Sequence record: MT446422.1
Origin: Escherichia virus TH57
Reading direction: 5' to 3' (one strand)
DNA length: 64,000 nucleotides
The position numbers and the translations under genes were made by a program. The stretch's first letter is position 1. Each line of letters starts with the position of its first letter. Of this stretch, positions 1 to 64,000 are shown piece after piece. The notes beneath the pieces are model-generated. The model was not told the DNA's origin. It was given only the letters and a program-made list of their open reading frames with translations, and did no database searches.

Positions 1-143
1 GCACCAGCAGCATGAGGATTTTCCCCATCACCGAGCTGGTAGTAAAGGTCATCAAAGTTATTATTAATTTTTTGACCGCCGAGACGAAGATAATCGCCGG
101 TGCCATCATCGACCATCACGCCTATTTTTAAATTTTGTTTCAT
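1..143 (-). CDS. 10: baseplate wedge protein gp10, N-terminal fragment (continues beyond window start)
   Basis: Minus-strand ATG at 143..141 overlaps gp9 stop (TAATG); N-terminus MKQNLKIGVMVDDGTGDYLR matches the conserved gp9/gp10 N-terminal module; lies downstream of gp9 as in T4. Confidence 0.7.
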   Translation of the reverse strand, partial: MKQNLKIGVMVDDGTGDYLRLGGQKINNNFDDLYYQLGDGENPHAAG

Positions 144-1012
144 TAGATTGCTACCCCAATGGTTTGTGTCTCGGCTACCTTAATGGCGAGCTTCATGGAG
201 ACTGGTGCGCTTACGGTCGCCGTAACGAAGTTGTCAGCGCCTATTTTAAAGTTAATGGTATATAACTCGTCATCGTCATCCACGTGACCACGACGCAATA
301 CACCGTATTCTGTGCTATACACTTGGTTAGTCTGAGTGTCTACAAAGAGCATGACCTCTGATGCTTTGTATTTAGTTTCATCGGTAGATATAGCGGTTAA
401 CAAAAGTTTCATTGTTTTGAAATCACCGCGCAATGCAATGGGAATATCTCTTGCGTTCAGGCCAATATTATAAGTTCGGTCCAAAGGAATGTGTTTTACA
501 CCAAACATATTTTCGATTGAATAATCCCAGGTACCGACACCGTTTGCATCATCAATACACCAAAGAGTAATCTTTGTATAAGGGCTGGTGAAGCGAATTT
601 TGTTGGTCGGAGCCGAAACGAAAGTATCTGTGCCTTGTAGTTCGATTTCTAAAGATTGAGTTGGCGATAAAGTCCCATTAGAGTTAATGAAGATAATACC
701 TTCACCCATTTTACCGCGGGCAATCCTGGCAGTAACAACACCCTTGGAGGTATCAACATCACGGAGAGAACCAAGCGCAACAGGAGTGTTCCATTCGATT
801 ATGTTTGTTGCTTTTTGATAATAACCAGTAGCATGCAAGACTTGGGAGTTCTGACCATTATCGATTGCATAAAGACGTTGGTCACCGAAGGTATTATAGA
901 CGTTATTAAAATCTTCGTTAATTTTACGACCACCATCATATAAGATATCGCCGGTGCTGGCGTTACCAATTTCGCCGACATCTATTAAAAGTTTTGGAGT
1001 TTGATTAATCAT
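143..1012 (-). CDS. 9: baseplate wedge / long tail fiber socket protein gp9
   Basis: ORF track 289 aa, same length class as T4 gp9; synteny gp8-gp9-gp10; RBS and late promoter upstream. Confidence 0.85.
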   Translation of the reverse strand: MINQTPKLLIDVGEIGNASTGDILYDGGRKINEDFNNVYNTFGDQRLYAIDNGQNSQVLHATGYYQKATNIIEWNTPVALGSLRDVDTSKGVVTARIARGKMGEGIIFINSNGTLSPTQSLEIELQGTDTFVSAPTNKIRFTSPYTKITLWCIDDANGVGTWDYSIENMFGVKHIPLDRTYNIGLNARDIPIALRGDFKTMKLLLTAISTDETKYKASEVMLFVDTQTNQVYSTEYGVLRRGHVDDDDELYTINFKIGADNFVTATVSAPVSMKLAIKVAETQTIGVAI

Positions 1013-1039
1013 AGGTAAGCCTCATTATTGATATAGTTA

Positions 1040-1047
1040 TATTTATA
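1040..1047 (-). promoter_or_regulatory. late promoter TATAAATA for gp9
   Basis: Minus-strand TATAAATA upstream of the gp9 RBS. Confidence 0.55.
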
Positions 1048-1051
1048 AAAT

Positions 1052-1073
1052 AAAAAAGGGACCCGAAGGTCCC
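1052..1073 (-). terminator. rho-independent terminator after gp8
   Basis: Minus-strand GGGACC-TTCG-GGTCCC hairpin followed by TTTTTT. Confidence 0.65.
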
Positions 1074-1076
1074 TAG

Positions 1077-2081
1077 TTAGAATTCAAAAATAATATTTAC
1101 TTCTTCAGTTTGGTCCATTGCACGATAAACAGGTGGCCTGTTTTCCATGTAAATCATTTCACCAGAATGACGACTCAAATCAATAGCATCGTAATATTCT
1201 TTTGTTGCTTTGATGTTCGGGTCATTAGGTGCAGCTTTGATTTCCAGAGGGTTGGCGACAATTGAAATCTGTCGAAAACCTTTGTTACCTGGAAGGCTGA
1301 ATTGAGGGAAATAAATCGAATCCATGAAAGCCTTGAAACGAATTGTATTGCCCTTGATACGATAGATTAAACCATAATCATTTTGCTGCCATGTCAGGTT
1401 ATCTTTGTATCCCCAACGTTCCGGGTCTTCTGCAATTTCTTCTGGCCATGGAACAACGATATATTCGTTTGTACAACGGTTAATGGATACATCAGGCGGA
1501 ATCTCATAGAGATATTCCCAGAGATAACCATCACCCATATCAACACGACCTTCGGTGTCACCAGTCCCAGATGGAGCACGACTGGAAGCATAGTCTGACG
1601 TCCATTTGCCGCCAAGCTTAAGACATTCTTGCTTATTGGTGATGGAATAAATCGAACATGTACCAGATTCAGGAATATCCACGCAACGATAAACCATCCA
1701 ACCTTTACCAACATCAGTTCGGTTATATGGAGCTGTATTACTTACGACAATTTCACCAATCTGAAAGTTCAGCGGGTTAGGATAACGAACATCACCCCAA
1801 TCTTTACGAGGAACCACGCAGTCAAGCATGGATTTATAAACCTTGACTGCGCCCATCATATTGGACCAAACATCTTCAACACCTTGAGCATCATCAACCG
1901 GATAAGGTGGAGCAAAGCCCGGGTCGTTTTCGTTTGCGGCCCATGGTTCTGCACGGCCAAACGTGACATACATTGTATTTTCAGTTGCGCCATCTCCGAT
2001 AGCGCTGTAGAAGTTATACATTTTTTCCGTTCTGAATTTTGATGTAACAATTGAACGGTAAACTACGGTAGAGTTATTCAT
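1077..2081 (-). CDS. 8: baseplate wedge protein gp8
   Basis: ORF track 334 aa (T4 gp8 is 334 aa); overlaps gp7 stop; synteny. Confidence 0.85.
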   Translation of the reverse strand: MNNSTVVYRSIVTSKFRTEKMYNFYSAIGDGATENTMYVTFGRAEPWAANENDPGFAPPYPVDDAQGVEDVWSNMMGAVKVYKSMLDCVVPRKDWGDVRYPNPLNFQIGEIVVSNTAPYNRTDVGKGWMVYRCVDIPESGTCSIYSITNKQECLKLGGKWTSDYASSRAPSGTGDTEGRVDMGDGYLWEYLYEIPPDVSINRCTNEYIVVPWPEEIAEDPERWGYKDNLTWQQNDYGLIYRIKGNTIRFKAFMDSIYFPQFSLPGNKGFRQISIVANPLEIKAAPNDPNIKATKEYYDAIDLSRHSGEMIYMENRPPVYRAMDQTEEVNIIFEF

Positions 2082-5000
2082 TTACATTTACCTGTGTAGG
2101 ATTAACCGGGTCTCTTGGATTACCAATATCATCTTTAAGACGTTGGTCAACTAATGCTCTCCAATTTGAGAATGTAACAGCCGACTGGTCAAACAGTGGA
2201 CTATATTTTCCACGACGTTGTGACGGTAACAACCCATAGAACATGGAGAAATCATTCTCGGCATCATAATCGGCTGGTAATGGGAATGGTTGACCAGCAT
2301 TAGGAGCGATGTTATATATTGCTTCACCTGTGATAGGGTTTTTCTCAATAGTACCATCAACACCAATCACTGCAACTCGGTCATTCCATTCTGACGGAAT
2401 ACCAGAAGACCATCTATAGTTACTTAATTTATTAATGATTGTCTCGGTGTGTTTAAGAGTCAAACCAACGTTAACAAACATTGTCAGCAACGTAATACCG
2501 ATGAATCCAAATCCAACCGGGTGAACGAATCGCAAAACATCATTACGATAACGAGAGGTTGGAAGGTTTGACTTAATTGTCATTACGTAATAAGAGCGGT
2601 TACGATTAATATAATCGATGTTGTTGCTCAACAACTCTTTACCACGAACACCTTGCACAATCATCCCCTTGAATGAGGTTCTTTCTGATTTAATTTCTTG
2701 CCCAACAATAAAACGTCCCAGGAGGTTATGAATAGTAATACGCCATCTTAATTTACCGTCTTTATAATCGCGCTCCATATAAGTCACATTACTGCGACCA
2801 GTTGCAGTATAAATGGTTTGGCCTACAATGTCTTCACTGATATTATCAGATTCAACTACGATATCATACTCGGTTCCGTTCTTGGATTCGATGTCAATTT
2901 CAACATCTTCATTATACAGCAATTTGAACAGGAATTTATAAGACGCTTCTGTGCCTTTTGTTGCCCAAAAATCAGACTGTCGGGCCTGGAAGAATCGAAC
3001 AGCTTCGTCACGTTTTTCCTTGGAGAGGTAAATGTTGCGTTTGTACATTTCACTCCAGAGGTATTCCCATGCATCTTCCTCGCGTGGATATTGGTTACGA
3101 ATAAGATTCAACAGGTTGTTATAGTATGTACCAGAACCATCACTGATGAACTGCAAATAATATTCACAGAATTTTTCAAATTTACTATCCTGCAAAAGAT
3201 AGCTATCCGGAACCATCTTCGTTAATAATGGCTGCAGGTCAGGGTCTTTTTCCTTATTCTCATTTTCTGGAGTCCATGGAATATCATGTTCCTGGTTTTG
3301 CAGTTCGGCCATAAGCATAATTTCTTTTGGCTTCCAGATGATACGCACTTCATCGCGCACGCGATAGTCAAACTCAAAATAGCCAATTAATTCCCCAGTA
3401 TTTTTATGAAGCATAATCCCGGAGGCATATTTTTTAAAGCCATTGAATTCGATGTTAGGTGCAGTAATCGTTACTTGACCTTTGTTCCAATATTCATGCA
3501 CGATACGTTCCGGGGAAGTTCCACTAAATGTATCGATGATATACTGGTAAAGAACATCGTTATAGACGACCATTGCTCGGTCTGAAGTCGTAATCCAGCA
3601 ACGAGTATCGTCACGTCTTGACCAGTTAAAGAACGGCTCTGCATAGTAAGTCATACGCCCAGGTTTGAACTCTTCAAAGCCAGAATCTTCGCCAGCTCTG
3701 AAACTCATCATCAGGTAATGCTTATCATGTATCCATTGTTCATCGTAAACGTATTTGACTGCTTCGTTAACTTCATCAGGATATTTAAGAGGAAGTTCAG
3801 TATCAGGCTCAACCGAATATTTGAAGTTGCTGGAGCTAAAGAATACTTCGATGCCATCAGTTGACATGCTTGCATAACCATGTTCGATTCGGCGGCGTTC
3901 TTCTTCTGTATTACCAAAAACTCTCGTCCATGTATCAGTAACAGGGTCTAATTTATAAACACCTTTATCCAGAGAGTCAACAACGTTTTCAGGTTTAGTT
4001 GGGTCTTGTCTTTCTTCTTTAACTTCACCTGTAATTAATGCAAACGTATGGCCTTGAACTGAATCCATTTTATAGCAAACTGCTTTAGGGTTCGCCGTAA
4101 TTGTACTGTAACCAGTTTCAAATAGTTTTTCACCAAAAGTCGGAGACCCTGGGGTTGTATCAATCGGCGCATCAGAGGTTTTTGCTTTATATACACGACC
4201 ACGAGCCGCAACATAAATGAACTCATCCGAAACCGTAATAGCTTCTGCTATTTGCGAAATATATGCCGGAAGTCTTGCATAGTTACCGAAGATTTCAATA
4301 TCAAATCCAAGGTTAATATCCGAACCGACTTTAGCAAATGTAATATCTTCAGAACTGAATCGAACATCATCTGCAGACCATCTTATATCGCTTGATTGGC
4401 GACCATAGAATATACGGTCATACCCCAAAACGTAAGTTGTGGTATCAGTCTGGTAATATACAGTTCTTGATACAGGGTTACCGACCCGCTCGTTAAAGAG
4501 TCTTATGTAATACCAGTTCTGGCCTTTGTCATTGGAGACTTTAACCATCGGCTGGAATCGTTCGAACAAATAAAGAACTCCACCGAGTTCAGCAAGCATC
4601 GTGCGGTTTTGGTCAACACAAACTGCTTGAATCGGTCCCTGGATTTCGTGATATTGGTCTTCTTGTAAAACATAGTTCGAGATTGAAGACAAATGAGAAT
4701 ATGCAGAGGTCCATGTAAAGTCTTCGGTCATCAATGAGGCCATAATAGCATCATTGTTAAAGTTGATATATCTCTGATTGTTATTGGTGAATTTTTCTTC
4801 AATGAATTTATTAGCCAAACTAAATTCGCGCATATGTTCAAAAGTATACGCGTTTGTTGCAAAGGTTTCAAATTCTTCGGTGTATTCCCAATCAGACCGT
4901 TCGAAGCCCATTGCCGCAACAGACACGCGCATCTGATAACTTGTTAACGGACGAATATATTCCTGCTCGAACCATTCATTGTCTGCGGTATAACCAAGGT

Positions 5001-5169
5001 CACGCCAAATTAAATCTCTAGTTGGGATGTGTACTCCATTTTCTGTGATTTGCGCAATCTCCACAAAATAGTAAAAGTTGGAGCCTACATCATCCCATTT
5101 AATACTAACTTGGTTGGCAGATAGTTTATCAATCCGCAAGCTAGTAACAGAAGGGGCTTTAACGGTCAT
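2074..5169 (-). CDS. 7: baseplate wedge initiator gp7
   Basis: ORF track 1031 aa (T4 gp7 about 1032 aa); synteny gp6-gp7-gp8. Confidence 0.9.
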   Translation of the reverse strand: MTVKAPSVTSLRIDKLSANQVSIKWDDVGSNFYYFVEIAQITENGVHIPTRDLIWRDLGYTADNEWFEQEYIRPLTSYQMRVSVAAMGFERSDWEYTEEFETFATNAYTFEHMREFSLANKFIEEKFTNNNQRYINFNNDAIMASLMTEDFTWTSAYSHLSSISNYVLQEDQYHEIQGPIQAVCVDQNRTMLAELGGVLYLFERFQPMVKVSNDKGQNWYYIRLFNERVGNPVSRTVYYQTDTTTYVLGYDRIFYGRQSSDIRWSADDVRFSSEDITFAKVGSDINLGFDIEIFGNYARLPAYISQIAEAITVSDEFIYVAARGRVYKAKTSDAPIDTTPGSPTFGEKLFETGYSTITANPKAVCYKMDSVQGHTFALITGEVKEERQDPTKPENVVDSLDKGVYKLDPVTDTWTRVFGNTEEERRRIEHGYASMSTDGIEVFFSSSNFKYSVEPDTELPLKYPDEVNEAVKYVYDEQWIHDKHYLMMSFRAGEDSGFEEFKPGRMTYYAEPFFNWSRRDDTRCWITTSDRAMVVYNDVLYQYIIDTFSGTSPERIVHEYWNKGQVTITAPNIEFNGFKKYASGIMLHKNTGELIGYFEFDYRVRDEVRIIWKPKEIMLMAELQNQEHDIPWTPENENKEKDPDLQPLLTKMVPDSYLLQDSKFEKFCEYYLQFISDGSGTYYNNLLNLIRNQYPREEDAWEYLWSEMYKRNIYLSKEKRDEAVRFFQARQSDFWATKGTEASYKFLFKLLYNEDVEIDIESKNGTEYDIVVESDNISEDIVGQTIYTATGRSNVTYMERDYKDGKLRWRITIHNLLGRFIVGQEIKSERTSFKGMIVQGVRGKELLSNNIDYINRNRSYYVMTIKSNLPTSRYRNDVLRFVHPVGFGFIGITLLTMFVNVGLTLKHTETIINKLSNYRWSSGIPSEWNDRVAVIGVDGTIEKNPITGEAIYNIAPNAGQPFPLPADYDAENDFSMFYGLLPSQRRGKYSPLFDQSAVTFSNWRALVDQRLKDDIGNPRDPVNPTQVNVNE

Positions 5170-5197
5170 TAAGATTCCTTAAAGCCTCCGAAGAGGC

Positions 5198-7156
5198 TTA
5201 TAATGTAATTGGTTCTAAATTAATAGTCGTATACTGTGGACGAAGGTCATTTTCGAATACGATAAGCGAACCGTCTTTTGTATAGATATTGTCCTGGACT
5301 GGACCTGCATACAATTCGATTGATTGCACTTCAAAACGTTCAGAAGATAAACCAATTGCAGCGATGTCCCAGAAAATATAATCAGACCAATAATCGATTT
5401 CGCCGATTACAAAGTATTGAGTCTGGTCAGCTGGTGCAGCCATCTTATTAAAGTCAGTACCTGTATAAGGTTGAATATTTGTATTAAGCTGAACATCACC
5501 TGGACGGAACGGACCAATGACCATTTTACCATCACCAGATGAGTTGCGGTCAGTCGCTACAATACGGACGTTATATGAGGTAACAGTATCACTTTGGTTA
5601 GTTGGAACAAATTCGAATTCGCTTGATTCCACAGACCTATTAGTATATTGATTATAATATTTAATGCCTGATTCTGGAGTCTTAAAGAAGTTCAAGACTT
5701 CACGAACCATTGTCACCGTTGCAGACGAACCCAAAATACTATGGTCAGTATTATCCACATAAGTGAGCATTTTCGATTTAGCAAAACTGTGGTTAAACAA
5801 TTCAACTTCATCGATATAATAGCGGTCAATCTGGTTAATGATTTGTGCTTGCAACCACTGTTCAGATTCCTGTAATTTATTCAGCGCATAAGACACTTTG
5901 ATATTGTGTTTAAGGAACAAATAATCAGGAGAAATAACTGATGGTGTAATTGTTGATACGTTGAACTCACTAAGGTAGTTTTTGATGTCCTCACGCTGCA
6001 CTGCGGTGAGATACAAGCCCGATTTAGGCTTAACTGATATAAACGCATACCCAGGTTTATTTGCGTCCGTAAACGTCTGTACGGCTTGTACGATTGAGCC
6101 AAATCTTTCTGATACGAAGGTATCATAATCAGTCCCGGTGACAGCACGCATCTGCGCTTCACGTTTAACTACAGCCAGTTCGCGGATTCGTTCAATATCT
6201 TCCGGGTCACCGCCACCATCAGCTCCAACGTAATCTTTATCGTTATTATAGTTTTCGGTAATCTTGTCAACAGTGATATAAGACAAGGAGTCAGCATAGC
6301 TGAAGTCAACTGCACCATTTGCATCAGCCCCTGATGTGCGAAGATATTCGATAACAATTGTTGAATCCTGTACGGGTTTCAGTCCACCAATATAGTTTGC
6401 TTCCAATACGCCACCGGCAACAGATTTGGTCGATTCACCTTCACCGAAGAAGAATTCGGTATTACCATCAACAGTTTCACGCATATAGAAAATAGTGGAC
6501 GTTGAACCAGCATGAACCATTGATTTGTTTGTCCAGTCAGTCCACTCGATGCCGTTCACAAAAAGCTTAACTTCTTTTCGGTCAATATCCGGGTCACGAA
6601 TAAGAATAGGCTGTTTCGGGTCATACAAAAGTTCGGTACGAATAATGCGGCCTTGTGCAAGGGATACAATCGGCAGATATTGGTTATTAATGTCTTTTAC
6701 CGCGATTACATTATCCGTTGTGACAAACATATAAGGGTCAGCTGATGTATCACGAGCATAAGCCAGGAACTTGGTCCCGCGTGGAATTTCAATATTCGAT
6801 GGTTGGAGAGCATGAGAACATGTTAGCATAACCGAAGTCTTTGCGGCCGAACGTGAAGATGGGAGATAACCATTATCCTGTGCAGCCTGAACAACCGAAG
6901 ACCTTAGGTTTGCAGTTCCGATAAATGATTCATAAACTGCTGTATTAGCAAACTGCTGCATATACAATGTATTATATGCAAGCATATCAATCAGGATATT
7001 CATTCGCGAACCTACGAAATCATAATCCTTAAATTCGTCCTGGCTTGATAGCCAGTCTATAATATTCTTTTTAATTTCTTCAAACGTAGCTCCCACAAAT
7101 ACTTTTGGGATAGCGTTAACGGTTCTTGTTAATTGGTAATTCGTAGGAGTAGCCAT
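5198..7156 (-). CDS. 6: baseplate wedge protein gp6
   Basis: ORF track 652 aa (T4 gp6 about 660 aa); synteny. Confidence 0.9.
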   Translation of the reverse strand: MATPTNYQLTRTVNAIPKVFVGATFEEIKKNIIDWLSSQDEFKDYDFVGSRMNILIDMLAYNTLYMQQFANTAVYESFIGTANLRSSVVQAAQDNGYLPSSRSAAKTSVMLTCSHALQPSNIEIPRGTKFLAYARDTSADPYMFVTTDNVIAVKDINNQYLPIVSLAQGRIIRTELLYDPKQPILIRDPDIDRKEVKLFVNGIEWTDWTNKSMVHAGSTSTIFYMRETVDGNTEFFFGEGESTKSVAGGVLEANYIGGLKPVQDSTIVIEYLRTSGADANGAVDFSYADSLSYITVDKITENYNNDKDYVGADGGGDPEDIERIRELAVVKREAQMRAVTGTDYDTFVSERFGSIVQAVQTFTDANKPGYAFISVKPKSGLYLTAVQREDIKNYLSEFNVSTITPSVISPDYLFLKHNIKVSYALNKLQESEQWLQAQIINQIDRYYIDEVELFNHSFAKSKMLTYVDNTDHSILGSSATVTMVREVLNFFKTPESGIKYYNQYTNRSVESSEFEFVPTNQSDTVTSYNVRIVATDRNSSGDGKMVIGPFRPGDVQLNTNIQPYTGTDFNKMAAPADQTQYFVIGEIDYWSDYIFWDIAAIGLSSERFEVQSIELYAGPVQDNIYTKDGSLIVFENDLRPQYTTINLEPITL

Positions 7157-7164
7157 TTTATTTC

Positions 7165-7458
7165 CTATTTTATAAAGACTTTTGATGAGGCTTGAGCCAC
7201 AGTATCACCACATGAAATCGGGTCTGCCATTTGAACAGCTTTCTTGCCGGTAACGAATACCTTCGGAGTTCTTGGTTGTGTTACTCCGCCGTGGGTTTCA
7301 TATGGTTTTTTAATTTCGGTATGCTCGGTAATAGGGTCTCCGGCAACTAATACCGGAATTCCCCCGGTGAATACTTTACCTTGAGTTGCATTGATTACAG
7401 TCGGTGGCCAGGCTTCGTGACCTGCTGTAACACATTGATTGAAACTTAATCCAGCCAT
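7165..7458 (-). CDS. 5.4: PAAR-repeat spike tip protein gp5.4
   Basis: 97 aa, same size as T4 gp5.4; Gly/Pro-rich PAAR-like sequence ([17 protein letters not shown]...GGVTQP); lies between gp5 and gp6. Confidence 0.8.
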
Positions 7459-7979
7459 TAATCCCTCGCGTATACGTATGAACGCAATTTATCTGCCCAT
7501 CTTGACCAGTTACCGACGATAGTTTTTGTGTAAACTTTTGTCATTGTCTTTCTTACTGGAGCAGGAGGTGGGTCGGTCTCATTACCTGTACGGCTATTAC
7601 TGCCACCAGAGTTCCCTGTGTCTCCACCAGAGCTCTCTTCTTGAAAGTCATAGGTTAGGGTTACCGTGTATGAAAAGACCTTCTGGAGGCTCGCTGGGGC
7701 CCTCCAGAGATACAATTGAGTACTCTTATCTGTAGGAAGGTCTTCCCATGAACCGGCAGTTTTGAATTCATCATTAAGCCGATATTTAAGCGCATCATCT
7801 GCAAATCCGAACACGGATTCATAAACACCGTAAAGATGATTACCCTCAACATTAACGCCAGGGGTGGCCTCATATTCAGTTATATTTATTTCGACTAATG
7901 TTTCGTTTGTTTCTAATTGAGCCGTAAACGTAACATCGATTGAGGCTCCTTCCATGGAGTCTCCTAGGTCAGTGCTCAT
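7458..7979 (-). CDS. conserved hypothetical protein at the T4 gene 5.1 position
   Basis: ORF track 7458..8039; first in-frame ATG outside gp5 is at 7979; an alternative ATG with AGGAG RBS at 7955; start uncertain. Confidence 0.5.
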
Positions 7980-7989
7980 TGGAAGTATA

Positions 7990-9732
7990 TTAGCCAATGT
8001 CAATCCTCGAACCATCAATAGTATATTGACCAGATGCAATTGAACTCATTGTTGACATTGTTTCGGACCAATTGCCAGCCACGGTCATATCAACGTTTCC
8101 ATTAACAGACCATTTGACATTACCATTTACCGTATAATCATGGTTACCTTCGACAAGAGTTTTTGCATCACCTTTAACAGTTATTTCAGCATTACCTTCG
8201 ACAAGAATACTTACATTACCTTTGACGATAATTGTACCATCACCTTCGATAGTTTTGGTTTCATTCCCTCTGATATGAATACTTTCGTTTCCATCGGTCT
8301 GGCGACGAACGTTAGCCATATTGTAATAGGTTTCATCACCGCCAACGTTGACTTTATTATTACCACCAACATAAGTACTCGAATCGCCCTGGGTCATATA
8401 ATAACCATCAGCCACAGTCTTCGAAGTTTTACGGCCATCTGGTGCAACTTCCTCATAGGACCCGGTTGGGTGAATCAGTCGATAACGTTCTTGCCCGGGT
8501 GTATTATCGAATTCCTGAATATGACCGCCTTCAGTTTGCATTGTCTGCACGTAAGGATATTCACCCTTGTAACTTGATTCTGGTTCTTTAAATAGAATCC
8601 TCGTATCTTCTGGAGTCCACGGGTCGGCCGGGTCAGAATTTGTAGGGGCTGCAAAGGTTTGAATCATCCTATAAGAACGGCCATTAAATTCTCTTTCTTT
8701 AGGGGCCATAATACCATATGATTCCATATTACCGGTAAGGATAATCATTGATACCCTTGATGCACGCCCTTTAGTTTGGTTAAACCATACTGAATTGCGA
8801 GCTTCCTCAAATGCCTTCTTATAATCGCCTATTAACATTGCACTAAGCATTCCACGGAATTTAGCCAATCCACCTAATCCCATTTGGAAAGCCATGTTTT
8901 CAAGAGCCATTTGTCTCGAACGGTTTTCTTTATTGTAAACCGGACCTACAACACTATGCTTGCCTATATCGTTTTGGACTTTTTTAAGGTCTTCCTGGAA
9001 TAACTTAGAAGCCTCGTCCATTGATATTGCACCAGGGTTACCTTTAACTTCACGGCCTATTTGATTAGATAATATTTTGTTTATCTGATTCATATCTCTA
9101 ATAGGTTGTGGTGCAATTAAGTGCCCTATACCTATAGTAGGATAACCCTCGGTGTCCCAATATACTTTCAAACGAAGACCTTCATCACGGTGAAGCATAT
9201 TTTCAATTGTGAAATTAGGGTTATCATCTGGTTTAACCTGACTCAAATCAAGACCATCCGGGTTAATACCCAAATCAAGGTTTGCATCTTGTATTACGTT
9301 CGAAGTGGCACCATAACCGACTTCGCCTCCACGGTTAAGCGCAGCAGCATCATTACCTACATAAAGCGGATATTGCCCGGTGGGGTCAGAGAAACCTTCG
9401 TTAGGATTTGCTTTTTGTCTTGAGGCTGAACCATATGTGCCAATGACAAGACCGTTGAGCTTCCACTTGTCTAAAAAGTGACCATACACTTGGGTTCCCG
9501 GGACCATACCAGTCATGGCAGTTTGAATTCCAGAAACCGATGCAGATGATGTTGGCATCAATACTGACATCCAAGGAAGGTCTTCAGTTCTGATACCTTT
9601 TACTGGCCCTTGTGCTTTCTCATATGGATGCATACCCCATACGCGAACACGTACACGACCTTGTTGAAGTGGGTCCATTCGGTCTTCAACAACCCCGACG
9701 AACCAACTTACATTATCTGACATATTAATCAT
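7990..9732 (-). CDS. 5: baseplate hub / cell-puncturing protein gp5 with lysozyme domain
   Basis: 580 aa; internal T4-lysozyme-like segment NMLHRDEGLRLKVYWDTEGYPTIGIGHL; C-terminal beta-helix-like VxGxxxVxV repeats; synteny 53-5. Confidence 0.9.
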   Translation of the reverse strand: MINMSDNVSWFVGVVEDRMDPLQQGRVRVRVWGMHPYEKAQGPVKGIRTEDLPWMSVLMPTSSASVSGIQTAMTGMVPGTQVYGHFLDKWKLNGLVIGTYGSASRQKANPNEGFSDPTGQYPLYVGNDAAALNRGGEVGYGATSNVIQDANLDLGINPDGLDLSQVKPDDNPNFTIENMLHRDEGLRLKVYWDTEGYPTIGIGHLIAPQPIRDMNQINKILSNQIGREVKGNPGAISMDEASKLFQEDLKKVQNDIGKHSVVGPVYNKENRSRQMALENMAFQMGLGGLAKFRGMLSAMLIGDYKKAFEEARNSVWFNQTKGRASRVSMIILTGNMESYGIMAPKEREFNGRSYRMIQTFAAPTNSDPADPWTPEDTRILFKEPESSYKGEYPYVQTMQTEGGHIQEFDNTPGQERYRLIHPTGSYEEVAPDGRKTSKTVADGYYMTQGDSSTYVGGNNKVNVGGDETYYNMANVRRQTDGNESIHIRGNETKTIEGDGTIIVKGNVSILVEGNAEITVKGDAKTLVEGNHDYTVNGNVKWSVNGNVDMTVAGNWSETMSTMSSIASGQYTIDGSRIDIG

Positions 9733-10331
9733 AATGCCTTCTCCATTTCACGGATAAGCGCGGAAATAAATGACTCAATGTCTTCCGGGTCAATTATTTT
9801 TATTTCGCGTTTGTATTCATTTTTACGGATAGCATCTTCATAGATATCCACTGCAGCTAATGGACCTTCATACTGCGGGTATAATTTGTTCTTGTCACCT
9901 TTATCGTACCAAGTGTATGGATTATCAGGATAAGAAACAAGGTTCCAGAACTTCTCGCCGTTTTCATTCACATGATAAAGGACCTGGTTACCACCAACAT
10001 TCGAATATTTCTGAATAGATGCCTGGTAAGATGATTCCTGAGAGCCGAGCCAACCATAATAAGGGTCATAGATATCATTGAGCATAAGGAGAACCCAATA
10101 TAGCTGCGTGTTCCCATAGAGCTGATATGCTAATTCTTCAGGTCTCGGAGCTCCTGCGATGTAATAGGTTTTTGGCGTATAATTAGCAGCGACCTTATCG
10201 AAATAAGCACGGTAGTTTCTGAAGATATCAGTCATTGGAATGCTTAAGACGTCTTCTTTCGTCAATGATGCTGAATTTTTTCTGATTGTTTTTGCATCAT
10301 AATCAATTGGGTTAAAAAATGAAAAAAGCAT
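9729..10331 (-). CDS. 53: baseplate wedge protein gp53
   Basis: ORF track 9729..10361 uses a TTG start; ATG at 10331 is preceded by GGAGG and gives MLFSFFNPIDYDAKT, matching the T4 gp53 N-terminus. Confidence 0.8.
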   Translation of the reverse strand: MLFSFFNPIDYDAKTIRKNSASLTKEDVLSIPMTDIFRNYRAYFDKVAANYTPKTYYIAGAPRPEELAYQLYGNTQLYWVLLMLNDIYDPYYGWLGSQESSYQASIQKYSNVGGNQVLYHVNENGEKFWNLVSYPDNPYTWYDKGDKNKLYPQYEGPLAAVDIYEDAIRKNEYKREIKIIDPEDIESFISALIREMEKAL

Positions 10332-10340
10332 AAAGCCTCC

Positions 10341-10351
10341 ATTTATAAATA
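10341..10351. promoter_or_regulatory. bidirectional late-promoter element between gp53 and gp4
   Basis: ATTTATAAATA reads TATAAATA on plus (for gp4) and TATAAAT on minus (for gp53) within the 48 bp between the two ATGs. Confidence 0.5.
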
Positions 10352-10379
10352 AGTATATCAATATTTATTAGGAGGCTAT

Positions 10380-10829
10380 ATGGCATACTCCGGGAAATTT
10401 AAGCCCACTAATATAGAAAAATATAAGGGCGACTGGAAGAAAATACAATACCGGTCAAGCTGGGAGGCTTGGTTGATGAGATGGCTCGACAACCATCCGA
10501 ACGTTGTTCAATGGGGCTCTGAGACTGTGATTATTCCATACTTCTGCAATGCTGAAGGTAAAAAGCGCAGATATTATATGGATTTCTGGGTTAAGTTTGA
10601 TACAGGGCAACAGTTCTTTTTTGAAGTTAAGCCATTAAAAGAAACAAGACCTCCAACCAAACCGGTTAATAATACCGCCGCGAGTAAAAAGAGATTTATT
10701 AACGAGATGTACACTTGGAGCGTTAACTCTGACAAATGGAAAGCTGCACAAGCTACCGCAGATAAAATGGGTATAACGTTCAGGATAATCACTGAAAACT
10801 CACTGAAAAAATTAGGATGGAAAGGATGA
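10380..10829 (+). CDS. 4: head completion protein gp4
   Basis: 149 aa; [18 protein letters not shown]...[19 protein letters not shown] matches T4 gp4; TATAAATA late promoter 29 bp upstream. Confidence 0.85.
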
Positions 10830-11650
10830 GTATTTTTACATTTATCAATGAATCTGTAGATAAACCAGGGCCAAAACCCAGTAAATCCGAACAACAATGG
10901 GTTGAGATAGGGGTTGAATTTTATACAGCAAAAGAAAAAGGAATGACCTCGAAGAAGTTTGCTGAAGAGAAAGGAATCAACTATTCGACCTTTACCAAAA
11001 GCATGTCAAGATACAATTCGAGAATTCAGACTGCTTATAAAGTATCCAAACTCAAAAAGAAACCTGCTGGTAAACTTACGAAGGCAGAACGCCAGCTGAT
11101 AATGGTGAATAGTTTTAGGAAGAGCATAAGAGATAAGATTGCCAACGAAGGCGCTGCAAGCAACACCAAATCTGCCAGATGGTTCGCAGAGACAATTAAG
11201 AAATCAGTTCGCGGACACGTAACGGCTAAACCTCAACCAGGTAAACTTTATGCTTATATCTATGATGCAAAGCATAAGGATACTCTTCCATACTGGGACA
11301 AATATCCGTTAATTATTTATCTTGGTCTAGGTAAGCATAATTTGATGTACGGTTTGAACTTGCACTATATTCCACCGAAGGCACGTCAAGAGTTCCTTGA
11401 GGAACTTCTTAAGCAATATGCTAATACTCCTACGATTACAAACAAGACTCATCTGAAGATTGATTGGTCAAAGGTGAAGGGATTTAAAGGGGCTGACCAG
11501 ATGATTAAAGCATATATACCTGGCAATATAAAAGGTACTATCACTGAAATCAAGCCCAGCGACTGGGCAAACGTTGTTATGCTTCCGTTGCAACAATTTA
11601 TGTCGAAAGGCAAAAGATTCTCTTCCCAGAAAGTATGGAGAAATTCATAA
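10826..11650 (+). CDS. 2: DNA end protector protein gp2
   Basis: ORF track 10817..11650; ATGA overlap start at 10826 after GGAAAGG; size and position match T4 gp2. Confidence 0.75.
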
Positions 11651-11735
11651 TCTATTATCGGTCAGTGTTATTGGTAAGGACAAAAGGTCTAGAACCATTA
11701 TAACACTGATTGTTTTAAAGCAAACAAGGTGCACT

Positions 11736-12335
11736 ATGTCAGGTTTATATAATCAAACTAACACGACTAACTTTATATTAGAGGTAAGCGATTCAAACCT
11801 CACACAGACCTTTAAACTCAACGTTCAAGACGTTACCCTCCCTGGAGTTCACATCCCTGTGACAGATGTCCCTGGGGGAACACAAGGTATAAATCGCTCC
11901 AGTCTTCCTGGTAGTACAATAGAATTCGACCCACTGATTGTCAACTTTCTGTGTGACAAAGACCTAAGAGCGTGGCTTGACATCTATAAATGGATGCTCT
12001 CGCTCAACAACTACATCACACACGAATCAAAAGCATGGCATCCGAAGGGTCGTCCCGAAGCGGTCACGCTTCATATCTTAGATAACAACAAGGACAAAAT
12101 TGTCATGTCAATCCATTACTATGGAGCATGGCCGTCCGACCTGTCAGAGATTCAGTATTCATATAAAGAAGATTCTGACCCTGCCATCAACGCAACAGCA
12201 ACTTTCAACTTCAAGTCTTTTGCTGTAGAAATTGATGGTATAATAATAGAAGGTAGACCACAGATTGATAGCAATGCAGCAATGCAACAGGAAATCAGGT
12301 CTAAGTCAATGCATCCATCTATGAGAAACATATGA
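11736..12335 (+). CDS. 3: tail completion / sheath stabilizer gp3
   Basis: ORF track 11574..12335; internal ATG at 11736 gives MSGLYNQ...; position between gp2 and gp1 as in T4. Confidence 0.7.
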   Translation: MSGLYNQTNTTNFILEVSDSNLTQTFKLNVQDVTLPGVHIPVTDVPGGTQGINRSSLPGSTIEFDPLIVNFLCDKDLRAWLDIYKWMLSLNNYITHESKAWHPKGRPEAVTLHILDNNKDKIVMSIHYYGAWPSDLSEIQYSYKEDSDPAINATATFNFKSFAVEIDGIIIEGRPQIDSNAAMQQEIRSKSMHPSMRNI

Positions 12336-13008
12336 AATTAATTGCGATTGTGGGTAAAAAACGCAGTGGTAAAGATACGACTGCTGATTATGTTATTAGT
12401 CAAAACGGAACAAAGTGGCAGCTTGCGGGTCCGATTAAAGAAGCGCTTTATAAAGCGTGGATTCGTCAAGACCTACCACACAATTTGACCCTGGAAAATT
12501 TTGATGGACAAGGTTATGACCGTGAAAAAACCTTAATAATGAACAACACCGAAGCTTATATTCTTCTGGTTGATGCTCTTGAATGGTTGAAACAACAATA
12601 CAATCTTGACCTTCCGAATCCAGATATGGTTCGTAAAATCATTGAATTTCACACACTAAATAATGTTGAGCCCTGGACAGTTAGACGTTTCATGCAGACC
12701 CTTGGAACTGACATTGTTTGTACAGAGTTCGACAGCATGTTTTGGATTAAAACTTTTGCATGCGACTATCTTGACAACCTCTATTCTGGATATAAATATT
12801 ACGTTGTCCCAGATGTTCGCCAAAAGAACGAACTTGATTCGCTTCGGGCGATGGGTGCTACAATAATTTTTGTAGAACGCGATGAAGCAAATCATTCTAC
12901 TGATACACACATTACGGAAGCTGGACTTCCACCACTAGCTAGTGACATTGTTATTAAAAACAATGGCACACTCGAAGAACTTTTTGATAAAATTAATAAG
13001 GTAATATA

Positions 13009-13009
<1 letters not shown>
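12332..13009 (+). CDS. 1: deoxynucleoside monophosphate kinase gp1
   Basis: MKLIAIVGKKRSGKDTTADYVI P-loop N-terminus matches T4 gp1; 225 aa. Confidence 0.85.
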
Positions 13010-13693
<684 letters not shown>

Positions 13694-13694
<1 letters not shown>

Positions 13695-13733
13695 TGTACA
13701 AATGAGTGTAGGTGCAGTAATATGTTCCTACAC
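13694..13733 (+). promoter_or_regulatory. early promoter with -10 inside an inverted repeat (PeSL-like)
   Basis: -35 GTGTAC, 18 bp spacer, -10 TAATAT inside GTGTAGG...CCTACAC inverted repeat. Confidence 0.5.
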
Positions 13734-13758
13734 TAACGAATGAACAAACGGAGTTAAA

Positions 13759-14091
13759 ATGAACATCAAGACTTACAACGAGTTTTTAGCCGAATCCGCC
13801 ATCAATGAGACCAAATCAATTGATGATAGTGAAGGCTCTCTGAAATTTGGTTTAACCAAAAATGCAGATGGTGTTTTCTTTCAGATTGGTAATGAACGTT
13901 TTCAAACGTCCAAATATTCCAAAGCTGCAGTTGAAGCTGTCCTGAAATCTGGTGGCAAGTGGAAAGGCAAAGAAGGTACTAAAGAAATTGGTATCGCTGT
14001 TGACGGCGGTATGGCTTATTTTAAAATTGGCGATGAACAATTTATTATGTCTGCTCGCGGACGTAAAGAACTGGCAAAACTTTATAAATAA
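13759..14091 (+). CDS. internal protein (IP) with capsid targeting sequence
   Basis: N-terminus MNIKTYNEFLAES resembles the T4 IP capsid targeting sequence MKTYQEFIAE with an x-E prohead-protease site; PeSL-type promoter upstream. Confidence 0.6.
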   Translation: MNIKTYNEFLAESAINETKSIDDSEGSLKFGLTKNADGVFFQIGNERFQTSKYSKAAVEAVLKSGGKWKGKEGTKEIGIAVDGGMAYFKIGDEQFIMSARGRKELAKLYK

Positions 14092-14099
14092 GGTTTCTT

Positions 14100-14372
14100 A
14101 TGAAAACTTTCAATGAATTTTTCAACGAGTCCCAACTGAATGAAGAAGTAAAAATTAGTAAAGCAGTCAAAGCTATGATTGACAATATCAATCACCTGTA
14201 TAGCATTGACTTGACTGACCATATAACAATTGGTAACAAACGCAACTTTTTCGCGTTTGACATTTCAGAACTTGACCAGAACCAAATTAATAACATTGAG
14301 CGTTTTGCCAATGACAAGGGTCTCCGCCATGAGACAGCTGGTTATAAAAAATATGCAATTTATCTAAAATAG
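14100..14372 (+). CDS. internal protein (IP) with capsid targeting sequence
   Basis: N-terminus MKTFNEFFNES; TATAAATA late-promoter motif upstream at about 14083. Confidence 0.6.
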   Translation: MKTFNEFFNESQLNEEVKISKAVKAMIDNINHLYSIDLTDHITIGNKRNFFAFDISELDQNQINNIERFANDKGLRHETAGYKKYAIYLK

Positions 14373-14380
14373 GATTTCAA

Positions 14381-14680
14381 ATGCAAACTTTTCATGAATT
14401 TTTGGTAGAAAATAATTACCTGGCAGAAGCAAAAACCTGGCCTCTGGGCCTTCAGAAGAAAAACACCTACAAATGGGTTGACTTCAAAGACAAAGGCGAC
14501 GCTGAAGACTTTGACCAGCTGCGTAAAAATGGTTATACTTTCCTTGACTCAAACTATAACAAAATTACCTCATTTAGTCAGAAATCCAGCATCGCATATA
14601 TTGAAACTGGTAAAAACACCCCTAAGAACATCACTGACGACTTCGCAGCTTATGGCGTGATTCGCGGTTCAAAAATGTAA
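14381..14680 (+). CDS. internal protein (IP) with capsid targeting sequence
   Basis: N-terminus MQTFHEFLVEN. Confidence 0.55.
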   Translation: MQTFHEFLVENNYLAEAKTWPLGLQKKNTYKWVDFKDKGDAEDFDQLRKNGYTFLDSNYNKITSFSQKSSIAYIETGKNTPKNITDDFAAYGVIRGSKM

Positions 14681-14716
14681 TGTACATGATGGGATAGTTG
14701 CAGTATAATTATCTCA
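14680..14716 (+). promoter_or_regulatory. early promoter cassette (PeSL-like, type A)
   Basis: -35 GTACAT, -10 TATAAT flanked by GGGATAG / TATCTC; conserved downstream CATCAACTACTGGAG leader. Confidence 0.55.
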
Positions 14717-14735
14717 TCAACTACTGGAGCTACTA

Positions 14736-15014
14736 ATGAAAACTTATCAAGAATTTATTAACGAATCAATTAGTCACCCGGATATGCTGGAAGACCTGAA
14801 AGGACATCTGATGGTTAAGGCCAAACCGGTTGATGGTGGCGCATTTGAGTTGTTTCTTGTTAAAGGCGAAAACGGTCCTGATAACAAGAAAGTTTCAGCA
14901 ATGATGTTGACTAAAGGTTACAAAGTCAGTTCTTCCTGGAATGCTCCATTCACTTACGCGGTAAGCCCTCGTGAACTGAAAAAAGTTAAAGCTGGACAAT
15001 ATACAAAAATTTAG
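14736..15014 (+). CDS. internal protein (IP) with capsid targeting sequence
   Basis: N-terminus MKTYQEFINES; early promoter cassette upstream. Confidence 0.65.
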   Translation: MKTYQEFINESISHPDMLEDLKGHLMVKAKPVDGGAFELFLVKGENGPDNKKVSAMMLTKGYKVSSSWNAPFTYAVSPRELKKVKAGQYTKI

Positions 15015-15050
15015 TGTACGTGATGAGATAGTTGTAGTATAATTATCCCA
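15012..15050 (+). promoter_or_regulatory. early promoter cassette (PeSL-like, type A)
   Basis: -35 GTGTAC, -10 TATAAT flanked by GAGATAG / TATCCC. Confidence 0.55.
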
Positions 15051-15068
15051 TCAACTACTGGAGACAAC

Positions 15069-15302
15069 ATGAAAACTTATCAAGAATTTATTAATGAAAC
15101 TGCTGATGTTAAAGTGCAATTCATTTACACCGGCAAGAAAGATAAAATGGGCGAAATGCCTTATGGAACTCTCCGCGACGCCTTAGATAATTACGGTCAG
15201 CTCGGCGGTGAAGAGTTTGGGGACTATTTTGTTATCCAGGGTCCAGCAGAAGTTATCGAGAAATGGGCTAAACAGTATAAATCAATTTTCCGTAAAAAAT
15301 AA
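15069..15302 (+). CDS. internal protein (IP) with capsid targeting sequence
   Basis: N-terminus MKTYQEFINET; early promoter cassette upstream. Confidence 0.65.
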   Translation: MKTYQEFINETADVKVQFIYTGKKDKMGEMPYGTLRDALDNYGQLGGEEFGDYFVIQGPAEVIEKWAKQYKSIFRKK

Positions 15303-15340
15303 GTGTACTTTTAGATATGGGATAGTGTATAATTATCCCA
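15301..15340 (+). promoter_or_regulatory. early promoter cassette (PeSL-like, type A)
   Basis: -35 GTGTAC, -10 TATAAT flanked by GGGATAG / TATCCC. Confidence 0.55.
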
Positions 15341-15361
15341 TCAACTACTGAGGAGAATAAA

Positions 15362-15547
15362 ATGAAACGTTGCGAATTAATTAGAAATGTTACTGCCCTT
15401 GTTGCTGTTTCCGCTTTCGGTTTTAGCATGTTTGCTGGCTTTATGTTGAATATGCTTTCAACTTCTGAGAATACAATCTCTTTAGTAGTTGCATTTTTAA
15501 TTGGTTCAATCTCTTTCGTTATGGATAAAATCTCCAAAGGTGAGTAA
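15362..15547 (+). CDS. small hydrophobic membrane protein
   Basis: 61 aa with hydrophobic segments; promoter cassette and GAGGAG RBS upstream. Confidence 0.5.
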   Translation: MKRCELIRNVTALVAVSAFGFSMFAGFMLNMLSTSENTISLVVAFLIGSISFVMDKISKGE

Positions 15548-15548
15548 A

Positions 15549-15938
15549 ATGTATAAAGTGTATGCGGATTATCAGGCAAATCCATCTGAAAAACCAGAAT
15601 GTCAAATTGGGTGGGCACATGACACCCTGCTTGAAGCGGTAGATAATGCCCAGAAATTAGGATATAGTTACGTAGATATTGTTCAACCATCTGGAACAGT
15701 TATTACTCTTGAAGAATTCAAGAATATCAAAACAAACTTTTTGCTCTTTGCTGGTGATAGCTATTATCCTCGCGGCGGTTATGCTGACTTAATTGCAAAA
15801 GCTGCGACTGAAGATGAACTGCGTGATATCATTAAAGAAAACGAGAAGAAGCCTTGTTATGGTTCCAACCGTTTTGACTGGTGGCAGATTGTTAATGCCA
15901 ATACGCATACTATTGTTGATGAAGGAACATGCGAATGA
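15549..15938 (+). CDS. hypothetical protein
   Basis: ORF track 15501..15938; ATG at 15549 follows the upstream stop. Confidence 0.5.
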   Translation: MYKVYADYQANPSEKPECQIGWAHDTLLEAVDNAQKLGYSYVDIVQPSGTVITLEEFKNIKTNFLLFAGDSYYPRGGYADLIAKAATEDELRDIIKENEKKPCYGSNRFDWWQIVNANTHTIVDEGTCE

Positions 15939-16408
15939 ATATCAAATTTGGTCAGACCATCCCTAAAGGTTATGTGATTGAAATTGAAACCTGGGAAAAT
16001 GATGGTGACAACTATAAAACCCAGACTGTATTTGGTGTAGAAGAACAAGAAATTCAACAGTACAAATATATCCTGGAACTTTTCCATGGTTCGCATTGCA
16101 ACAACCGCAATAAATGTGGTAATTCAGAATGGGATGTGGTTAAACACTTGGTTATCGCCCACATTGAATCTGGTGTAAAATCTGGTCAGTTAACCCATGA
16201 ATTTTTAAGTAAGGTTCTGGGTGTAGAAGATTTAGATGCATTGCTAAATGGCGATGAAGAATACTACCTGAATGAAGCCCTGACCGAACTTTTAGGTATG
16301 GCTTGTGAATATGATGGTGATTTCATGCGTGTAATTTCTTATGTTAAGCTATATATAATCGAAGAAGAAATCCAAATCCCATCTGTTAAAGCGCTTGATA
16401 TGCTTTAA
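15929..16408 (+). CDS. hypothetical protein
   Basis: 159 aa ORF overlapping the upstream gene end. Confidence 0.5.
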   Translation: MRMNIKFGQTIPKGYVIEIETWENDGDNYKTQTVFGVEEQEIQQYKYILELFHGSHCNNRNKCGNSEWDVVKHLVIAHIESGVKSGQLTHEFLSKVLGVEDLDALLNGDEEYYLNEALTELLGMACEYDGDFMRVISYVKLYIIEEEIQIPSVKALDML

Positions 16409-16485
16409 TAAAAACGCGTTATTATTAATAAGTACCCTCTATTACCAAAGGTTCTTCCCTCAAAGAGCCTTTCATAATAGAATTA

Positions 16486-16560
16486 GGCCCTTTAGCTCAA
16501 TGGGAGAGCTGTCAGCTCATAACTGATAGGTAGCTGGATCGAAACCAGCAAGGGCCACCA
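16486..16560 (+). tRNA. tRNA with CAT anticodon (Met, or Ile if lysidine-modified), CCA encoded
   Basis: Manual cloverleaf: acceptor GGCCCTT/AAGGGCC, D-stem GCTC/GAGC, anticodon loop CTCATAA, T-arm GCTGG-ATCGAAA-CCAGC, 3' ACCA. Confidence 0.8.
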
Positions 16561-16564
16561 AACG

Positions 16565-16641
16565 CGGGGTGTAGCTCAATTGTATAGAGCAACGGTCTTC
16601 TAAACCGTAGGTTGTGGGTTAGAATCCCACCACCCCGACCA
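16565..16641 (+). tRNA. tRNA-Arg (anticodon TCT), CCA encoded
   Basis: Manual cloverleaf: acceptor CGGGGTG/CACCCCG, D-stem GCTC/GAGC, anticodon stem ACGGT/ACCGT with loop CTTCTAA, T-arm GTGGG-TTAGAAT-CCCAC, 3' ACCA. Confidence 0.85.
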
Positions 16642-16656
16642 ATTACCGAGGATATT

Positions 16657-16896
16657 ATGGTTATTAGTGAATCATATGCAGTTATGGATATAACCAACAA
16701 CGAGCTGGTTTATAGCTTTGATGAGTTTGATGAAAATGATAAACAAGTCCCATGGTTTGCATTAACTGCTCCACCTGAGCATAATAAATATCTAAGTTTC
16801 CCGACTCGCAGATTAGCAACAAATTTTATGGAATTCAATGACCTTGATTCCAATTATAAGGTTGTTAAAGTCAAATTAGCTATTACAATTGAATGA
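16657..16896 (+). CDS. hypothetical protein
   Basis: ORF track 16612..16896 overlaps tRNA-Arg; first ATG past the tRNA is at 16657. Confidence 0.45.
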   Translation: MVISESYAVMDITNNELVYSFDEFDENDKQVPWFALTAPPEHNKYLSFPTRRLATNFMEFNDLDSNYKVVKVKLAITIE

Positions 16897-17195
16897 GAAA
16901 CCGGGTCGCTACCGGTAAGTCGTCGGACTGATGTTCCCTGTTTAAGGACTGACATTAATAAATCTTTACGATTTGTTGATGTCCCCTTATATCACAGCTG
17001 AAACGGCGCACCGAATTATCGATTCGAGGAAATATCTTTGCCGTAAGCCGAGTAGCGTTTTTGACGGAACGTTCGGATATGGTCGAGATATGGCCTTTTA
17101 AAAATATTGAGTAGCGTCAACTGCTTAATAACCGGGTTCGAATCCCGGCGTTTCGTACAAACACTTGCCTTGCAGGTGGAACCCCGACAAGGTAT
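16897..17195 (+). ncRNA. candidate small stable RNA(s) with a tRNA-like T-arm (analogous to T4 species 1/2 RNAs)
   Basis: About 300 bp without a supported ORF right after the tRNAs; contains CCGGG-TTCGAAT-CCCGG T-arm-like hairpin near 17136-17152; followed by a terminator. Confidence 0.3.
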
Positions 17196-17225
17196 AGCCC
17201 CTCCCGAAAGGTTGGGGCTTTTTTA
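17196..17225 (+). terminator. rho-independent terminator
   Basis: AGCCCC...GGGGCT hairpin followed by TTTTTT. Confidence 0.55.
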
Positions 17226-17259
17226 TACCCCGAATAAATTTGAAATTTTCTTCAAAAAG

Positions 17260-17292
17260 TAGTGTACATCCGAATTGACCGGGTGCATAATG
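17260..17292 (+). promoter_or_regulatory. early promoter cassette (type B, CATAATGATTCCATACTGAGTTAC leader)
   Basis: -35 GTGTAC, 18 bp spacer, -10 CATAAT; same cassette recurs at about 18148, 18676 and 37240. Confidence 0.5.
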
Positions 17293-17342
17293 ATTCCATA
17301 CTGAGTTACACACTGAATCAAACAAAACTTTGGAGAAATAAA

Positions 17343-17768
17343 ATGAACTTTCTGACCCTGACCTCTGCATTCTCTGTTACCCGCATCACTAACAAAATGG
17401 TTGCTGACGAAGTATGTGAAATCTGCATTCGTGAAGATGCACTTATCCATCTGACTTCAACCCAGATTGTTGCCATCGCCAAGTCCCTTAATTCTGAACT
17501 GAAGGTAAACACCAAACAGTCAAAAGAGTCCATCATTGAATTAATCCAAGCTGAAATGATTGAATTCCCAATTGAAGAAGTTAAAGAAGAAAAAATCCAG
17601 TCCAAATCTGGTAATGCTCGTGACATTTGCTTCCAGGCATTTGCAGAAATTGATATGGCAGATGGTGCAGCTCGTCGCGCTCTGATTGATGTTCTGGTTA
17701 ACACCCATGATATCAAAAAGACTGTTGTTCAGTCCTATGCTTCTAACTTCCGCAAAGCTCAAAAATAA
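17343..17768 (+). CDS. hypothetical protein, paralog of 18222..18665 (shared C-terminal domain)
   Basis: ORF track 17262..17768; ATG at 17343 after promoter cassette and GGAG RBS; C-terminus MADGAARRALIDVLV...SYASNFRK. Confidence 0.55.
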   Translation: MNFLTLTSAFSVTRITNKMVADEVCEICIREDALIHLTSTQIVAIAKSLNSELKVNTKQSKESIIELIQAEMIEFPIEEVKEEKIQSKSGNARDICFQAFAEIDMADGAARRALIDVLVNTHDIKKTVVQSYASNFRKAQK

Positions 17769-17778
17769 TTGAGAAAAG

Positions 17779-17815
17779 TGTTTTACTTCCAGGTGGGATA
17801 GTGTATAATTATCCC
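17779..17815 (+). promoter_or_regulatory. early promoter cassette (hybrid A/B)
   Basis: -35 GTTTTAC, -10 TATAAT flanked by GGGATAG / TATCCC, followed by type-B leader ATACTGAGTTA. Confidence 0.5.
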
Positions 17816-17851
17816 ATACTGAGTTAACAAATAAAACACTGGAGAATAAAA

Positions 17852-18148
17852 ATGTTTAACGCACCTGCATGGCACGCTACCCAAGCTCAAGAAGAAAACA
17901 AAGCAATCATTTCTGCTAAAATTGAAGCTCAACTGAATGAATTGTGCGAAACTGCTTCTGAAGAAGTTGTTGCAATCATCAAACAGTATCCTGCATCCAA
18001 CTATTCCCTGGCATGCATCAAAACAGAAATGGTTAACTTGTGGCGCAAGAATAAGAAAACTTTCTTAGGTATGCAGTACCAGGCAATCGCGTCTGCGGTA
18101 GTAAACATGTATGACTTTGAAGTTTATTTCCCAACTTCTGAAAATTAA
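17852..18148 (+). CDS. hypothetical protein
   Basis: 98 aa ORF after a promoter cassette. Confidence 0.5.
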   Translation: MFNAPAWHATQAQEENKAIISAKIEAQLNELCETASEEVVAIIKQYPASNYSLACIKTEMVNLWRKNKKTFLGMQYQAIASAVVNMYDFEVYFPTSEN

Positions 18149-18221
18149 TGTGTACTTTGGAATTTAACTAAGACATAATGATTCCATACTGAGTTACCAA
18201 ATAAACAAACGGGATAATAAA

Positions 18222-18665
18222 ATGAAAACTTCAAAACTGGTTAAGTACATTAAACTGGCATTAAACAACTCTTCTGAAGCTGAAGCACAATCCGCAGCAC
18301 GTATGTTCTTCAAACGTCTGACAGCTGAAGGTATTTCATTTAACCCGGCAGTATTTGGTATCACTCGTGGCGAAGCTGCTAAACTGGCAACGCTGGCAGG
18401 TAAAATTTTTAAAGGTCTGAATGATGGACAGGTTAAACCAGAAGTTAAACCTACTCCTAAAGCTGAACCAAAAGCTGAACGTAAGGCACCTAAACGCTCC
18501 GGCATGAGCAACAAAGATTTATGCTATGATATGTTCAAAACTGTTAATATGTCTAATGGTGCTGCCCGTAGAGCTGTTATTGATATGATTGTGCGTGAGT
18601 TTGGATTCAACAAAGCATCAGTTCAGTCTTATGCTTCCAACTTCCGCAAAGAATTTGAAATTTAA
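18222..18665 (+). CDS. hypothetical protein, paralog of 17343..17768
   Basis: C-terminus MSNGAARRAVIDMIV...SYASNFRK; promoter cassette upstream. Confidence 0.55.
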   Translation: MKTSKLVKYIKLALNNSSEAEAQSAARMFFKRLTAEGISFNPAVFGITRGEAAKLATLAGKIFKGLNDGQVKPEVKPTPKAEPKAERKAPKRSGMSNKDLCYDMFKTVNMSNGAARRAVIDMIVREFGFNKASVQSYASNFRKEFEI

Positions 18666-18671
18666 TTAAAA

Positions 18672-18707
18672 AGGGGGTATACAAGCCCCCTGCTTTAAGG
18701 CATAATG
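18672..18707 (+). promoter_or_regulatory. terminator hairpin fused to a type-B early promoter
   Basis: AGGGGG-TATACAAG-CCCCCT hairpin; loop GTATAC lies 18 bp upstream of -10 CATAAT. Confidence 0.45.
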
Positions 18708-18747
18708 ATTCCATACTGAGTTACCAAATAAAACACTGGAGAATAAA

Positions 18748-19053
18748 ATGAAATTCATCATCAACCTGGCACTTGTTGACTTTGATAAAACTGGTAATTT
18801 CGCATCTGCTGAAAATATGATTCGTAACACCAAGTTCAAAGTGCAAGTCCAACAGGCGGTAGCAAAAGAGTTCTTTACTGATAAATTAACTAACATTGTT
18901 AATCACCTGAATGTACAAGTTAAATTCACTCGTGAAGCGGAAACTACTGTTGCATTTGATTTTGACTGCCAATACCATGATGAATATGTTCGCCGCATCC
19001 TGGATATTGTGTCTGATGAACTTTACTATGGTGTGCAGGAAAACAAAATCTAA
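18748..19053 (+). CDS. hypothetical protein
   Basis: 101 aa ORF after terminator and promoter cassette. Confidence 0.5.
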   Translation: MKFIINLALVDFDKTGNFASAENMIRNTKFKVQVQQAVAKEFFTDKLTNIVNHLNVQVKFTREAETTVAFDFDCQYHDEYVRRILDIVSDELYYGVQENKI

Positions 19054-19125
19054 ATTAGTGCTTTAATGGGAACATGATAGTATGTTCCCTGGATAATAAA
19101 ACATTAACCAACTGAAGGAAATACC

Positions 19126-19719
19126 ATGAATACTTTAAAGAAACTTGTTGAATTCATCCGCTCCAAACTGGGTACTGCAATGGCAAAAAACCTGTCTATT
19201 GAAGACCAATATACTCAAGCGGCGTCTACCCTAATTGACAAGATTACTGAGCTCCAGACTGCCCACGTTAAGTCTGTTAATGAAGAAAAACGCATCCGCG
19301 AGTTAGCGAATGAAAAAGACCAACTCGCCGCTTCAAAAGAGCGTGAAATCCGCAAACTGATTGCTGATGGTGCAGATGTCCAGGTCCATGCTAAACTGGG
19401 TCTCCTGTATCGCCGCACTGCTAAACAACTTCGTAAGAAGGCAGATGATTATGTTGAAATGCGTAATGAAATTAAATTGAAAGTTAAAGAGCTAGATGAC
19501 TCTCGTCAGGAACTAGCTGTTAAACTGGAATACATCCGCGAAACCCGTAAAGTATCTGCCCTAGGTATTGCGACTGCAGATGATGTTGTTGAAATTGCTG
19601 CATTGACTAAGATTGATATTGAAGACACTCTGATGCGTGTTGAAACCTTCAAAGGCCCACAGGTTGGTGTGGATACCACGTCCGCTGACATTGAAGAATA
19701 CATCAATTCACTTAAGTAA
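19126..19719 (+). CDS. coiled-coil protein (weak resemblance to PspA/IM30-type helical proteins)
   Basis: 197 aa, charged and helical-looking; hairpin-embedded promoter upstream. Confidence 0.5.
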
Positions 19720-19762
19720 GATAAAAGGGGGCTTTGCCCCCTAATTGGGAGAGGAGAAAATT

Positions 19763-20317
19763 ATGAGCTTATATACTGACCTTATATCAAATGTAGACTG
19801 GTTTGGCGGTAGTGGCCTTGCTACCGAAACTAATACAGTTCTTTATAGAATCCGTGGCGACTTGGGTTATTCCAATGATTTCTTAAGAAGAACAACAAGT
19901 CGCGGTGATACTACAAAATTGCCTTTTATTTTTGCTTTAGCTGAAGACCTTTCTTTCGCAGATGCCTTGGAAATTATTGATGTAAATCTGGGTATTCAAC
20001 GAGTGGAATTCGCTGGACTACGTTATTCAGTATATGCTTTAAACGAGAGCGATGATTGTATACTTCTTAATATGGCAGATGATGATTACCATTTAGTATG
20101 TTATGTGGCGCTAGAAAATGGTGATGTATTTGGAATGGTTGACCGTCGGCCAGCTTATACTGATATTAAAAATTATGATAAAGCTGAGCTTCTTGATTTG
20201 ACGGCTGAGTACACATTAGAAAGTCATAAACAAAAACGAAAGCTTAATCGTTTTATTGCTGAATGTCGTGAATATGCTAAGGGGGTTCAAAATGCGAACG
20301 TTATATCTGCCAAGTAA
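19763..20317 (+). CDS. hypothetical protein with C-terminal FIxEC motif
   Basis: ORF track 19745 uses TTG; ATG at 19763 after GGAGAGGAG; C-terminus ...LNRFIAECREY. Confidence 0.5.
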   Translation: MSLYTDLISNVDWFGGSGLATETNTVLYRIRGDLGYSNDFLRRTTSRGDTTKLPFIFALAEDLSFADALEIIDVNLGIQRVEFAGLRYSVYALNESDDCILLNMADDDYHLVCYVALENGDVFGMVDRRPAYTDIKNYDKAELLDLTAEYTLESHKQKRKLNRFIAECREYAKGVQNANVISAK

Positions 20318-20651
20318 ACCAGAAAAATTTGTATACGCAGACAAGATTGATAAAGACCTTATGCCTCCATTTGGAGCTTTGTCCATGTGCATCGTTGGGG
20401 TTATAATGATGGTGCTTTGTGGGGATATGGATATCATTAGTGTCGGAGTCGCCTGGGCACTAATAATCGCAGCTCCTTTTATTACCGTCCTGAGCATGAT
20501 ATTGATAAATGTGTGGCATCAAAATCATATGAATAAAGGATATCGTGGTCGAGTTAAAGAGTGGGAACAAAAATGTGTTTCCCTACAAGAAGAGCACAAA
20601 ATTAAATGTGCCGAAGAATTTATTAAGGAGGTTCGTAATGGAACGGCCTAG
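20292..20651 (+). CDS. membrane protein, FIxEC-family C-terminus
   Basis: ATG at 20292 after AGGGGG; hydrophobic helices; C-terminus ...EEFIKEVRNGTA. Confidence 0.5.
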   Translation: MRTLYLPSKPEKFVYADKIDKDLMPPFGALSMCIVGVIMMVLCGDMDIISVGVAWALIIAAPFITVLSMILINVWHQNHMNKGYRGRVKEWEQKCVSLQEEHKIKCAEEFIKEVRNGTA

Positions 20652-20991
20652 TCTTGCCTCACATGTTTATCAATTGGCTGAATATGATATTGGTGGCAAT
20701 TTATTATTAGGGATTGTCACCGCCATGCTTGGTGGTTTGGTTGGTCTGGTAATGACCACGGTTATGGCTGCAATCGAGGGAGTCATGCCTATTGAGATGG
20801 GGTTCTTTATGATAATCGCTCCGGCTGTTGTGGCTTATTTTATCCCTGTTGTGTATGATATCTGTCACACAAACGCCGTGAATGCTCCTAGTCGGAAGAG
20901 ATATGCTTCAGCAATGGCTGAGTATAATAAGTTCCTAGACAAAACAAAACGTAATGACCTTGAAACCTTTATTAAGGAATGTAAATCATGA
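20638..20991 (+). CDS. membrane protein, FIxEC-family C-terminus
   Basis: ATG at 20638 after AGGAGG; hydrophobic helices; C-terminus ...ETFIKECKS. Confidence 0.55.
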   Translation: MERPSLASHVYQLAEYDIGGNLLLGIVTAMLGGLVGLVMTTVMAAIEGVMPIEMGFFMIIAPAVVAYFIPVVYDICHTNAVNAPSRKRYASAMAEYNKFLDKTKRNDLETFIKECKS

Positions 20992-21278
20992 ATAAAATTG
21001 AAATTGCTATCCCCAAGTATTATGATGAGAAATCTGCAGAAAAAGCTATCTATTCTCTTCTAAATAAGACCTCTGAAATTGAAAAACACTGTGAAGAAAT
21101 CGCAGATGAATATGGCATCGAATTCAGCACTGGCGATTACGGCACCGGCCGTACATATCACCCAGTCGGTTATGAATGTTCCGAATGGTTCGCTCACCAT
21201 ATTGAAAACAACGGCGGACAAGTTGAAAACGGCATTGTTACTGTTGGTGCCTGGGTTTCCTCTTCTGAGGTGTGCTAA
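20988..21278 (+). CDS. small protein, member 1 of GxW[VF]xSSxxC-tail paralog array
   Basis: C-terminus GAWVSSSEVC; ATGA overlap with upstream gene. Confidence 0.6.
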   Translation: MNKIEIAIPKYYDEKSAEKAIYSLLNKTSEIEKHCEEIADEYGIEFSTGDYGTGRTYHPVGYECSEWFAHHIENNGGQVENGIVTVGAWVSSSEVC

Positions 21279-21279
21279 T

Positions 21280-21561
21280 ATGATGAATGATTACCGTAAA
21301 AATAAAGAACTGGCTAACGCAGTAAATGATATCCATAAAGCTATTCGTCGTGCCGAGGAAATTGCAGACAAATATGAGACTCATTTTAATATATACCCTG
21401 CTCGCGGTATGGGCGGTGACTATTATTCTCCTGGCGCCTTGAAAGCCGACCTTGCTCATTGGGAAGAACATGGTCATCCTGAATGGGCTATTGTTAATAC
21501 TCATGACTATACAACTGACCTGGAAAATGGTGGTTGGGTGTCCTCTTCTGTTGAATGTTAA
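21280..21561 (+). CDS. small protein, member 2 of GxW[VF]xSSxxC-tail paralog array
   Basis: ORF track 21079..21561; ATG at 21280 just after member 1 stop; C-terminus GGWVSSSVEC; shares EEIADxY segment with member 1. Confidence 0.6.
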   Translation: MMNDYRKNKELANAVNDIHKAIRRAEEIADKYETHFNIYPARGMGGDYYSPGALKADLAHWEEHGHPEWAIVNTHDYTTDLENGGWVSSSVEC

Positions 21562-21570
21562 GGAATTATT

Positions 21571-21768
21571 ATGTCTCGTGAATTAGATTGTGCAATCCGT
21601 ACTGCCGCGGCAGCTATTGAAAACGTTATCCAGATTTGTAAAGAAGAACGTGAAGAAGCCGACATCTATATCGAAGGTGAAAACCATCTGGACCGTCATA
21701 TCACGATTTACAATGGCTGTATTACAATTACGGGTGGCTCCTGGGTGTCCTCCTCTTACGAATGCTAA
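21571..21768 (+). CDS. small protein, member 3 of GxW[VF]xSSxxC-tail paralog array
   Basis: C-terminus GSWVSSSYEC; TAAGGA RBS upstream. Confidence 0.6.
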   Translation: MSRELDCAIRTAAAAIENVIQICKEEREEADIYIEGENHLDRHITIYNGCITITGGSWVSSSYEC

Positions 21769-21777
21769 GGAAATAAA

Positions 21778-22005
21778 ATGACTGCTAAAACTGTTAAAGA
21801 AATTGAAGACCAAATCCGTGCACTAATCTGTGAAGGTGAACAACTGGCCGATAAAACTGGTGAATACTTTCATGTGTATGCTGACAGTCTTCAACGATAT
21901 ATTCCTGCGGGTTGTCCAGAATACGAAGAGTATGACTGGATTCGCGGTGATTATGGTATCCCAGATGGTAAAGGTTTCTGGTTTAACTCCTCTATGTCTT
22001 GCTAA
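21778..22005 (+). CDS. small protein, member 4 of GxW[VF]xSSxxC-tail paralog array
   Basis: C-terminus GFWFNSSMSC; TAAGGA RBS upstream. Confidence 0.55.
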   Translation: MTAKTVKEIEDQIRALICEGEQLADKTGEYFHVYADSLQRYIPAGCPEYEEYDWIRGDYGIPDGKGFWFNSSMSC

Positions 22006-22014
22006 GGTGATAAA

Positions 22015-22248
22015 ATGACTACTGCTGTTGAATATGCTGAATTAGAAAAAGCTGCCCTTGAATTGGCTGCGCTGTATAAGAAAGTAAAAGATATGGCGTC
22101 TGCTCAAGATTTCGGTGTTGAGCTTGATGATTATGACGGCGAAGTCCGTCTTGAAGACTGGTTGAACAGCTCTTGTTATGGTGAAGAAGCGGGCCGTACC
22201 TTCGTTGCTCGTGCCGATGGTAAAATCTGGTACCCGAGCAGCTGCTAA
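22015..22248 (+). CDS. small protein, member 5 (divergent) of the paralog array
   Basis: C-terminus KIWYPSSC plus internal WLNSSCYGEE; TAAGGTGA RBS upstream. Confidence 0.5.
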   Translation: MTTAVEYAELEKAALELAALYKKVKDMASAQDFGVELDDYDGEVRLEDWLNSSCYGEEAGRTFVARADGKIWYPSSC

Positions 22249-22278
22249 AATTATCACAAGGATGTGATAGGAGGACTT

Positions 22279-22608
22279 ATGCACAGAGATTCAGTATTTA
22301 AATATCTTTTAAAAACAGATAAAGAATTTTATATGGATGGACAAGCATTCTTGTTCGTTCGCGGTAAGCGTGAAATGTTTTATAAATGCGACCTCTCCAT
22401 GCATCATCACATGTACCATACCCATGGCGAGTCCATACTAGGGTTCTCTGGTGATGAGACTAAACATATAGCTATGTATTATGACCATTTCAAGCTCAAT
22501 GATTGTGGTGATAATGCTTTGGTCTGGAATCCATCTTGGTGCCGGTGGGATACAATAGACAACAATAAATTATTTTTAGAATATTGCAGAAGTAGTATAC
22601 AACTCTAG
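22279..22608 (+). CDS. hypothetical His/Cys-rich protein
   Basis: ORF track 22264 uses GTG; ATG at 22279 after AGGAGG. Confidence 0.5.
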   Translation: MHRDSVFKYLLKTDKEFYMDGQAFLFVRGKREMFYKCDLSMHHHMYHTHGESILGFSGDETKHIAMYYDHFKLNDCGDNALVWNPSWCRWDTIDNNKLFLEYCRSSIQL

Positions 22609-22672
22609 AAAATCGTGTTACTATTCTCTTATCAACTGATGACAATCACGTTATCAGAACAGGAGAATAAAA

Positions 22673-22873
22673 ATGTCTATCGCAAACGAATTAATCAAAG
22701 TTCTGAACGAAGCCAAAGCCAACCAACTGGAGGTTAATCTCCAGGAAGTTTCAGATGGCATTAAAGTAACCATCAGCGGCGATGGCGTTCCAGGCACTAC
22801 AGAGGTTTACGATTCTTTGGAAGAAGTGGTTTCTTGCATTAAAAGAGCCGTTTACTTATATGGTATAATTTGA
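22673..22873 (+). CDS. hypothetical protein
   Basis: 66 aa ORF with GGAG RBS. Confidence 0.45.
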   Translation: MSIANELIKVLNEAKANQLEVNLQEVSDGIKVTISGDGVPGTTEVYDSLEEVVSCIKRAVYLYGII

Positions 22874-22883
22874 GGAAAATATT

Positions 22884-23051
22884 ATGTATAATGTTCTTAT
22901 TGTTTTTGTCACTCACCCGCAAGGTGGAGTAAGACAGAATACTTCTCAAGTGGTTCAATTTTCTTCACTAGAGGCCGCCAATCTTGCTGCCTCACGAATT
23001 GAAGCGAAAAAATCGGCACTTGGAAAATATGAAGTAACTCGTCTTTACTAA
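22884..23051 (+). CDS. small hypothetical protein (55 aa, below ORF-track cutoff)
   Basis: ATG preceded by GAGGAAAATATT, the same RBS context used by neighbouring genes; fills a gap. Confidence 0.4.
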   Translation: MYNVLIVFVTHPQGGVRQNTSQVVQFSSLEAANLAASRIEAKKSALGKYEVTRLY

Positions 23052-23064
23052 TGAGGAAAATATT

Positions 23065-24024
23065 ATGATGTTAGTTATTGGCTCTCGCGCATTGCATAAC
23101 GCCGGTCTGATTGAAAGTAAGAAAATTGAAAACTCTGATTGGGACTTTATAGCAGACCAAGGTTCCTGGAACAACTTTAAAACCCAGATGATGGGGCAGC
23201 ACGTGCATGTGGATAACCCAGATGTTCAAGCTTTTAAATGTATGCACAATGGCAAAGAAACCTATTTTGAAGCATACATCGTCCGGGCACTGACAAGTGT
23301 TCGTGAACTGACTGATGAGTTACAAGAGGAAGATTTTACCTCTAGTTATCGTCTGCTCAAATATGCGAAGGCGAATATTCAGAAAGACCGTCTATCTGGT
23401 TTTTACTGGGCGACTCCTGATATTTGTCTGGCAATTAAACTGTCTCATCGTTACCTGAAGAACAATCCATTCTTCCTGAAGACCATGAGTCATATTAATT
23501 ACCTTCGCAATAAGGGTGTTGTTCTTAATGATGAACTGCAGAAAATTATGCAACAACGCCAGGCAGAAACACTGTCATATAGTCACCCTAAACTAGATGT
23601 GGGCAAGAAAACTTTCTTTAATGATACAATCTATACCCTTGACCATGACTCCATCCACGAGGCTGTGGCGCTTGCTGATAAGCCTGCATATAAGTTCTAT
23701 ATGAAGGATGATTCAGAAGTCATGACCTCGCGTGAAAAATTTGAAGCACTCCCTGAGATTATTAAACTGGCTGGGGTTTATGAAGAAGCATGTGTACTTG
23801 CTCTGGAGCGTTCGCAGGTTCCCAATGAGTTCAATATCTCTCCATCCGTGAGCTTCCATATTGCTCTGGAAAAAGTCTGCACCTCCATTACTTCTGGATG
23901 GTTCCGCGAGTATGCCTGGGAACATTACCAGGAAGTGGTTAATATGTACAACACCCTGGGTCACGAAGACTATGTTAAACGTTTCAAAGCTAACCAGCAT
24001 TTAATTCGCCCTTTCGAAAAATAA
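23065..24024 (+). CDS. hypothetical protein (319 aa)
   Basis: Long ORF with GAGGAAAATATT RBS context; no domain recognised. Confidence 0.6.
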   Translation: MMLVIGSRALHNAGLIESKKIENSDWDFIADQGSWNNFKTQMMGQHVHVDNPDVQAFKCMHNGKETYFEAYIVRALTSVRELTDELQEEDFTSSYRLLKYAKANIQKDRLSGFYWATPDICLAIKLSHRYLKNNPFFLKTMSHINYLRNKGVVLNDELQKIMQQRQAETLSYSHPKLDVGKKTFFNDTIYTLDHDSIHEAVALADKPAYKFYMKDDSEVMTSREKFEALPEIIKLAGVYEEACVLALERSQVPNEFNISPSVSFHIALEKVCTSITSGWFREYAWEHYQEVVNMYNTLGHEDYVKRFKANQHLIRPFEK

Positions 24025-24083
24025 TTGTGTACATCCAAGTGGGACTATGACACAATAGTCCCACAATCAATGAGGAAAATATT

Positions 24084-24770
24084 ATGAACGGTCCAAAAAC
24101 TTTTAATTCTCAAGCTCATGCAGTAGGCAGTTTCGCTGGTAAAATTTCTAATGATAAAATCAAAAACGAAACTATGTTCTTCAACAGCTCATTGGCTTTC
24201 GCTTTTGACAATGGCGGTCCTATTACTCGTAGCTTTATCATGAGTCTGCCGGATGATTGGAACACTGACCAGGTTGTATTTGATTCTCGGGTTCATATGC
24301 TGATGCCTGGTTGGTATCCCGCTATCCCAGGTTATCACCATGATGATGTACCACGCCCGGATATTCCGGTTGGTCAACACTTTATTACTGCAGGGCAACC
24401 TGATTATGATAATCCTCGTTACCATTCTGAACATATTCTTGGTCTTGTTAACGCTGATGTGTGTCCTACTTATTTTGCAACCGGAACTGCAGAATTCAGT
24501 CAGATTCCTGAAGGCGAACTTATCTATCGCCAGTGGCATAAAGAAGTTCTGGAAAAAATTGAGTCCAATGAATTAACCAAGTGGGATGCTCCTGACCGCA
24601 CGTTGCTCCAGTTTGATTGGCAGACATGGCATACAGGTTCTCGTGCAGTAAGTAACGGTTGGCGCTGGTTTGGTCGTGTGTCTCGTAATACCGACCGTGT
24701 TAAAAAGATTACAAATGAAATCCGCGTTAATGCTCAAGTATATCTGGAATTCCCTATGGAGGGCTGGTAA
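24084..24770 (+). CDS. hypothetical protein (228 aa)
   Basis: Promoter with hairpin-embedded -10 and GAGGAAAATATT RBS upstream; no domain recognised. Confidence 0.6.
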   Translation: MNGPKTFNSQAHAVGSFAGKISNDKIKNETMFFNSSLAFAFDNGGPITRSFIMSLPDDWNTDQVVFDSRVHMLMPGWYPAIPGYHHDDVPRPDIPVGQHFITAGQPDYDNPRYHSEHILGLVNADVCPTYFATGTAEFSQIPEGELIYRQWHKEVLEKIESNELTKWDAPDRTLLQFDWQTWHTGSRAVSNGWRWFGRVSRNTDRVKKITNEIRVNAQVYLEFPMEGW

Positions 24771-25357
24771 TGGCCCTTTATGAACCTGGCTGTATGGGTG
24801 TTGATGTAAACTTCATCCGACGGGCAGAAAATGCAGGTATAATTGTATCAAGAGACGAATTTATGATTACCAAAAAATATTGGGCAAACCTTGATGATGG
24901 TGATGAAGGAATCAAGGTTGAAAACGTTGATTGGTCGCGATGCAATCGTCATGTGAAAGAGCTTTTAATTAAGGAATATAAAATGGGATATATTGTTAAT
25001 GGGTATCAACCGGAACCACTCAAAGAACAGACACCCGACCCATTAATTTCTTATAGCAAGAAATATGGATTTCGTACCTGGAAAGATGAATTTGATAAGT
25101 TAATTTGTTCCAGGTTTTATGTGTGGGCTGGAATCTTATTTTTACCAATCCTGTTGTTTTTCTTGACAGGTAAAAATGAAGCGCCTGTGGCTGTAATGGG
25201 CGCGTGCATTTCTTCTGCTGCTGTTGGACTTATTGCATCATTTTTATGGACTATGGTTATTGAAGTACCTTTTCGTATTTCTAAAGTTAAAAAGGTATAT
25301 GACGATATCACTAAGAAAAATACATTGAACTCTTTTATTGAGGAATGCCGTAAATGA
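24770..25357 (+). CDS. membrane protein, FIxEC-family C-terminus
   Basis: Hydrophobic helices (GILFLPILLFFL..., AAVGLIASFLW); C-terminus ...LNSFIEECRK. Confidence 0.55.
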   Translation: MALYEPGCMGVDVNFIRRAENAGIIVSRDEFMITKKYWANLDDGDEGIKVENVDWSRCNRHVKELLIKEYKMGYIVNGYQPEPLKEQTPDPLISYSKKYGFRTWKDEFDKLICSRFYVWAGILFLPILLFFLTGKNEAPVAVMGACISSAAVGLIASFLWTMVIEVPFRISKVKKVYDDITKKNTLNSFIEECRK

Positions 25358-25590
25358 GTATTGCAATTTATATTAAATCAGAGTCGTGTGATTCTTATCT
25401 GTATTCCTATGACACTGGAACATCAGAAGAGAAAATCAAAGATGATTTAGAAACCGACTTGGATATGTTCCGACCTATTTCTGAATACAGAATTCAAATT
25501 TCTGATAGTGAATCCCCTTCATTGGAAAATAGACTTGAATTTTTAATGAGTGATATTTTTAACCAATCCTGGGAACGTGACGATGAGTAA
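25354..25590 (+). CDS. acidic hypothetical protein
   Basis: 78 aa ORF overlapping neighbours. Confidence 0.45.
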   Translation: MSIAIYIKSESCDSYLYSYDTGTSEEKIKDDLETDLDMFRPISEYRIQISDSESPSLENRLEFLMSDIFNQSWERDDE

Positions 25591-26041
25591 GAAAAACAAG
25601 GTGAAAGAATTATCTGCTGGCATTATTTTCATGACTGAAGATAAAGAGTTATTCATGGGTCGTGTGACCGGTTCTCGTAAACCAGGTATGCCTGCACACA
25701 AATGGGACATCCCTAAGGGTCATGTTGAAGCTGATGAATCCCCGATTGAAGCTGCTATCCGTGAAACTGAAGAAGAAACTGGGTTTACCCAATATGACCC
25801 AGCATTCTTAAAGGACCTGGGTGAATTTCGTTATTCAGATAATAAAAACCTTCACCTGTTTTTGTACACGGTTCCGGTCGAGCATGAGCAGTTCAGACAT
25901 AGTAAATGCTCTGCCTATCATACCTTCCCGGATGGTAGTTCAGTCCCCGAGTTTGATGCATTTGCTCTGATTAAACCGAGCCAATGGCAATACGTAATGG
26001 GTAAATCGATGTACAAGGTAATGACTCAAATTTTCGGATAA
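25583..26041 (+). CDS. nudE: Nudix hydrolase NudE
   Basis: Nudix box GHVEADESPIEAAIRETEEETG; directly upstream of endolysin e as in T4; ATG at 25583. Confidence 0.85.
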   Translation: MSKKNKVKELSAGIIFMTEDKELFMGRVTGSRKPGMPAHKWDIPKGHVEADESPIEAAIRETEEETGFTQYDPAFLKDLGEFRYSDNKNLHLFLYTVPVEHEQFRHSKCSAYHTFPDGSSVPEFDAFALIKPSQWQYVMGKSMYKVMTQIFG

Positions 26042-26068
26042 TAAATACCCCTATATAAGGGGGGTATT

Positions 26069-26560
26069 ATGAATATATTCGAAATGTTACGCATAGATGA
26101 AGGTTGTAAGTTGGATTTGTACCGTGACACCGAAGGCTTTTGGACCATCGGCATCGGTCAATTGATAACTAAGAACCCATCGAAAGACGTTGCTCGCGCT
26201 GAGCTGGACAAATTAATGGGTCGTGTTTGCAACGGTAGGATTACCCAGATTGAAGCTGAAACCTTGTTTAACCGTTCAGTGGAAAAAGCTAAAGCCGGAA
26301 TCTTGAAACATCCTGTCTTAAAACCTGTTTATGATGTACTGGATGAAGTTCGTCGTTGCGCACTCATTAATATGGTATTCCAAATGGGTGTAGCTGGTGT
26401 AGCTGGTTTTCCTAAGGGGCTGCGATTGCTCAAGGCTAAATCATGGGAAGCTGCTGCTAAGGAACTGGCTGACTCAAGATGGTATAAAGTCCAGACTCCG
26501 AACCGGGCCAAACGAGTTATTGAAACTTTCCGTACTGGAACTTTTGACGCATACAAATGA
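26069..26560 (+). CDS. e: endolysin (T4 lysozyme, gene e)
   Basis: [12 protein letters not shown]...DTEG..TIGIG...PNRAKRVI matches T4 lysozyme closely, with catalytic Glu11/Asp20/Thr26 positions conserved. Confidence 0.95.
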
Positions 26561-26616
26561 GTTTACATCTCCAAATGATAGGGTTATAATGACCCTATCA
26601 ACTACGGAGAACAAAC

Positions 26617-27033
26617 ATGACTCGCATTAATTTAACCCTGGTATCTGAACTCGCTGACCAACATCTTATGGCTGAATATCGTGAACTTCCTCGCGTGTTT
26701 GGTGCTGTTCGTAAGCATGTGCAAAATGGTAAAAAGGTGTCTGACTTTAAAATCCCATCATCTTTTCTTTTAGGGACTGGCCATGTCACCTTCTTTTATG
26801 ATAAGCTTTTGTTCCTTAAAAACAGGCATCAAGAACTTATTGCGGAATGTTTAAAGCGAGGGTTTAACATAAAAGATATTTCTACCCAAGATTTAAATGA
26901 TATTCCTGATGAATGGAAGAATGATTATCAACCATCAATCTGGTCAATTGAAATCAGTCAAGCCAGACTGAATGAGAAAATTTCTCAAAAGCCTACCTGG
27001 TACAAATACTATGGGAAAGCTGTGTACGCTTAA
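26617..27033 (+). CDS. denV: endonuclease V (pyrimidine dimer DNA glycosylase, DenV)
   Basis: [35 protein letters not shown]... matches T4 endo V over its full length; 138 aa. Confidence 0.95.
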
Positions 27034-27081
27034 CTAAAAAGGTTGTATAATGATTTTATCAACCAAACAATGGAATATAAA

Positions 27082-27396
27082 ATGAAAACTTATCAAGAAT
27101 TTATTACTGAATCTACCCAAAAACGTGTTGAAGGCGGTTATGTCTGGATTGAACAATTAACCCCACCAAGTGAAACGAGCACGGGTTCGTGGAAAATTAC
27201 TGTTGATGGCCCTGGTGGAAAACGTAAGACTATTAAAGAAATTAAAGGCTATTATGATGAAGCCAAATCATGGGCTGGTAGTCATGTAATGCAGATTAAA
27301 ATTGCAAACCCGGATAACGTTCATGCGGCAAAAGCATTCCGTCGCATTGGTAATAAACTTTATGATGCGTTTTTGCGTGATTTCCCTAAAGAGTAA
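27082..27396 (+). CDS. internal protein (IP) with capsid targeting sequence
   Basis: ORF track 27043; ATG at 27082 gives MKTYQEFITES; position next to denV as ipII/ipIII in T4. Confidence 0.6.
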   Translation: MKTYQEFITESTQKRVEGGYVWIEQLTPPSETSTGSWKITVDGPGGKRKTIKEIKGYYDEAKSWAGSHVMQIKIANPDNVHAAKAFRRIGNKLYDAFLRDFPKE

Positions 27397-27409
27397 TTAA
27401 AGAGACATT

Positions 27410-27673
27410 ATGAAAACTTATCAAGAATTTATTACTGAATCTGCTAAAGCTCCTACCGGTGCTTTTAAAGTCCGCGCCTTCGCTGGTGATGCTGAAGACT
27501 TTGGCACCATGAAGCGCAATGGTTATTCTTTCTTTGGTGGCGATGGTAAAGAAATTGTTACCTATGCAAAACGCCGCGAAATCGCATTCGTGGTTGCTGG
27601 TAAGAAAGTTGATGTTGACGATATTGAATGGGATTTTGATACCTTTGGTATTGTTTCTGGCGGTAAAGCATAA
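27410..27673 (+). CDS. internal protein (IP) with capsid targeting sequence
   Basis: N-terminus MKTYQEFITESAKA. Confidence 0.65.
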   Translation: MKTYQEFITESAKAPTGAFKVRAFAGDAEDFGTMKRNGYSFFGGDGKEIVTYAKRREIAFVVAGKKVDVDDIEWDFDTFGIVSGGKA

Positions 27674-27675
27674 CT

Positions 27676-27710
27676 GTTTACTTTATGATGGGATAGTGTA
27701 TAATTATCCC
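27676..27710 (+). promoter_or_regulatory. early promoter cassette (PeSL-like, type A)
   Basis: -35 GTTTAC, 17 bp spacer, -10 TATAAT flanked by GGGATAG / TATCCC. Confidence 0.6.
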
Positions 27711-27729
27711 ATCAACTTGGAGCGAATAA

Positions 27730-28029
27730 ATGAAAACTTATCAAGAATTTATTACTGAAGCCAAAGCTCCTAAAGCATTTCAAATTGGGGTTCAGGGTAA
27801 TTTAGACCAACAATACGTTGATGCTATTGTAGCAAGCCTCGGCAAGCAGGGTGTACAAGTGGATTTGGTTGATTTTACTAAAGGTAATACTTTTAATATT
27901 GTCACATCTAAAGGTTCTTTAGCTAAAGTTAAAAAGGCCTTTGGCGTAGCACAAGCATATGAAATCGACCATTCCGAATTGGAAAATAAAGGTCGCCAGA
28001 ACACAATTAAAGGCTCTGGTTCTTTCTAA
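27730..28029 (+). CDS. internal protein (IP) with capsid targeting sequence
   Basis: N-terminus MKTYQEFITEAKA; promoter cassette upstream. Confidence 0.65.
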   Translation: MKTYQEFITEAKAPKAFQIGVQGNLDQQYVDAIVASLGKQGVQVDLVDFTKGNTFNIVTSKGSLAKVKKAFGVAQAYEIDHSELENKGRQNTIKGSGSF

Positions 28030-28190
28030 TAAAGGCAAGCCGGCCCTCTCCTCATGAACGTCGCGTCCTCTGAGTGATGGACCTTTCCCTACCTGTAATA
28101 AGGTCGAGCCCGAGTGCGGTAAGGGGTTTACATTCGGATACATGGACGAATTAATGTGCCAAGGAATGGCCCTACAACTAAGAGACAACT

Positions 28191-28718
28191 ATGAAATTTT
28201 TAACTCCAATTTATCTAACCTTAATGCACGCCTTCGCTGAACGCGCCATTGAACGCTTAGATTCAGACCAATACACCTGGTATGAACCCGCTTCAAGAAT
28301 GCAAGAGTTTGGTACTCTTCGACTTGATGGTGGTCGTCAAACAGGTAAAACAAGTGCCCTTGCACAGTTCGCTGCGGATTGGGTTTCCAAGGGTAATGAT
28401 GTGATTGTTATGTCGAGTTCTTCACATCGCTCCCGAGAAATCTGTGATATAATAAAGCGGGTTTCTAAGGCGCAACCACATCTTAATGTTGAGCGACCTG
28501 GTTTTGTTGTATATGATACTGTTCGTTCATTTTTAGACGAAGATAATTTCCATAAGTACCGTGGATTGCGTTTTACGCGTCTTTTAATCATTATTGAAGA
28601 ACCTATTCGCCTCCCTACAATGGATAAGTTCTATGAAGCTTATCAGGTAATGATGAATAAATTTATGTGTCAAGGTGATAAGCCTTTGCCGTTATTCTTT
28701 GTGATAGGAATGCAATAA
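28191..28718 (+). CDS. small P-loop NTPase-like protein
   Basis: Walker A-like GGRQTGKTS and Walker B-like LLIIIEE. Confidence 0.5.
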   Translation: MKFLTPIYLTLMHAFAERAIERLDSDQYTWYEPASRMQEFGTLRLDGGRQTGKTSALAQFAADWVSKGNDVIVMSSSSHRSREICDIIKRVSKAQPHLNVERPGFVVYDTVRSFLDEDNFHKYRGLRFTRLLIIIEEPIRLPTMDKFYEAYQVMMNKFMCQGDKPLPLFFVIGMQ

Positions 28719-29014
28719 TGACTCATGAAGAGCTTTTTGACCAAATCTATTTTATTCCAAAGGTTAGGTCTGAAGATTTCGTAAAGAATTTTGAAATCTT
28801 TAATAAAGCAAATTTCTTTGAGTACGTGTTTTTGTCTGGACCTTTTATTGGGTCCAGATTTCGTTGCACTGCTCCGAGTATTCGCTTAATGAAGCTGGTT
28901 CCTTACTTTACTCTGGAATTTATTTCTGGACCATGTAAGGGTATTATAACTCGTAGCCTCCTGACATATGACCAGGATGTGCGATTAATTAGTGACTGGA
29001 AAAAATATGTCTAA
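28718..29014 (+). CDS. hypothetical protein
   Basis: 98 aa ORF, ATGA coupling. Confidence 0.45.
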   Translation: MTHEELFDQIYFIPKVRSEDFVKNFEIFNKANFFEYVFLSGPFIGSRFRCTAPSIRLMKLVPYFTLEFISGPCKGIITRSLLTYDQDVRLISDWKKYV

Positions 29015-29221
29015 ATTGACTATTGAAGGTTCTGAAGAAGCTCTGAAGATGTTTGTTGACTGGTTCCACGGTCAAGGCGAACAGGACTTTATGGAATGTT
29101 GGGACGGTGGCCAATGGAACGGTAAAGAAATTGTTTATCCGAGCACATATATCTCTGTTCGCGGCGGATATGATGGCCTTCGTTTGGTAGAATATGATAT
29201 TGCATCTGATGAGGAAGTGAA

Positions 29222-29225
<4 letters not shown>
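29007..29225 (+). CDS. hypothetical protein
   Basis: ORF track 28992; ATG at 29007. Confidence 0.45.
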
Positions 29226-29805
<580 letters not shown>

Positions 29806-29861
29806 TGTACAAGCAGATTGAAATGAGTTATGATTATCCCATCAAACAAAAGGAGATAATC

Positions 29862-30320
29862 ATGACTACTATCGATTCAAGTGTTTACATTCGCCGCAAT
29901 AAACTTCGTCGCATTTTTGAAACGGAGTTCCTCAAAATTAATAATGCTATCAACAAGGCTTGTAAAGAAGCAGGTCTTGAAGCATTCTTCATTAAGTACA
30001 GTCCGCACCTGTTGGACCGTGCAATCCAACGTGAAATTGACGAACAATATGTTTTTGACTTGTTTGGAAAAATCACACCACATGTAAAAGAAATCGTTGA
30101 ATTCTTGGAGATGAAACCACTCCCGGAAGTTGAAGCACAAATTGACCCGAATGTGAACTACCGTCCACTTCGTCTGGAAATCACAGACAAGAACCTGTGG
30201 TTAGGAATGACAGTTAACCCCGCTATTCCTGGGAAGTCTCCAACCATGTGTTGCCGTATGGCGTTTGTTAACTCTAATCGTCTGGAAGGAAAAATTAGCA
30301 CAAAAGTGATTTATATCTAA
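29862..30320 (+). CDS. regB: RegB endoribonuclease
   Basis: ORF track 29805; ATG at 29862; YIRRNKLRR...KYSPHLLDRAIQREIDEQYVFDLF...YRPLRLEITDKNLWLG matches T4 RegB. Confidence 0.85.
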   Translation: MTTIDSSVYIRRNKLRRIFETEFLKINNAINKACKEAGLEAFFIKYSPHLLDRAIQREIDEQYVFDLFGKITPHVKEIVEFLEMKPLPEVEAQIDPNVNYRPLRLEITDKNLWLGMTVNPAIPGKSPTMCCRMAFVNSNRLEGKISTKVIYI

Positions 30321-30330
30321 TGGGGAATTC

Positions 30331-30873
30331 ATGAAAAAAGTAATCGCCACCTTACTATTGACAGTTAGTATGTCTGCCCATAGCGTAGAGCCTACTTTCA
30401 GTAATGAACAAATGGAGAATCTCCAATATGCTTATGCATTTGGAGAACAGTTCCAGAAAAATGGTAAGTACAAAGAAAATCCGCACCAACATAATGGTTT
30501 GGGATATATCATGGCTGGTTTAACCTGGCAGGAAAGTTCTGCTGGCGTTAATACAGGATTAAATAAAGATAAGCATCATGCATATGGTATATTCCAAAAT
30601 TATCTTCCAACCGTGCGCGAGCGCGTAAAACAGGTTGGGTGGACAATGACAGATAAAGAAATAATCAAGATGATAAGCAAGAGAGAGAACAGTGCACGCT
30701 GGGCTTATATTGAGCTTTCATACTGGTTGAATATTCATAAGGGGGATATAAGAAAAACGCTATCATCATATAACGCAGGGTGGAATGTGAAAGCTGGAAA
30801 TACGTATGCTTCACAGGTTCTAGAAAAAGCTAACTACTTAAAATCACGAGGCCTATTAAAAACGGTGGATTAA
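30331..30873 (+). CDS. secreted lytic transglycosylase-like protein (SLT-type motifs)
   Basis: Signal-peptide-like MKKVIATLLLTVSMSAHS; motifs QES...GIFQ...SYNAG resemble SLT ES/GLMQ/AYNAG. Confidence 0.5.
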   Translation: MKKVIATLLLTVSMSAHSVEPTFSNEQMENLQYAYAFGEQFQKNGKYKENPHQHNGLGYIMAGLTWQESSAGVNTGLNKDKHHAYGIFQNYLPTVRERVKQVGWTMTDKEIIKMISKRENSARWAYIELSYWLNIHKGDIRKTLSSYNAGWNVKAGNTYASQVLEKANYLKSRGLLKTVD

Positions 30874-30875
30874 AA

Positions 30876-31235
30876 ATGGTAAGAGTTATCACTTTAGCCA
30901 TAGGGTTAGTATTCAGCATGGGAGGAATAGCTTCAGTACAGAGCGACGACAACAACAGCATCGTAGAATATGCAACGAGGACGGCTAAAGATTATTGCGC
31001 ATCAAGCAATGTGGATTGTGTAATCCGGTTCAGTGCCAAGCTCACAGCAGCCTATAAAGATGGTCAAAATGATGTTGAACATACGCTTTTGAAAAAGAAT
31101 GTATTATCCAACAAATATGAAAAGAAATTATTTGAAATGGATTGCATTCTATCAAGTGCAAAATATAAAGCGGCCTGCACCAGTATGGTTGACAGGTTAG
31201 TGGATTCATATAATAGAGGATTGAACTCTAAATGA
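30876..31235 (+). CDS. secreted small cysteine-containing protein
   Basis: Signal-peptide-like MVRVITLAIGLVFSMGGIASVQS; coupled to the upstream gene. Confidence 0.5.
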   Translation: MVRVITLAIGLVFSMGGIASVQSDDNNSIVEYATRTAKDYCASSNVDCVIRFSAKLTAAYKDGQNDVEHTLLKKNVLSNKYEKKLFEMDCILSSAKYKAACTSMVDRLVDSYNRGLNSK

Positions 31236-31705
31236 TTACCCAGTATATTAAGGGCGATATCGTCGCCCTCTTTCTTCAAGGCAATATTATTGCGCATGGT
31301 TGCAACTGCTTTCACACAATGGGTTCTGGCGTAGCTGGACAGTTGGCGAAGGCTTATCCAAAAGTTTTAGAAATAGATAAAACCACTACTGAATATGGTT
31401 CTCGTAATAAATTAGGCGATATGTCTATCGTTTTTAAACATAATCCAACTGGATTTGGTATGTGCTATAATTTGTATACGCAATACGAACCAGGCCCTAA
31501 TCTTGATTATGGTGCTTTAGTAAATTGTATGATAGAATTAAATCTACAAGCAGAAACCCTTTTGTTTAAACCTGTAATTTATATTCCTCGTATTGGTTGT
31601 GGTATTGCAGGTGGAGATTGGGAAAAGGTTTCTAAATTAATCGACATGTTTACTCCTGACATTGATTTGATAGTGGTGGATTATGAGCCAAGTCCGAATT
31701 CTTAA
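31232..31705 (+). CDS. macro-domain protein, TARG1/OARD1-like (ADP-ribose processing)
   Basis: [22 protein letters not shown] and [16 protein letters not shown] align with recalled TARG1 motifs [22 protein letters not shown] and MPRIGCGLDRLQWENV. Confidence 0.6.
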   Translation: [157 protein letters not shown]

Positions 31706-31889
31706 AACGGCCAAATGTGAAAAATGCGAATGGCCAGTAATCGCAGCTTTATGCAACGATGAAATGAATTGCGAATATGATTACTGGTGGTACTGTTCTA
31801 ATAAAGGATGTTCTAATCATAAGGGTGAAGGTTTTCATTCTGGTTATTGCGAACATCCTAAATTTGTGCGATATGGTGAACCGAAATGA
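31683..31889 (+). CDS. small Cys-rich (zinc-binding-like) protein
   Basis: 68 aa with CxxC pairs (CEKCEW..., CSNKGCSNHKGEGFHSGYCEH). Confidence 0.45.
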   Translation: MSQVRILKTAKCEKCEWPVIAALCNDEMNCEYDYWWYCSNKGCSNHKGEGFHSGYCEHPKFVRYGEPK

Positions 31890-32071
31890 GTTTAAGCATT
31901 AGTCAGAAAAGTAGATTATTTGAGCTTATCCATGAGCTTTTGGATGAGCATACGGAAGCAAACGCCTTTTATGATGAATATGGCCCGATAGATGCCGACC
32001 ATCTGGAAGAATTTGCTAATCGATTTGATGAGAAAGAAAACGAATTAATAGCTTATGTGAATACGCTTTAA
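31886..32071 (+). CDS. hypothetical protein
   Basis: 61 aa acidic ORF. Confidence 0.4.
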   Translation: MSLSISQKSRLFELIHELLDEHTEANAFYDEYGPIDADHLEEFANRFDEKENELIAYVNTL

Positions 32072-32080
32072 GAAGGTGAT

Positions 32081-32653
32081 ATGGCGAGTTTAATTTATCA
32101 TTACGCAGCAATGAATGCAGGCAAAACAGCTTCATTGCTGACTGCAGCTTATTCCTATAAAGAGCGTGGAATGAGTGTGCTTTTGCTAAAGCCTGTTATT
32201 GATAATCGGGACTCGGAATCTGAAATTAAATCACGTATTGGTATTAGTCAGGAAGCAAACCTGGTAACGGCCGACATGAACCTGTTTGAATTCTATAAAT
32301 GGGCCGAGTCTCAAAAGGATATCCATTGTGTCCTGGTCGATGAAGCTCAATTTTTGTTACCAGAGCAAATTGACCAGTTAGCTCAAGTGGTTGATAATTA
32401 CAATATCCCCGTTATGTGTTACGGGCTAAGAACAGATTTTCGGGGTCAGTTATTTCCCGGTTCAGCCAGACTTCTGGCTATTTCGGATAAACTGGTTGAA
32501 TTAAAGGGCGTCTGCCATTGCGGCCGGAAAGCAACCATGACCGCTCGAGTAATCGACGGTGCTGCTGTAAAGGACGGCGAGCAAGTATTGGTCGGTGGGA
32601 ATGAATCGTACGTATCTTTATGCAGGAAACATTGGCTCGAATTGACAAGCTGA
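32081..32653 (+). CDS. tk: thymidine kinase
   Basis: MASLIYHYAAMNAGKTASLL P-loop N-terminus and C-terminal CHCGRKAT zinc ribbon match T4 Tk. Confidence 0.9.
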   Translation: MASLIYHYAAMNAGKTASLLTAAYSYKERGMSVLLLKPVIDNRDSESEIKSRIGISQEANLVTADMNLFEFYKWAESQKDIHCVLVDEAQFLLPEQIDQLAQVVDNYNIPVMCYGLRTDFRGQLFPGSARLLAISDKLVELKGVCHCGRKATMTARVIDGAAVKDGEQVLVGGNESYVSLCRKHWLELTS

Positions 32654-32660
32654 GGTCCTT

Positions 32661-32936
32661 ATGATATATAAGATTTGGACGTATATCTCTATTTTTGTTA
32701 TTGCTGGAATTGCATTTATCCCCACACAAACAGATAGCGAGAGATATGAAAGGGAAATTGAAATAGTAGCAAGCACGTATCATTCTGTTAATAAAGAATG
32801 CCCGAATAAAAATGGAATAAATTTACAAAAAGCACATTATATGCTGACTGTTACTAGTCCGGTGCAAAGAATATGGGTTGATAGCCATTTTTCTGATTTA
32901 TTTGCAATATATTGTTTCAAGTTTAAAAGATTATAA
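32661..32936 (+). CDS. small membrane protein
   Basis: N-terminal TM helix IWTYISIFVIAGIAFI. Confidence 0.45.
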   Translation: MIYKIWTYISIFVIAGIAFIPTQTDSERYEREIEIVASTYHSVNKECPNKNGINLQKAHYMLTVTSPVQRIWVDSHFSDLFAIYCFKFKRL

Positions 32937-33010
32937 ATACAGTTACTAACTAGTATTCCGCTATGTTAAGGCTGCAAAGCGTAATCATGACCAACAATAA
33001 GGAGTCCTTT

Positions 33011-33304
33011 ATGGACCTTATTCGAGGACTTTCTCTAAGTCTATTACTAATGGGCTGTTTAGGCCCAAATCTGTCCTCTGCTACAGATGGTAAATTTACA
33101 CAGTATGCAGATAGTGCGATGCAAATCTATTCGCAATTCAAAGAACCTAGCGTCGAGCAGTCCGAACAATTTTGGGCTTTTATTAAAACCGAATGGAACA
33201 ATAAGAGTCAATGTGTAAATGAAATCACATGTCAAATTGATGGCCGTGCTGCTGCAGTCGAATACGCTAAATTAATGAAGGTAAAATTGGAAGATGAAAT
33301 TTGA
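33011..33304 (+). CDS. rI: RI antiholin (lysis inhibition)
   Basis: ORF track 32963; ATG at 33011 after AAGGAG; signal-anchor N-terminus; SVEQSEQFWAFIKTEW...C...C...YAKLMKVKLEDE matches T4 RI C-terminal domain. Confidence 0.65.
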   Translation: MDLIRGLSLSLLLMGCLGPNLSSATDGKFTQYADSAMQIYSQFKEPSVEQSEQFWAFIKTEWNNKSQCVNEITCQIDGRAAAVEYAKLMKVKLEDEI

Positions 33305-33677
33305 TGATTTCGTAACGGGTCGTGGGTCTGAGGTGGATTCATATATTGGGTGGTTGTTAGTCTCTTTGGCTTATTTTAAATCCGCCCATCTTGAAACCAA
33401 AAGTTACGCCCGCCATAAAGCTTATGATTTCTACTTCACAGAAATCCAAGGTCCACTCGACCAGTTCAGTGAGCAATGGTTAGGTTACAGCGGGAAACAA
33501 TACAAAGCTGCATTACCGTCCGCCTCGGACTTGCCGAAAGATACAATTTTGTTTTTAGATGAAATGATTAAAAGCTCGGAAAGAGTCTATAAAGTTGTAC
33601 CCAAGGCTATTCAATCGACTCTGGACGATATCGTTGGAGTTTTCTTTCAGACTAAGTATCTGTTAACATTAGAGTAA
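33294..33677 (+). CDS. hypothetical protein
   Basis: 127 aa ORF followed by a terminator. Confidence 0.5.
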   Translation: MKFDDFVTGRGSEVDSYIGWLLVSLAYFKSAHLETKSYARHKAYDFYFTEIQGPLDQFSEQWLGYSGKQYKAALPSASDLPKDTILFLDEMIKSSERVYKVVPKAIQSTLDDIVGVFFQTKYLLTLE

Positions 33678-33680
33678 TTC

Positions 33681-33710
33681 AAAAGGTCTGCCTTCGGGTG
33701 GACCTTTTTT
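33681..33710 (+). terminator. rho-independent terminator
   Basis: AAAAGGTC...GACCTTTT stem with TTCG loop region, followed by TTTTTT. Confidence 0.6.
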
Positions 33711-33778
33711 CATTTAGGGGGTTTACATCCTCATCAAAAGGGTGTACTATTATCCCATCAACTACTGAGGAGAACACA

Positions 33779-33982
33779 ATGAGAATTAAAAATATCAAGA
33801 TTGATGCAGTTAATACTGGTGATGAGGTTGTTATCTATCTTAATGATTATGCAATCTTTATGGACAGTGCCACTGATGAAGAAATGGTTGAACTCTTACA
33901 GAAAGCTCCATTTGAACTGTGTGAAGAAGATGCTACCCATCTTTCATCAGCAATTTTCTCATTATCATATGTGGTGGAATAA
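33779..33982 (+). CDS. hypothetical protein
   Basis: ORF track 33698; ATG at 33779 after promoter cassette and GAGGAG. Confidence 0.5.
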   Translation: MRIKNIKIDAVNTGDEVVIYLNDYAIFMDSATDEEMVELLQKAPFELCEEDATHLSSAIFSLSYVVE

Positions 33983-34218
33983 TGAAACTTACAAATACCA
34001 TGGTTTCATTGGAATATGAAACCAATAATCATATTCTTGAAATTAAGATATTTGATGACGGAAGCATATTTGCTGATTACCGCGGATATAGAATTCGCCT
34101 GGAAAAGGAACAGCTTAAAGATGTTGAGCTTTTTAAAGAAACATTAAAAAGTTGTGGGTGTAAACTGAAAAATACTCAAGTCCAAGAATTAATTTCTACC
34201 ATCAACAAATACTGGTGA
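33982..34218 (+). CDS. hypothetical protein
   Basis: 78 aa, ATGA coupling. Confidence 0.45.
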   Translation: MKLTNTMVSLEYETNNHILEIKIFDDGSIFADYRGYRIRLEKEQLKDVELFKETLKSCGCKLKNTQVQELISTINKYW

Positions 34219-34222
34219 TATT

Positions 34223-34405
34223 ATGTTAACTACTGAACAAATTGAAAAAATTATTAAACTCGCCTGGCATATTGAAAATGCATCTAATGACCTGGCAGTG
34301 GAATTATGTGAAGGCTATTCATATTCTGGAATAGAACAGTGTAAGCGTGATTTGAATAGTTCTAAAGCTAATTTGGTTGAATATCTGAATGGGTTGAAAG
34401 CATAA
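34223..34405 (+). CDS. hypothetical protein
   Basis: 60 aa ORF. Confidence 0.4.
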   Translation: MLTTEQIEKIIKLAWHIENASNDLAVELCEGYSYSGIEQCKRDLNSSKANLVEYLNGLKA

Positions 34406-34662
34406 TGGCTGTTGGATTTGCAAAAGATGGCGCTGAACAGTTAGAGATGGAAGCGGTTGTACAAGCCGCTATCACCCATGCGAGAGCACAGGTTGCAGTT
34501 GAAAGGGAGTCTGCTGAATTCTGTTTTGACTGCGACGAAAAAATTCCTGAAGCGCGGAGACAAGCGATTAAGGGTGTGATATATTGTGTTGGTTGTCAAT
34601 CAATGCATGATGAAATTTTTAAACGTGAGCCACGAAACTGTTGGCACAGGAGCATGAGATGA
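34405..34662 (+). CDS. DksA/TraR-type C4 zinc-finger protein
   Basis: CFDCDEKIPEARRQAIKGVIYCVGCQ is the CxxC-x17-CxxC TraR/DksA signature. Confidence 0.65.
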   Translation: MAVGFAKDGAEQLEMEAVVQAAITHARAQVAVERESAEFCFDCDEKIPEARRQAIKGVIYCVGCQSMHDEIFKREPRNCWHRSMR

Positions 34663-34753
34663 TTTACTATCTTGAACCTTGGGCTTGGTTAATAATGGCT
34701 GTAGGGCCTGTTTTAATTGGTTTATTCTTTTCATGGTTAGCGAGGAAACTGTA

Positions 34754-34969
34754 ATGTTATATGACCCTAGTGGTAATTCTGAAAATGGTGTGATTGTTCT
34801 GGAGCCTGAGCATCCAGTTGGTGACGTATACCGCCCGGTTGAAGTGTGCGAATGTAATTTTGTTAAAGGTAATACTGGTGGTATTTCCATTGAGCAAGAT
34901 GATGATGTTATTTACCTGGATGCAAGCCAAGTAGAAGCGCTTTATAGTATTTTAAAACACAACCGGTGA
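34754..34969 (+). CDS. hypothetical protein
   Basis: ORF track 34679; ATG at 34754. Confidence 0.4.
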   Translation: MLYDPSGNSENGVIVLEPEHPVGDVYRPVEVCECNFVKGNTGGISIEQDDDVIYLDASQVEALYSILKHNR

Positions 34970-35167
34970 TTTATGAAAACTAAAGAAAAGCATTTAAAGC
35001 TTGAAGAGCTTATCGAGGCCTTATGCAGGTACAGTTGCTAGATTCGAAACAGCATTTTGTCACCAATACTCGGTTGATGATTGTACTAGGCTTTCTAAAG
35101 AAGAAGATAATGCCCTTAAAGAATTGCTAAATTTTATTAAACAAAATGTGAAATGAGGAAATAGAAA

Positions 35168-35728
35168 ATGATTATTGAAACGACTGAATTGTTTGGCGAA
35201 CTGACCGCTGAAGTAGTTAATAACGCAATTGAGCTTTGTCAAGAAGACGATAAAATCGTACTGACTATCGCTGATATTAAACCGCTTTATGATTTAATGG
35301 TTTTGGATAGACACGATTATCTTAATGGTCGTGCTAGTGCTCCTATTGATATCAATGATGATATGTATGCCTATATCTATAAAAATGAAGCTGGGTTTAA
35401 TCTGGAAAATGGTATTGAATGTCTGAGCATCAGCGATTCTGATAAATTCTTTGATTGTATTTTCAAACTCTTTCAGGAAGAATGTAAACCAGAAGTTGAA
35501 TGGAAAGTCCCAGGACAAGACGCACTGATTCGTTCTAGCGAAACGTTTGAAGGCGATGAAGAGGAATTAGATTATAACACTGAACTGACTGTGCATCAAC
35601 ATAACGGCCGTGACTTGTTGTCCATTGTCCAAAGACATGACGGCGAAAGTGAAGTAGTATTTACTAAGGACGAGCTAAAAGTTTTAGTCTCTTATCTGAA
35701 CTCTGTTATCCCAACTATGAACGCTTAA
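35168..35728 (+). CDS. acidic hypothetical protein
   Basis: 186 aa ORF with GAGGAAATAGAAA RBS region. Confidence 0.5.
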   Translation: MIIETTELFGELTAEVVNNAIELCQEDDKIVLTIADIKPLYDLMVLDRHDYLNGRASAPIDINDDMYAYIYKNEAGFNLENGIECLSISDSDKFFDCIFKLFQEECKPEVEWKVPGQDALIRSSETFEGDEEELDYNTELTVHQHNGRDLLSIVQRHDGESEVVFTKDELKVLVSYLNSVIPTMNA

Positions 35729-35738
35729 GGAAAATATT

Positions 35739-36191
35739 ATGATTATCAATACAAACTCATGGCACGCTCGTTTCCACGACCGTTTTTATGACCGCCATTC
35801 TCGACCACACTCTTTGTGTGCTTACTTTTGGAAAATTGTATGGGCCTGCTTTATTTGTTCTGTGCTTGCAGGTAGTACAATCTTCGCCTTATCTGCTGCA
35901 GGTGCTGGTATATTGGAGCAGTTCTTTGTATTAAGTATTCCTGTTGGTTTAGGGTTAGGGTTTATTTTAGGACTAGCTACAGTAGCTCTTATTCTGGCTG
36001 TAGCATTTGGTTTAATGTACGGTCTAATGAATTTATGGTCCTGGTACGATTTACATAAAGAAGAAAAAGAATGGAAACGTATTCAAGCTGAGCGTGAAGG
36101 CCGAGAAACTAAAGAAAACGTTTTCATTCAATATATCAAAGCTCGTAAATCTAAGATGTGTCCGGTAATCCATTTTGAGGCGAAGAAATGA
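35739..36191 (+). CDS. multi-pass membrane protein
   Basis: Several hydrophobic helices; translationally coupled (ATGA) to the downstream nucleotidyltransferase-fold gene. Confidence 0.55.
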   Translation: MIINTNSWHARFHDRFYDRHSRPHSLCAYFWKIVWACFICSVLAGSTIFALSAAGAGILEQFFVLSIPVGLGLGFILGLATVALILAVAFGLMYGLMNLWSWYDLHKEEKEWKRIQAEREGRETKENVFIQYIKARKSKMCPVIHFEAKK

Positions 36192-37198
36192 GAACAGTTA
36201 TGAAAGGCTACTTCGGTAGCCATCTTTATGGAACAAGTACTCCTGAATCTGATGTCGATTTTAAGGAAATCTTTGTTCCACACCCACGTGATATTCTGTT
36301 AGGTACGGCTATGAACCATACCAACTTGAACACGAATAATACGGCATCCAAAAACACTAAAGACGATGTTGACCACGAGCTTTATAGTCTGAAATATTTC
36401 TTTAAACTGGCGGCTGAAGGCGAAACTGTTGCTCTGGACATGATTCACACTCCGGCTAACCTGGTAGTCAAATCCGATTTACCAGATGTATGGAAATTTA
36501 TCCAAGACAACCGTTCACGGTTCTATACAACTAACATGAAAGCCTATTTGGGGTATGTCCGTAAGCAAGCTTCAAAATATGGTGTTAAAGGTTCTAGACT
36601 GGCTGCTCTGCGTGGTGTACTGGCAATTGTTAACCAGATTCCTGAACAGTGGGTCGATTATCAAGAAGATGGTTCTGTTAAACAGCGTCGAACTAAGGTA
36701 GAAGATATTAAGCACCGACTCCCTGAAAACGAGTTCTGTGAATGGGTATTTCATAACCATGAGAAAACAGGTCCTCAAACGTTCTATACTGTCCTCGGTC
36801 GTAAATACCAAACCACTTTGTCGTTAATCGAGCTTAAGCAATCTCTGAATAAGCTTGATTCTGAATATGGTGAACGTGCTCGCAAGGCCGAAGCCAATGA
36901 AGGTATTGACTGGAAAGCTCTGAGCCACGCTTATCGTGCTGGATATCAGTTGAAGGAAATTTATATGACCGGTGACCTTCAATATCCTTTACGAACAGCC
37001 CCATTTATCCTTGAAATCAAACAAGGCCTACACGCTTTTAAAGATGTACAAGCTGAACTTGAAGCAATCGTCGATGAAGTCGAAACCAATGCCATCTGGG
37101 CGGCCAAGAACGGCATGCCAGACAAGGTAGACATGAAGTTCTGGGACAAGTTTGTTGAAGAGGTATATCTTGACAACCACAATTCCTATTATTGTTAA
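36188..37198 (+). CDS. Pol-beta-superfamily nucleotidyltransferase-fold protein
   Basis: N-terminal GS-x11-DxD motif (GSHLYGTSTPESDVDF) typical of the NTase fold; 336 aa. Confidence 0.55.
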   Translation: MRTVMKGYFGSHLYGTSTPESDVDFKEIFVPHPRDILLGTAMNHTNLNTNNTASKNTKDDVDHELYSLKYFFKLAAEGETVALDMIHTPANLVVKSDLPDVWKFIQDNRSRFYTTNMKAYLGYVRKQASKYGVKGSRLAALRGVLAIVNQIPEQWVDYQEDGSVKQRRTKVEDIKHRLPENEFCEWVFHNHEKTGPQTFYTVLGRKYQTTLSLIELKQSLNKLDSEYGERARKAEANEGIDWKALSHAYRAGYQLKEIYMTGDLQYPLRTAPFILEIKQGLHAFKDVQAELEAIVDEVETNAIWAAKNGMPDKVDMKFWDKFVEEVYLDNHNSYYC

Positions 37199-37204
37199 AT
37201 TCTA

Positions 37205-37229
37205 AGGACCCTTCGGGGTCCTTTTTTTA
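37205..37229 (+). terminator. rho-independent terminator
   Basis: AGGACCC-TTCG-GGGTCCT hairpin followed by TTTTTTT. Confidence 0.65.
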
Positions 37230-37241
37230 TTTTAAAAAGTA

Positions 37242-37271
37242 GTGTACGACCAGATGGTTATGAGGCATAAT
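37242..37271 (+). promoter_or_regulatory. early promoter cassette (type B)
   Basis: -35 GTGTAC, 18 bp spacer, -10 CATAAT, conserved leader. Confidence 0.5.
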
Positions 37272-37311
37272 GATTCCATACTGAGTTACCAAATAAAAAC
37301 TGGAGAATAAA

Positions 37312-37518
37312 ATGTTAGAATTAATCAAAGCTGCTGGTGAAAAAGGTCTGATGGTTAACACTCGTGACCCTGAACAACGTCAAGCATTTGGTGAGTTAAA
37401 AGCCAAAGGTCTGGTTAAAGCATCCCTTGGTATTGGCAATGCTTTGCGTGTGACTTTGACCCCTGCAGGTAAAGCAATGTTCTTCCCTAAACCATTACCA
37501 AAACGTCGTCGCAAGTGA
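37312..37518 (+). CDS. small basic protein
   Basis: 68 aa ORF after promoter cassette; basic C-terminus KRRRK. Confidence 0.5.
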   Translation: MLELIKAAGEKGLMVNTRDPEQRQAFGELKAKGLVKASLGIGNALRVTLTPAGKAMFFPKPLPKRRRK

Positions 37519-37524
37519 GGAATT

Positions 37525-37827
37525 ATGAAAAAGTATGAAATTGACATGATTGATGCATGTCTTAAATCTGCTGACCATTTTAAGTTGAAAATGCACAAGT
37601 TAAGAGGAATGGTCAAAACTCCAGAAGAGAAGAAACGTTATGCTCTGAAGGAGAAATGTAAAGCTCTTATCATGATGGATAAGTTGCAAATAGTCGCCGC
37701 AGAAGCTCACAGGACACGTAAAGCTGAGGCCCTTAGTGTTTATATGGCAGAACAGCTACAGCGCGCACAGCAAGCCGTTAAGAGCGCGTGGTTCAGTGGT
37801 GAAAATACTGAAAGAACTTTTAATTAA
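37525..37827 (+). CDS. hypothetical protein
   Basis: 100 aa ORF. Confidence 0.45.
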   Translation: MKKYEIDMIDACLKSADHFKLKMHKLRGMVKTPEEKKRYALKEKCKALIMMDKLQIVAAEAHRTRKAEALSVYMAEQLQRAQQAVKSAWFSGENTERTFN

Positions 37828-37896
37828 ATGTGTACATAGTATGGGGATAGCCGTATAATGTTCCCATACTGAGTTACCAAATAACTGGAGAATAAA

Positions 37897-38421
37897 ATGG
37901 AAGCCAAATCAATCTTTAATCTGATTAATTACAATAATGGTAATTTTAAATCAGAAGCACAAAGTAAGTTCTTTAATGATGTTGCTTGTGTGGGTGAGAT
38001 TACAGTATCAGGTGGTCAGACTTATAAAAACGCCTGGAACTGGATTGTGACTGTTGATTCAGTTGGTATTGTTGATGTATATAAAAACACCAATAAAAAT
38101 CGCTCCTTGTTCTGGTCAAGAGAGACTAATGCTGAGTATCAGGCAACAAGAGCAAAGAAAAATATGCCTACTGAATCTGATGTACAGAACATCAAATCAG
38201 ATATCCAATATTATGATGGTCTGATTGCTGAACAACAAGCGGTGCTTGATAAGTTCAATGAAATCAAAGCATGTAAAGAGATTCCTGAATTCATGCGGGA
38301 ATCGGTTAATGAACAATACAATCTCACTTCAGAGCGTATTGAAACCTATACCAAACAAAGAGCAGAGCGCCAGGTACTCCTTCAGAAGTTTGAAGAGCGT
38401 TTAAAGACGGTTCACGCATAA
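37897..38421 (+). CDS. hypothetical protein
   Basis: 174 aa ORF after promoter cassette. Confidence 0.5.
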   Translation: MEAKSIFNLINYNNGNFKSEAQSKFFNDVACVGEITVSGGQTYKNAWNWIVTVDSVGIVDVYKNTNKNRSLFWSRETNAEYQATRAKKNMPTESDVQNIKSDIQYYDGLIAEQQAVLDKFNEIKACKEIPEFMRESVNEQYNLTSERIETYTKQRAERQVLLQKFEERLKTVHA

Positions 38422-38484
38422 ACGCTTTATACCAAGGATGGTATAATGGTTCTGACCTTTGATTAATCTATTGAGGAAATTATT

Positions 38485-39333
38485 ATGTCACAAGCAATTA
38501 ATGAAATTCGTTCTGAAGTTAAAAAAGTTGTTAAATTCGGGCGTATTCCAAGCACTAAAGATGTGGTTTTAAATGTTCTATATATGATGTGGAATAAGTT
38601 CAATGTTTGTACTAATTCCGCTGAATTCACTAAAATCTTTGAAAAGACCAACGGTCTTCTTACATTAGAAGACCGAGTCATGAAATCTCTTCATCGTTCA
38701 GGTATGTTGTCTCGTGCTAATGCCAAAATTATTCTTAAAAAATATAACAAAGGTTACGACCTTTATGGTCGTGCGATTAGCACCATGACGTTTGATGAAG
38801 TGGTTAAAGACCTTTGGAAAAACCAGCGCCGTTTATTGGCATTAGGTGCTCGTTTAGCAAGCGGTCAAGATAAACAAATGACCTTTAAAACCAATAATTC
38901 TTTAGATTATAAACTATTTAATGTTATTAAAGGTCAAAATGAAGGCGAATACAGTATTTCTTCTTTTAGTGGATGTCAATACGAAAACTGGAAATTCCAC
39001 CTCCGTTTGGCTTTGTCTGAACTCGAATGTCACGGGGTTCTTACCTTTTATGATGTTAAAACTGGAGGCGTCCAGCGTATTAAATTATGTCAAATTAAAG
39101 ACCGAGTTGAAGTCGAGAGCCCCATTGAACAAGCTCCTAAAATGGAACCTGTTCCAGTGCGAAGCAATGAAAAATATTCAGAGCAAATTGAGCTTTTCAC
39201 TAAACAGATTGAAGAGCTCAACATCACCATCCAGCAGCAAGATGATGAAATTTTCCGTCTGTCGGGACTGAACAATGCAGCGAAAGCCGAACGTCAAAAA
39301 CTGATGAACGTTATTGAATTGCTTAAGGATTAA
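38485..39333 (+). CDS. hypothetical protein with C-terminal coiled coil
   Basis: 282 aa ORF; GAGGAAATTATT RBS context. Confidence 0.55.
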   Translation: MSQAINEIRSEVKKVVKFGRIPSTKDVVLNVLYMMWNKFNVCTNSAEFTKIFEKTNGLLTLEDRVMKSLHRSGMLSRANAKIILKKYNKGYDLYGRAISTMTFDEVVKDLWKNQRRLLALGARLASGQDKQMTFKTNNSLDYKLFNVIKGQNEGEYSISSFSGCQYENWKFHLRLALSELECHGVLTFYDVKTGGVQRIKLCQIKDRVEVESPIEQAPKMEPVPVRSNEKYSEQIELFTKQIEELNITIQQQDDEIFRLSGLNNAAKAERQKLMNVIELLKD

Positions 39334-39334
39334 T

Positions 39335-39550
39335 ATGACCATTTTGATTATCAGTATTATTTTTGGTTATCTTTTGACGGGATTTATTACTACCCTGTTG
39401 CTCCACAAGTTTGATAGTCCCTACGAAAGTGGGGACGAGTATGATGCGGTGTTCACAACATTTTGCTGGCCTATATTCTGGGTAGTCGCTGTTATAATGT
39501 GTGTGACCTGGCCTTTTGCTAAACTCTATGAAAAATTACTTGGAATATGA
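39335..39550 (+). CDS. small membrane protein
   Basis: ORF track 39314; ATG at 39335; hydrophobic helices. Confidence 0.45.
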   Translation: MTILIISIIFGYLLTGFITTLLLHKFDSPYESGDEYDAVFTTFCWPIFWVVAVIMCVTWPFAKLYEKLLGI

Positions 39551-39551
39551 T

Positions 39552-40439
39552 ATGAACATTAAAACACGTAAAGAATATTCTCGATTTGAACAGCGTGAAG
39601 GTCGTGCGACTCGTCTTATCGCGATGAATTCTCTGGTTAACTTTGGCAAAATTAAATCAGGTTCTGCCACCCAGGGGTATGGACAACGTATTGTAAGAAT
39701 TAACTCTCTGAATGATTACTGCCGCCGCCCGGCGTTTTTGTTTGGTGCCACAGTTCGTAAGAGCATCAAGGAAATCCTGGCTGCTGGGCTTCGTATTCGT
39801 AAAGCTCCGGTTAACATCAAGAACTATAATTTCAATTCTAGTAACTTGATTATCAATATCAAGAATGATGGTGTGCAGATTAAGTTCAAGCCAACTACTA
39901 AAGGCGATGTTGCCCTTTGTGATACCTTTAAAGAGGTTATGGGTATTGCTCTGTTTTATATGCGTCATGCTGTTGAAGCATACACGTTTGAAGAAGATAC
40001 AAATTATATCCATCAAACAGAAAAATTCCTTAAAACTATAACCATTGATATTAAATTAACTAAAGAATATCTTTTGTCTTATGCTCCTTATCAAGAGAAA
40101 AATGAACCAGAAGAGAAAAAGGAATCAGAAATGGAACGTATCCCTACTGCATCATATGGCCCAGCATTTGCAGGTCAGTATAAAACACAACCTATTTCAC
40201 CACCGGACGTTAAAAATATGTACAAATGGAACGTCCAGCCATCCAGCTCTCTTGGAATCTTTAACCCATCAATGAAACCTATTGAGAGCCATCATGCTGA
40301 TGCTATCCAGGAATCAGTCAACCGCTTAAACGGTCTGATTGAAGATGAGAAAAAGGGTATTCAGGACGTCCTGAATCGCATCAAGAACATGGAAAAACAA
40401 CGCAATAAATTGCAAGCTGCAATCAAAGCATTAAAATAA
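39552..40439 (+). CDS. hypothetical protein with C-terminal coiled coil
   Basis: ORF track 39516; ATG at 39552. Confidence 0.55.
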   Translation: MNIKTRKEYSRFEQREGRATRLIAMNSLVNFGKIKSGSATQGYGQRIVRINSLNDYCRRPAFLFGATVRKSIKEILAAGLRIRKAPVNIKNYNFNSSNLIINIKNDGVQIKFKPTTKGDVALCDTFKEVMGIALFYMRHAVEAYTFEEDTNYIHQTEKFLKTITIDIKLTKEYLLSYAPYQEKNEPEEKKESEMERIPTASYGPAFAGQYKTQPISPPDVKNMYKWNVQPSSSLGIFNPSMKPIESHHADAIQESVNRLNGLIEDEKKGIQDVLNRIKNMEKQRNKLQAAIKALK

Positions 40440-40496
40440 TGTTTACTTCCAAGGATGGAGGGAGTATAATGAATTCCTACTTTTGAGGAGAACACT

Positions 40497-41489
40497 ATGA
40501 CACGTAATGAATATATCCGGGCCTTTAACACCACTATCGATGCAAAAGTAAAACCATTAATAGGTGAATCGGCTATCCTTTCGATTATCAATTTCTGGTT
40601 AAATCAGATTGACGCATCGATTGTTGCATCCGGTCGTTTTAAGAAAGACATCATGACTATTGCGAGTCGTGCTGGTAATGATGATATCAAGAAAACTTTT
40701 AAAGGTTCCCGAGTCCTGGCATACCTGGTTAATAAAGACCTTCTTAATAAGTTTGGTGTTGAATCCAGACGTGGTAAAGGTACAATTGGGTATCATTGGT
40801 TTGGTGATGTTGAAAAATACTACCTTGATACGCAAGGCTATACTGTTTCTGAATTCGCAAATTGTTGGGCTCGTGAATTCAGAGATAACAAAATGTCTAT
40901 CATCAAATCAGCGACAAAAATGATGGGTGGTGATTTTCGCACTATCTCCCATTTGGCTGAGCACATGATAAATGTTAAAGATTCTGGTGAAAACCAGGTA
41001 ATTATTGCAGTTAAGTATGAATTCTTTACGCCAGTGGCTACCCCAGAAAATGTCAAAAAGTATCTTGATGTTGCATGTGTTCTTACTCATCAGCTGCAGT
41101 GTGCCCTTAACTATATGCGTACTGTTGAAAAAATTAAAGTAGACCCTATCACCAGTACTCATGGTTGGAAGGGTTATAAAATTGTGGTAACATTACGCAA
41201 AGTTAAATGTGCAAAGCAACCAACTGTTGCAGAAATCCATAAAAAGAAAAGTGAGGAAATTATGAATGCACCGCAAGAAGTTACCACCCTTGAAGACCTG
41301 ATTGATAATCTGAATAATGAACCAGTGAAACAAAAAGCGCCTGAAATTGTTGCCCTGGAAACAGCGTATAATGAAGCTCTTGTTATTAATAAAAAGGCAA
41401 CTGAAGATTATACAAAAGCCAAGCGACTTTGGGAAGAATCAACCAATCGTCTGGATAAACTGGAACAGGCTCTGGAGCTGCTGAAATGA
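40497..41489 (+). CDS. hypothetical protein with C-terminal coiled coil
   Basis: 330 aa ORF with promoter and GAGGAG RBS upstream. Confidence 0.55.
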   Translation: MTRNEYIRAFNTTIDAKVKPLIGESAILSIINFWLNQIDASIVASGRFKKDIMTIASRAGNDDIKKTFKGSRVLAYLVNKDLLNKFGVESRRGKGTIGYHWFGDVEKYYLDTQGYTVSEFANCWAREFRDNKMSIIKSATKMMGGDFRTISHLAEHMINVKDSGENQVIIAVKYEFFTPVATPENVKKYLDVACVLTHQLQCALNYMRTVEKIKVDPITSTHGWKGYKIVVTLRKVKCAKQPTVAEIHKKKSEEIMNAPQEVTTLEDLIDNLNNEPVKQKAPEIVALETAYNEALVINKKATEDYTKAKRLWEESTNRLDKLEQALELLK

Positions 41490-41803
41490 AAAATCGTTTA
41501 AGAGAAGATATTGCTGCGGCCTCTAATACAGATTTATTGAAATTTATTAAAGAAGCCGAGCTCGATGAAGTTAAATTGAATGGAAAAATTCATGGCTGTG
41601 ATGATTATAGCCGAGATATTCCTGATTGGAATGCTATTATTAAAATTGTCGAACGTCGTGAAAAAGCTTCTAAGAACGTTCCTAACTGTCCTATGTGTGG
41701 AACTGAACAAGTCCAGTTGATTCAATGGCGACATAATCCGCTTCAGTATAAATGTCGCATGTGTAAACACAAATTTGAGCGAGATGAAAATGGCAAAGCG
41801 TAA
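41486..41803 (+). CDS. zinc-ribbon protein
   Basis: C-terminal CPMCG...CRMCKH four-cysteine ribbon. Confidence 0.5.
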
Positions 41804-42035
41804 AGAATATGTTGAGACCGCCGAAAGGGTGGTCCGTGAATTAACTCTGGCCTATTATAAAGAACACGGCAAATTTCCGGATAGTTATTCGGTATTGAAA
41901 TCTGCTTTAACTCGTTCATATAATAATATCCTTACTGAAGTGCATGATATCAGAAATGCGCACCTTAAAGAAACCGGAACAGAGCTTGACCGCTCTGAAG
42001 TATTCAAACAAGTATTAGGAATTCAAGATGTTTAA
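41775..42035 (+). CDS. hypothetical protein
   Basis: 86 aa ORF; start uncertain (41775 or 41790). Confidence 0.4.
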
Positions 42036-42291
42036 AGTATATGGCTATGATTCAAACATTCATCGTTGTGTTTTCTGCGACAATGCAAAACGTCTACTTG
42101 ACGTTAAAAAACAGCCTTACGAATTCATCAACGTGATGCCTGAAAAAGGTGTGTTTGATGATGAGAAGATTGCTCAACTCCTGGCTGCACTTGGTCGCGA
42201 ATCCCAAATTGGTTTGACTATGCCACAAGTGTTTGCTCCTGACGGAAGTCATATTGGTGGCTTCGACCAACTGCGAGAATATTTCAAATGA
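42028..42291 (+). CDS. nrdC: glutaredoxin NrdC
   Basis: [24 protein letters not shown]...[21 protein letters not shown] matches T4 NrdC; 87 aa. Confidence 0.9.
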
Positions 42292-42455
42292 TTGAATTAA
42301 TGTTGGGTGTTTTGTATCTTATCATTGGTATTGGTTATGCTAAGACCCTAGCTAAATTAGATGATTTCGGTGCAGGTGACTTTTGCTGGTGGCTGACGTC
42401 TATGATTTGTTGGCCTTTATTTCTGGTTGGTGCTTCATTCTGGAACTTTAAATGA
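42288..42455 (+). CDS. small membrane protein (55 aa)
   Basis: ATG overlaps nrdC stop; hydrophobic. Confidence 0.35.
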   Translation: MIELMLGVLYLIIGIGYAKTLAKLDDFGAGDFCWWLTSMICWPLFLVGASFWNFK

Positions 42456-42477
42456 TTGACGAATTTATGGTGGAATT

Positions 42478-42786
42478 ATGATTGGATTAAATGAACAGAC
42501 TATTTTTCTAGGTGATGGTACCGAAGATGACCTAGAATATAAACTCTATGAATACATGGTAGCCCTGGCGAAAGAAGAAGGTATTGACTTTGCTGTGGCT
42601 AATCCATATGGCGAGAACACCGTTGTAATCGGTGGCACTGCTTATGAAGTCCAATGGCAATACGTTGGGCTTGAATCTGAAGAATATGAAGAAGATAAGC
42701 ATGGCGATTGGCATCCGGTTGGTCCTTGGTATTGGGACGACGGTGAGCCTGATTTTGAAGTATCAAGCTATTGGAGTGACCAATGA
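42478..42786 (+). CDS. acidic hypothetical protein
   Basis: 102 aa ORF. Confidence 0.45.
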   Translation: MIGLNEQTIFLGDGTEDDLEYKLYEYMVALAKEEGIDFAVANPYGENTVVIGGTAYEVQWQYVGLESEEYEEDKHGDWHPVGPWYWDDGEPDFEVSSYWSDQ

Positions 42787-43103
42787 CTATTGAAAATGAA
42801 TTAGATGTTGATGCTGTTTTAAGCGAAATCATTGAAGACCATGATGCGTTTACCGAATCATACGAGTTTGAATTTTCGGACTACCTGGTTCCGGTTGAAT
42901 TAGGCGAATGGACACAAACCGGCAAATACCAATATCGCCAGGCAATTTATTTCAGCAAAAAACATAATGTGCATGTGGCTGTAAACGAAACTCGTACCGG
43001 CTCTTATCATACCGATTGGGACTATATGGTCCCGACTGTTGAACTGGTTAAGCTCCAAGAACGTGTCGTAACCCAAACTATCAGAGAATGGATTACGCTA
43101 TAA
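42783..43103 (+). CDS. hypothetical protein
   Basis: 106 aa ORF, ATGA coupling. Confidence 0.45.
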   Translation: MTIENELDVDAVLSEIIEDHDAFTESYEFEFSDYLVPVELGEWTQTGKYQYRQAIYFSKKHNVHVAVNETRTGSYHTDWDYMVPTVELVKLQERVVTQTIREWITL

Positions 43104-43220
43104 AACCATGGTATACCGCTCGATGGGAAACTGTCGAGCCAGAGGAACCTGTTTACAACGATTCCGAAATAGATTATAATGAACCTTCAAACAATGATTT
43201 AATCGATATGGAGTTTGGAT

Positions 43221-43394
43221 ATGAGTACCAAAATTGAAGTTGGCCGCCACAAAGGTCGTTTAATTGAACATTCACTTTACGAATTGTCGGATTCTCGTAA
43301 GTTACCCGATGAAGAATCTGCTTTAATTTTTGCCGCGGCGGATTATATCCATTGGCTTGAAGCACAACTTCGCTTTTCTGATGAGGTCTTTTAA
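43221..43394 (+). CDS. small hypothetical protein (57 aa)
   Basis: ATG at 43221; stop overlaps the next gene start (TAATG). Confidence 0.35.
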   Translation: MSTKIEVGRHKGRLIEHSLYELSDSRKLPDEESALIFAAADYIHWLEAQLRFSDEVF

Positions 43395-43663
43395 TGTTTT
43401 TAGAAATTGTTAATATTCATGCTGCTCAATCAGGTTTTATGAAAGAGCTTCAAGACGCAGGATTTAAAAATGGCGATGTTATCCAGGCGTTAAGACAACG
43501 TTTTGACCCTGATGTTGAATGTAATGTTTGGGACGTTGTTGAAACAGATGAATACCTTTTTGATACCATAGAAATTGAAGGGTCATGGACTTGTATCACT
43601 GAGTATATGATAATTGATAATGGTAACGTTGAATGCCATTATCCTTGTTTTAGGATTGTTTAA
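43394..43663 (+). CDS. hypothetical protein
   Basis: 89 aa ORF. Confidence 0.45.
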   Translation: MFLEIVNIHAAQSGFMKELQDAGFKNGDVIQALRQRFDPDVECNVWDVVETDEYLFDTIEIEGSWTCITEYMIIDNGNVECHYPCFRIV

Positions 43664-43839
43664 TGAAAACTAAATTAGTCTATACTGAAAAGTTAAATGG
43701 TGCCAAGGTCTGGAAACTTCTTATCAAAGGAAGTCCTACTGACCAGTTTATGGCCACCTGTGTGGGATTGTATACTCGCCCTACCAAAAAGATGATTCGT
43801 CAATTTAAACGGTTGCATCGCTCGTTCTATAATATTTAA
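43663..43839 (+). CDS. small basic protein (58 aa) upstream of gene 49
   Basis: ATG at 43663 overlaps the upstream stop. Confidence 0.35.
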   Translation: MKTKLVYTEKLNGAKVWKLLIKGSPTDQFMATCVGLYTRPTKKMIRQFKRLHRSFYNI

Positions 43840-43874
43840 TAAATACCCTTATCTAATAATGGTAAGGGTTTATT
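43838..43874 (+). promoter_or_regulatory. hairpin sequestering the gene 49 RBS, with a late-promoter-like AATAAATA at its 5' edge
   Basis: ACCCTTA...TAAGGGT stem (43845-43851 / 43863-43869); the 3' arm contains the AAGGG Shine-Dalgarno 6 nt before the ATG. Confidence 0.5.
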
Positions 43875-44348
43875 ATGTTGTTGACTGGCAAATTATACAA
43901 AGAAGAAAAACAAAAACTTTATGATGCACAAGCTGGTAAGTGTCCAATTTGCCACCGTGATTTGGACTCTGATGTTCAGGCCAACCATCTTGACCATGAC
44001 CACGAATTGAACGGGCCAAAAGCCGGTAAGGTTCGCGGGTTACTATGCAATCTGTGCAATGGAACAGAAGGGCAAATGAAGCATAAGTTCAGCCGTTCGG
44101 GTCTGAAAGGTCGTGATGTTGACTACCTGGAATGGTTGGAGAGTTTGCTTGTCTATCTGAAATCTGATTATACCGAAAACAATATTCACCCCAATTTTGT
44201 AACAGACAAAGCCAAAGAGTTTGGCCGCCTGGGGAAAGAAGAAATGATTCGGGAAATGCTTTTGAATGGTATGACTTATAATGAATCTGACACCAAAACA
44301 CAATTAATGGCTTCATTTAAGAAGCAGCTTAGAAAGAGTTTAAAATGA
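43875..44348 (+). CDS. 49: endonuclease VII (Holliday junction resolvase gp49)
   Basis: MLLTGKLYKEEKQKLYDAQAGKCPICHRDLDSDVQANHLDHDHELNGPKAGKVRGLLCNLCN matches T4 endo VII; 157 aa. Confidence 0.95.
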   Translation: MLLTGKLYKEEKQKLYDAQAGKCPICHRDLDSDVQANHLDHDHELNGPKAGKVRGLLCNLCNGTEGQMKHKFSRSGLKGRDVDYLEWLESLLVYLKSDYTENNIHPNFVTDKAKEFGRLGKEEMIREMLLNGMTYNESDTKTQLMASFKKQLRKSLK

Positions 44349-46162
44349 CAATTGAAAACGAAATTGAAGGATTGATTCATAAAACTAATAAAGACCTTTT
44401 AAACGAGAATGCTAATAAAGATTCTCGTGTTTTTCCAACTCAACGTGACCTTATGGCTGGTATTGTATCTAAACACATTGCCAAAAATATGGTCGCGTCT
44501 TTTATTATGAAAGCACATGAAAGCGGAATTATTCATTTCCATGATATTGATTATTCCCCTGCTCTTCCATTTACTAATTGCTGTTTAGTAGATTTAAAAG
44601 GAATGCTTGAGAACGGATTTAAGCTTGGTAACGCACAGATTGAAACTCCTAAATCAATTGGTGTTGCTACTGCAATTATGGCACAAATTACTGCACAGGT
44701 TGCTTCTCACCAATATGGTGGAACGACTTTTGCTAATGTAGACAAAGTATTTTCTCCTTATGTTAAACGTACATACGCAAAACATATTGAAGACGCAGAA
44801 AAATGGCAAATCACTGATGCATTGAATTATGCCCAATCTAAAACAGAAAAAGACGTATACGATGCATTCCAAGCTTATGAATACGAAGTAAATACTCTCT
44901 TTAGTTCAAACGGACAAACGCCTTTTGTAACCATTACATTTGGTACGGGAACTGACTGGACTGAACGAATGATTCAGAAAGCAATTCTGAAAAATCGTAT
45001 CAAAGGTCTTGGTCGCGATGGGATAACTCCTATTTTCCCTAAACTTGTTATGTTCGTTGAAGAAGGTGTTAATCTTTATAAAGACGACCCGAACTATGAT
45101 ATTAAGCAGCTTGCTCTAGAGTGTGCAAGCAAAAGAATGTATCCTGATATTATTTCAGTTAAGAATAATAAAGCTATCACCGGTTCATCTATTCCTGTTT
45201 CTCCAATGGGTTGCCGTAGTTTCTTGAGCGTATGGAAAGATTCGACTGGTAATGAAATTCTTGATGGACGTAATAATCTTGGCGTTGTAACACTGAATCT
45301 TCCTCGTATTGCATTAGATTCTTATATTGGAACACAGTTCAATGAACAGAAATTTATCGAATTGTTTAATGAGCGAATGGATTTATGTTTTGAAGCATTG
45401 ATGTGCAGAATTAGTTCCTTAAAAGGAATTAAAGCGACTGTTGCTCCTATTCTTTACCAAGAAGGTGCGTTCGGGGTTCGTCTTAAACCTGATGATGATA
45501 TAATTGAGTTATTTAAAAACGGTAGAAGTTCAGTGTCTTTGGGATACATTGGTATTCACGAATTGAATATTCTTGTCGGTCGTGATATTGGGCAGGAAAT
45601 TTTAACTAAAATGAATGCTCGTCTTAAGCAGTGGACCGAAAGAACCGGTTTTGCTTTTAGCTTGTATTCTACTCCCGCTGAAAACCTTTGTTATCGATTC
45701 TGTAAACTTGATACTGAAAAATATGGAAGTGTAAAAGATGTTACCGATAAAGGATGGTACACTAACAGTTTCCATGTTTCAGTAGAAGAAAATATTACTC
45801 CGTTTGAAAAGATTTCTCGCGAAGCACCATATCATTTCATTGCGACAGGTGGTCACATTTCTTATGTTGAACTTCCTGATATGAAAAATAACTTAAAAGG
45901 TCTTGAGGCTGTATGGGATTATGCTGCACAACATTTAGATTATTTTGGTGTTAATATGCCAGTAGATAAATGTTTTACGTGTGGAAGTACCCATGAGATG
46001 ACTCCTACTGAAAACGGATTTGTTTGTTCTATTTGTGGAGAAACTGACCCTAAAAAGATGAACACAATAAGAAGAACATGCGGCTATCTTGGAAACCCGA
46101 ACGAACGCGGATTTAATCTCGGCAAAAATAAAGAAATCATGCATAGGGTTAAACACCAATGA
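44345..46162 (+). CDS. nrdD: anaerobic ribonucleoside-triphosphate reductase NrdD
   Basis: 605 aa, same length as T4 NrdD; C-terminal Cys cluster CFTCGSTHEM...CSICG; followed by nrdG. Confidence 0.9.
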   Translation: MTIENEIEGLIHKTNKDLLNENANKDSRVFPTQRDLMAGIVSKHIAKNMVASFIMKAHESGIIHFHDIDYSPALPFTNCCLVDLKGMLENGFKLGNAQIETPKSIGVATAIMAQITAQVASHQYGGTTFANVDKVFSPYVKRTYAKHIEDAEKWQITDALNYAQSKTEKDVYDAFQAYEYEVNTLFSSNGQTPFVTITFGTGTDWTERMIQKAILKNRIKGLGRDGITPIFPKLVMFVEEGVNLYKDDPNYDIKQLALECASKRMYPDIISVKNNKAITGSSIPVSPMGCRSFLSVWKDSTGNEILDGRNNLGVVTLNLPRIALDSYIGTQFNEQKFIELFNERMDLCFEALMCRISSLKGIKATVAPILYQEGAFGVRLKPDDDIIELFKNGRSSVSLGYIGIHELNILVGRDIGQEILTKMNARLKQWTERTGFAFSLYSTPAENLCYRFCKLDTEKYGSVKDVTDKGWYTNSFHVSVEENITPFEKISREAPYHFIATGGHISYVELPDMKNNLKGLEAVWDYAAQHLDYFGVNMPVDKCFTCGSTHEMTPTENGFVCSICGETDPKKMNTIRRTCGYLGNPNERGFNLGKNKEIMHRVKHQ

Positions 46163-46629
46163 ATTACGATAGAATATATCCTTGCGATTTTATTAATGGT
46201 CCTGGCTGCAGGGCCGTTCTTTTCGTTACAGGTTGTTTGCATAAATGCGAAGGGTGTTATAATAAATCAACATGGAATGCTAGAAATGGTGTTCCATTCA
46301 CTGGTGAAACACTAGAACAATTAATTGAATGTTTGAATAATGATTATATAGAAGGATTGACTATAACTGGAGGAGACCCTCTCTATCCCGATAACCGAGA
46401 TGTTATTCACTCTGTGGTTCAAACTATTAAAAATCTTTATCCCAATAAAAGCATTTGGTTGTGGACCGGATATAAGTTTGAAGATATTAAACAACTAGAA
46501 ATGCTTAAATATGTTGATGTTATTATTGATGGGAAGTATGAGAAAAATCTTCCGACCAAAAAACTGTGGCGAGGGTCAGATAATCAGCGACTTTGGTCAA
46601 ATACCGATGGGGTGTGGAAACATGATTAA
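46159..46629 (+). CDS. nrdG: anaerobic RNR activating enzyme NrdG (radical SAM)
   Basis: N-terminal CLHKCEGC radical-SAM cysteine motif; 156 aa; coupled to nrdD. Confidence 0.9.
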   Translation: MNYDRIYPCDFINGPGCRAVLFVTGCLHKCEGCYNKSTWNARNGVPFTGETLEQLIECLNNDYIEGLTITGGDPLYPDNRDVIHSVVQTIKNLYPNKSIWLWTGYKFEDIKQLEMLKYVDVIIDGKYEKNLPTKKLWRGSDNQRLWSNTDGVWKHD

Positions 46630-46743
46630 ATTTAATTATATTATGGACACTATAAATGATATGATTTTTCATTTTGGTCCAGAATTTTATTCGCAGTATA
46701 GTTTAGTGTTTATCAATGCTTGGTTAATCAATTAAGGGTAAAT

Positions 46744-46959
46744 ATGAATAAATTTCGTAATGCTACAGCAGATATTCTGGCAAACATAACGCTTGTGTTG
46801 TTCATCGTTTGTCTGCTTATTCTGGCTATCCCGTTTGGTTTACTGTTTGTTATCATCGGTTGGTTAAGCACCAATCCTGGCCTAGAAAGCTCTGAATTCA
46901 ACAAACGAATCCAGGCTATTCATAGTACCATTGCAAAAATGATGAAGGTGAAAGAATGA
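46744..46959 (+). CDS. small membrane protein
   Basis: ORF track 46720; ATG at 46744; hydrophobic helices. Confidence 0.45.
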   Translation: MNKFRNATADILANITLVLFIVCLLILAIPFGLLFVIIGWLSTNPGLESSEFNKRIQAIHSTIAKMMKVKE

Positions 46960-47255
46960 AACGTTTTGAAGAATATGTAGCTACTAATTGGACCGCGTGG
47001 GACAAATTCGGTGATGAATGGTACTTCCACGACTGTGACCTGGACCCGAAATTCTTTGCTGATAAAGAAGAAGACCTTAAAGATATCTATGCTCTATCTG
47101 AGATTCATGGAATCAAACCGACGGTTTATTTCTCTTTCAATGACACAGGTTTCCTTATTCAGGTTTATGTCCCGTATGCAACCGCCAGCGATGAAGAAGT
47201 TATTAAAACCTGGAACTACCAAGGAGTGATTTCCTGTGGGCCAAAACTCGACTAA
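46956..47255 (+). CDS. hypothetical protein
   Basis: 99 aa ORF. Confidence 0.45.
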   Translation: MKRFEEYVATNWTAWDKFGDEWYFHDCDLDPKFFADKEEDLKDIYALSEIHGIKPTVYFSFNDTGFLIQVYVPYATASDEEVIKTWNYQGVISCGPKLD

Positions 47256-47553
47256 GATTGAAATTTATGGTATCCCCGAAGAAGTCGGTCGATGCCCTGG
47301 TTGTATGCACGTAAGGAGCCTTCTGGGCTCCTTAAACCTTCCTTATACATTCTATTCAGTCCTTAACAAACAAGGCTCTGAAATCGCTTATGACAGGCCT
47401 TTAATCATGTCTTTGGCTAAGCGTGCTGGATATCCTACCCTTAACATTCGTTACCCAGTGATTTTTGTCAATGATGAAAAAATGACAAATATTCCTGCCT
47501 TTAAAACAAAACTGATATCCCTGGGGTACGACCAGGACTTAATTGAAGATTAA
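47236..47553 (+). CDS. glutaredoxin/thioredoxin-like protein (NrdH-like)
   Basis: CPGC redox motif near N-terminus; GTG start after AAGGAG. Confidence 0.55.
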   Translation: MGQNSTKIEIYGIPEEVGRCPGCMHVRSLLGSLNLPYTFYSVLNKQGSEIAYDRPLIMSLAKRAGYPTLNIRYPVIFVNDEKMTNIPAFKTKLISLGYDQDLIED

Positions 47554-47554
47554 A

Positions 47555-47574
47555 AAGGGGTGTACAAGCCCCTT
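47555..47574 (+). terminator. terminator-like hairpin whose loop carries the -35 of the next promoter
   Basis: AAGGGG-TGTACAAG-CCCCTT hairpin followed by T-rich run. Confidence 0.5.
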
Positions 47575-47620
47575 TGAACGGTGTATCATTATCCCATCAA
47601 CTACTGATGAGGAAAACAAA

Positions 47621-47803
47621 ATGGTTATTGAAGATAAAGAAATTAAACTTGACCATTATTATTCTGTAAATGGTTATCCTATACAAGTAACCAAAGTGAC
47701 TGACCAAGATGTATGGTATCGTCCTTTGAAATGGCCAGACGCTCCGTTGATGGTGTGCGACCGTAGCTTGTTCAATACAGTTGCGAAAGGACCTAAATTA
47801 TGA
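47621..47803 (+). CDS. hypothetical protein
   Basis: ORF track 47543; ATG at 47621 after promoter cassette. Confidence 0.45.
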   Translation: MVIEDKEIKLDHYYSVNGYPIQVTKVTDQDVWYRPLKWPDAPLMVCDRSLFNTVAKGPKL

Positions 47804-48054
47804 GCCTGAAATTACACTCAATGAAAAATATCATTACCCTTAATCTGGATGATGAGCGCCTGATTTTTCTCACCGTCACTGATAAGAATATTGAAATTGC
47901 AAATGGTCCTAAGACTTATTGTTGCCCAGTGAAGAATTGGAAACATGTAACCTTTTTGACCCTGGGTGAACGCCTGAAAGACCTTAAGTTGGATTTGGAT
48001 GTCAAAGATATCCAGTACATTAAAAATCTTATTGGATACAAACTGTTGAGGTAA
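47800..48054 (+). CDS. hypothetical protein
   Basis: 84 aa ORF. Confidence 0.45.
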   Translation: MSLKLHSMKNIITLNLDDERLIFLTVTDKNIEIANGPKTYCCPVKNWKHVTFLTLGERLKDLKLDLDVKDIQYIKNLIGYKLLR

Positions 48055-48056
48055 CT

Positions 48057-48350
48057 ATGGGTAAAACTATCCGTCGTAAAGAATTGTCTGTAAAAGATTT
48101 TTATTATTCCGGACGTCGTAAAGCACCAGACGGTGTAAGTCAGGAACAAGTTGAAGAAAATATTTTCCGTTCAGACAAATGGAAGCGTATGCGTGGCGTT
48201 GATTCAGAAGTCAAGAATGAAATGAATCGTCAACTGCGCAAAGAAGTTCGCCAGTTGAAAAAAGATGTATACGTTGAGGATGATTTTGATTATAATACTT
48301 CTCACCGTGTTGCAAAGCGTAAATCAAATGAATGTTATCGTTACAGTTGA
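48057..48350 (+). CDS. basic hypothetical protein
   Basis: 97 aa ORF. Confidence 0.45.
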   Translation: MGKTIRRKELSVKDFYYSGRRKAPDGVSQEQVEENIFRSDKWKRMRGVDSEVKNEMNRQLRKEVRQLKKDVYVEDDFDYNTSHRVAKRKSNECYRYS

Positions 48351-48357
48351 GGAAAAT

Positions 48358-48489
48358 ATGAATATCAAACGTATGCTTTTTAAACAAGGGTTATACACTT
48401 TAAATTCTGCTCCAAAAGGCGATACAACCAAGTGGTCAGTAAATGACTGGATTGAATTTATTGATGAAAACGGTAACTGGAAAATTTAA
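48358..48489 (+). CDS. small hypothetical protein (43 aa)
   Basis: ATG at 48358 after GAGGAAAATATG context. Confidence 0.3.
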   Translation: MNIKRMLFKQGLYTLNSAPKGDTTKWSVNDWIEFIDENGNWKI

Positions 48490-48687
48490 ATGAACCCTGA
48501 ATCTAAATTATCACAGCGAATTGCTGAAGCTCGTCGCCAGTTTTTTGAAAATATGATAGCTCAAGGTATCGATGACGAAGTTTTTCTAAACTGGTTTTGG
48601 AATCACAAGTATTCAAGTTGTTCAGGAGCGATATTCATATCAGCCGCAATGATGTATGAAGGCTGGAAAGCGGCTAAAGCGCAATAA
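48490..48687 (+). CDS. hypothetical protein
   Basis: 65 aa ORF. Confidence 0.4.
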   Translation: MNPESKLSQRIAEARRQFFENMIAQGIDDEVFLNWFWNHKYSSCSGAIFISAAMMYEGWKAAKAQ

Positions 48688-48759
48688 AAACCAACGGGGT
48701 CATGGTATAATGACCCTAGGATAATAAAATTTTAATTTAATGAGACTGAGGAATATATC

Positions 48760-49086
48760 ATGACTGCATCTATCACTAACATCATCGCTAATTTCGCATT
48801 TACTAAAGTTAACACTCTGATGAAATCTGGTTTTGTTACTCCTGAGATTCTGGACCAGTGGGAAGGCGATGTACAGAAACTGATTATTGCAGAAGGTCAG
48901 ACAATGGGTAAAGCGCGTATTCGTGAAAGCCTTGTCCAGTATATCCTGAATGAATTTGATGTAGTAGCGTTTGGTTTACCGCTTCTGCGTGAAAACAAAG
49001 AAGTTTCTGATAAAGCTATCAAGCGTATGAAGTCCCAACGCAAGAAGGGGTTTGTTGACCTGAAAATTGTTAAGGGTGCAAAATGA
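48760..49086 (+). CDS. hypothetical protein
   Basis: 108 aa ORF after hairpin-embedded promoter and GAGGAA RBS. Confidence 0.5.
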   Translation: MTASITNIIANFAFTKVNTLMKSGFVTPEILDQWEGDVQKLIIAEGQTMGKARIRESLVQYILNEFDVVAFGLPLLRENKEVSDKAIKRMKSQRKKGFVDLKIVKGAK

Positions 49087-49346
49087 TGTGCCCTGCTATT
49101 GAATTACCTGAAGGTGTTGCGGTAATAGTATCCTACAAACATACGTATGCTAATGGAATTCGCCGAGCTCATAAAATTAGTCACGGTTACTATTTACAAA
49201 GGACTTTAAATTATTTCATTTCAATGGGATATGAATTCAGAATCTATCCTATGTGTACTAAAACCAAGTACACTAAAATCGATGCTTGGGAAGCTTGGGC
49301 GGAAGGCATGACATTAGACGAATTCCTGGACTACTTAAATGATTAA
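49083..49346 (+). CDS. hypothetical protein
   Basis: 87 aa ORF, ATGA coupling. Confidence 0.45.
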   Translation: MMCPAIELPEGVAVIVSYKHTYANGIRRAHKISHGYYLQRTLNYFISMGYEFRIYPMCTKTKYTKIDAWEAWAEGMTLDEFLDYLND

Positions 49347-49605
49347 AATAAAACTCTCTAATTACGATAAAAACCTGGAAATGATTACTATGAAAGAAGA
49401 ACTCCTGAATGATGTCCGCTTGACGGGTTATGCAGTTCAATTTAATGATGTTGGTGTCCTCCAGATTGAAGGCGACCACTTTATTATTGAATATGAATTC
49501 CATCAGTATTGGTTGTATGCCAAAGATGAAGTAGGTGGGATTGATTATGTTGACCAGTTTGATAAGCTTGACGATGTTTTAGAAGCTGCCCAGATGGTTT
49601 ACTGA
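49339..49605 (+). CDS. hypothetical protein
   Basis: 88 aa ORF. Confidence 0.45.
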   Translation: MIKIKLSNYDKNLEMITMKEELLNDVRLTGYAVQFNDVGVLQIEGDHFIIEYEFHQYWLYAKDEVGGIDYVDQFDKLDDVLEAAQMVY

Positions 49606-49871
49606 TGCACATCAATCATACAATGATATCCGTCCAGGACCTGGGAACGTTTTGGGTGGATGAATTTATGAAAATAACATTCTTCCCGCATGCAGAAGGG
49701 TATGGCTCTTGGGAGTCTCATATCGGTATGCTGAATGAAGGACAATACCGCAACGAGCATGACCGTTTGATGGAATTCATTAGCGATGCCGAGGTTATTC
49801 CTTATATTGACATCCATGAATTTAAGGCAATTATGGAGAAGGTCTTTCAGGCTTACTGTTTACTTCGCTAA
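49605..49871 (+). CDS. hypothetical protein
   Basis: 88 aa ORF. Confidence 0.45.
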   Translation: MHINHTMISVQDLGTFWVDEFMKITFFPHAEGYGSWESHIGMLNEGQYRNEHDRLMEFISDAEVIPYIDIHEFKAIMEKVFQAYCLLR

Positions 49872-49919
49872 TGCTTTGTATTAAGGATGATATAATATTC
49901 ATATACTAAGTGAGGCGAT

Positions 49920-50477
49920 ATGAACGAAATTAAATTAACCAAGAATAACTATGTAAATAATAAAGAGCTTTTGAAAGCTATTTCGGAGTGGAAACAGAAG
50001 CTGAATGCGAACACCGACCCGAACAAAATTATTCGCCAGAACGATGTTATTGGTCTGGCGATTATGCTTATAGCCGAAGGTCTTAGCAAACGTTTCAACT
50101 TCTCCGGATATACCCAATCCTGGAAGCAAGAAATGATAGCAGACGGAATTGAGGCCGCAATAAAAGGTCTTCATAACTTCGACGAAACAAAATACGATAA
50201 TCCACATGCTTACATAACAATGGCTTGCTTCAATGCTTTCGTTCAGCGTATCAAAAAAGAACGTAAAGAAATGGCAAAGAAATATAGCTACTTCGTCCAT
50301 AACGTATATGATTCACGTGACGACGATATGGTGGCTCTGGCTGATGAAACATTTATCCAGGACATCTACGACAAAATGACACAGTACGAATCCTCTTTAG
50401 TTAAAGCGCCAGGGTCTGATAAGAGCGCCAAAGATAAAGAAGGTGATTTGGATTTTTTATATGGAACATCAATTTGA
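49920..50477 (+). CDS. 55: late sigma factor gp55
   Basis: 185 aa; NYVNNKELL...[46 protein letters not shown]... matches T4 gp55. Confidence 0.95.
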
Positions 50478-50694
50478 TATTACCGATTTTTTAGATAAAA
50501 TCGAGGAAGACTTTACTGCGCTCCCATATTTCATTAAACTTTATCTGCGAGACATAAAAGGTCTTCCAATTGATATCGACCCTTTAAACGTCCGGAATCT
50601 GGAATTTACTTCACCGGATAATAACGTTGATTACCGTTATCATGTGGATAATGCTAATCTATATTTTACAATTGAGTTAACTCCCAAGGATTAA
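50461..50694 (+). CDS. hypothetical protein
   Basis: ORF track 50443; ATG at 50461. Confidence 0.45.
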
Positions 50695-50695
50695 T

Positions 50696-51007
50696 ATGCA
50701 AGCTCCAGATATTTCTCAACTGACCGATAAGCAGATTGAAGAAGCACAGGAACGTCTCGAAGAAGCGAACGCACTCGAAGCGCAGAGTCAAGCAGCAAAG
50801 ATTCTGAAAAAGAATGCTCGTGAAATTGCACGACTGAATAAGCATGCTCAAGGGGCAGTGCTGGAAAACAATTTTGAAGCATACAAATATGCTTTAGTTA
50901 AACTGCGTGGAATTTACCGCCAACCAGTTACGGAAGACCTGATTAAGTTGATGTGGGAAACTACTCGCAAACAAATTTGGGAAATCGTAAATGGCATTAG
51001 TAAATAA
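50696..51007 (+). CDS. hypothetical protein
   Basis: 103 aa ORF. Confidence 0.45.
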   Translation: MQAPDISQLTDKQIEEAQERLEEANALEAQSQAAKILKKNAREIARLNKHAQGAVLENNFEAYKYALVKLRGIYRQPVTEDLIKLMWETTRKQIWEIVNGISK

Positions 51008-51194
51008 ACCTTTTAAACGGCTTCTTGTTGGAGCCGCTTTCAGACTTCGCTCATACGGTAATATCTGTATCAAGCAGACCGAAACCGAATATAAAATGGT
51101 TGGTCAGTATTCTGATGGTATTTTTCAGATTGAGCCTGTGGCCAAGGTTTGGGTGGATTCACACCAACTTAAGAAATGGTGGCAACGATGGTAG
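50991..51194 (+). CDS. hypothetical protein
   Basis: 67 aa ORF. Confidence 0.4.
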   Translation: MALVNKPFKRLLVGAAFRLRSYGNICIKQTETEYKMVGQYSDGIFQIEPVAKVWVDSHQLKKWWQRW

Positions 51195-51284
51195 GATTTT
51201 ATGAAAGCGGATGTAACGAAGACGAACATCCGGATTTTTAAGCTTATGAACGACGAATAAGAAAAAGTTTAAGAGGTTTTATGA

Positions 51285-51458
51285 ATGACGAATTCGACGG
51301 ATTTTGATAAGATTAAATCTGGCAAAAATGAGATGATACTTCAATTTGAAGCCGCTCGTATTAAAGCAGAAAATGAAGGCACTATTACCCATAAGAAAAT
51401 CAAGTTCAAGTCTAATCGCGAACCTCTGTATGGTGTATTAATTGGAAAGGAAGCCTAG
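51285..51458 (+). CDS. small hypothetical protein (57 aa)
   Basis: ATG 8 nt after AAGAGG; stop lies in the loop of a terminator hairpin. Confidence 0.35.
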   Translation: MTNSTDFDKIKSGKNEMILQFEAARIKAENEGTITHKKIKFKSNREPLYGVLIGKEA

Positions 51459-51470
51459 TGCTTCCTTTTT
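51448..51470 (+). terminator. rho-independent terminator
   Basis: AGGAAGC-CTAGT-GCTTCCT hairpin followed by TTTTT. Confidence 0.55.
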
Positions 51471-51514
51471 GCTTTATATTCGGGATGATAAAATGAACCA
51501 ACTGAGGAGAACAT

Positions 51515-51658
51515 ATGGAATTATTTTTAGGATATGTTGTGTTATTCATGGCATTCTACACATTCACACGAGCTTGTTGGATAGGATTCTTTTCTACTCC
51601 TGACGGGTTCATTTCAATAATTTTATTTTGCACTGCGATAACGGCGCTTGGCTTATGA
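51515..51658 (+). CDS. small hydrophobic protein (47 aa) overlapping gp47 start
   Basis: ATG after GAGGAG; hydrophobic; stop overlaps gp47 ATG. Confidence 0.35.
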   Translation: MELFLGYVVLFMAFYTFTRACWIGFFSTPDGFISIILFCTAITALGL

Positions 51659-52674
51659 AAATTTTAAATTTAGGTGATTGGCACTTGGGTGTCAAAGCTG
51701 ACGACCCATGGGCTCAAAACATTCAACGTGATGGTATTTTACAGGCGATTGCATATTCCAAAGCGAATGGAATTAAAGTTTGGATTCAATATGGTGATAT
51801 TTTTGACGTCCGTAAGGCCGTAACGCATAAGACAATGGAATTCAGCCGCGAGATTATGGAACTCCTTCGTGAAGCAGGAATTACTATGCACACGATAGTC
51901 GGGAACCATGACATGAATCTGAAGAATAAGATTCATCCTAATGCTATCACCGAACTCCTGAATAAGTATGACCATGTTAAAATCTACGACAAGCCAACGA
52001 CTGTTGATTTTGACGGTTGTCAGATTGATATGATTCCATGGATGTGTGACGAGAACGCGACTGACATTCATCAACACATCAAAACTTCTGGTGCCGAATA
52101 TTGCATCGGTCACTGGGAATTAACCGGGTTTTATTTCTATAAAGGATTGAAATCCCACGGGCTTGAGCCTGATTTCCTTAAGAAGTACAAGCAAGTTTGG
52201 TCTGGGCACTTCCATACCATTTCAGAAGCTGCGAACGTTAAGTACATAGGAACGCCATGGACATTAACAGCAGGTGATGAGAATGACCCGCGCGGATTCT
52301 GGGAATTTGATACAGAAACCGAAGAGATGAAATTTATTCCGAATGAAACCACCTGGCATCGGAAGATTTTTTATCCAAACGAAACTATTAACTACGACGA
52401 CTTCAAAGACTTATCAGTCCGTGTTATTGTAGAAAAAGTCGATAAAGACCTGACCAAGTTCGAATCTGAATTAGAAAAGCGTGTACATGAATTGCGTGTT
52501 GTCAATAAGGTTGATAACAGTGTTGATACGACTGACTCCGAAGAAGAGTTAGACATAAAACGCTTAACTGATATGATGGCAGAATATATTGATGCATTAC
52601 CTGACACCAATGAGAAAGAATCAAAAGCTCTTAAAGCATTGGCCAACAAATTATATCTTGAGGTGCAACCGTGA
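51655..52674 (+). CDS. 47: recombination nuclease subunit gp47 (Mre11-like)
   Basis: ORF track 51628; ATG at 51655 gives MKILNLGDWHLGVKADD..., matching the T4 gp47 N-terminus; GNHDM phosphoesterase motif. Confidence 0.9.
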   Translation: MKILNLGDWHLGVKADDPWAQNIQRDGILQAIAYSKANGIKVWIQYGDIFDVRKAVTHKTMEFSREIMELLREAGITMHTIVGNHDMNLKNKIHPNAITELLNKYDHVKIYDKPTTVDFDGCQIDMIPWMCDENATDIHQHIKTSGAEYCIGHWELTGFYFYKGLKSHGLEPDFLKKYKQVWSGHFHTISEAANVKYIGTPWTLTAGDENDPRGFWEFDTETEEMKFIPNETTWHRKIFYPNETINYDDFKDLSVRVIVEKVDKDLTKFESELEKRVHELRVVNKVDNSVDTTDSEEELDIKRLTDMMAEYIDALPDTNEKESKALKALANKLYLEVQP

Positions 52675-52934
52675 GACTTTATGATTTTAATGAAGCGGGG
52701 CTTGAACATATCCGCGAATGTGATGTGGTTGACGACGATAATCAACCGAATACTATTAAGTATTGGTTTGAAGCTATCACTGACCGGGAAACCGGTCAAC
52801 TTATCAAAGTCTATGTAGTCACCGATTGGGCCGTAGAATTTAGTTTTAATGTAATGGAAGATGATACTCCAGAAACATTAATTCATATGGCTGAATCATG
52901 CATCAAGGATGCTTATAATGATGAAAATGTATAA
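52671..52934 (+). CDS. hypothetical protein (T4 46.2 position)
   Basis: 87 aa ORF between 47 and 46. Confidence 0.45.
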   Translation: MRLYDFNEAGLEHIRECDVVDDDNQPNTIKYWFEAITDRETGQLIKVYVVTDWAVEFSFNVMEDDTPETLIHMAESCIKDAYNDENV

Positions 52935-53133
52935 ACATGATTTTCATATTGGCGATGGCTGGTTCGGTAATGTAGAATGGGACGTGGATGGTTCTTGGTA
53001 TACCGGAACTATGTATGTCACTTCTGAATATTCTGAAGGTGTTTCATGGGTCATGGAACTTGACGACGTGTTTGCTTCTTCCGAAGAAATGCTAGAATAT
53101 GCTGAACAAACAATTCGTGAGAACAATACATGA
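52909..53133 (+). CDS. hypothetical protein (T4 46.1 position)
   Basis: 74 aa ORF between 47 and 46; start uncertain. Confidence 0.4.
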   Translation: MLIMMKMYKHDFHIGDGWFGNVEWDVDGSWYTGTMYVTSEYSEGVSWVMELDDVFASSEEMLEYAEQTIRENNT

Positions 53134-54812
53134 AAACGTTTAAGCTTAAGAAAGTTATCTATAAAAATATTATGTCGGTTGGTGCTCAACCGATTACTGT
53201 TGAACTGGATAAAGTCCAGAAAACTCTTGTAACTGGCAAGAATGGCGCAGGGAAATCTACGTTCCTTGAAGCGGTTACCTTTGCTATGTTCGGTAAGCCT
53301 TTCCGTGATGTAAAGAAAGGTCAGCTGATTAACTCGAGCAACAAAAAAGATATGCTCGTTGAATTGTGGATGGAATATGATGGAAAAGAATACTATATCA
53401 AACGCGGGCAAAAACCCAATGTTTTTGAAATCTCTTGTGGCGGTAAACGTCTTGATGAATCTGCCAGCAGTAAAGACTTCCAAGCGGAATTTGAACAGCT
53501 TATCGGAATGTCATACGCAAGCTTCAAACAAATTGTCGTACTCGGCACAGCTGGATATACCCCTTTTATGGGCCTATCCACTCCTGCCAGAAGAAAGCTT
53601 GTCGAAGACCTTTTAGAGGTTTCTGTACTGGCCGATATGGATAAGCTGAACAAATCTCTTATCCGCGAAGTCAATAGCCAAATCCAGGTGATGGATGTAC
53701 AGCATGACGGTATCGTTCAACAGATTAAAATCTATCAGGACAACGAAGACCGTCAAAGAAAATTGTCAGGCGATAATCTGTTGCGACTGCAAACGATGTA
53801 TGATGAACTTGCCACAGAAGCACGTGGAATCAAGGCAACTATCGAAGAAGCAACGACAAGACTGACCGAGATAATCTTGGGAGAAGACCCTGAGCACGAA
53901 CTCACAAAGTTAAAGCAGGAATCATTCCTGATTAAATCGAAGATTGACGATTATCGAAAGGTTGTTGGTCTGTACGAGAAAGGTGGTTGTTGTCAGACCT
54001 GTGCCAGTCAGTTGCATCCAGGAGACCCTATTGTCGCCAGGATTGAGTCAAAGATTGAAGAATGTAATGCATCGGCTGATAAGCATAAAGCTCGCCAGAA
54101 TGCTGTTCAGGAGCAATTTGATGCGTATACCAAGGCAAGACAAAACCAGCGTACAATAGCTCAAGACATTCAAACTAAGAAACAAACCTTAGTCCAGACT
54201 GTCGAAAAAGCTAAAAAGGTTAAAGCATTAATCGAGCAAGCCAAGTCAGAATTCATTGACCATGCAGCAGACATTAAAATGCTTCAAGACCAGCTTGATA
54301 AAATAGTCAAACAGAAATCTGACCTTGTGATGGAAAAATATCAACGTGGTATCCTAACGGATATGTTGAAAGATTCTGGTATCAAGGGCGCGATTATTAA
54401 GAAATATATTCCTATCTTTAATAAGCAGATAAACGCTTATCTTAAAGTTATGGAAGCTGATTATAGCTTTACGTTAGATGAAGAGTTCAACGAAACGATT
54501 AAATCTCGTGGACGTGAAGACTTTAGCTATGCATCATTTAGCCAGGGTGAAAAAGCTCGTATAGATATTGCATTGCTGTTTACATGGCGCGATATTGCTG
54601 CGAAAGTATCTGGTGTTAATATTAACACATTGATTCTGGATGAAGTTTTTGACTCGGCCACTGATGTAGAGGGTGTTAAAGCAATTGCTACCATCCTGAA
54701 CAAATTGGAAGACACCAACATTTTTATTATCAGTCACCGAGACCATGACCCGGAAGCATACGGGCAACATCTCCAGATGAAAAAAGTTGGTCGATTCACC
54801 GTTATGGAATAA
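53130..54812 (+). CDS. 46: recombination ATPase gp46 (Rad50-like)
   Basis: 560 aa; Walker A GKNGAGKST; long central coiled coil; synteny with 47. Confidence 0.9.
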   Translation: MKTFKLKKVIYKNIMSVGAQPITVELDKVQKTLVTGKNGAGKSTFLEAVTFAMFGKPFRDVKKGQLINSSNKKDMLVELWMEYDGKEYYIKRGQKPNVFEISCGGKRLDESASSKDFQAEFEQLIGMSYASFKQIVVLGTAGYTPFMGLSTPARRKLVEDLLEVSVLADMDKLNKSLIREVNSQIQVMDVQHDGIVQQIKIYQDNEDRQRKLSGDNLLRLQTMYDELATEARGIKATIEEATTRLTEIILGEDPEHELTKLKQESFLIKSKIDDYRKVVGLYEKGGCCQTCASQLHPGDPIVARIESKIEECNASADKHKARQNAVQEQFDAYTKARQNQRTIAQDIQTKKQTLVQTVEKAKKVKALIEQAKSEFIDHAADIKMLQDQLDKIVKQKSDLVMEKYQRGILTDMLKDSGIKGAIIKKYIPIFNKQINAYLKVMEADYSFTLDEEFNETIKSRGREDFSYASFSQGEKARIDIALLFTWRDIAAKVSGVNINTLILDEVFDSATDVEGVKAIATILNKLEDTNIFIISHRDHDPEAYGQHLQMKKVGRFTVME

Positions 54813-54846
54813 TGCTTTAAACAAGGATGTTATAATAGAGGCTATT

Positions 54847-55038
54847 ATGGCTGACTTCTTAACCGGGCAGCATTTACTGGCTGTCCCTGAAATTAAACGG
54901 TATGTGTTAGTTAATACCTTTTCGAAAGATGAACACCTTGTCACTGAACGTGACTTGCAAAACGCTTTCGGTGAAGAATATGTTAAAATAATCGCGAACA
55001 GACACAATGCCTGGTTCGCATATGAATACTTTGATTAA
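54847..55038 (+). CDS. hypothetical protein (T4 45.2 position)
   Basis: ORF track 54787; ATG at 54847 after TATAAT promoter and AGAGG. Confidence 0.45.
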   Translation: MADFLTGQHLLAVPEIKRYVLVNTFSKDEHLVTERDLQNAFGEEYVKIIANRHNAWFAYEYFD

Positions 55039-55062
55039 TTGATAATGAATAGAGAGAATATT

Positions 55063-55470
55063 ATGAACAACGTAACTGCTAAAGATATCCAAGTTAAAAC
55101 CATCCGCACTGACGCTAACCCGCATAACCAAAACCGTGTGCGCAAATCCTGGGTTCTGGCCTGTGATGAAGCATCTGCTACCCGTCTGCAGTCTCTGCCG
55201 CAAGAAATTAAATTCATGCTGTACGGTGTGATTGATACTGATGTATCTGATAAGTGGATTGAACTGATGCGTAATCACTACAACGATTCACTGGCTGCTG
55301 GTGCTAAACTGGTTATCGACCGTGATGGTTCCGAACGTCTTGAAGATGATTATTGTGTTAACTCGGACGACCATCTGGTGCAAGCCGGTTCTATTATTGC
55401 TGCGCAACTTCCAGAGTATATTGAATCTCTTCCGGAAGCTATCCGCAAACAAATGGCAGTTGTTGCTTAA
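55063..55470 (+). CDS. rpbA: RNA polymerase binding protein RpbA
   Basis: ORF track 55039 uses TTG; ATG at 55063; position directly upstream of gene 45 as in T4. Confidence 0.6.
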   Translation: MNNVTAKDIQVKTIRTDANPHNQNRVRKSWVLACDEASATRLQSLPQEIKFMLYGVIDTDVSDKWIELMRNHYNDSLAAGAKLVIDRDGSERLEDDYCVNSDDHLVQAGSIIAAQLPEYIESLPEAIRKQMAVVA

Positions 55471-55500
55471 TTAATTTTGATTTGAATAAAAGGTAATTAA

Positions 55501-56196
55501 ATGAAATTCTCTAAAGACACTATCGCAGTTCTGAAAAACTTCACCTCCATCTACTCTGGCATTATGCTTAAGCCAGGTAATACCATCCTGACCCGTTCTG
55601 TAACTGGAGCGTCATATGGCGAAGCCGAAATCAATGATACAATTGACTTTGAAGCTGCGATTTATGACCTGAACGGCTTCTTAAGTATCCTGGGCCTGGT
55701 AACTGACCAAGCTGAAGTATCTCTGGCTGAAGATGCATCGAATATCATTATCAAAGACCAACGTTCAACGATTCACTGGCCTGCAGCAGACCCGAGCACT
55801 ATCGTGTTCCCTGCTAAGAAGATTCCTTTCCCGGTAGCTAAGGTTATCTTCGACCTGAAAGGCAGTGACCTGCAGCAGCTTCTGCGTGTGGCTGGTGGTT
55901 TGTCTCTGGATACTTTTGCAATCACCAACAAAGACGGTAAGATTGTTATCCATGGTTATAACCAGCTCGAAGATAAAGAATTAGCGCGTCCATTGTATTC
56001 CCTGGTGTGTGGTGATTACGAAGGTGATGCAGCGTTTAAATTTATCATTAACAAACTGAACATGAAAATGATTCCGGCTGATTACCGTGTTATGCTTTGG
56101 GCAAAAGATGATAAATTTGCTACGAAGTTTGAAGGTACACAAGCAAGCTATGTGATTGCAATGGAACAAGGCTCTAGCCACGAATTCCAAGATTAA
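55501..56196 (+). CDS. 45: sliding clamp gp45
   Basis: 231 aa; MKFSKDTIAVLKNFTSIYSGIMLK...HWPAADPST...LQQLLRV... matches T4 gp45. Confidence 0.95.
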   Translation: MKFSKDTIAVLKNFTSIYSGIMLKPGNTILTRSVTGASYGEAEINDTIDFEAAIYDLNGFLSILGLVTDQAEVSLAEDASNIIIKDQRSTIHWPAADPSTIVFPAKKIPFPVAKVIFDLKGSDLQQLLRVAGGLSLDTFAITNKDGKIVIHGYNQLEDKELARPLYSLVCGDYEGDAAFKFIINKLNMKMIPADYRVMLWAKDDKFATKFEGTQASYVIAMEQGSSHEFQD

Positions 56197-56254
56197 TAAA
56201 TGGGGCTTCGGCCCCATGGAGTACAAAGTAGAAACTAATATGAGGAAAATAATA

Positions 56255-57232
56255 ATGGCAACAGTAATTAACGGTCTAACAGTCAACGAATCCGACTTCA
56301 TGTGGGAACAAAAATACCGCCCAGGCACATTATCAGAGTGTATTCTGCCGGCTCATGATAAAGAAACGTTAGAGGCGATTGTTAAAAAAGGTTTGATTCC
56401 TAACTTGATTCTGGTCAGTAGTTCCCCTGGCACCGGTAAGACAACAGTTGCGAAAGCTATGTGTGCGGATACGAATTCTGATATGTTGTTTGTTAACGGC
56501 TCCGATTGTCGAATTGACTTTGTGCGTAATGAATTGACTCGCTTTGCATCATCCAAATCAATCGAAGGGCGCCGTAAGGTAATCGTTATCGATGAGTTTG
56601 ACCGTGCAGGTCTGGCAGAATCCCAGCGACATCTTCGTAGTTTCATGGAAGCTTATTCGAGCAACTGTTCAATCATTATGACCGCGAACAACATCGATGG
56701 TATCATCACTCCATTGCAGTCCCGTTGCCGTGTGATTAAATTCGGTGAGTCAACCGATGAAGACCGTACCTCCATGCTTAAACAGATGATTCATCGTTCA
56801 GTGGCTATCTGTAAGAACGAAGGTGTTGAAATCGAAGACCTGAAAGTTGTTGCTGCCCTGGTTAAGCATAACTTCCCGGACTTGCGTAAGACAATTAACG
56901 AGCTTGACCGTTACTCTGCGAAGGGTGTTATCGATTCTGGTATCTTAAGTATCGTGACAAATAATCGCACTCCAATCGATGATGTGATTGATGCCCTTAA
57001 GGACCGTAACTTTAAAGTTCTCCGTGGCCTGGCACCGAAATTTGCAAATGATTATTCAAACTTCATTGCCAAGCTCGCTGATGAAATGTACGGCAAACTG
57101 ACTGGTGCAAGCATCATCCGTATGTATGAGATTGTGGGTGAGAACAATCAGTATCACGGGCTGGCAGCGAACACCGAAGTTCACTTGACTTATCTGTTTG
57201 CTCAACTGGCTGGGGAAATGAAATGGCTGTAA
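56255..57232 (+). CDS. 44: clamp loader large subunit gp44
   Basis: ORF track 56156; ATG at 56255 after GAGGAAAATAATA; EQKYRP...SPGTGKTTVAKA...VIVIDEFDR matches T4 gp44. Confidence 0.9.
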   Translation: MATVINGLTVNESDFMWEQKYRPGTLSECILPAHDKETLEAIVKKGLIPNLILVSSSPGTGKTTVAKAMCADTNSDMLFVNGSDCRIDFVRNELTRFASSKSIEGRRKVIVIDEFDRAGLAESQRHLRSFMEAYSSNCSIIMTANNIDGIITPLQSRCRVIKFGESTDEDRTSMLKQMIHRSVAICKNEGVEIEDLKVVAALVKHNFPDLRKTINELDRYSAKGVIDSGILSIVTNNRTPIDDVIDALKDRNFKVLRGLAPKFANDYSNFIAKLADEMYGKLTGASIIRMYEIVGENNQYHGLAANTEVHLTYLFAQLAGEMKWL

Positions 57233-57801
57233 GTCTCTTTGATGATGACGTTCAATTAAACGAACATGAGGTTGCGTGGAAATCACGTGACTTTAACAAA
57301 ATTCAGGAATTGTCCGATTCATACAAAGAGAAAGCAGAAAATGAATTGTTCGCGATTCTTAATGACATAACCGTTAGCAAAAAACCACGGAACCTGATTC
57401 AATCGGAAAACTACAATAAATTCTGGTTGGAAAACGCATTGAGCCAACATGTCGATTGCATTATGCAGGTGAACGTGATGAACTTAATCGGTTCCGGGTT
57501 AACAGACCAACAGCATTATAATTATTTGCTGCATGCGGTTCCACAAGGCAAACGTTATGGTAAATGGGCAAAGGCTGAGCCGGATGCGGTCAACGTCCAG
57601 CTTGTGTTAAAGCTTTTAATGAAATATTATACAATTAATGCAGATGATGCTTTGATGTATATGGAAACATTGAAAGTCAAAGGTAGTCTTAAAGATGTTT
57701 TGAAAAAGACAAAAGGTCTGGTAACGGATGAATTCTTAAAGACCGTTACCAGTAATGTGAAAGAACAAAAAGAAATTAAAAAACAAATATTGGAATGGTA
57801 A
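57223..57801 (+). CDS. 62: clamp loader small subunit gp62
   Basis: 192 aa between 44 and regA as in T4. Confidence 0.85.
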   Translation: MAVSLFDDDVQLNEHEVAWKSRDFNKIQELSDSYKEKAENELFAILNDITVSKKPRNLIQSENYNKFWLENALSQHVDCIMQVNVMNLIGSGLTDQQHYNYLLHAVPQGKRYGKWAKAEPDAVNVQLVLKLLMKYYTINADDALMYMETLKVKGSLKDVLKKTKGLVTDEFLKTVTSNVKEQKEIKKQILEW

Positions 57802-57802
57802 A

Positions 57803-58171
57803 ATGATTGAAATTACATTAAAGCAACCTGAAGACTTCCTGAAAGTTAAAGAAACTCTGACCCGTATGGGCATCGCAAATAATAAAGACCGTGTGCTGTA
57901 CCAGAGCTGCCACATCCTCCAGAAGCAAGGTCGTTACTATATTGTTCACTTCAAAGAAATGCTGCGTATGGATGGTCGCCAGGTAGATATTGATGGTGAA
58001 GACTATCAGCGCCGTGATTCCATTGCTCAACTGCTCGAAGACTGGGGCTTAATCACTATCAAAGAAGAAGAGCATAATGAATTGTTCGCAGTAACAAACA
58101 ACTTCCGTGTTATCTCCTTTAAACAAAAAGACGACTGGAAGCTCGTAGCCAAATATACAATTGGTAATTGA
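57803..58171 (+). CDS. regA: translational repressor RegA
   Basis: 122 aa; MIEITLKQPEDFLKVKETLTRMGIANNKD...NNFRVISFKQK matches T4 RegA. Confidence 0.95.
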   Translation: MIEITLKQPEDFLKVKETLTRMGIANNKDRVLYQSCHILQKQGRYYIVHFKEMLRMDGRQVDIDGEDYQRRDSIAQLLEDWGLITIKEEEHNELFAVTNNFRVISFKQKDDWKLVAKYTIGN

Positions 58172-58172
58172 T

Positions 58173-58388
58173 ATGAAGCATGAAATTGAAACATGCGAAC
58201 GCCTTAAAGAAATATATGGACTTTCCCCAACTCAAACTATTTTTGACCTTTCCGAAGAACTTCAAATAGAATTTCAAAAGGAACTCAAGAAATTATTGCA
58301 TCCTGGGCAGAGAGTCTTCCAGGCTATGGTTAGAACTAAAGATGAAAAGGGGAATCCGACCATCGAACGTCGTACAATAGAAATTTAA
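58173..58388 (+). CDS. hypothetical protein between regA and 43
   Basis: ORF track 58161; ATG at 58173. Confidence 0.45.
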   Translation: MKHEIETCERLKEIYGLSPTQTIFDLSEELQIEFQKELKKLLHPGQRVFQAMVRTKDEKGNPTIERRTIEI

Positions 58389-58391
58389 AGC

Positions 58392-58412
58392 AAAGGGACT
58401 TCGGTCCCTTTT
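58392..58412 (+). terminator. hairpin (terminator or gene 43 regulatory structure)
   Basis: AAAGGGAC-TTCG-GTCCCTTT perfect hairpin followed by T-rich sequence and a TATAAT box. Confidence 0.55.
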
Positions 58413-58473
58413 GTAGTATAATAGCGTCAAGTCATAAAACAAAAGTCAATCACTCGACTATAAAGGAAACCAA

Positions 58474-61188
58474 ATGCAAGAATTTTATTTAACTATCGAA
58501 CAAATCGGTGACAATCTGCTTGAACGATACATTGACAAGAACGGTCATGAACGTGTTCGTGAAATCCCTTATGCTCCATGCTTGTTTATGCATGCCCGTG
58601 AAGACCAGGCTGCAAAGTATACAGACATCTATAATAAAGGTTGTGTGAAAAAAGAATTCGATTCCATGCGTGATGCATCCCAGTGGATGAAGCGAATGAA
58701 TGACATGGGTCTCGAAGCTATGGGTATGGATGACTTTAAACTCGCATACTTGTCCGACCGTTACCCGCACGAAATCAAATACGATTCAAGTAAAATCCGT
58801 GTGGCTAACTTCGATATCGAGGTGACATCTCCTGATGGGTTCCCTGAGCCGTCTGAAGCACGTCACCCTATTGATGCCCTGACGCACTATGATTCGGTAG
58901 ACGATAAATTCTATGTCTTTGACCTTTTGAGCTCACCATACGCCACTGTGGAGCAATGGTCTATCGATATTGCTGCTAAGCTGCAAGAAGATGGCGGCGA
59001 TGAAGTCCCCGAAGAAATCCTGGAAAAAATTGTTTATATGGCCTTCGATTCAGAAGAAGAAATGCTCCAGCAGTATTTGGTATTCTGGAACGAGAAAACT
59101 CCGGTTATGTTGACTGGTTGGAACATCGAGAAGTTTGATATTCCATATATCTACAACCGCCTTAAAAATGTGTTTGGTGAAGCTACGGCAAAACGTCTGA
59201 GTCCACATCGTCGTACAAAAGTTAAGGTCATTAACAACGGATTCGGTGAAGAACAAGAAATCATTCAGATTCTGGGTATCTCTGTTCTGGATTATCTGGA
59301 CCTGTATAAAAAGTTCAGCTTCACAAACCAACCATCTTATTCGTTGGATTATGTTGCAGAATCTGAGCTGGGTGTTGGTAAACTCCCGTATGATGGTCCG
59401 ATTTCTAAACTGCGTGAATCAAATCACCAACGGTATATTTCTTATAACATCATCGACGTTTATCGTGTTGTGCAGATTGACCGTAAGCGACAGTTTATTA
59501 ACCTAAGCCAGTCAATGGGTTATTATGCAAAAATGCAGATTCAGTCTGTATTCAGCCCAATCAAAACTTGGGATGCGATTATCTTTAACAGCCTGAAGAC
59601 GCAAAACAAAGTCATTCCGGAAACCAAATCGCATGTTCGCCAATCGTTCCCTGGTGCATTTGTTAAGGAACCGATTCCGAACGCATACAAATACGTTATG
59701 AGCTGTGACTTAACATCTCTGTATCCGAGCATCATCCGACAGATTAACATCAGTCCAGAAACGATTGCCGGGTCATTTGCACCTGCGCCGATGTACGAAT
59801 ACATTGCAGGAACTGCTGACCGTCCATCTGATACATTTAGTTGTGCTCCAAACGGTATGATGTATTTTAAAGATGTTGCGGGTATTATTCCGACAGAAGT
59901 CACCAAGGTGTTTAATCAGCGTAAAGAACACAAAGGCTATATGCTTGCGGCTCAACGTAATGGTGAACTGATTAAGGAAGCTCTGCGTAATCCAGGAACT
60001 GGTACAACCGAGCCTGAAGTTGATTATCGTTATGACTTTGATGACAATATGAAAACAACCTTGCATGGTCTGAATCAAACAGTCCTGAATGGTATGTTGT
60101 ACAAAGCGCAGATGGAAGAAGTTGCTGGTATGACCGCACAGATTAACCGTAAACTGCTTATCAACAGTTGTTATGGTGCTCTGGGTAATATCTGGTTCCG
60201 TTACTTTGACCTGCGAAATGCAACCGCGATTACATCTTTCGGGCAACTTGCATTGCAGTGGATTGAGCGTAAAGTTAACGAATATTTTGATAGTGTTTGT
60301 GGTACAAGTGGTGAAACATATGTATTCTATGGCGATACTGACTCCATTTATATCCAGTGCGATAACCTGATTAAAAAGGTTGGTGGCGAATCTAAATTCC
60401 GCGATACAAACCACCTGGTTGACTTCATGGACAAGTTTGCGAAAGACCGTCTGGAACCAGCAATCGATAAAGCTTTCCGTGAACTAGCTGAATACATGAA
60501 CAACAAACAGCACCTTATGTTTATGGACCGTGAAGCGATTGCATGTCCTCCACTTGGTTCTAAAGGTGTTGGTGGATTCTGGACGGCGAAGAAGCGTTAT
60601 GCTCTGAACGTGTACGATATGGAAGGCACACGATATGCTGTTCCGAAACTGAAAATCATGGGTCTGGAAACTCAAAAGTCGAGCACACCAAAAGCATGTC
60701 AGAAAGCTCTGAAAGAATGTATCCGCCGTATGTTGCAAGAAGGTGAAGAATCTCTGCAGACGTACTTCAAGGAATTCAACAAGGAATTTAATGAGCTTAA
60801 TTACATGACCATCGCAGGTGTATCATCGGTTAACAACATCCAGAAATATAATGAGGGTGGTTTCCCTGGATTTAAGTGTCCGGCTCATATCAAAGGCGTG
60901 CTTGCTTACATGCGTGCAACCAAAGGGCTGAAGACTGTTCCACAAATCATGGAAGGGGAAAAGGTGTATGTGCTTCCTCTTAAAGTTGGTAACCCGTTTG
61001 GCGAAACCGTGATTGCGTGGCCATCAGGGATTGAACTCCCGATTGAAATTCGTGACCAAGTCTTGCAGTGGATGGACTACAACACACTGTTCCAGAAGAC
61101 TTTTGTTAAGCCATTGACAGGGTTCTCTGAAGCAGCTAAGGTTGATTACGAGAAAAAAGCATCTCTTTTTGATATGTTTGACTTTTAA
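58474..61188 (+). CDS. 43: DNA polymerase gp43
   Basis: 904 aa; MQEFYLTIEQIGDNLLERYIDKNG... and VANFDIEVT exonuclease motif match T4 gp43; uninterrupted. Confidence 0.95.
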   Translation: MQEFYLTIEQIGDNLLERYIDKNGHERVREIPYAPCLFMHAREDQAAKYTDIYNKGCVKKEFDSMRDASQWMKRMNDMGLEAMGMDDFKLAYLSDRYPHEIKYDSSKIRVANFDIEVTSPDGFPEPSEARHPIDALTHYDSVDDKFYVFDLLSSPYATVEQWSIDIAAKLQEDGGDEVPEEILEKIVYMAFDSEEEMLQQYLVFWNEKTPVMLTGWNIEKFDIPYIYNRLKNVFGEATAKRLSPHRRTKVKVINNGFGEEQEIIQILGISVLDYLDLYKKFSFTNQPSYSLDYVAESELGVGKLPYDGPISKLRESNHQRYISYNIIDVYRVVQIDRKRQFINLSQSMGYYAKMQIQSVFSPIKTWDAIIFNSLKTQNKVIPETKSHVRQSFPGAFVKEPIPNAYKYVMSCDLTSLYPSIIRQINISPETIAGSFAPAPMYEYIAGTADRPSDTFSCAPNGMMYFKDVAGIIPTEVTKVFNQRKEHKGYMLAAQRNGELIKEALRNPGTGTTEPEVDYRYDFDDNMKTTLHGLNQTVLNGMLYKAQMEEVAGMTAQINRKLLINSCYGALGNIWFRYFDLRNATAITSFGQLALQWIERKVNEYFDSVCGTSGETYVFYGDTDSIYIQCDNLIKKVGGESKFRDTNHLVDFMDKFAKDRLEPAIDKAFRELAEYMNNKQHLMFMDREAIACPPLGSKGVGGFWTAKKRYALNVYDMEGTRYAVPKLKIMGLETQKSSTPKACQKALKECIRRMLQEGEESLQTYFKEFNKEFNELNYMTIAGVSSVNNIQKYNEGGFPGFKCPAHIKGVLAYMRATKGLKTVPQIMEGEKVYVLPLKVGNPFGETVIAWPSGIELPIEIRDQVLQWMDYNTLFQKTFVKPLTGFSEAAKVDYEKKASLFDMFDF

Positions 61189-61190
61189 GT

Positions 61191-61221
61191 GTTTACAACG
61201 GCAAAGGACTGCCGTATGATT
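61191..61221 (+). promoter_or_regulatory. early promoter upstream of the Imm-like gene
   Basis: -35 GTTTAC, 18 bp spacer, -10 TATGAT, followed by type-A-like leader CCATCAACTGATGA. Confidence 0.45.
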
Positions 61222-61257
61222 ACTCCATCAACTGATGAATAACTTAAGGATATTAAA

Positions 61258-61500
61258 ATGGAAACATTAATTGCGGGTACTGTTGTTCTGGGTGCTGGCT
61301 CTTTCTTCCTGGCTGCACTGGCATATTTTCTGCCGTGGATTATCGCACTACTGCGAGGAACCAAAAGTAATTGCGGAATCTTCTTTGTTAACCTCCTGTT
61401 AGGTTGGACAATGGTCGGATGGTTTATTGCATTTATCTGGGCACTCGTTGCTGAGCGTAAATCAAACGCACAAGTAATTATCATCAAGGAAACCAAATGA
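61258..61500 (+). CDS. small two-helix membrane protein (Imm-like position)
   Basis: 80 aa with two hydrophobic helices, directly after gene 43 where T4 carries imm. Confidence 0.5.
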   Translation: METLIAGTVVLGAGSFFLAALAYFLPWIIALLRGTKSNCGIFFVNLLLGWTMVGWFIAFIWALVAERKSNAQVIIIKETK

Positions 61501-61650
61501 AGATAATTACAATTATTATACTGATTGCATTTTTTAGTATGTCAATCTATTGGGCAATAATGACTCCGCATATGATTCCAACTTTAATTTTGGGTTGGGT
61601 ATTTTTGGGGCTCCAAGCTCGCTATGAATGTTTTAATTGAGGAAAATACA

Positions 61651-62154
61651 ATGAAAAAGTTAGCTATCGCAGCTGTTATGCTGCTATCTGGTTGTGCTTA
61701 CCAGGGCGATGTAGTTAATGTCAGTGAAATTGGTAAAGCGCGAATTGCTGCAGACCGTCAGGTGCATAATGGTTCCTTTGATTTCAAAGGTGGTACTGGA
61801 CTTATCTACAAACGCGACAACAATCAATGTGGAAACAACTGCGCAAAATATGCTCAACAAGAAATTGAGTACAAACGCGAGCAAGCTGCAAAGCATGACG
61901 AAATCATTGCCAAGCTGGAAGCAGAAACTAAGCGACAAAATGACTTGGATACTGTTAACCAGATTTCACAGGTCTGCATGTCATACATCAATATGCAGAT
62001 AAACATCATGCGCGCGGAAGCTTATCAGGCAGCGGAGACGGGTTCTCCAAAAGCCAATGAGTATCGCGATATGTATCAGCGGTCTGCTCAAAATCGTCTG
62101 AGCTATATTAATAAATGTGTGGCTAAAGAGAAAGCCCGCCAAGGTATTAACTAA
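61651..62154 (+). CDS. putative lipoprotein
   Basis: ORF track 61624; ATG at 61651 after GAGGAAAATACA; lipobox-like LLSGC. Confidence 0.5.
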   Translation: MKKLAIAAVMLLSGCAYQGDVVNVSEIGKARIAADRQVHNGSFDFKGGTGLIYKRDNNQCGNNCAKYAQQEIEYKREQAAKHDEIIAKLEAETKRQNDLDTVNQISQVCMSYINMQINIMRAEAYQAAETGSPKANEYRDMYQRSAQNRLSYINKCVAKEKARQGIN

Positions 62155-62239
62155 CATTAATTGCTCTAAAAATACAGTGATATAATTATCCTATCTTAAA
62201 CCTGTGAGAAAAATATAATGGTGCCTATGGAAAAAATGA

Positions 62240-63418
62240 ATGTCTATTGCAGATTTGAAATCCCGTTTGATTAAAGCTTCTACATCCAAAATGACTGCGA
62301 CTCTTACTAAGTCCAAGTTTTTTAATGATAAAGATGTAGTTCGTACAAAAATCCCGATGCTGAACATTGCAATCAGCGGTGCACTAGATGGTGGTATGCA
62401 GTCAGGTTTGACTATTTTTGCTGGTCCGTCAAAACACTTTAAATCCAATATGGGTTTAACGATGGTCTCTGCATATATGAACAAATACCCCGAAGCAATC
62501 TGTTTGTTCTATGATTCAGAATTTGGTATCACAGAAGCCTATCTGCGTGCAATGAAAGTAGACCCGGAGCGTGTTATCCACACACCAATCCAGTCGGTTG
62601 AACAATTGAAAGTTGATATGGTTAACCAGCTTGAAGCAATTGAGCGTGGTGAAAAAGTCATTATCTTTATTGACTCAATCGGTAACATGGCGTCAAAAAA
62701 AGAAACAGAAGATGCGATGAACGAAAAAGTCGTTGGCGATATGACTCGTGCTAAATCCCTGAAATCTCTGTTCCGTATTGTTACCCCATATTTTAGTATC
62801 AAGGATATTCCTTGTGTCGCGGTTAACCATACAATCGAGACGATTGAGATGTATAGCAAAACCGTTATGACCGGTGGTACAGGTGTTATGTATTCTGCGG
62901 ACACCGTATTCATTATCGGCAAACGCCAGATTAAAGAAACTGGTAAAGAACTTGAAGGTTTCCAATTTGTTCTGAATGCCGAAAAATCTCGTATGGTCAA
63001 AGAGAAAAGTAAATTCTTCATTGATGTAAAATTCGATGGTGGTATTGACCCGTATTCTGGCCTGCTTGATATGGCAATGGAAATCGGATTTGTAGTGAAA
63101 CCGAAAGTTGGTTGGTATAACCGTGAATATCTTGATGTTGAGACCGGTGAAATGGTCCGCGAAGAAAAATCATGGCGTGCAAAAGATACTAACTGTACTG
63201 AATTCTGGGGCCCGTTGTTTAAGCACGAACCTTTCCGTGACGCAATCAAACGCCATTACCAACTGGGTGCAATCGATAGCAATGCTGTTGTTGATGCCGA
63301 AGTTGATGCGCTTATTGCCTCCAAGGTTGAAAAATACTCTGCCCCTGAAGGTAAGGCAAAACCATCTGCGGCAGATATCGAAAACGATTTAGATATGATG
63401 GAAGACCTTGATGAATGA
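62240..63418 (+). CDS. uvsX: recombinase UvsX (RecA-like)
   Basis: 392 aa; LKSRLIKASTSKMTA...GPSKHFKSN...SLFRIVTPYF... matches T4 UvsX. Confidence 0.95.
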   Translation: MSIADLKSRLIKASTSKMTATLTKSKFFNDKDVVRTKIPMLNIAISGALDGGMQSGLTIFAGPSKHFKSNMGLTMVSAYMNKYPEAICLFYDSEFGITEAYLRAMKVDPERVIHTPIQSVEQLKVDMVNQLEAIERGEKVIIFIDSIGNMASKKETEDAMNEKVVGDMTRAKSLKSLFRIVTPYFSIKDIPCVAVNHTIETIEMYSKTVMTGGTGVMYSADTVFIIGKRQIKETGKELEGFQFVLNAEKSRMVKEKSKFFIDVKFDGGIDPYSGLLDMAMEIGFVVKPKVGWYNREYLDVETGEMVREEKSWRAKDTNCTEFWGPLFKHEPFRDAIKRHYQLGAIDSNAVVDAEVDALIASKVEKYSAPEGKAKPSAADIENDLDMMEDLDE

Positions 63419-63752
63419 TATCGATTTATCTGATTTAGATAATTTCGAGAAAGATGCGGAGGGAGCTAAGGCTCCTTCTGTGCCTTACTACGAAAAAAGT
63501 TTGGAGATTATCCGGCAATCCATGGGAACCGTACGACAGGAAATTCTGTTATCACTCCCTGATGGGTCCAATCACATTGTGTACGTAACCGGAATTAAAA
63601 TTGAACCATCTGGAAAAGTTTCCGTTGATTTCGGCACCCCTTCTGAAGACCGCAAAGCGGAGCTTGCAGTGCATGTAGAAAAGTGTGTTACAATGCAAAT
63701 ACAAGATGAAATTGATAAGATTAAAATGAAAAAGAGGTGGTGGAAGTGGTAG
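63408..63752 (+). CDS. 40: head vertex assembly chaperone gp40
   Basis: 114 aa ORF between uvsX and 41 as in T4. Confidence 0.7.
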   Translation: MMNDIDLSDLDNFEKDAEGAKAPSVPYYEKSLEIIRQSMGTVRQEILLSLPDGSNHIVYVTGIKIEPSGKVSVDFGTPSEDRKAELAVHVEKCVTMQIQDEIDKIKMKKRWWKW

Positions 63753-64000
63753 AAACTATTTTATCCCAGCTACTCTTTAACAAGGAATATTTTGTTAAAG
63801 TCTGGCCATATCTTAATAACACATATTTTGAAAAGGGTCCAGCAAAGACCCTTTTTAATACGATTAACGAACACGTAAAAGAATATCAAGCGGTACCAAC
63901 TAAGACTGCACTTGATATCGCGCTCGACAGTTCTGACCTTTCTGAAGTCGAATATGAAGGCACAAAGAAACTCTTAGGAGTCCTGGCCGATACTCCAGAA
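63746..64000 (+). CDS. 41: replicative helicase gp41, N-terminal fragment (continues beyond window end)
   Basis: GTG start overlapping gp40 stop; VVETILSQLLFNKEYFVKVWPYLNNTYFEKGPAK matches the T4 gp41 N-terminus. Confidence 0.8.
   Translation, partial: MVETILSQLLFNKEYFVKVWPYLNNTYFEKGPAKTLFNTINEHVKEYQAVPTKTALDIALDSSDLSEVEYEGTKKLLGVLADTPE

Follow-up and report, generated by a model that had tools for sequence, protein, structure and literature searches.

The window analysed here, 64 kb of DNA from Escherichia virus TH57, belongs to a Gaprivervirus of the SP18/VR7/TH54 type. Positions 61189-62239 are exactly the entire interval between gp43 and uvsX. The following features were located at this place:

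58474-61188, + strand: gene 43, DNA polymerase, the left boundary (904-aa ORF)
61192-61220, + strand: sigma-70-like promoter candidate before imm, TTTACA-17-TATGAT (consensus scan, 10 of 12 matches)
61258-61500, + strand: imm, superinfection-immunity inner-membrane protein of 80 aa with two hydrophobic segments (PF14373, phrog_1039)
61497-61640, + strand: small membrane protein of 47 aa (VR7 'gp42.1', JS98 orf44; profile match to phrog_3610)
61651-62154, + strand: lipoprotein of 167 aa, T4 Imm.1 family (profile match to phrog_1754, lipobox)
62155-62239, + strand: junction and uvsX leader (alignment with JS98, VR7 and VR25)
62240-63418, + strand: uvsX recombinase, the right boundary (PF21134 with E 3.6e-39, and a RecA domain)

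The gp43 gene is annotated at the syntenic place in SP18, VR7, VR25 and JS98. Between the boundaries lies a conserved T4-type envelope module of imm, a small membrane protein and an Imm.1-family lipoprotein. An earlier note on this DNA had listed the proteins of 80 and 167 aa only; both were confirmed, but the 47-aa ORF at 61497-61640 had been overlooked as a third gene. Its observation that gene 42 and beta-gt are absent from the interval was borne out, envelope-protein genes being the only ones present there. All three products may act in superinfection exclusion.

The Imm protein matches PF14373 with 64.2 bits (cut-off 27.9; E 1e-17) and phrog_1039 with E 1.8e-30, and shares 52% identity with T4 Imm across 83 aa. 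Its hydrophobic stretches, read from the sequence, span approximately residues 3-32 and 40-64, and the gene is located just downstream of 43. An Imm-type block of the entry of superinfecting DNA is the predicted function. The 47-aa ORF follows directly, its start overlapping the stop of imm (ATGA). The match to phrog_3610 spans positions 1-47 of 47 (E 1.6e-26), and identity to JS98 orf44 is 56%. The T4 homologue is an unannotated ORF between imm and 42, and counterparts carry an annotation in SP18 and VR7.

The lipoprotein gene is preceded by GAGG 8 nt upstream of its ATG. The protein begins with MKKLAIAAVMLLSGC, in which pattern reading places a putative signal peptide, MKKLAIAAVMLLSG, before the lipobox Cys, with Ala at position +2. 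The lipobox L-L-S-G-C is invariant in ten of ten aligned homologues, and its T4 equivalent is LAGC. The mature part contains four cysteines; in the alignment Cys59, Cys63 and Cys155 are invariant and Cys108 nearly so. The protein matches phrog_1754 with E 1e-45 (profile positions 3-147 of 148), and T4 Imm.1 matches the same profile with E 6e-43 (positions 2-146 of 148), whereas a direct BLASTP comparison of the two proteins shows similarity over the first 28 residues only. Searches of Pfam and NCBIfam with the lipoprotein returned nothing significant. In an AlphaFold model, residues 100-160 reach a pLDDT >90 and are all helical, and confidence is limited to this C-terminal helical bundle. Foldseek against PDB and BFVD yielded the JS10 orthologue and otherwise generic helical hits, and a literature search on the function of Imm.1 gave nothing useful. 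At the outer membrane, superinfection is blocked by phage lipoproteins such as T5 Llp and Cor of phi80/N15. They share with the lipoprotein of the window the small size, a residue other than Asp at +2 and a position beside a known exclusion gene, but no similarity in sequence or fold was found. The conserved placement near imm is the evidence that makes the lipoprotein a candidate superinfection-exclusion factor.

In T4 the order of the interval is 43 - imm.1 - imm - unannotated 49-aa ORF - 42 - beta-gt - segA - uvsX. The earlier description of this T4 interval as imm, 42 and beta-gt was right as far as it went, but left out imm.1 and segA. T4 and the window have the flanking genes and the three envelope families (PF14373, phrog_3610, phrog_1754) in common; gene 42, beta-gt and segA are missing from the window. 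The lipoprotein gene is situated after imm in the window and before imm in T4, and its product comprises 167 aa as against 125 aa in T4.

The closest relatives, represented by the Dhakavirus JS98, hold a 5-hydroxycytosine/arabinose cassette at this place, not 42 and beta-gt. The JS98 order is 43-imm-orf44-lipoprotein-[orf42, orf41, orf40, orf39 TS-like, orf38 glycosyltransferase]-uvsX. In JS98 and the Mosigvirus RB69, a recent study (Lee et al. 2026, PMC13326640) describes the genes of this interval as a cassette for 5-hydroxycytosine arabinosylation. JS98 and RB69 agree with the window in the order 43-imm-small ORF-lipoprotein and in the uvsX leader, and the lipoproteins are approximately 52% identical. 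The cassette itself, about 4.4 kb in JS98 for UDP-arabinose synthesis, a phosphatase, a nucleotide kinase, a 5-hydroxy-dCMP synthase and an arabinosyltransferase, is missing from the window. In JS98 its five genes follow the lipoprotein gene and precede the conserved uvsX leader; in the window, aligned with JS98, VR7 and VR25, this leader begins a few bases past the lipoprotein stop codon. The gene order of SP18, VR7, VR25 and the window equals that of JS98 minus the five cassette genes. The earlier note had placed the lipoprotein there instead of 42 and beta-gt. This does not hold: T4 has a member of the same family, Imm.1 (phrog_1754), in the same interval, and in JS98 the lipoprotein gene stands next to the cassette; it therefore replaces nothing. 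The module occupies the genomic spot where related phages hold a cytosine-modification cassette, and that cassette is absent in Gaprivervirus. The three-gene anatomy together with the missing cassette is regarded as practically certain.

The search for gene 42 and the glucosyltransferases that the earlier note had proposed was extended beyond the interval. T4 gp42, beta-gt and alpha-gt were used in tblastn against the 64-kb window (best E 0.21) and against the complete genome of TH54, a close relative with about 98% identity to it (best E >1). No sequence homologue of any of the three was detectable in either, and for the two glucosyltransferases every hit in both stayed at or above E = 1. A more divergent gene 42 elsewhere was considered and rejected, as tblastn to E = 50 returned noise only. 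JS98 orf38-42 had no match in TH54, in the window or in SP18, the latter covered to about 82% (without the structural block at 90-121 kb). The site of alpha-gt in T4 was read from the ORF list, the SP18 annotation and the alpha-gt tblastn, which gave no match there:

50478-51627, + strand: gene 55-gene 47 interval, small ORFs of the a-gt.2 to a-gt.5 type; no glucosyltransferase

The window represents 64 kb of the genome. A gene 42 or glycosyltransferase gene in the approximately 107 kb beyond it is conceivable in view of the mosaic nature of T4-like genomes and of the several segments in which the window and TH54 differ. However, none was found in complete TH54, and surveys from 2021 and 2025 already score these genes as missing across the entire genus (PMC8056088, PMC12115623). 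The cassette-less interval is held by 32 phage records, all of which appear to be Gapriverviruses. Such an outlying gene is thus considered extremely improbable. The lack of gene 42 in Gaprivervirus is already published and ordinary. As gene 42, alpha-gt, beta-gt and the JS98 cassette were not detected, neither hydroxymethylcytosine made as in T4 nor sugar-modified DNA is likely in this phage, in agreement with the published surveys of the genus. To this extent the earlier proposal of DNA free of hydroxymethylcytosine stands; the further step to unmodified DNA is unsupported.

Ordinary cytosine DNA would imply that gp56 serves as a dUTPase only and that protection from restriction rests on proteins. 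This agrees with the failure to find gene 42 and glucosyltransferase genes and with the complete restriction of VR7 by BREX (PMC6326788). Krischvirus and Pseudotevenvirus, T4-like phages for which a high transduction frequency is predicted, likewise retain homologues of gp56 and denA (PMC12115623, Table 4). However, SP18 retains gp56 dCTPase, denB, an intact alc, denA, ndd, cd, frd and gp1, and both denB and a full-length alc are absent from Krischvirus and Pseudotevenvirus. A disrupted alc, considered as a sign of cytosine DNA, was dismissed: the SP18 annotation divides alc into alca, which has the full length of 167 aa, and alcb, which duplicates part of the N-terminus. For VR7, the restriction analysis in Supplementary Fig. 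S4 of PMC6326788 states that the DNA 'has modified cytosines', without glycosylation. The sole thymidylate synthase (TS) homologue bears an Asp177 that specifies dCMP. With gp56 dCTPase, DenB and Alc kept by the relatives and modified, unglycosylated cytosines reported for VR7, the view that the DNA carries no base modification is poorly supported, and ordinary cytosine DNA is judged highly improbable. Replacement of cytosine by a different route is the most likely reading.

A candidate enzyme is encoded at the td locus. This locus lies outside the 64-kb window, and a td in this phage is predicted from about 32 related genomes. Asp occupies the Asn177 specificity position in td of SP18, VR7, TH54, YenP8, P0002, VR20, VR25 and VR26. 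The td products of SP18, VR7, TH54, YenP8 and P0002 combine D177 with L143, D169, C146, H147, Y94, E58 and a TS-type C-terminus; R21, R166, S167, H207 and Y209 are likewise present in Gaprivervirus td, which ends in ...HPTIAAPMAV. In td of JS98 and Tequatrovirus, residue 177 is Asn. Of the 120 nearest TS clusters, 115 carry Asn, and the five with Asp comprise the four of Gaprivervirus plus a related uncultured contig. Each genome contains a single TS homologue. It scores 282.9 bits against TIGR03284 (cut-off 108), is 68% identical to T4 thymidylate synthase and has as nearest solved structure the T4 enzyme (1TIS, E 6e-128). Asp-type td is held by 32 phage records, overlapping those with the cassette-less interval wherever both are listed. 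P0069 was examined as an independent Asp177 lineage and rejected: about 25 signature residues are common to P0069 and the td of Gaprivervirus, which also supplies its best phage matches, and this places it in the same clade.

According to two studies, Asn177 specifies dUMP and Asp177 dCMP, a bulky hydrophobic residue 143 accompanies a methyl product and an acidic one a hydroxymethyl product, and D169N marks the 5-hydroxy-dCMP synthases (PMC13326640, PMC8670742). The code is empirical and correlative, and a natural Asp177 enzyme could make a group other than methyl. Asp177, Leu143, Asp169 and an intact C-terminus form the published signature of dCMP methylases, and the Gaprivervirus td product is a putative enzyme of this type; the signature argues for 5-methylcytosine DNA as a likely outcome. 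The marks of a cassette of the RB69/JS98 type were not found: orf38-42 had no match in TH54, the window or the covered part of SP18, and the only TS homologue has D169, not D169N. The implied lack of any gene 42 analogue does not stand, since in all Gapriverviruses checked the td locus encodes a TS-family enzyme whose Asp177 specifies dCMP. T4 gene 42 and Gaprivervirus td belong to one superfamily, both have Asp at the specificity position, and both presumably act after gp56 in the pathway. Residue 143 is acidic in gene 42, which has no TS C-terminus; in Gaprivervirus td it is Leu, and the TS C-terminus is present.

The proposed route would start with gp56 dCTPase, converting dCTP into dCMP. 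The TS of the td locus, changed from Asn177 to Asp, would then methylate dCMP to 5-methyl-dCMP with methylene-tetrahydrofolate, the folate being recycled by the adjacent frd (dihydrofolate reductase). The divergent gp1 kinase and the host NDP kinase would yield 5-methyl-dCTP, and its incorporation by gp43 would result in 5-methylcytosine DNA. This DNA would be spared by the phage DenB and Alc, which would remain active on host cytosine DNA. The pathway of Xanthomonas phage XP12 is an analogue of such a route. Only one member of the modified-dCMP pathway, unusually divergent, is present inside the window:

12332-13009, + strand: gene 1, dNMP kinase (phrog_139, E 3.9e-59)

SP18 gp1 shares 54.5% identity with JS98 gp1 and 51.8% with T4 gp1; for gp43, SP18 and JS98 share 78.6%. 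The td-frd pair is an outlier as well: SP18 compares with JS98 at 69% (td) and 65% (frd) and with T4 at 68% and 65%, while JS98 and T4 compare at 85% (td) and 79% (frd).

Engineered N177D and N229D TS mutants are of the dCMP methylase type (Liu and Santi, 1992; Hardy and Nalivaika, 1992, as cited in PMC8670742). These mutants and XP12 resemble the Gaprivervirus system in the TS fold, in Asp177 and in the retained catalytic Cys, L143, D169 and C-terminus, and in the pairing with a dCTPase and a dNMP kinase. Gaprivervirus td differs in its setting, a T-even-type coliphage in which the enzyme is encoded at the td locus with no second TS homologue beside it, and in that its activity is predicted. 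The 5-methylcytosine route via Asp177 td is considered somewhat probable; both the td product and the identity of the base are predictions from residues and gene content. The explanation that best covers the locus as a whole, an envelope module with an absent cassette and replacement of cytosine by 5-methylcytosine, is given a probability of about 0.6.

Cytosine might be modified otherwise, either because the Asp177 enzyme makes another C5 group, e.g. hydroxymethyl, or because an unrecognised enzyme acts. The residue code is correlative, and the 2021 and 2025 surveys suggest 'an unknown protein' (PMC8056088, PMC12115623). SP18 and JS98 are very divergent in gp1, in alc (47.2%) and in denB (about 42%). 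Against another C5 group, L143, D169 and the TS-type C-terminus suggest hydride transfer and hence a methyl product. In a figure legend of PMC6326788, T4147 is designated as hydroxymethylated, but VR7 as 'modified' only, the base not being named there. Against an unrecognised enzyme speaks a screen of TH54 ORFs of at least 70 aa with a conserved counterpart in SP18 but none in JS98 or in T4 14-42 kb. The Gaprivervirus-specific ORFs were all <170 aa and contained no recognisable enzyme. The idea of a large genus-specific enzyme was dropped; the screen otherwise returned genes common to other parts of T4 and artefacts of the JS98 and SP18 structural regions left out. SP18_gp165 (687 aa) was rejected as modifier, being neither conserved nor present in the window. 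Another modification of cytosine is accordingly rated as unlikely, although less so than ordinary cytosine DNA.

The 5-methylcytosine route meets difficulties. A retargeted td leaves the phage without a dUMP-specific thymidylate synthase of its own; dTMP could then, speculatively, come from host ThyA, from tk or from cd deamination of 5-methyl-dCMP. McrA, McrBC and Mrr of E. coli K-12 should attack 5-methylcytosine DNA, and some Gapriverviruses list K-12 hosts. Protein inhibitors of restriction, as the earlier note had proposed, may well matter in this setting, as 5-methylcytosine DNA would have failed to shield VR7 from BREX and would attract type IV enzymes. No arn homologue is annotated in SP18.

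The question posed by these phages is how replication proceeds in a phage that keeps enzymes destroying or silencing cytosine DNA but has no known enzyme to modify cytosine. A concrete and cheaply testable answer is offered by Asp177 td. Gapriverviruses would be T-even-type coliphages with 5-methylcytosine, formed by a td retargeted from dUMP to dCMP with a co-diverged frd, after loss of an ancestral 43-uvsX cassette; this fuller scenario stands at even odds. If true, methyl would be a third chemistry beside the hydroxymethyl and hydroxy routes of T-even-type phages, and a housekeeping gene would have assumed the role of the lost modification cassette. The automated label "thymidylate synthase" would hide such specificity switches. 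The predicted profile of therapy-candidate phages would be sensitivity to BREX and type IV enzymes and resistance to many type II enzymes. In the literature found for these phages, neither a stated base identity nor a link between td and 5-methylcytosine was encountered, and two papers expressly describe the base as unknown. The link appears to be a new lead for Gaprivervirus, the cassette gap being already in print.

Among the minor elements of the interval, the sigma-70-like candidate at 61192-61220 is a pattern match only, and the regional count of such matches is not above that of shuffled sequence. Rfam gave no match on either strand, and RNA elements were not found. The uvsX leader contains a MotA-box-like ATTGCTCTA at 62160-62168 and TATAAT at 62181-62186. 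Judged by the T4 consensus, the leader may act as a middle promoter.

Three genes on the plus strand occupy the interval between gp43 and uvsX, which is covered entirely by 61189-62239.

Up to 61188: gp43, left boundary of the interval
61258-61500, plus strand: imm, 80 aa; Pfam PF14373, 64.2 bits against a cut-off of 27.9
61497-61640, plus strand: 47-aa ORF; full-length match to phrog_3610, E 1.6e-26
61651-62154, plus strand: lipoprotein gene, 167 aa; GAGG 8 nt upstream of the start
From 62240: uvsX, right boundary of the interval
T4 NC_000866 ~26220-26372 (12221-12373 in the retrieved T4 locus L001), minus strand: 49-aa membrane protein, MKSKIIAALLLILM...YECIN, homologous to window 61497-61640 and to phrog_3610

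The imm product shares 52% identity with T4 Imm. The ATG of the 47-aa ORF overlaps the imm stop codon (ATGA). An earlier note had recognized the Imm-like protein and the lipoprotein, both of which are present, and had overlooked this ORF. It is annotated in SP18 and VR7, in the latter as "gp42.1", and JS98 orf44 is 56% identical. Its clear T4 counterpart is an unannotated ORF between imm and gene 42; the T4 reference record NC_000866 carries no annotated gene at this place. An antisense ORF at 61185-61496 lies wholly inside the imm region and found no support as a gene. Searches of both strands of the interval revealed no match to RNA families.

Alignment of 10 lipoprotein homologues shows an invariant lipobox, L-L-S-G-C; of the four cysteines in the mature chain, Cys59, Cys63 and Cys155 are invariant as well and Cys108 nearly so. 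T4 encodes a 125-aa lipoprotein, Imm.1, between genes 43 and imm. Imm.1 (E 6e-43) and the window lipoprotein (E 1e-45) both match phrog_1754 over the full profile; in BLASTP, their similarity is confined to the first 28 residues. The profile assigns the window lipoprotein to the T4 Imm.1 family, and it is not a substitute for modification genes, contrary to the proposal that it sits there instead of them. The family occurs in Gaprivervirus, Dhakavirus and T4-like phages of Enterobacter, Serratia, Erwinia, Kosakonia and Edwardsiella, and maps near 23-31 kb, the 43-uvsX region, in records with the usual T4-like numbering. With imm and the small membrane protein gene overlapping the imm stop as its neighbors, the lipoprotein may plausibly act in superinfection exclusion. 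In E. coli, residue +2 bears on the outer-membrane destination of lipoproteins; by this general rule, Ala at +2 suggests outer-membrane sorting. An AlphaFold model was confident for the C-terminal helical bundle only, and a structure search with it yielded no informative neighbor.

As the earlier note had stated, gene 42 and beta-gt are absent between gp43 and uvsX. Neither the 64-kb window (best E 0.21) nor the complete genome of TH54 (best E >1) gave a tblastn match to T4 gp42, beta-gt or alpha-gt, so the T4 hydroxymethyl/glucosyl system is missing. Between genes 55 and 47, where T4 has alpha-gt, there are only the small a-gt.2 to a-gt.5 ORFs here. For the interval itself, the sister genus Dhakavirus is a better comparator than T4, the reference chosen initially. 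JS98 has the order 43, imm, orf44, lipoprotein (orf43), orf42, orf41, orf40, orf39, orf38, uvsX. The RB69 counterparts of orf42-orf38 catalyze the synthesis of UDP-arabinose and 5-hydroxy-dCMP and the arabinose transfer onto DNA (Lee et al. 2026, PMC13326640). None of these five JS98 genes was matched in TH54, the window or the retrieved part of SP18; the TH54 genome is complete, and SP18 and JS98 were retrieved without the structural block at ~83-121 kb. In the alignment, only a few bases separate the stop codon of the lipoprotein gene from the conserved uvsX leader of the window, which places the missing cassette precisely between these two. VR25, a more divergent Gaprivervirus species, has the same cassette-less architecture. 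This absence is not new: Gaprivervirus has been described without hydroxymethylase but with dCTPase, denA, denB, ndd and alc, and a non-canonical base of unknown identity has been suggested (PMC8056088, 2021; PMC12115623, 2025).

VR7 (~1562-1802 of its locus L015) and VR25 (~5502-5692 of L014) have the uvsX leader set off from the lipoprotein gene by ~160-190 additional bases, which in VR7 encode one more small hydrophobic ORF. This stretch is absent from the window (at 62155), hence the interval is variable within Gaprivervirus.

Plain cytosine DNA is probably wrong for this phage, because SP18 retains the corresponding gene set and VR7 is reported with modified cytosines. SP18 encodes DenA, DenB, Ndd, Cd, Frd, gp1 and the dCTPase gp56, which had been named as a gene to look for and is 70% identical to T4 gp56. 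SP18 Alc is full-length (167 aa); the gene annotated as split is in fact intact, and the 77-aa ORF behind it duplicates part of the Alc N-terminus (both ORFs within NC_014595 138071-138821). Statements on VR7 in Gordeeva et al. (PMC6326788) say that it "has modified cytosines" and unglycosylated DNA by restriction analysis, list it apart from hydroxymethylated T4147, and report full restriction by BREX.

The analysis adds a specific, testable candidate enzyme for this long-flagged "unknown base", the td product.

SP18 NC_014595 144065-145503: td-frd, adjacent genes, outside the window

For the window phage, td is inferred from its relatives. The translated SP18 gene reads ...YQRSVDVFLGLPFDIGSY... 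and its JS98 counterpart ...LPFNIASY.... They differ at position 177, numbered as in E. coli ThyA; a T4 TS structure alignment gave the same column. Asn at 177 denotes dUMP and Asp dCMP as substrate. Leu143 accompanies methyl products and an acidic residue 143 hydroxymethyl products, while D169N marks 5-hydroxy-dCMP synthases (PMC8670742, PMC13326640). D177, L143 and D169 are combined in td of SP18, VR7, TH54, Yersinia phage P8 and one metagenomic relative, with every catalytic residue and an intact TS-type C-terminus retained. T4 gp42 has D177 with D143, JS98 orf39 has D177, E143 and N169, and td of JS98 and Tequatrovirus has N177. VR20, VR26 and VR25 td also carry Asp177. Each genome has only one TS homologue, the Asp-type td. 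It comfortably passes the NCBI thymidylate-synthase model, which is why "gene 42" homology surveys scored Gaprivervirus negative. Cassette-less intervals were found in 32 phage records and Asp-type td in 32, the two lists being compared by eye.

Among the 120 nearest TS clusters, residue 177 is Asn in 115 and Asp in five: four Gaprivervirus clusters and P0069, from an uncultured T4-like contig. P0069 shares ~25 further signature residues with Gaprivervirus td and thus falls in the same clade. An uncultured T4-like Logan contig (SRR24146912; L017, 5417 bp), whose flanks resemble Klebsiella phages, encodes a 292-aa td of the Asp177 clade at 3953-4831; the clade therefore reaches beyond cultured Gapriverviruses. 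Among 80 TS relatives retained from IMG/VR (~42-46% identity; loci L074-L099), 14 likewise have Asp177 (motif LGLPYDIAMYGL), by which dCMP-directed TS enzymes look common in uncultured phages.

SP18 td and frd share 69% and 65% identity with JS98 and 68% and 65% with T4; JS98 and T4 share 85% and 79%. The gp43 values follow the expected pattern (SP18-JS98 79%, SP18-T4 60%, JS98-T4 61%). By these identities, td and frd are evolutionary outliers in SP18. Their greater distance from JS98 and T4 than that between JS98 and T4 suggests that the pair was replaced or is fast-evolving. Between SP18 and JS98, gp1 (54.5%) and Alc (47.2%) are also unusually divergent; DenB identity is ~42%. Both gp1 and Alc would, by prediction, have to handle or recognize the modified base.

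In the proposed pathway, gp56 would supply dCMP, which the Asp177 enzyme would methylate using methylene-tetrahydrofolate, with Frd regenerating the folate. Subsequently, gp1 and the host NDP kinase would form 5-methyl-dCTP, and gp43 would build 5-methylcytosine DNA. Host cytosine DNA would be degraded by DenA and DenB and silenced by Alc. All steps beyond the td signature are inferred. Candidate dTMP sources are host ThyA, tk, or Cd deaminating 5-methyl-dCMP. The phage would have to cope with McrA, McrBC and Mrr; no arn homologue is annotated in SP18. T4 dam lies between genes 56 and 61, where SP18 has 390 nt (15617-16006) without an annotated gene; TH54 yielded no homologue of dam.

About 30 Gaprivervirus phages, including SP18, VR7, VR20, VR26 and the TH series, match the interval at 94-99.9% identity, and the window follows the T4 gene order. 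Long blocks shared with TH54 show ~98% identity, separated by more divergent and unaligned segments. At megablast level, window ~14765-15289, 16483-17160, 22275-23052, 28204-28695, 33985-34223, 41514-41654 and 49086-49302 had no TH54 alignment; these are mosaic, hypervariable patches among early genes. In SP18, the ORF between gp5 and gp6 (77249-79312) has 687 aa and resembles RB43 ORF205w; the corresponding window site holds only a 193-aa ORF (7458-8039, minus strand). The syntenic place in JS98 lacks both nrdD and nrdG (anaerobic ribonucleotide reductase), which are encoded at 44345-46629 (plus strand) of the window and also in SP18.
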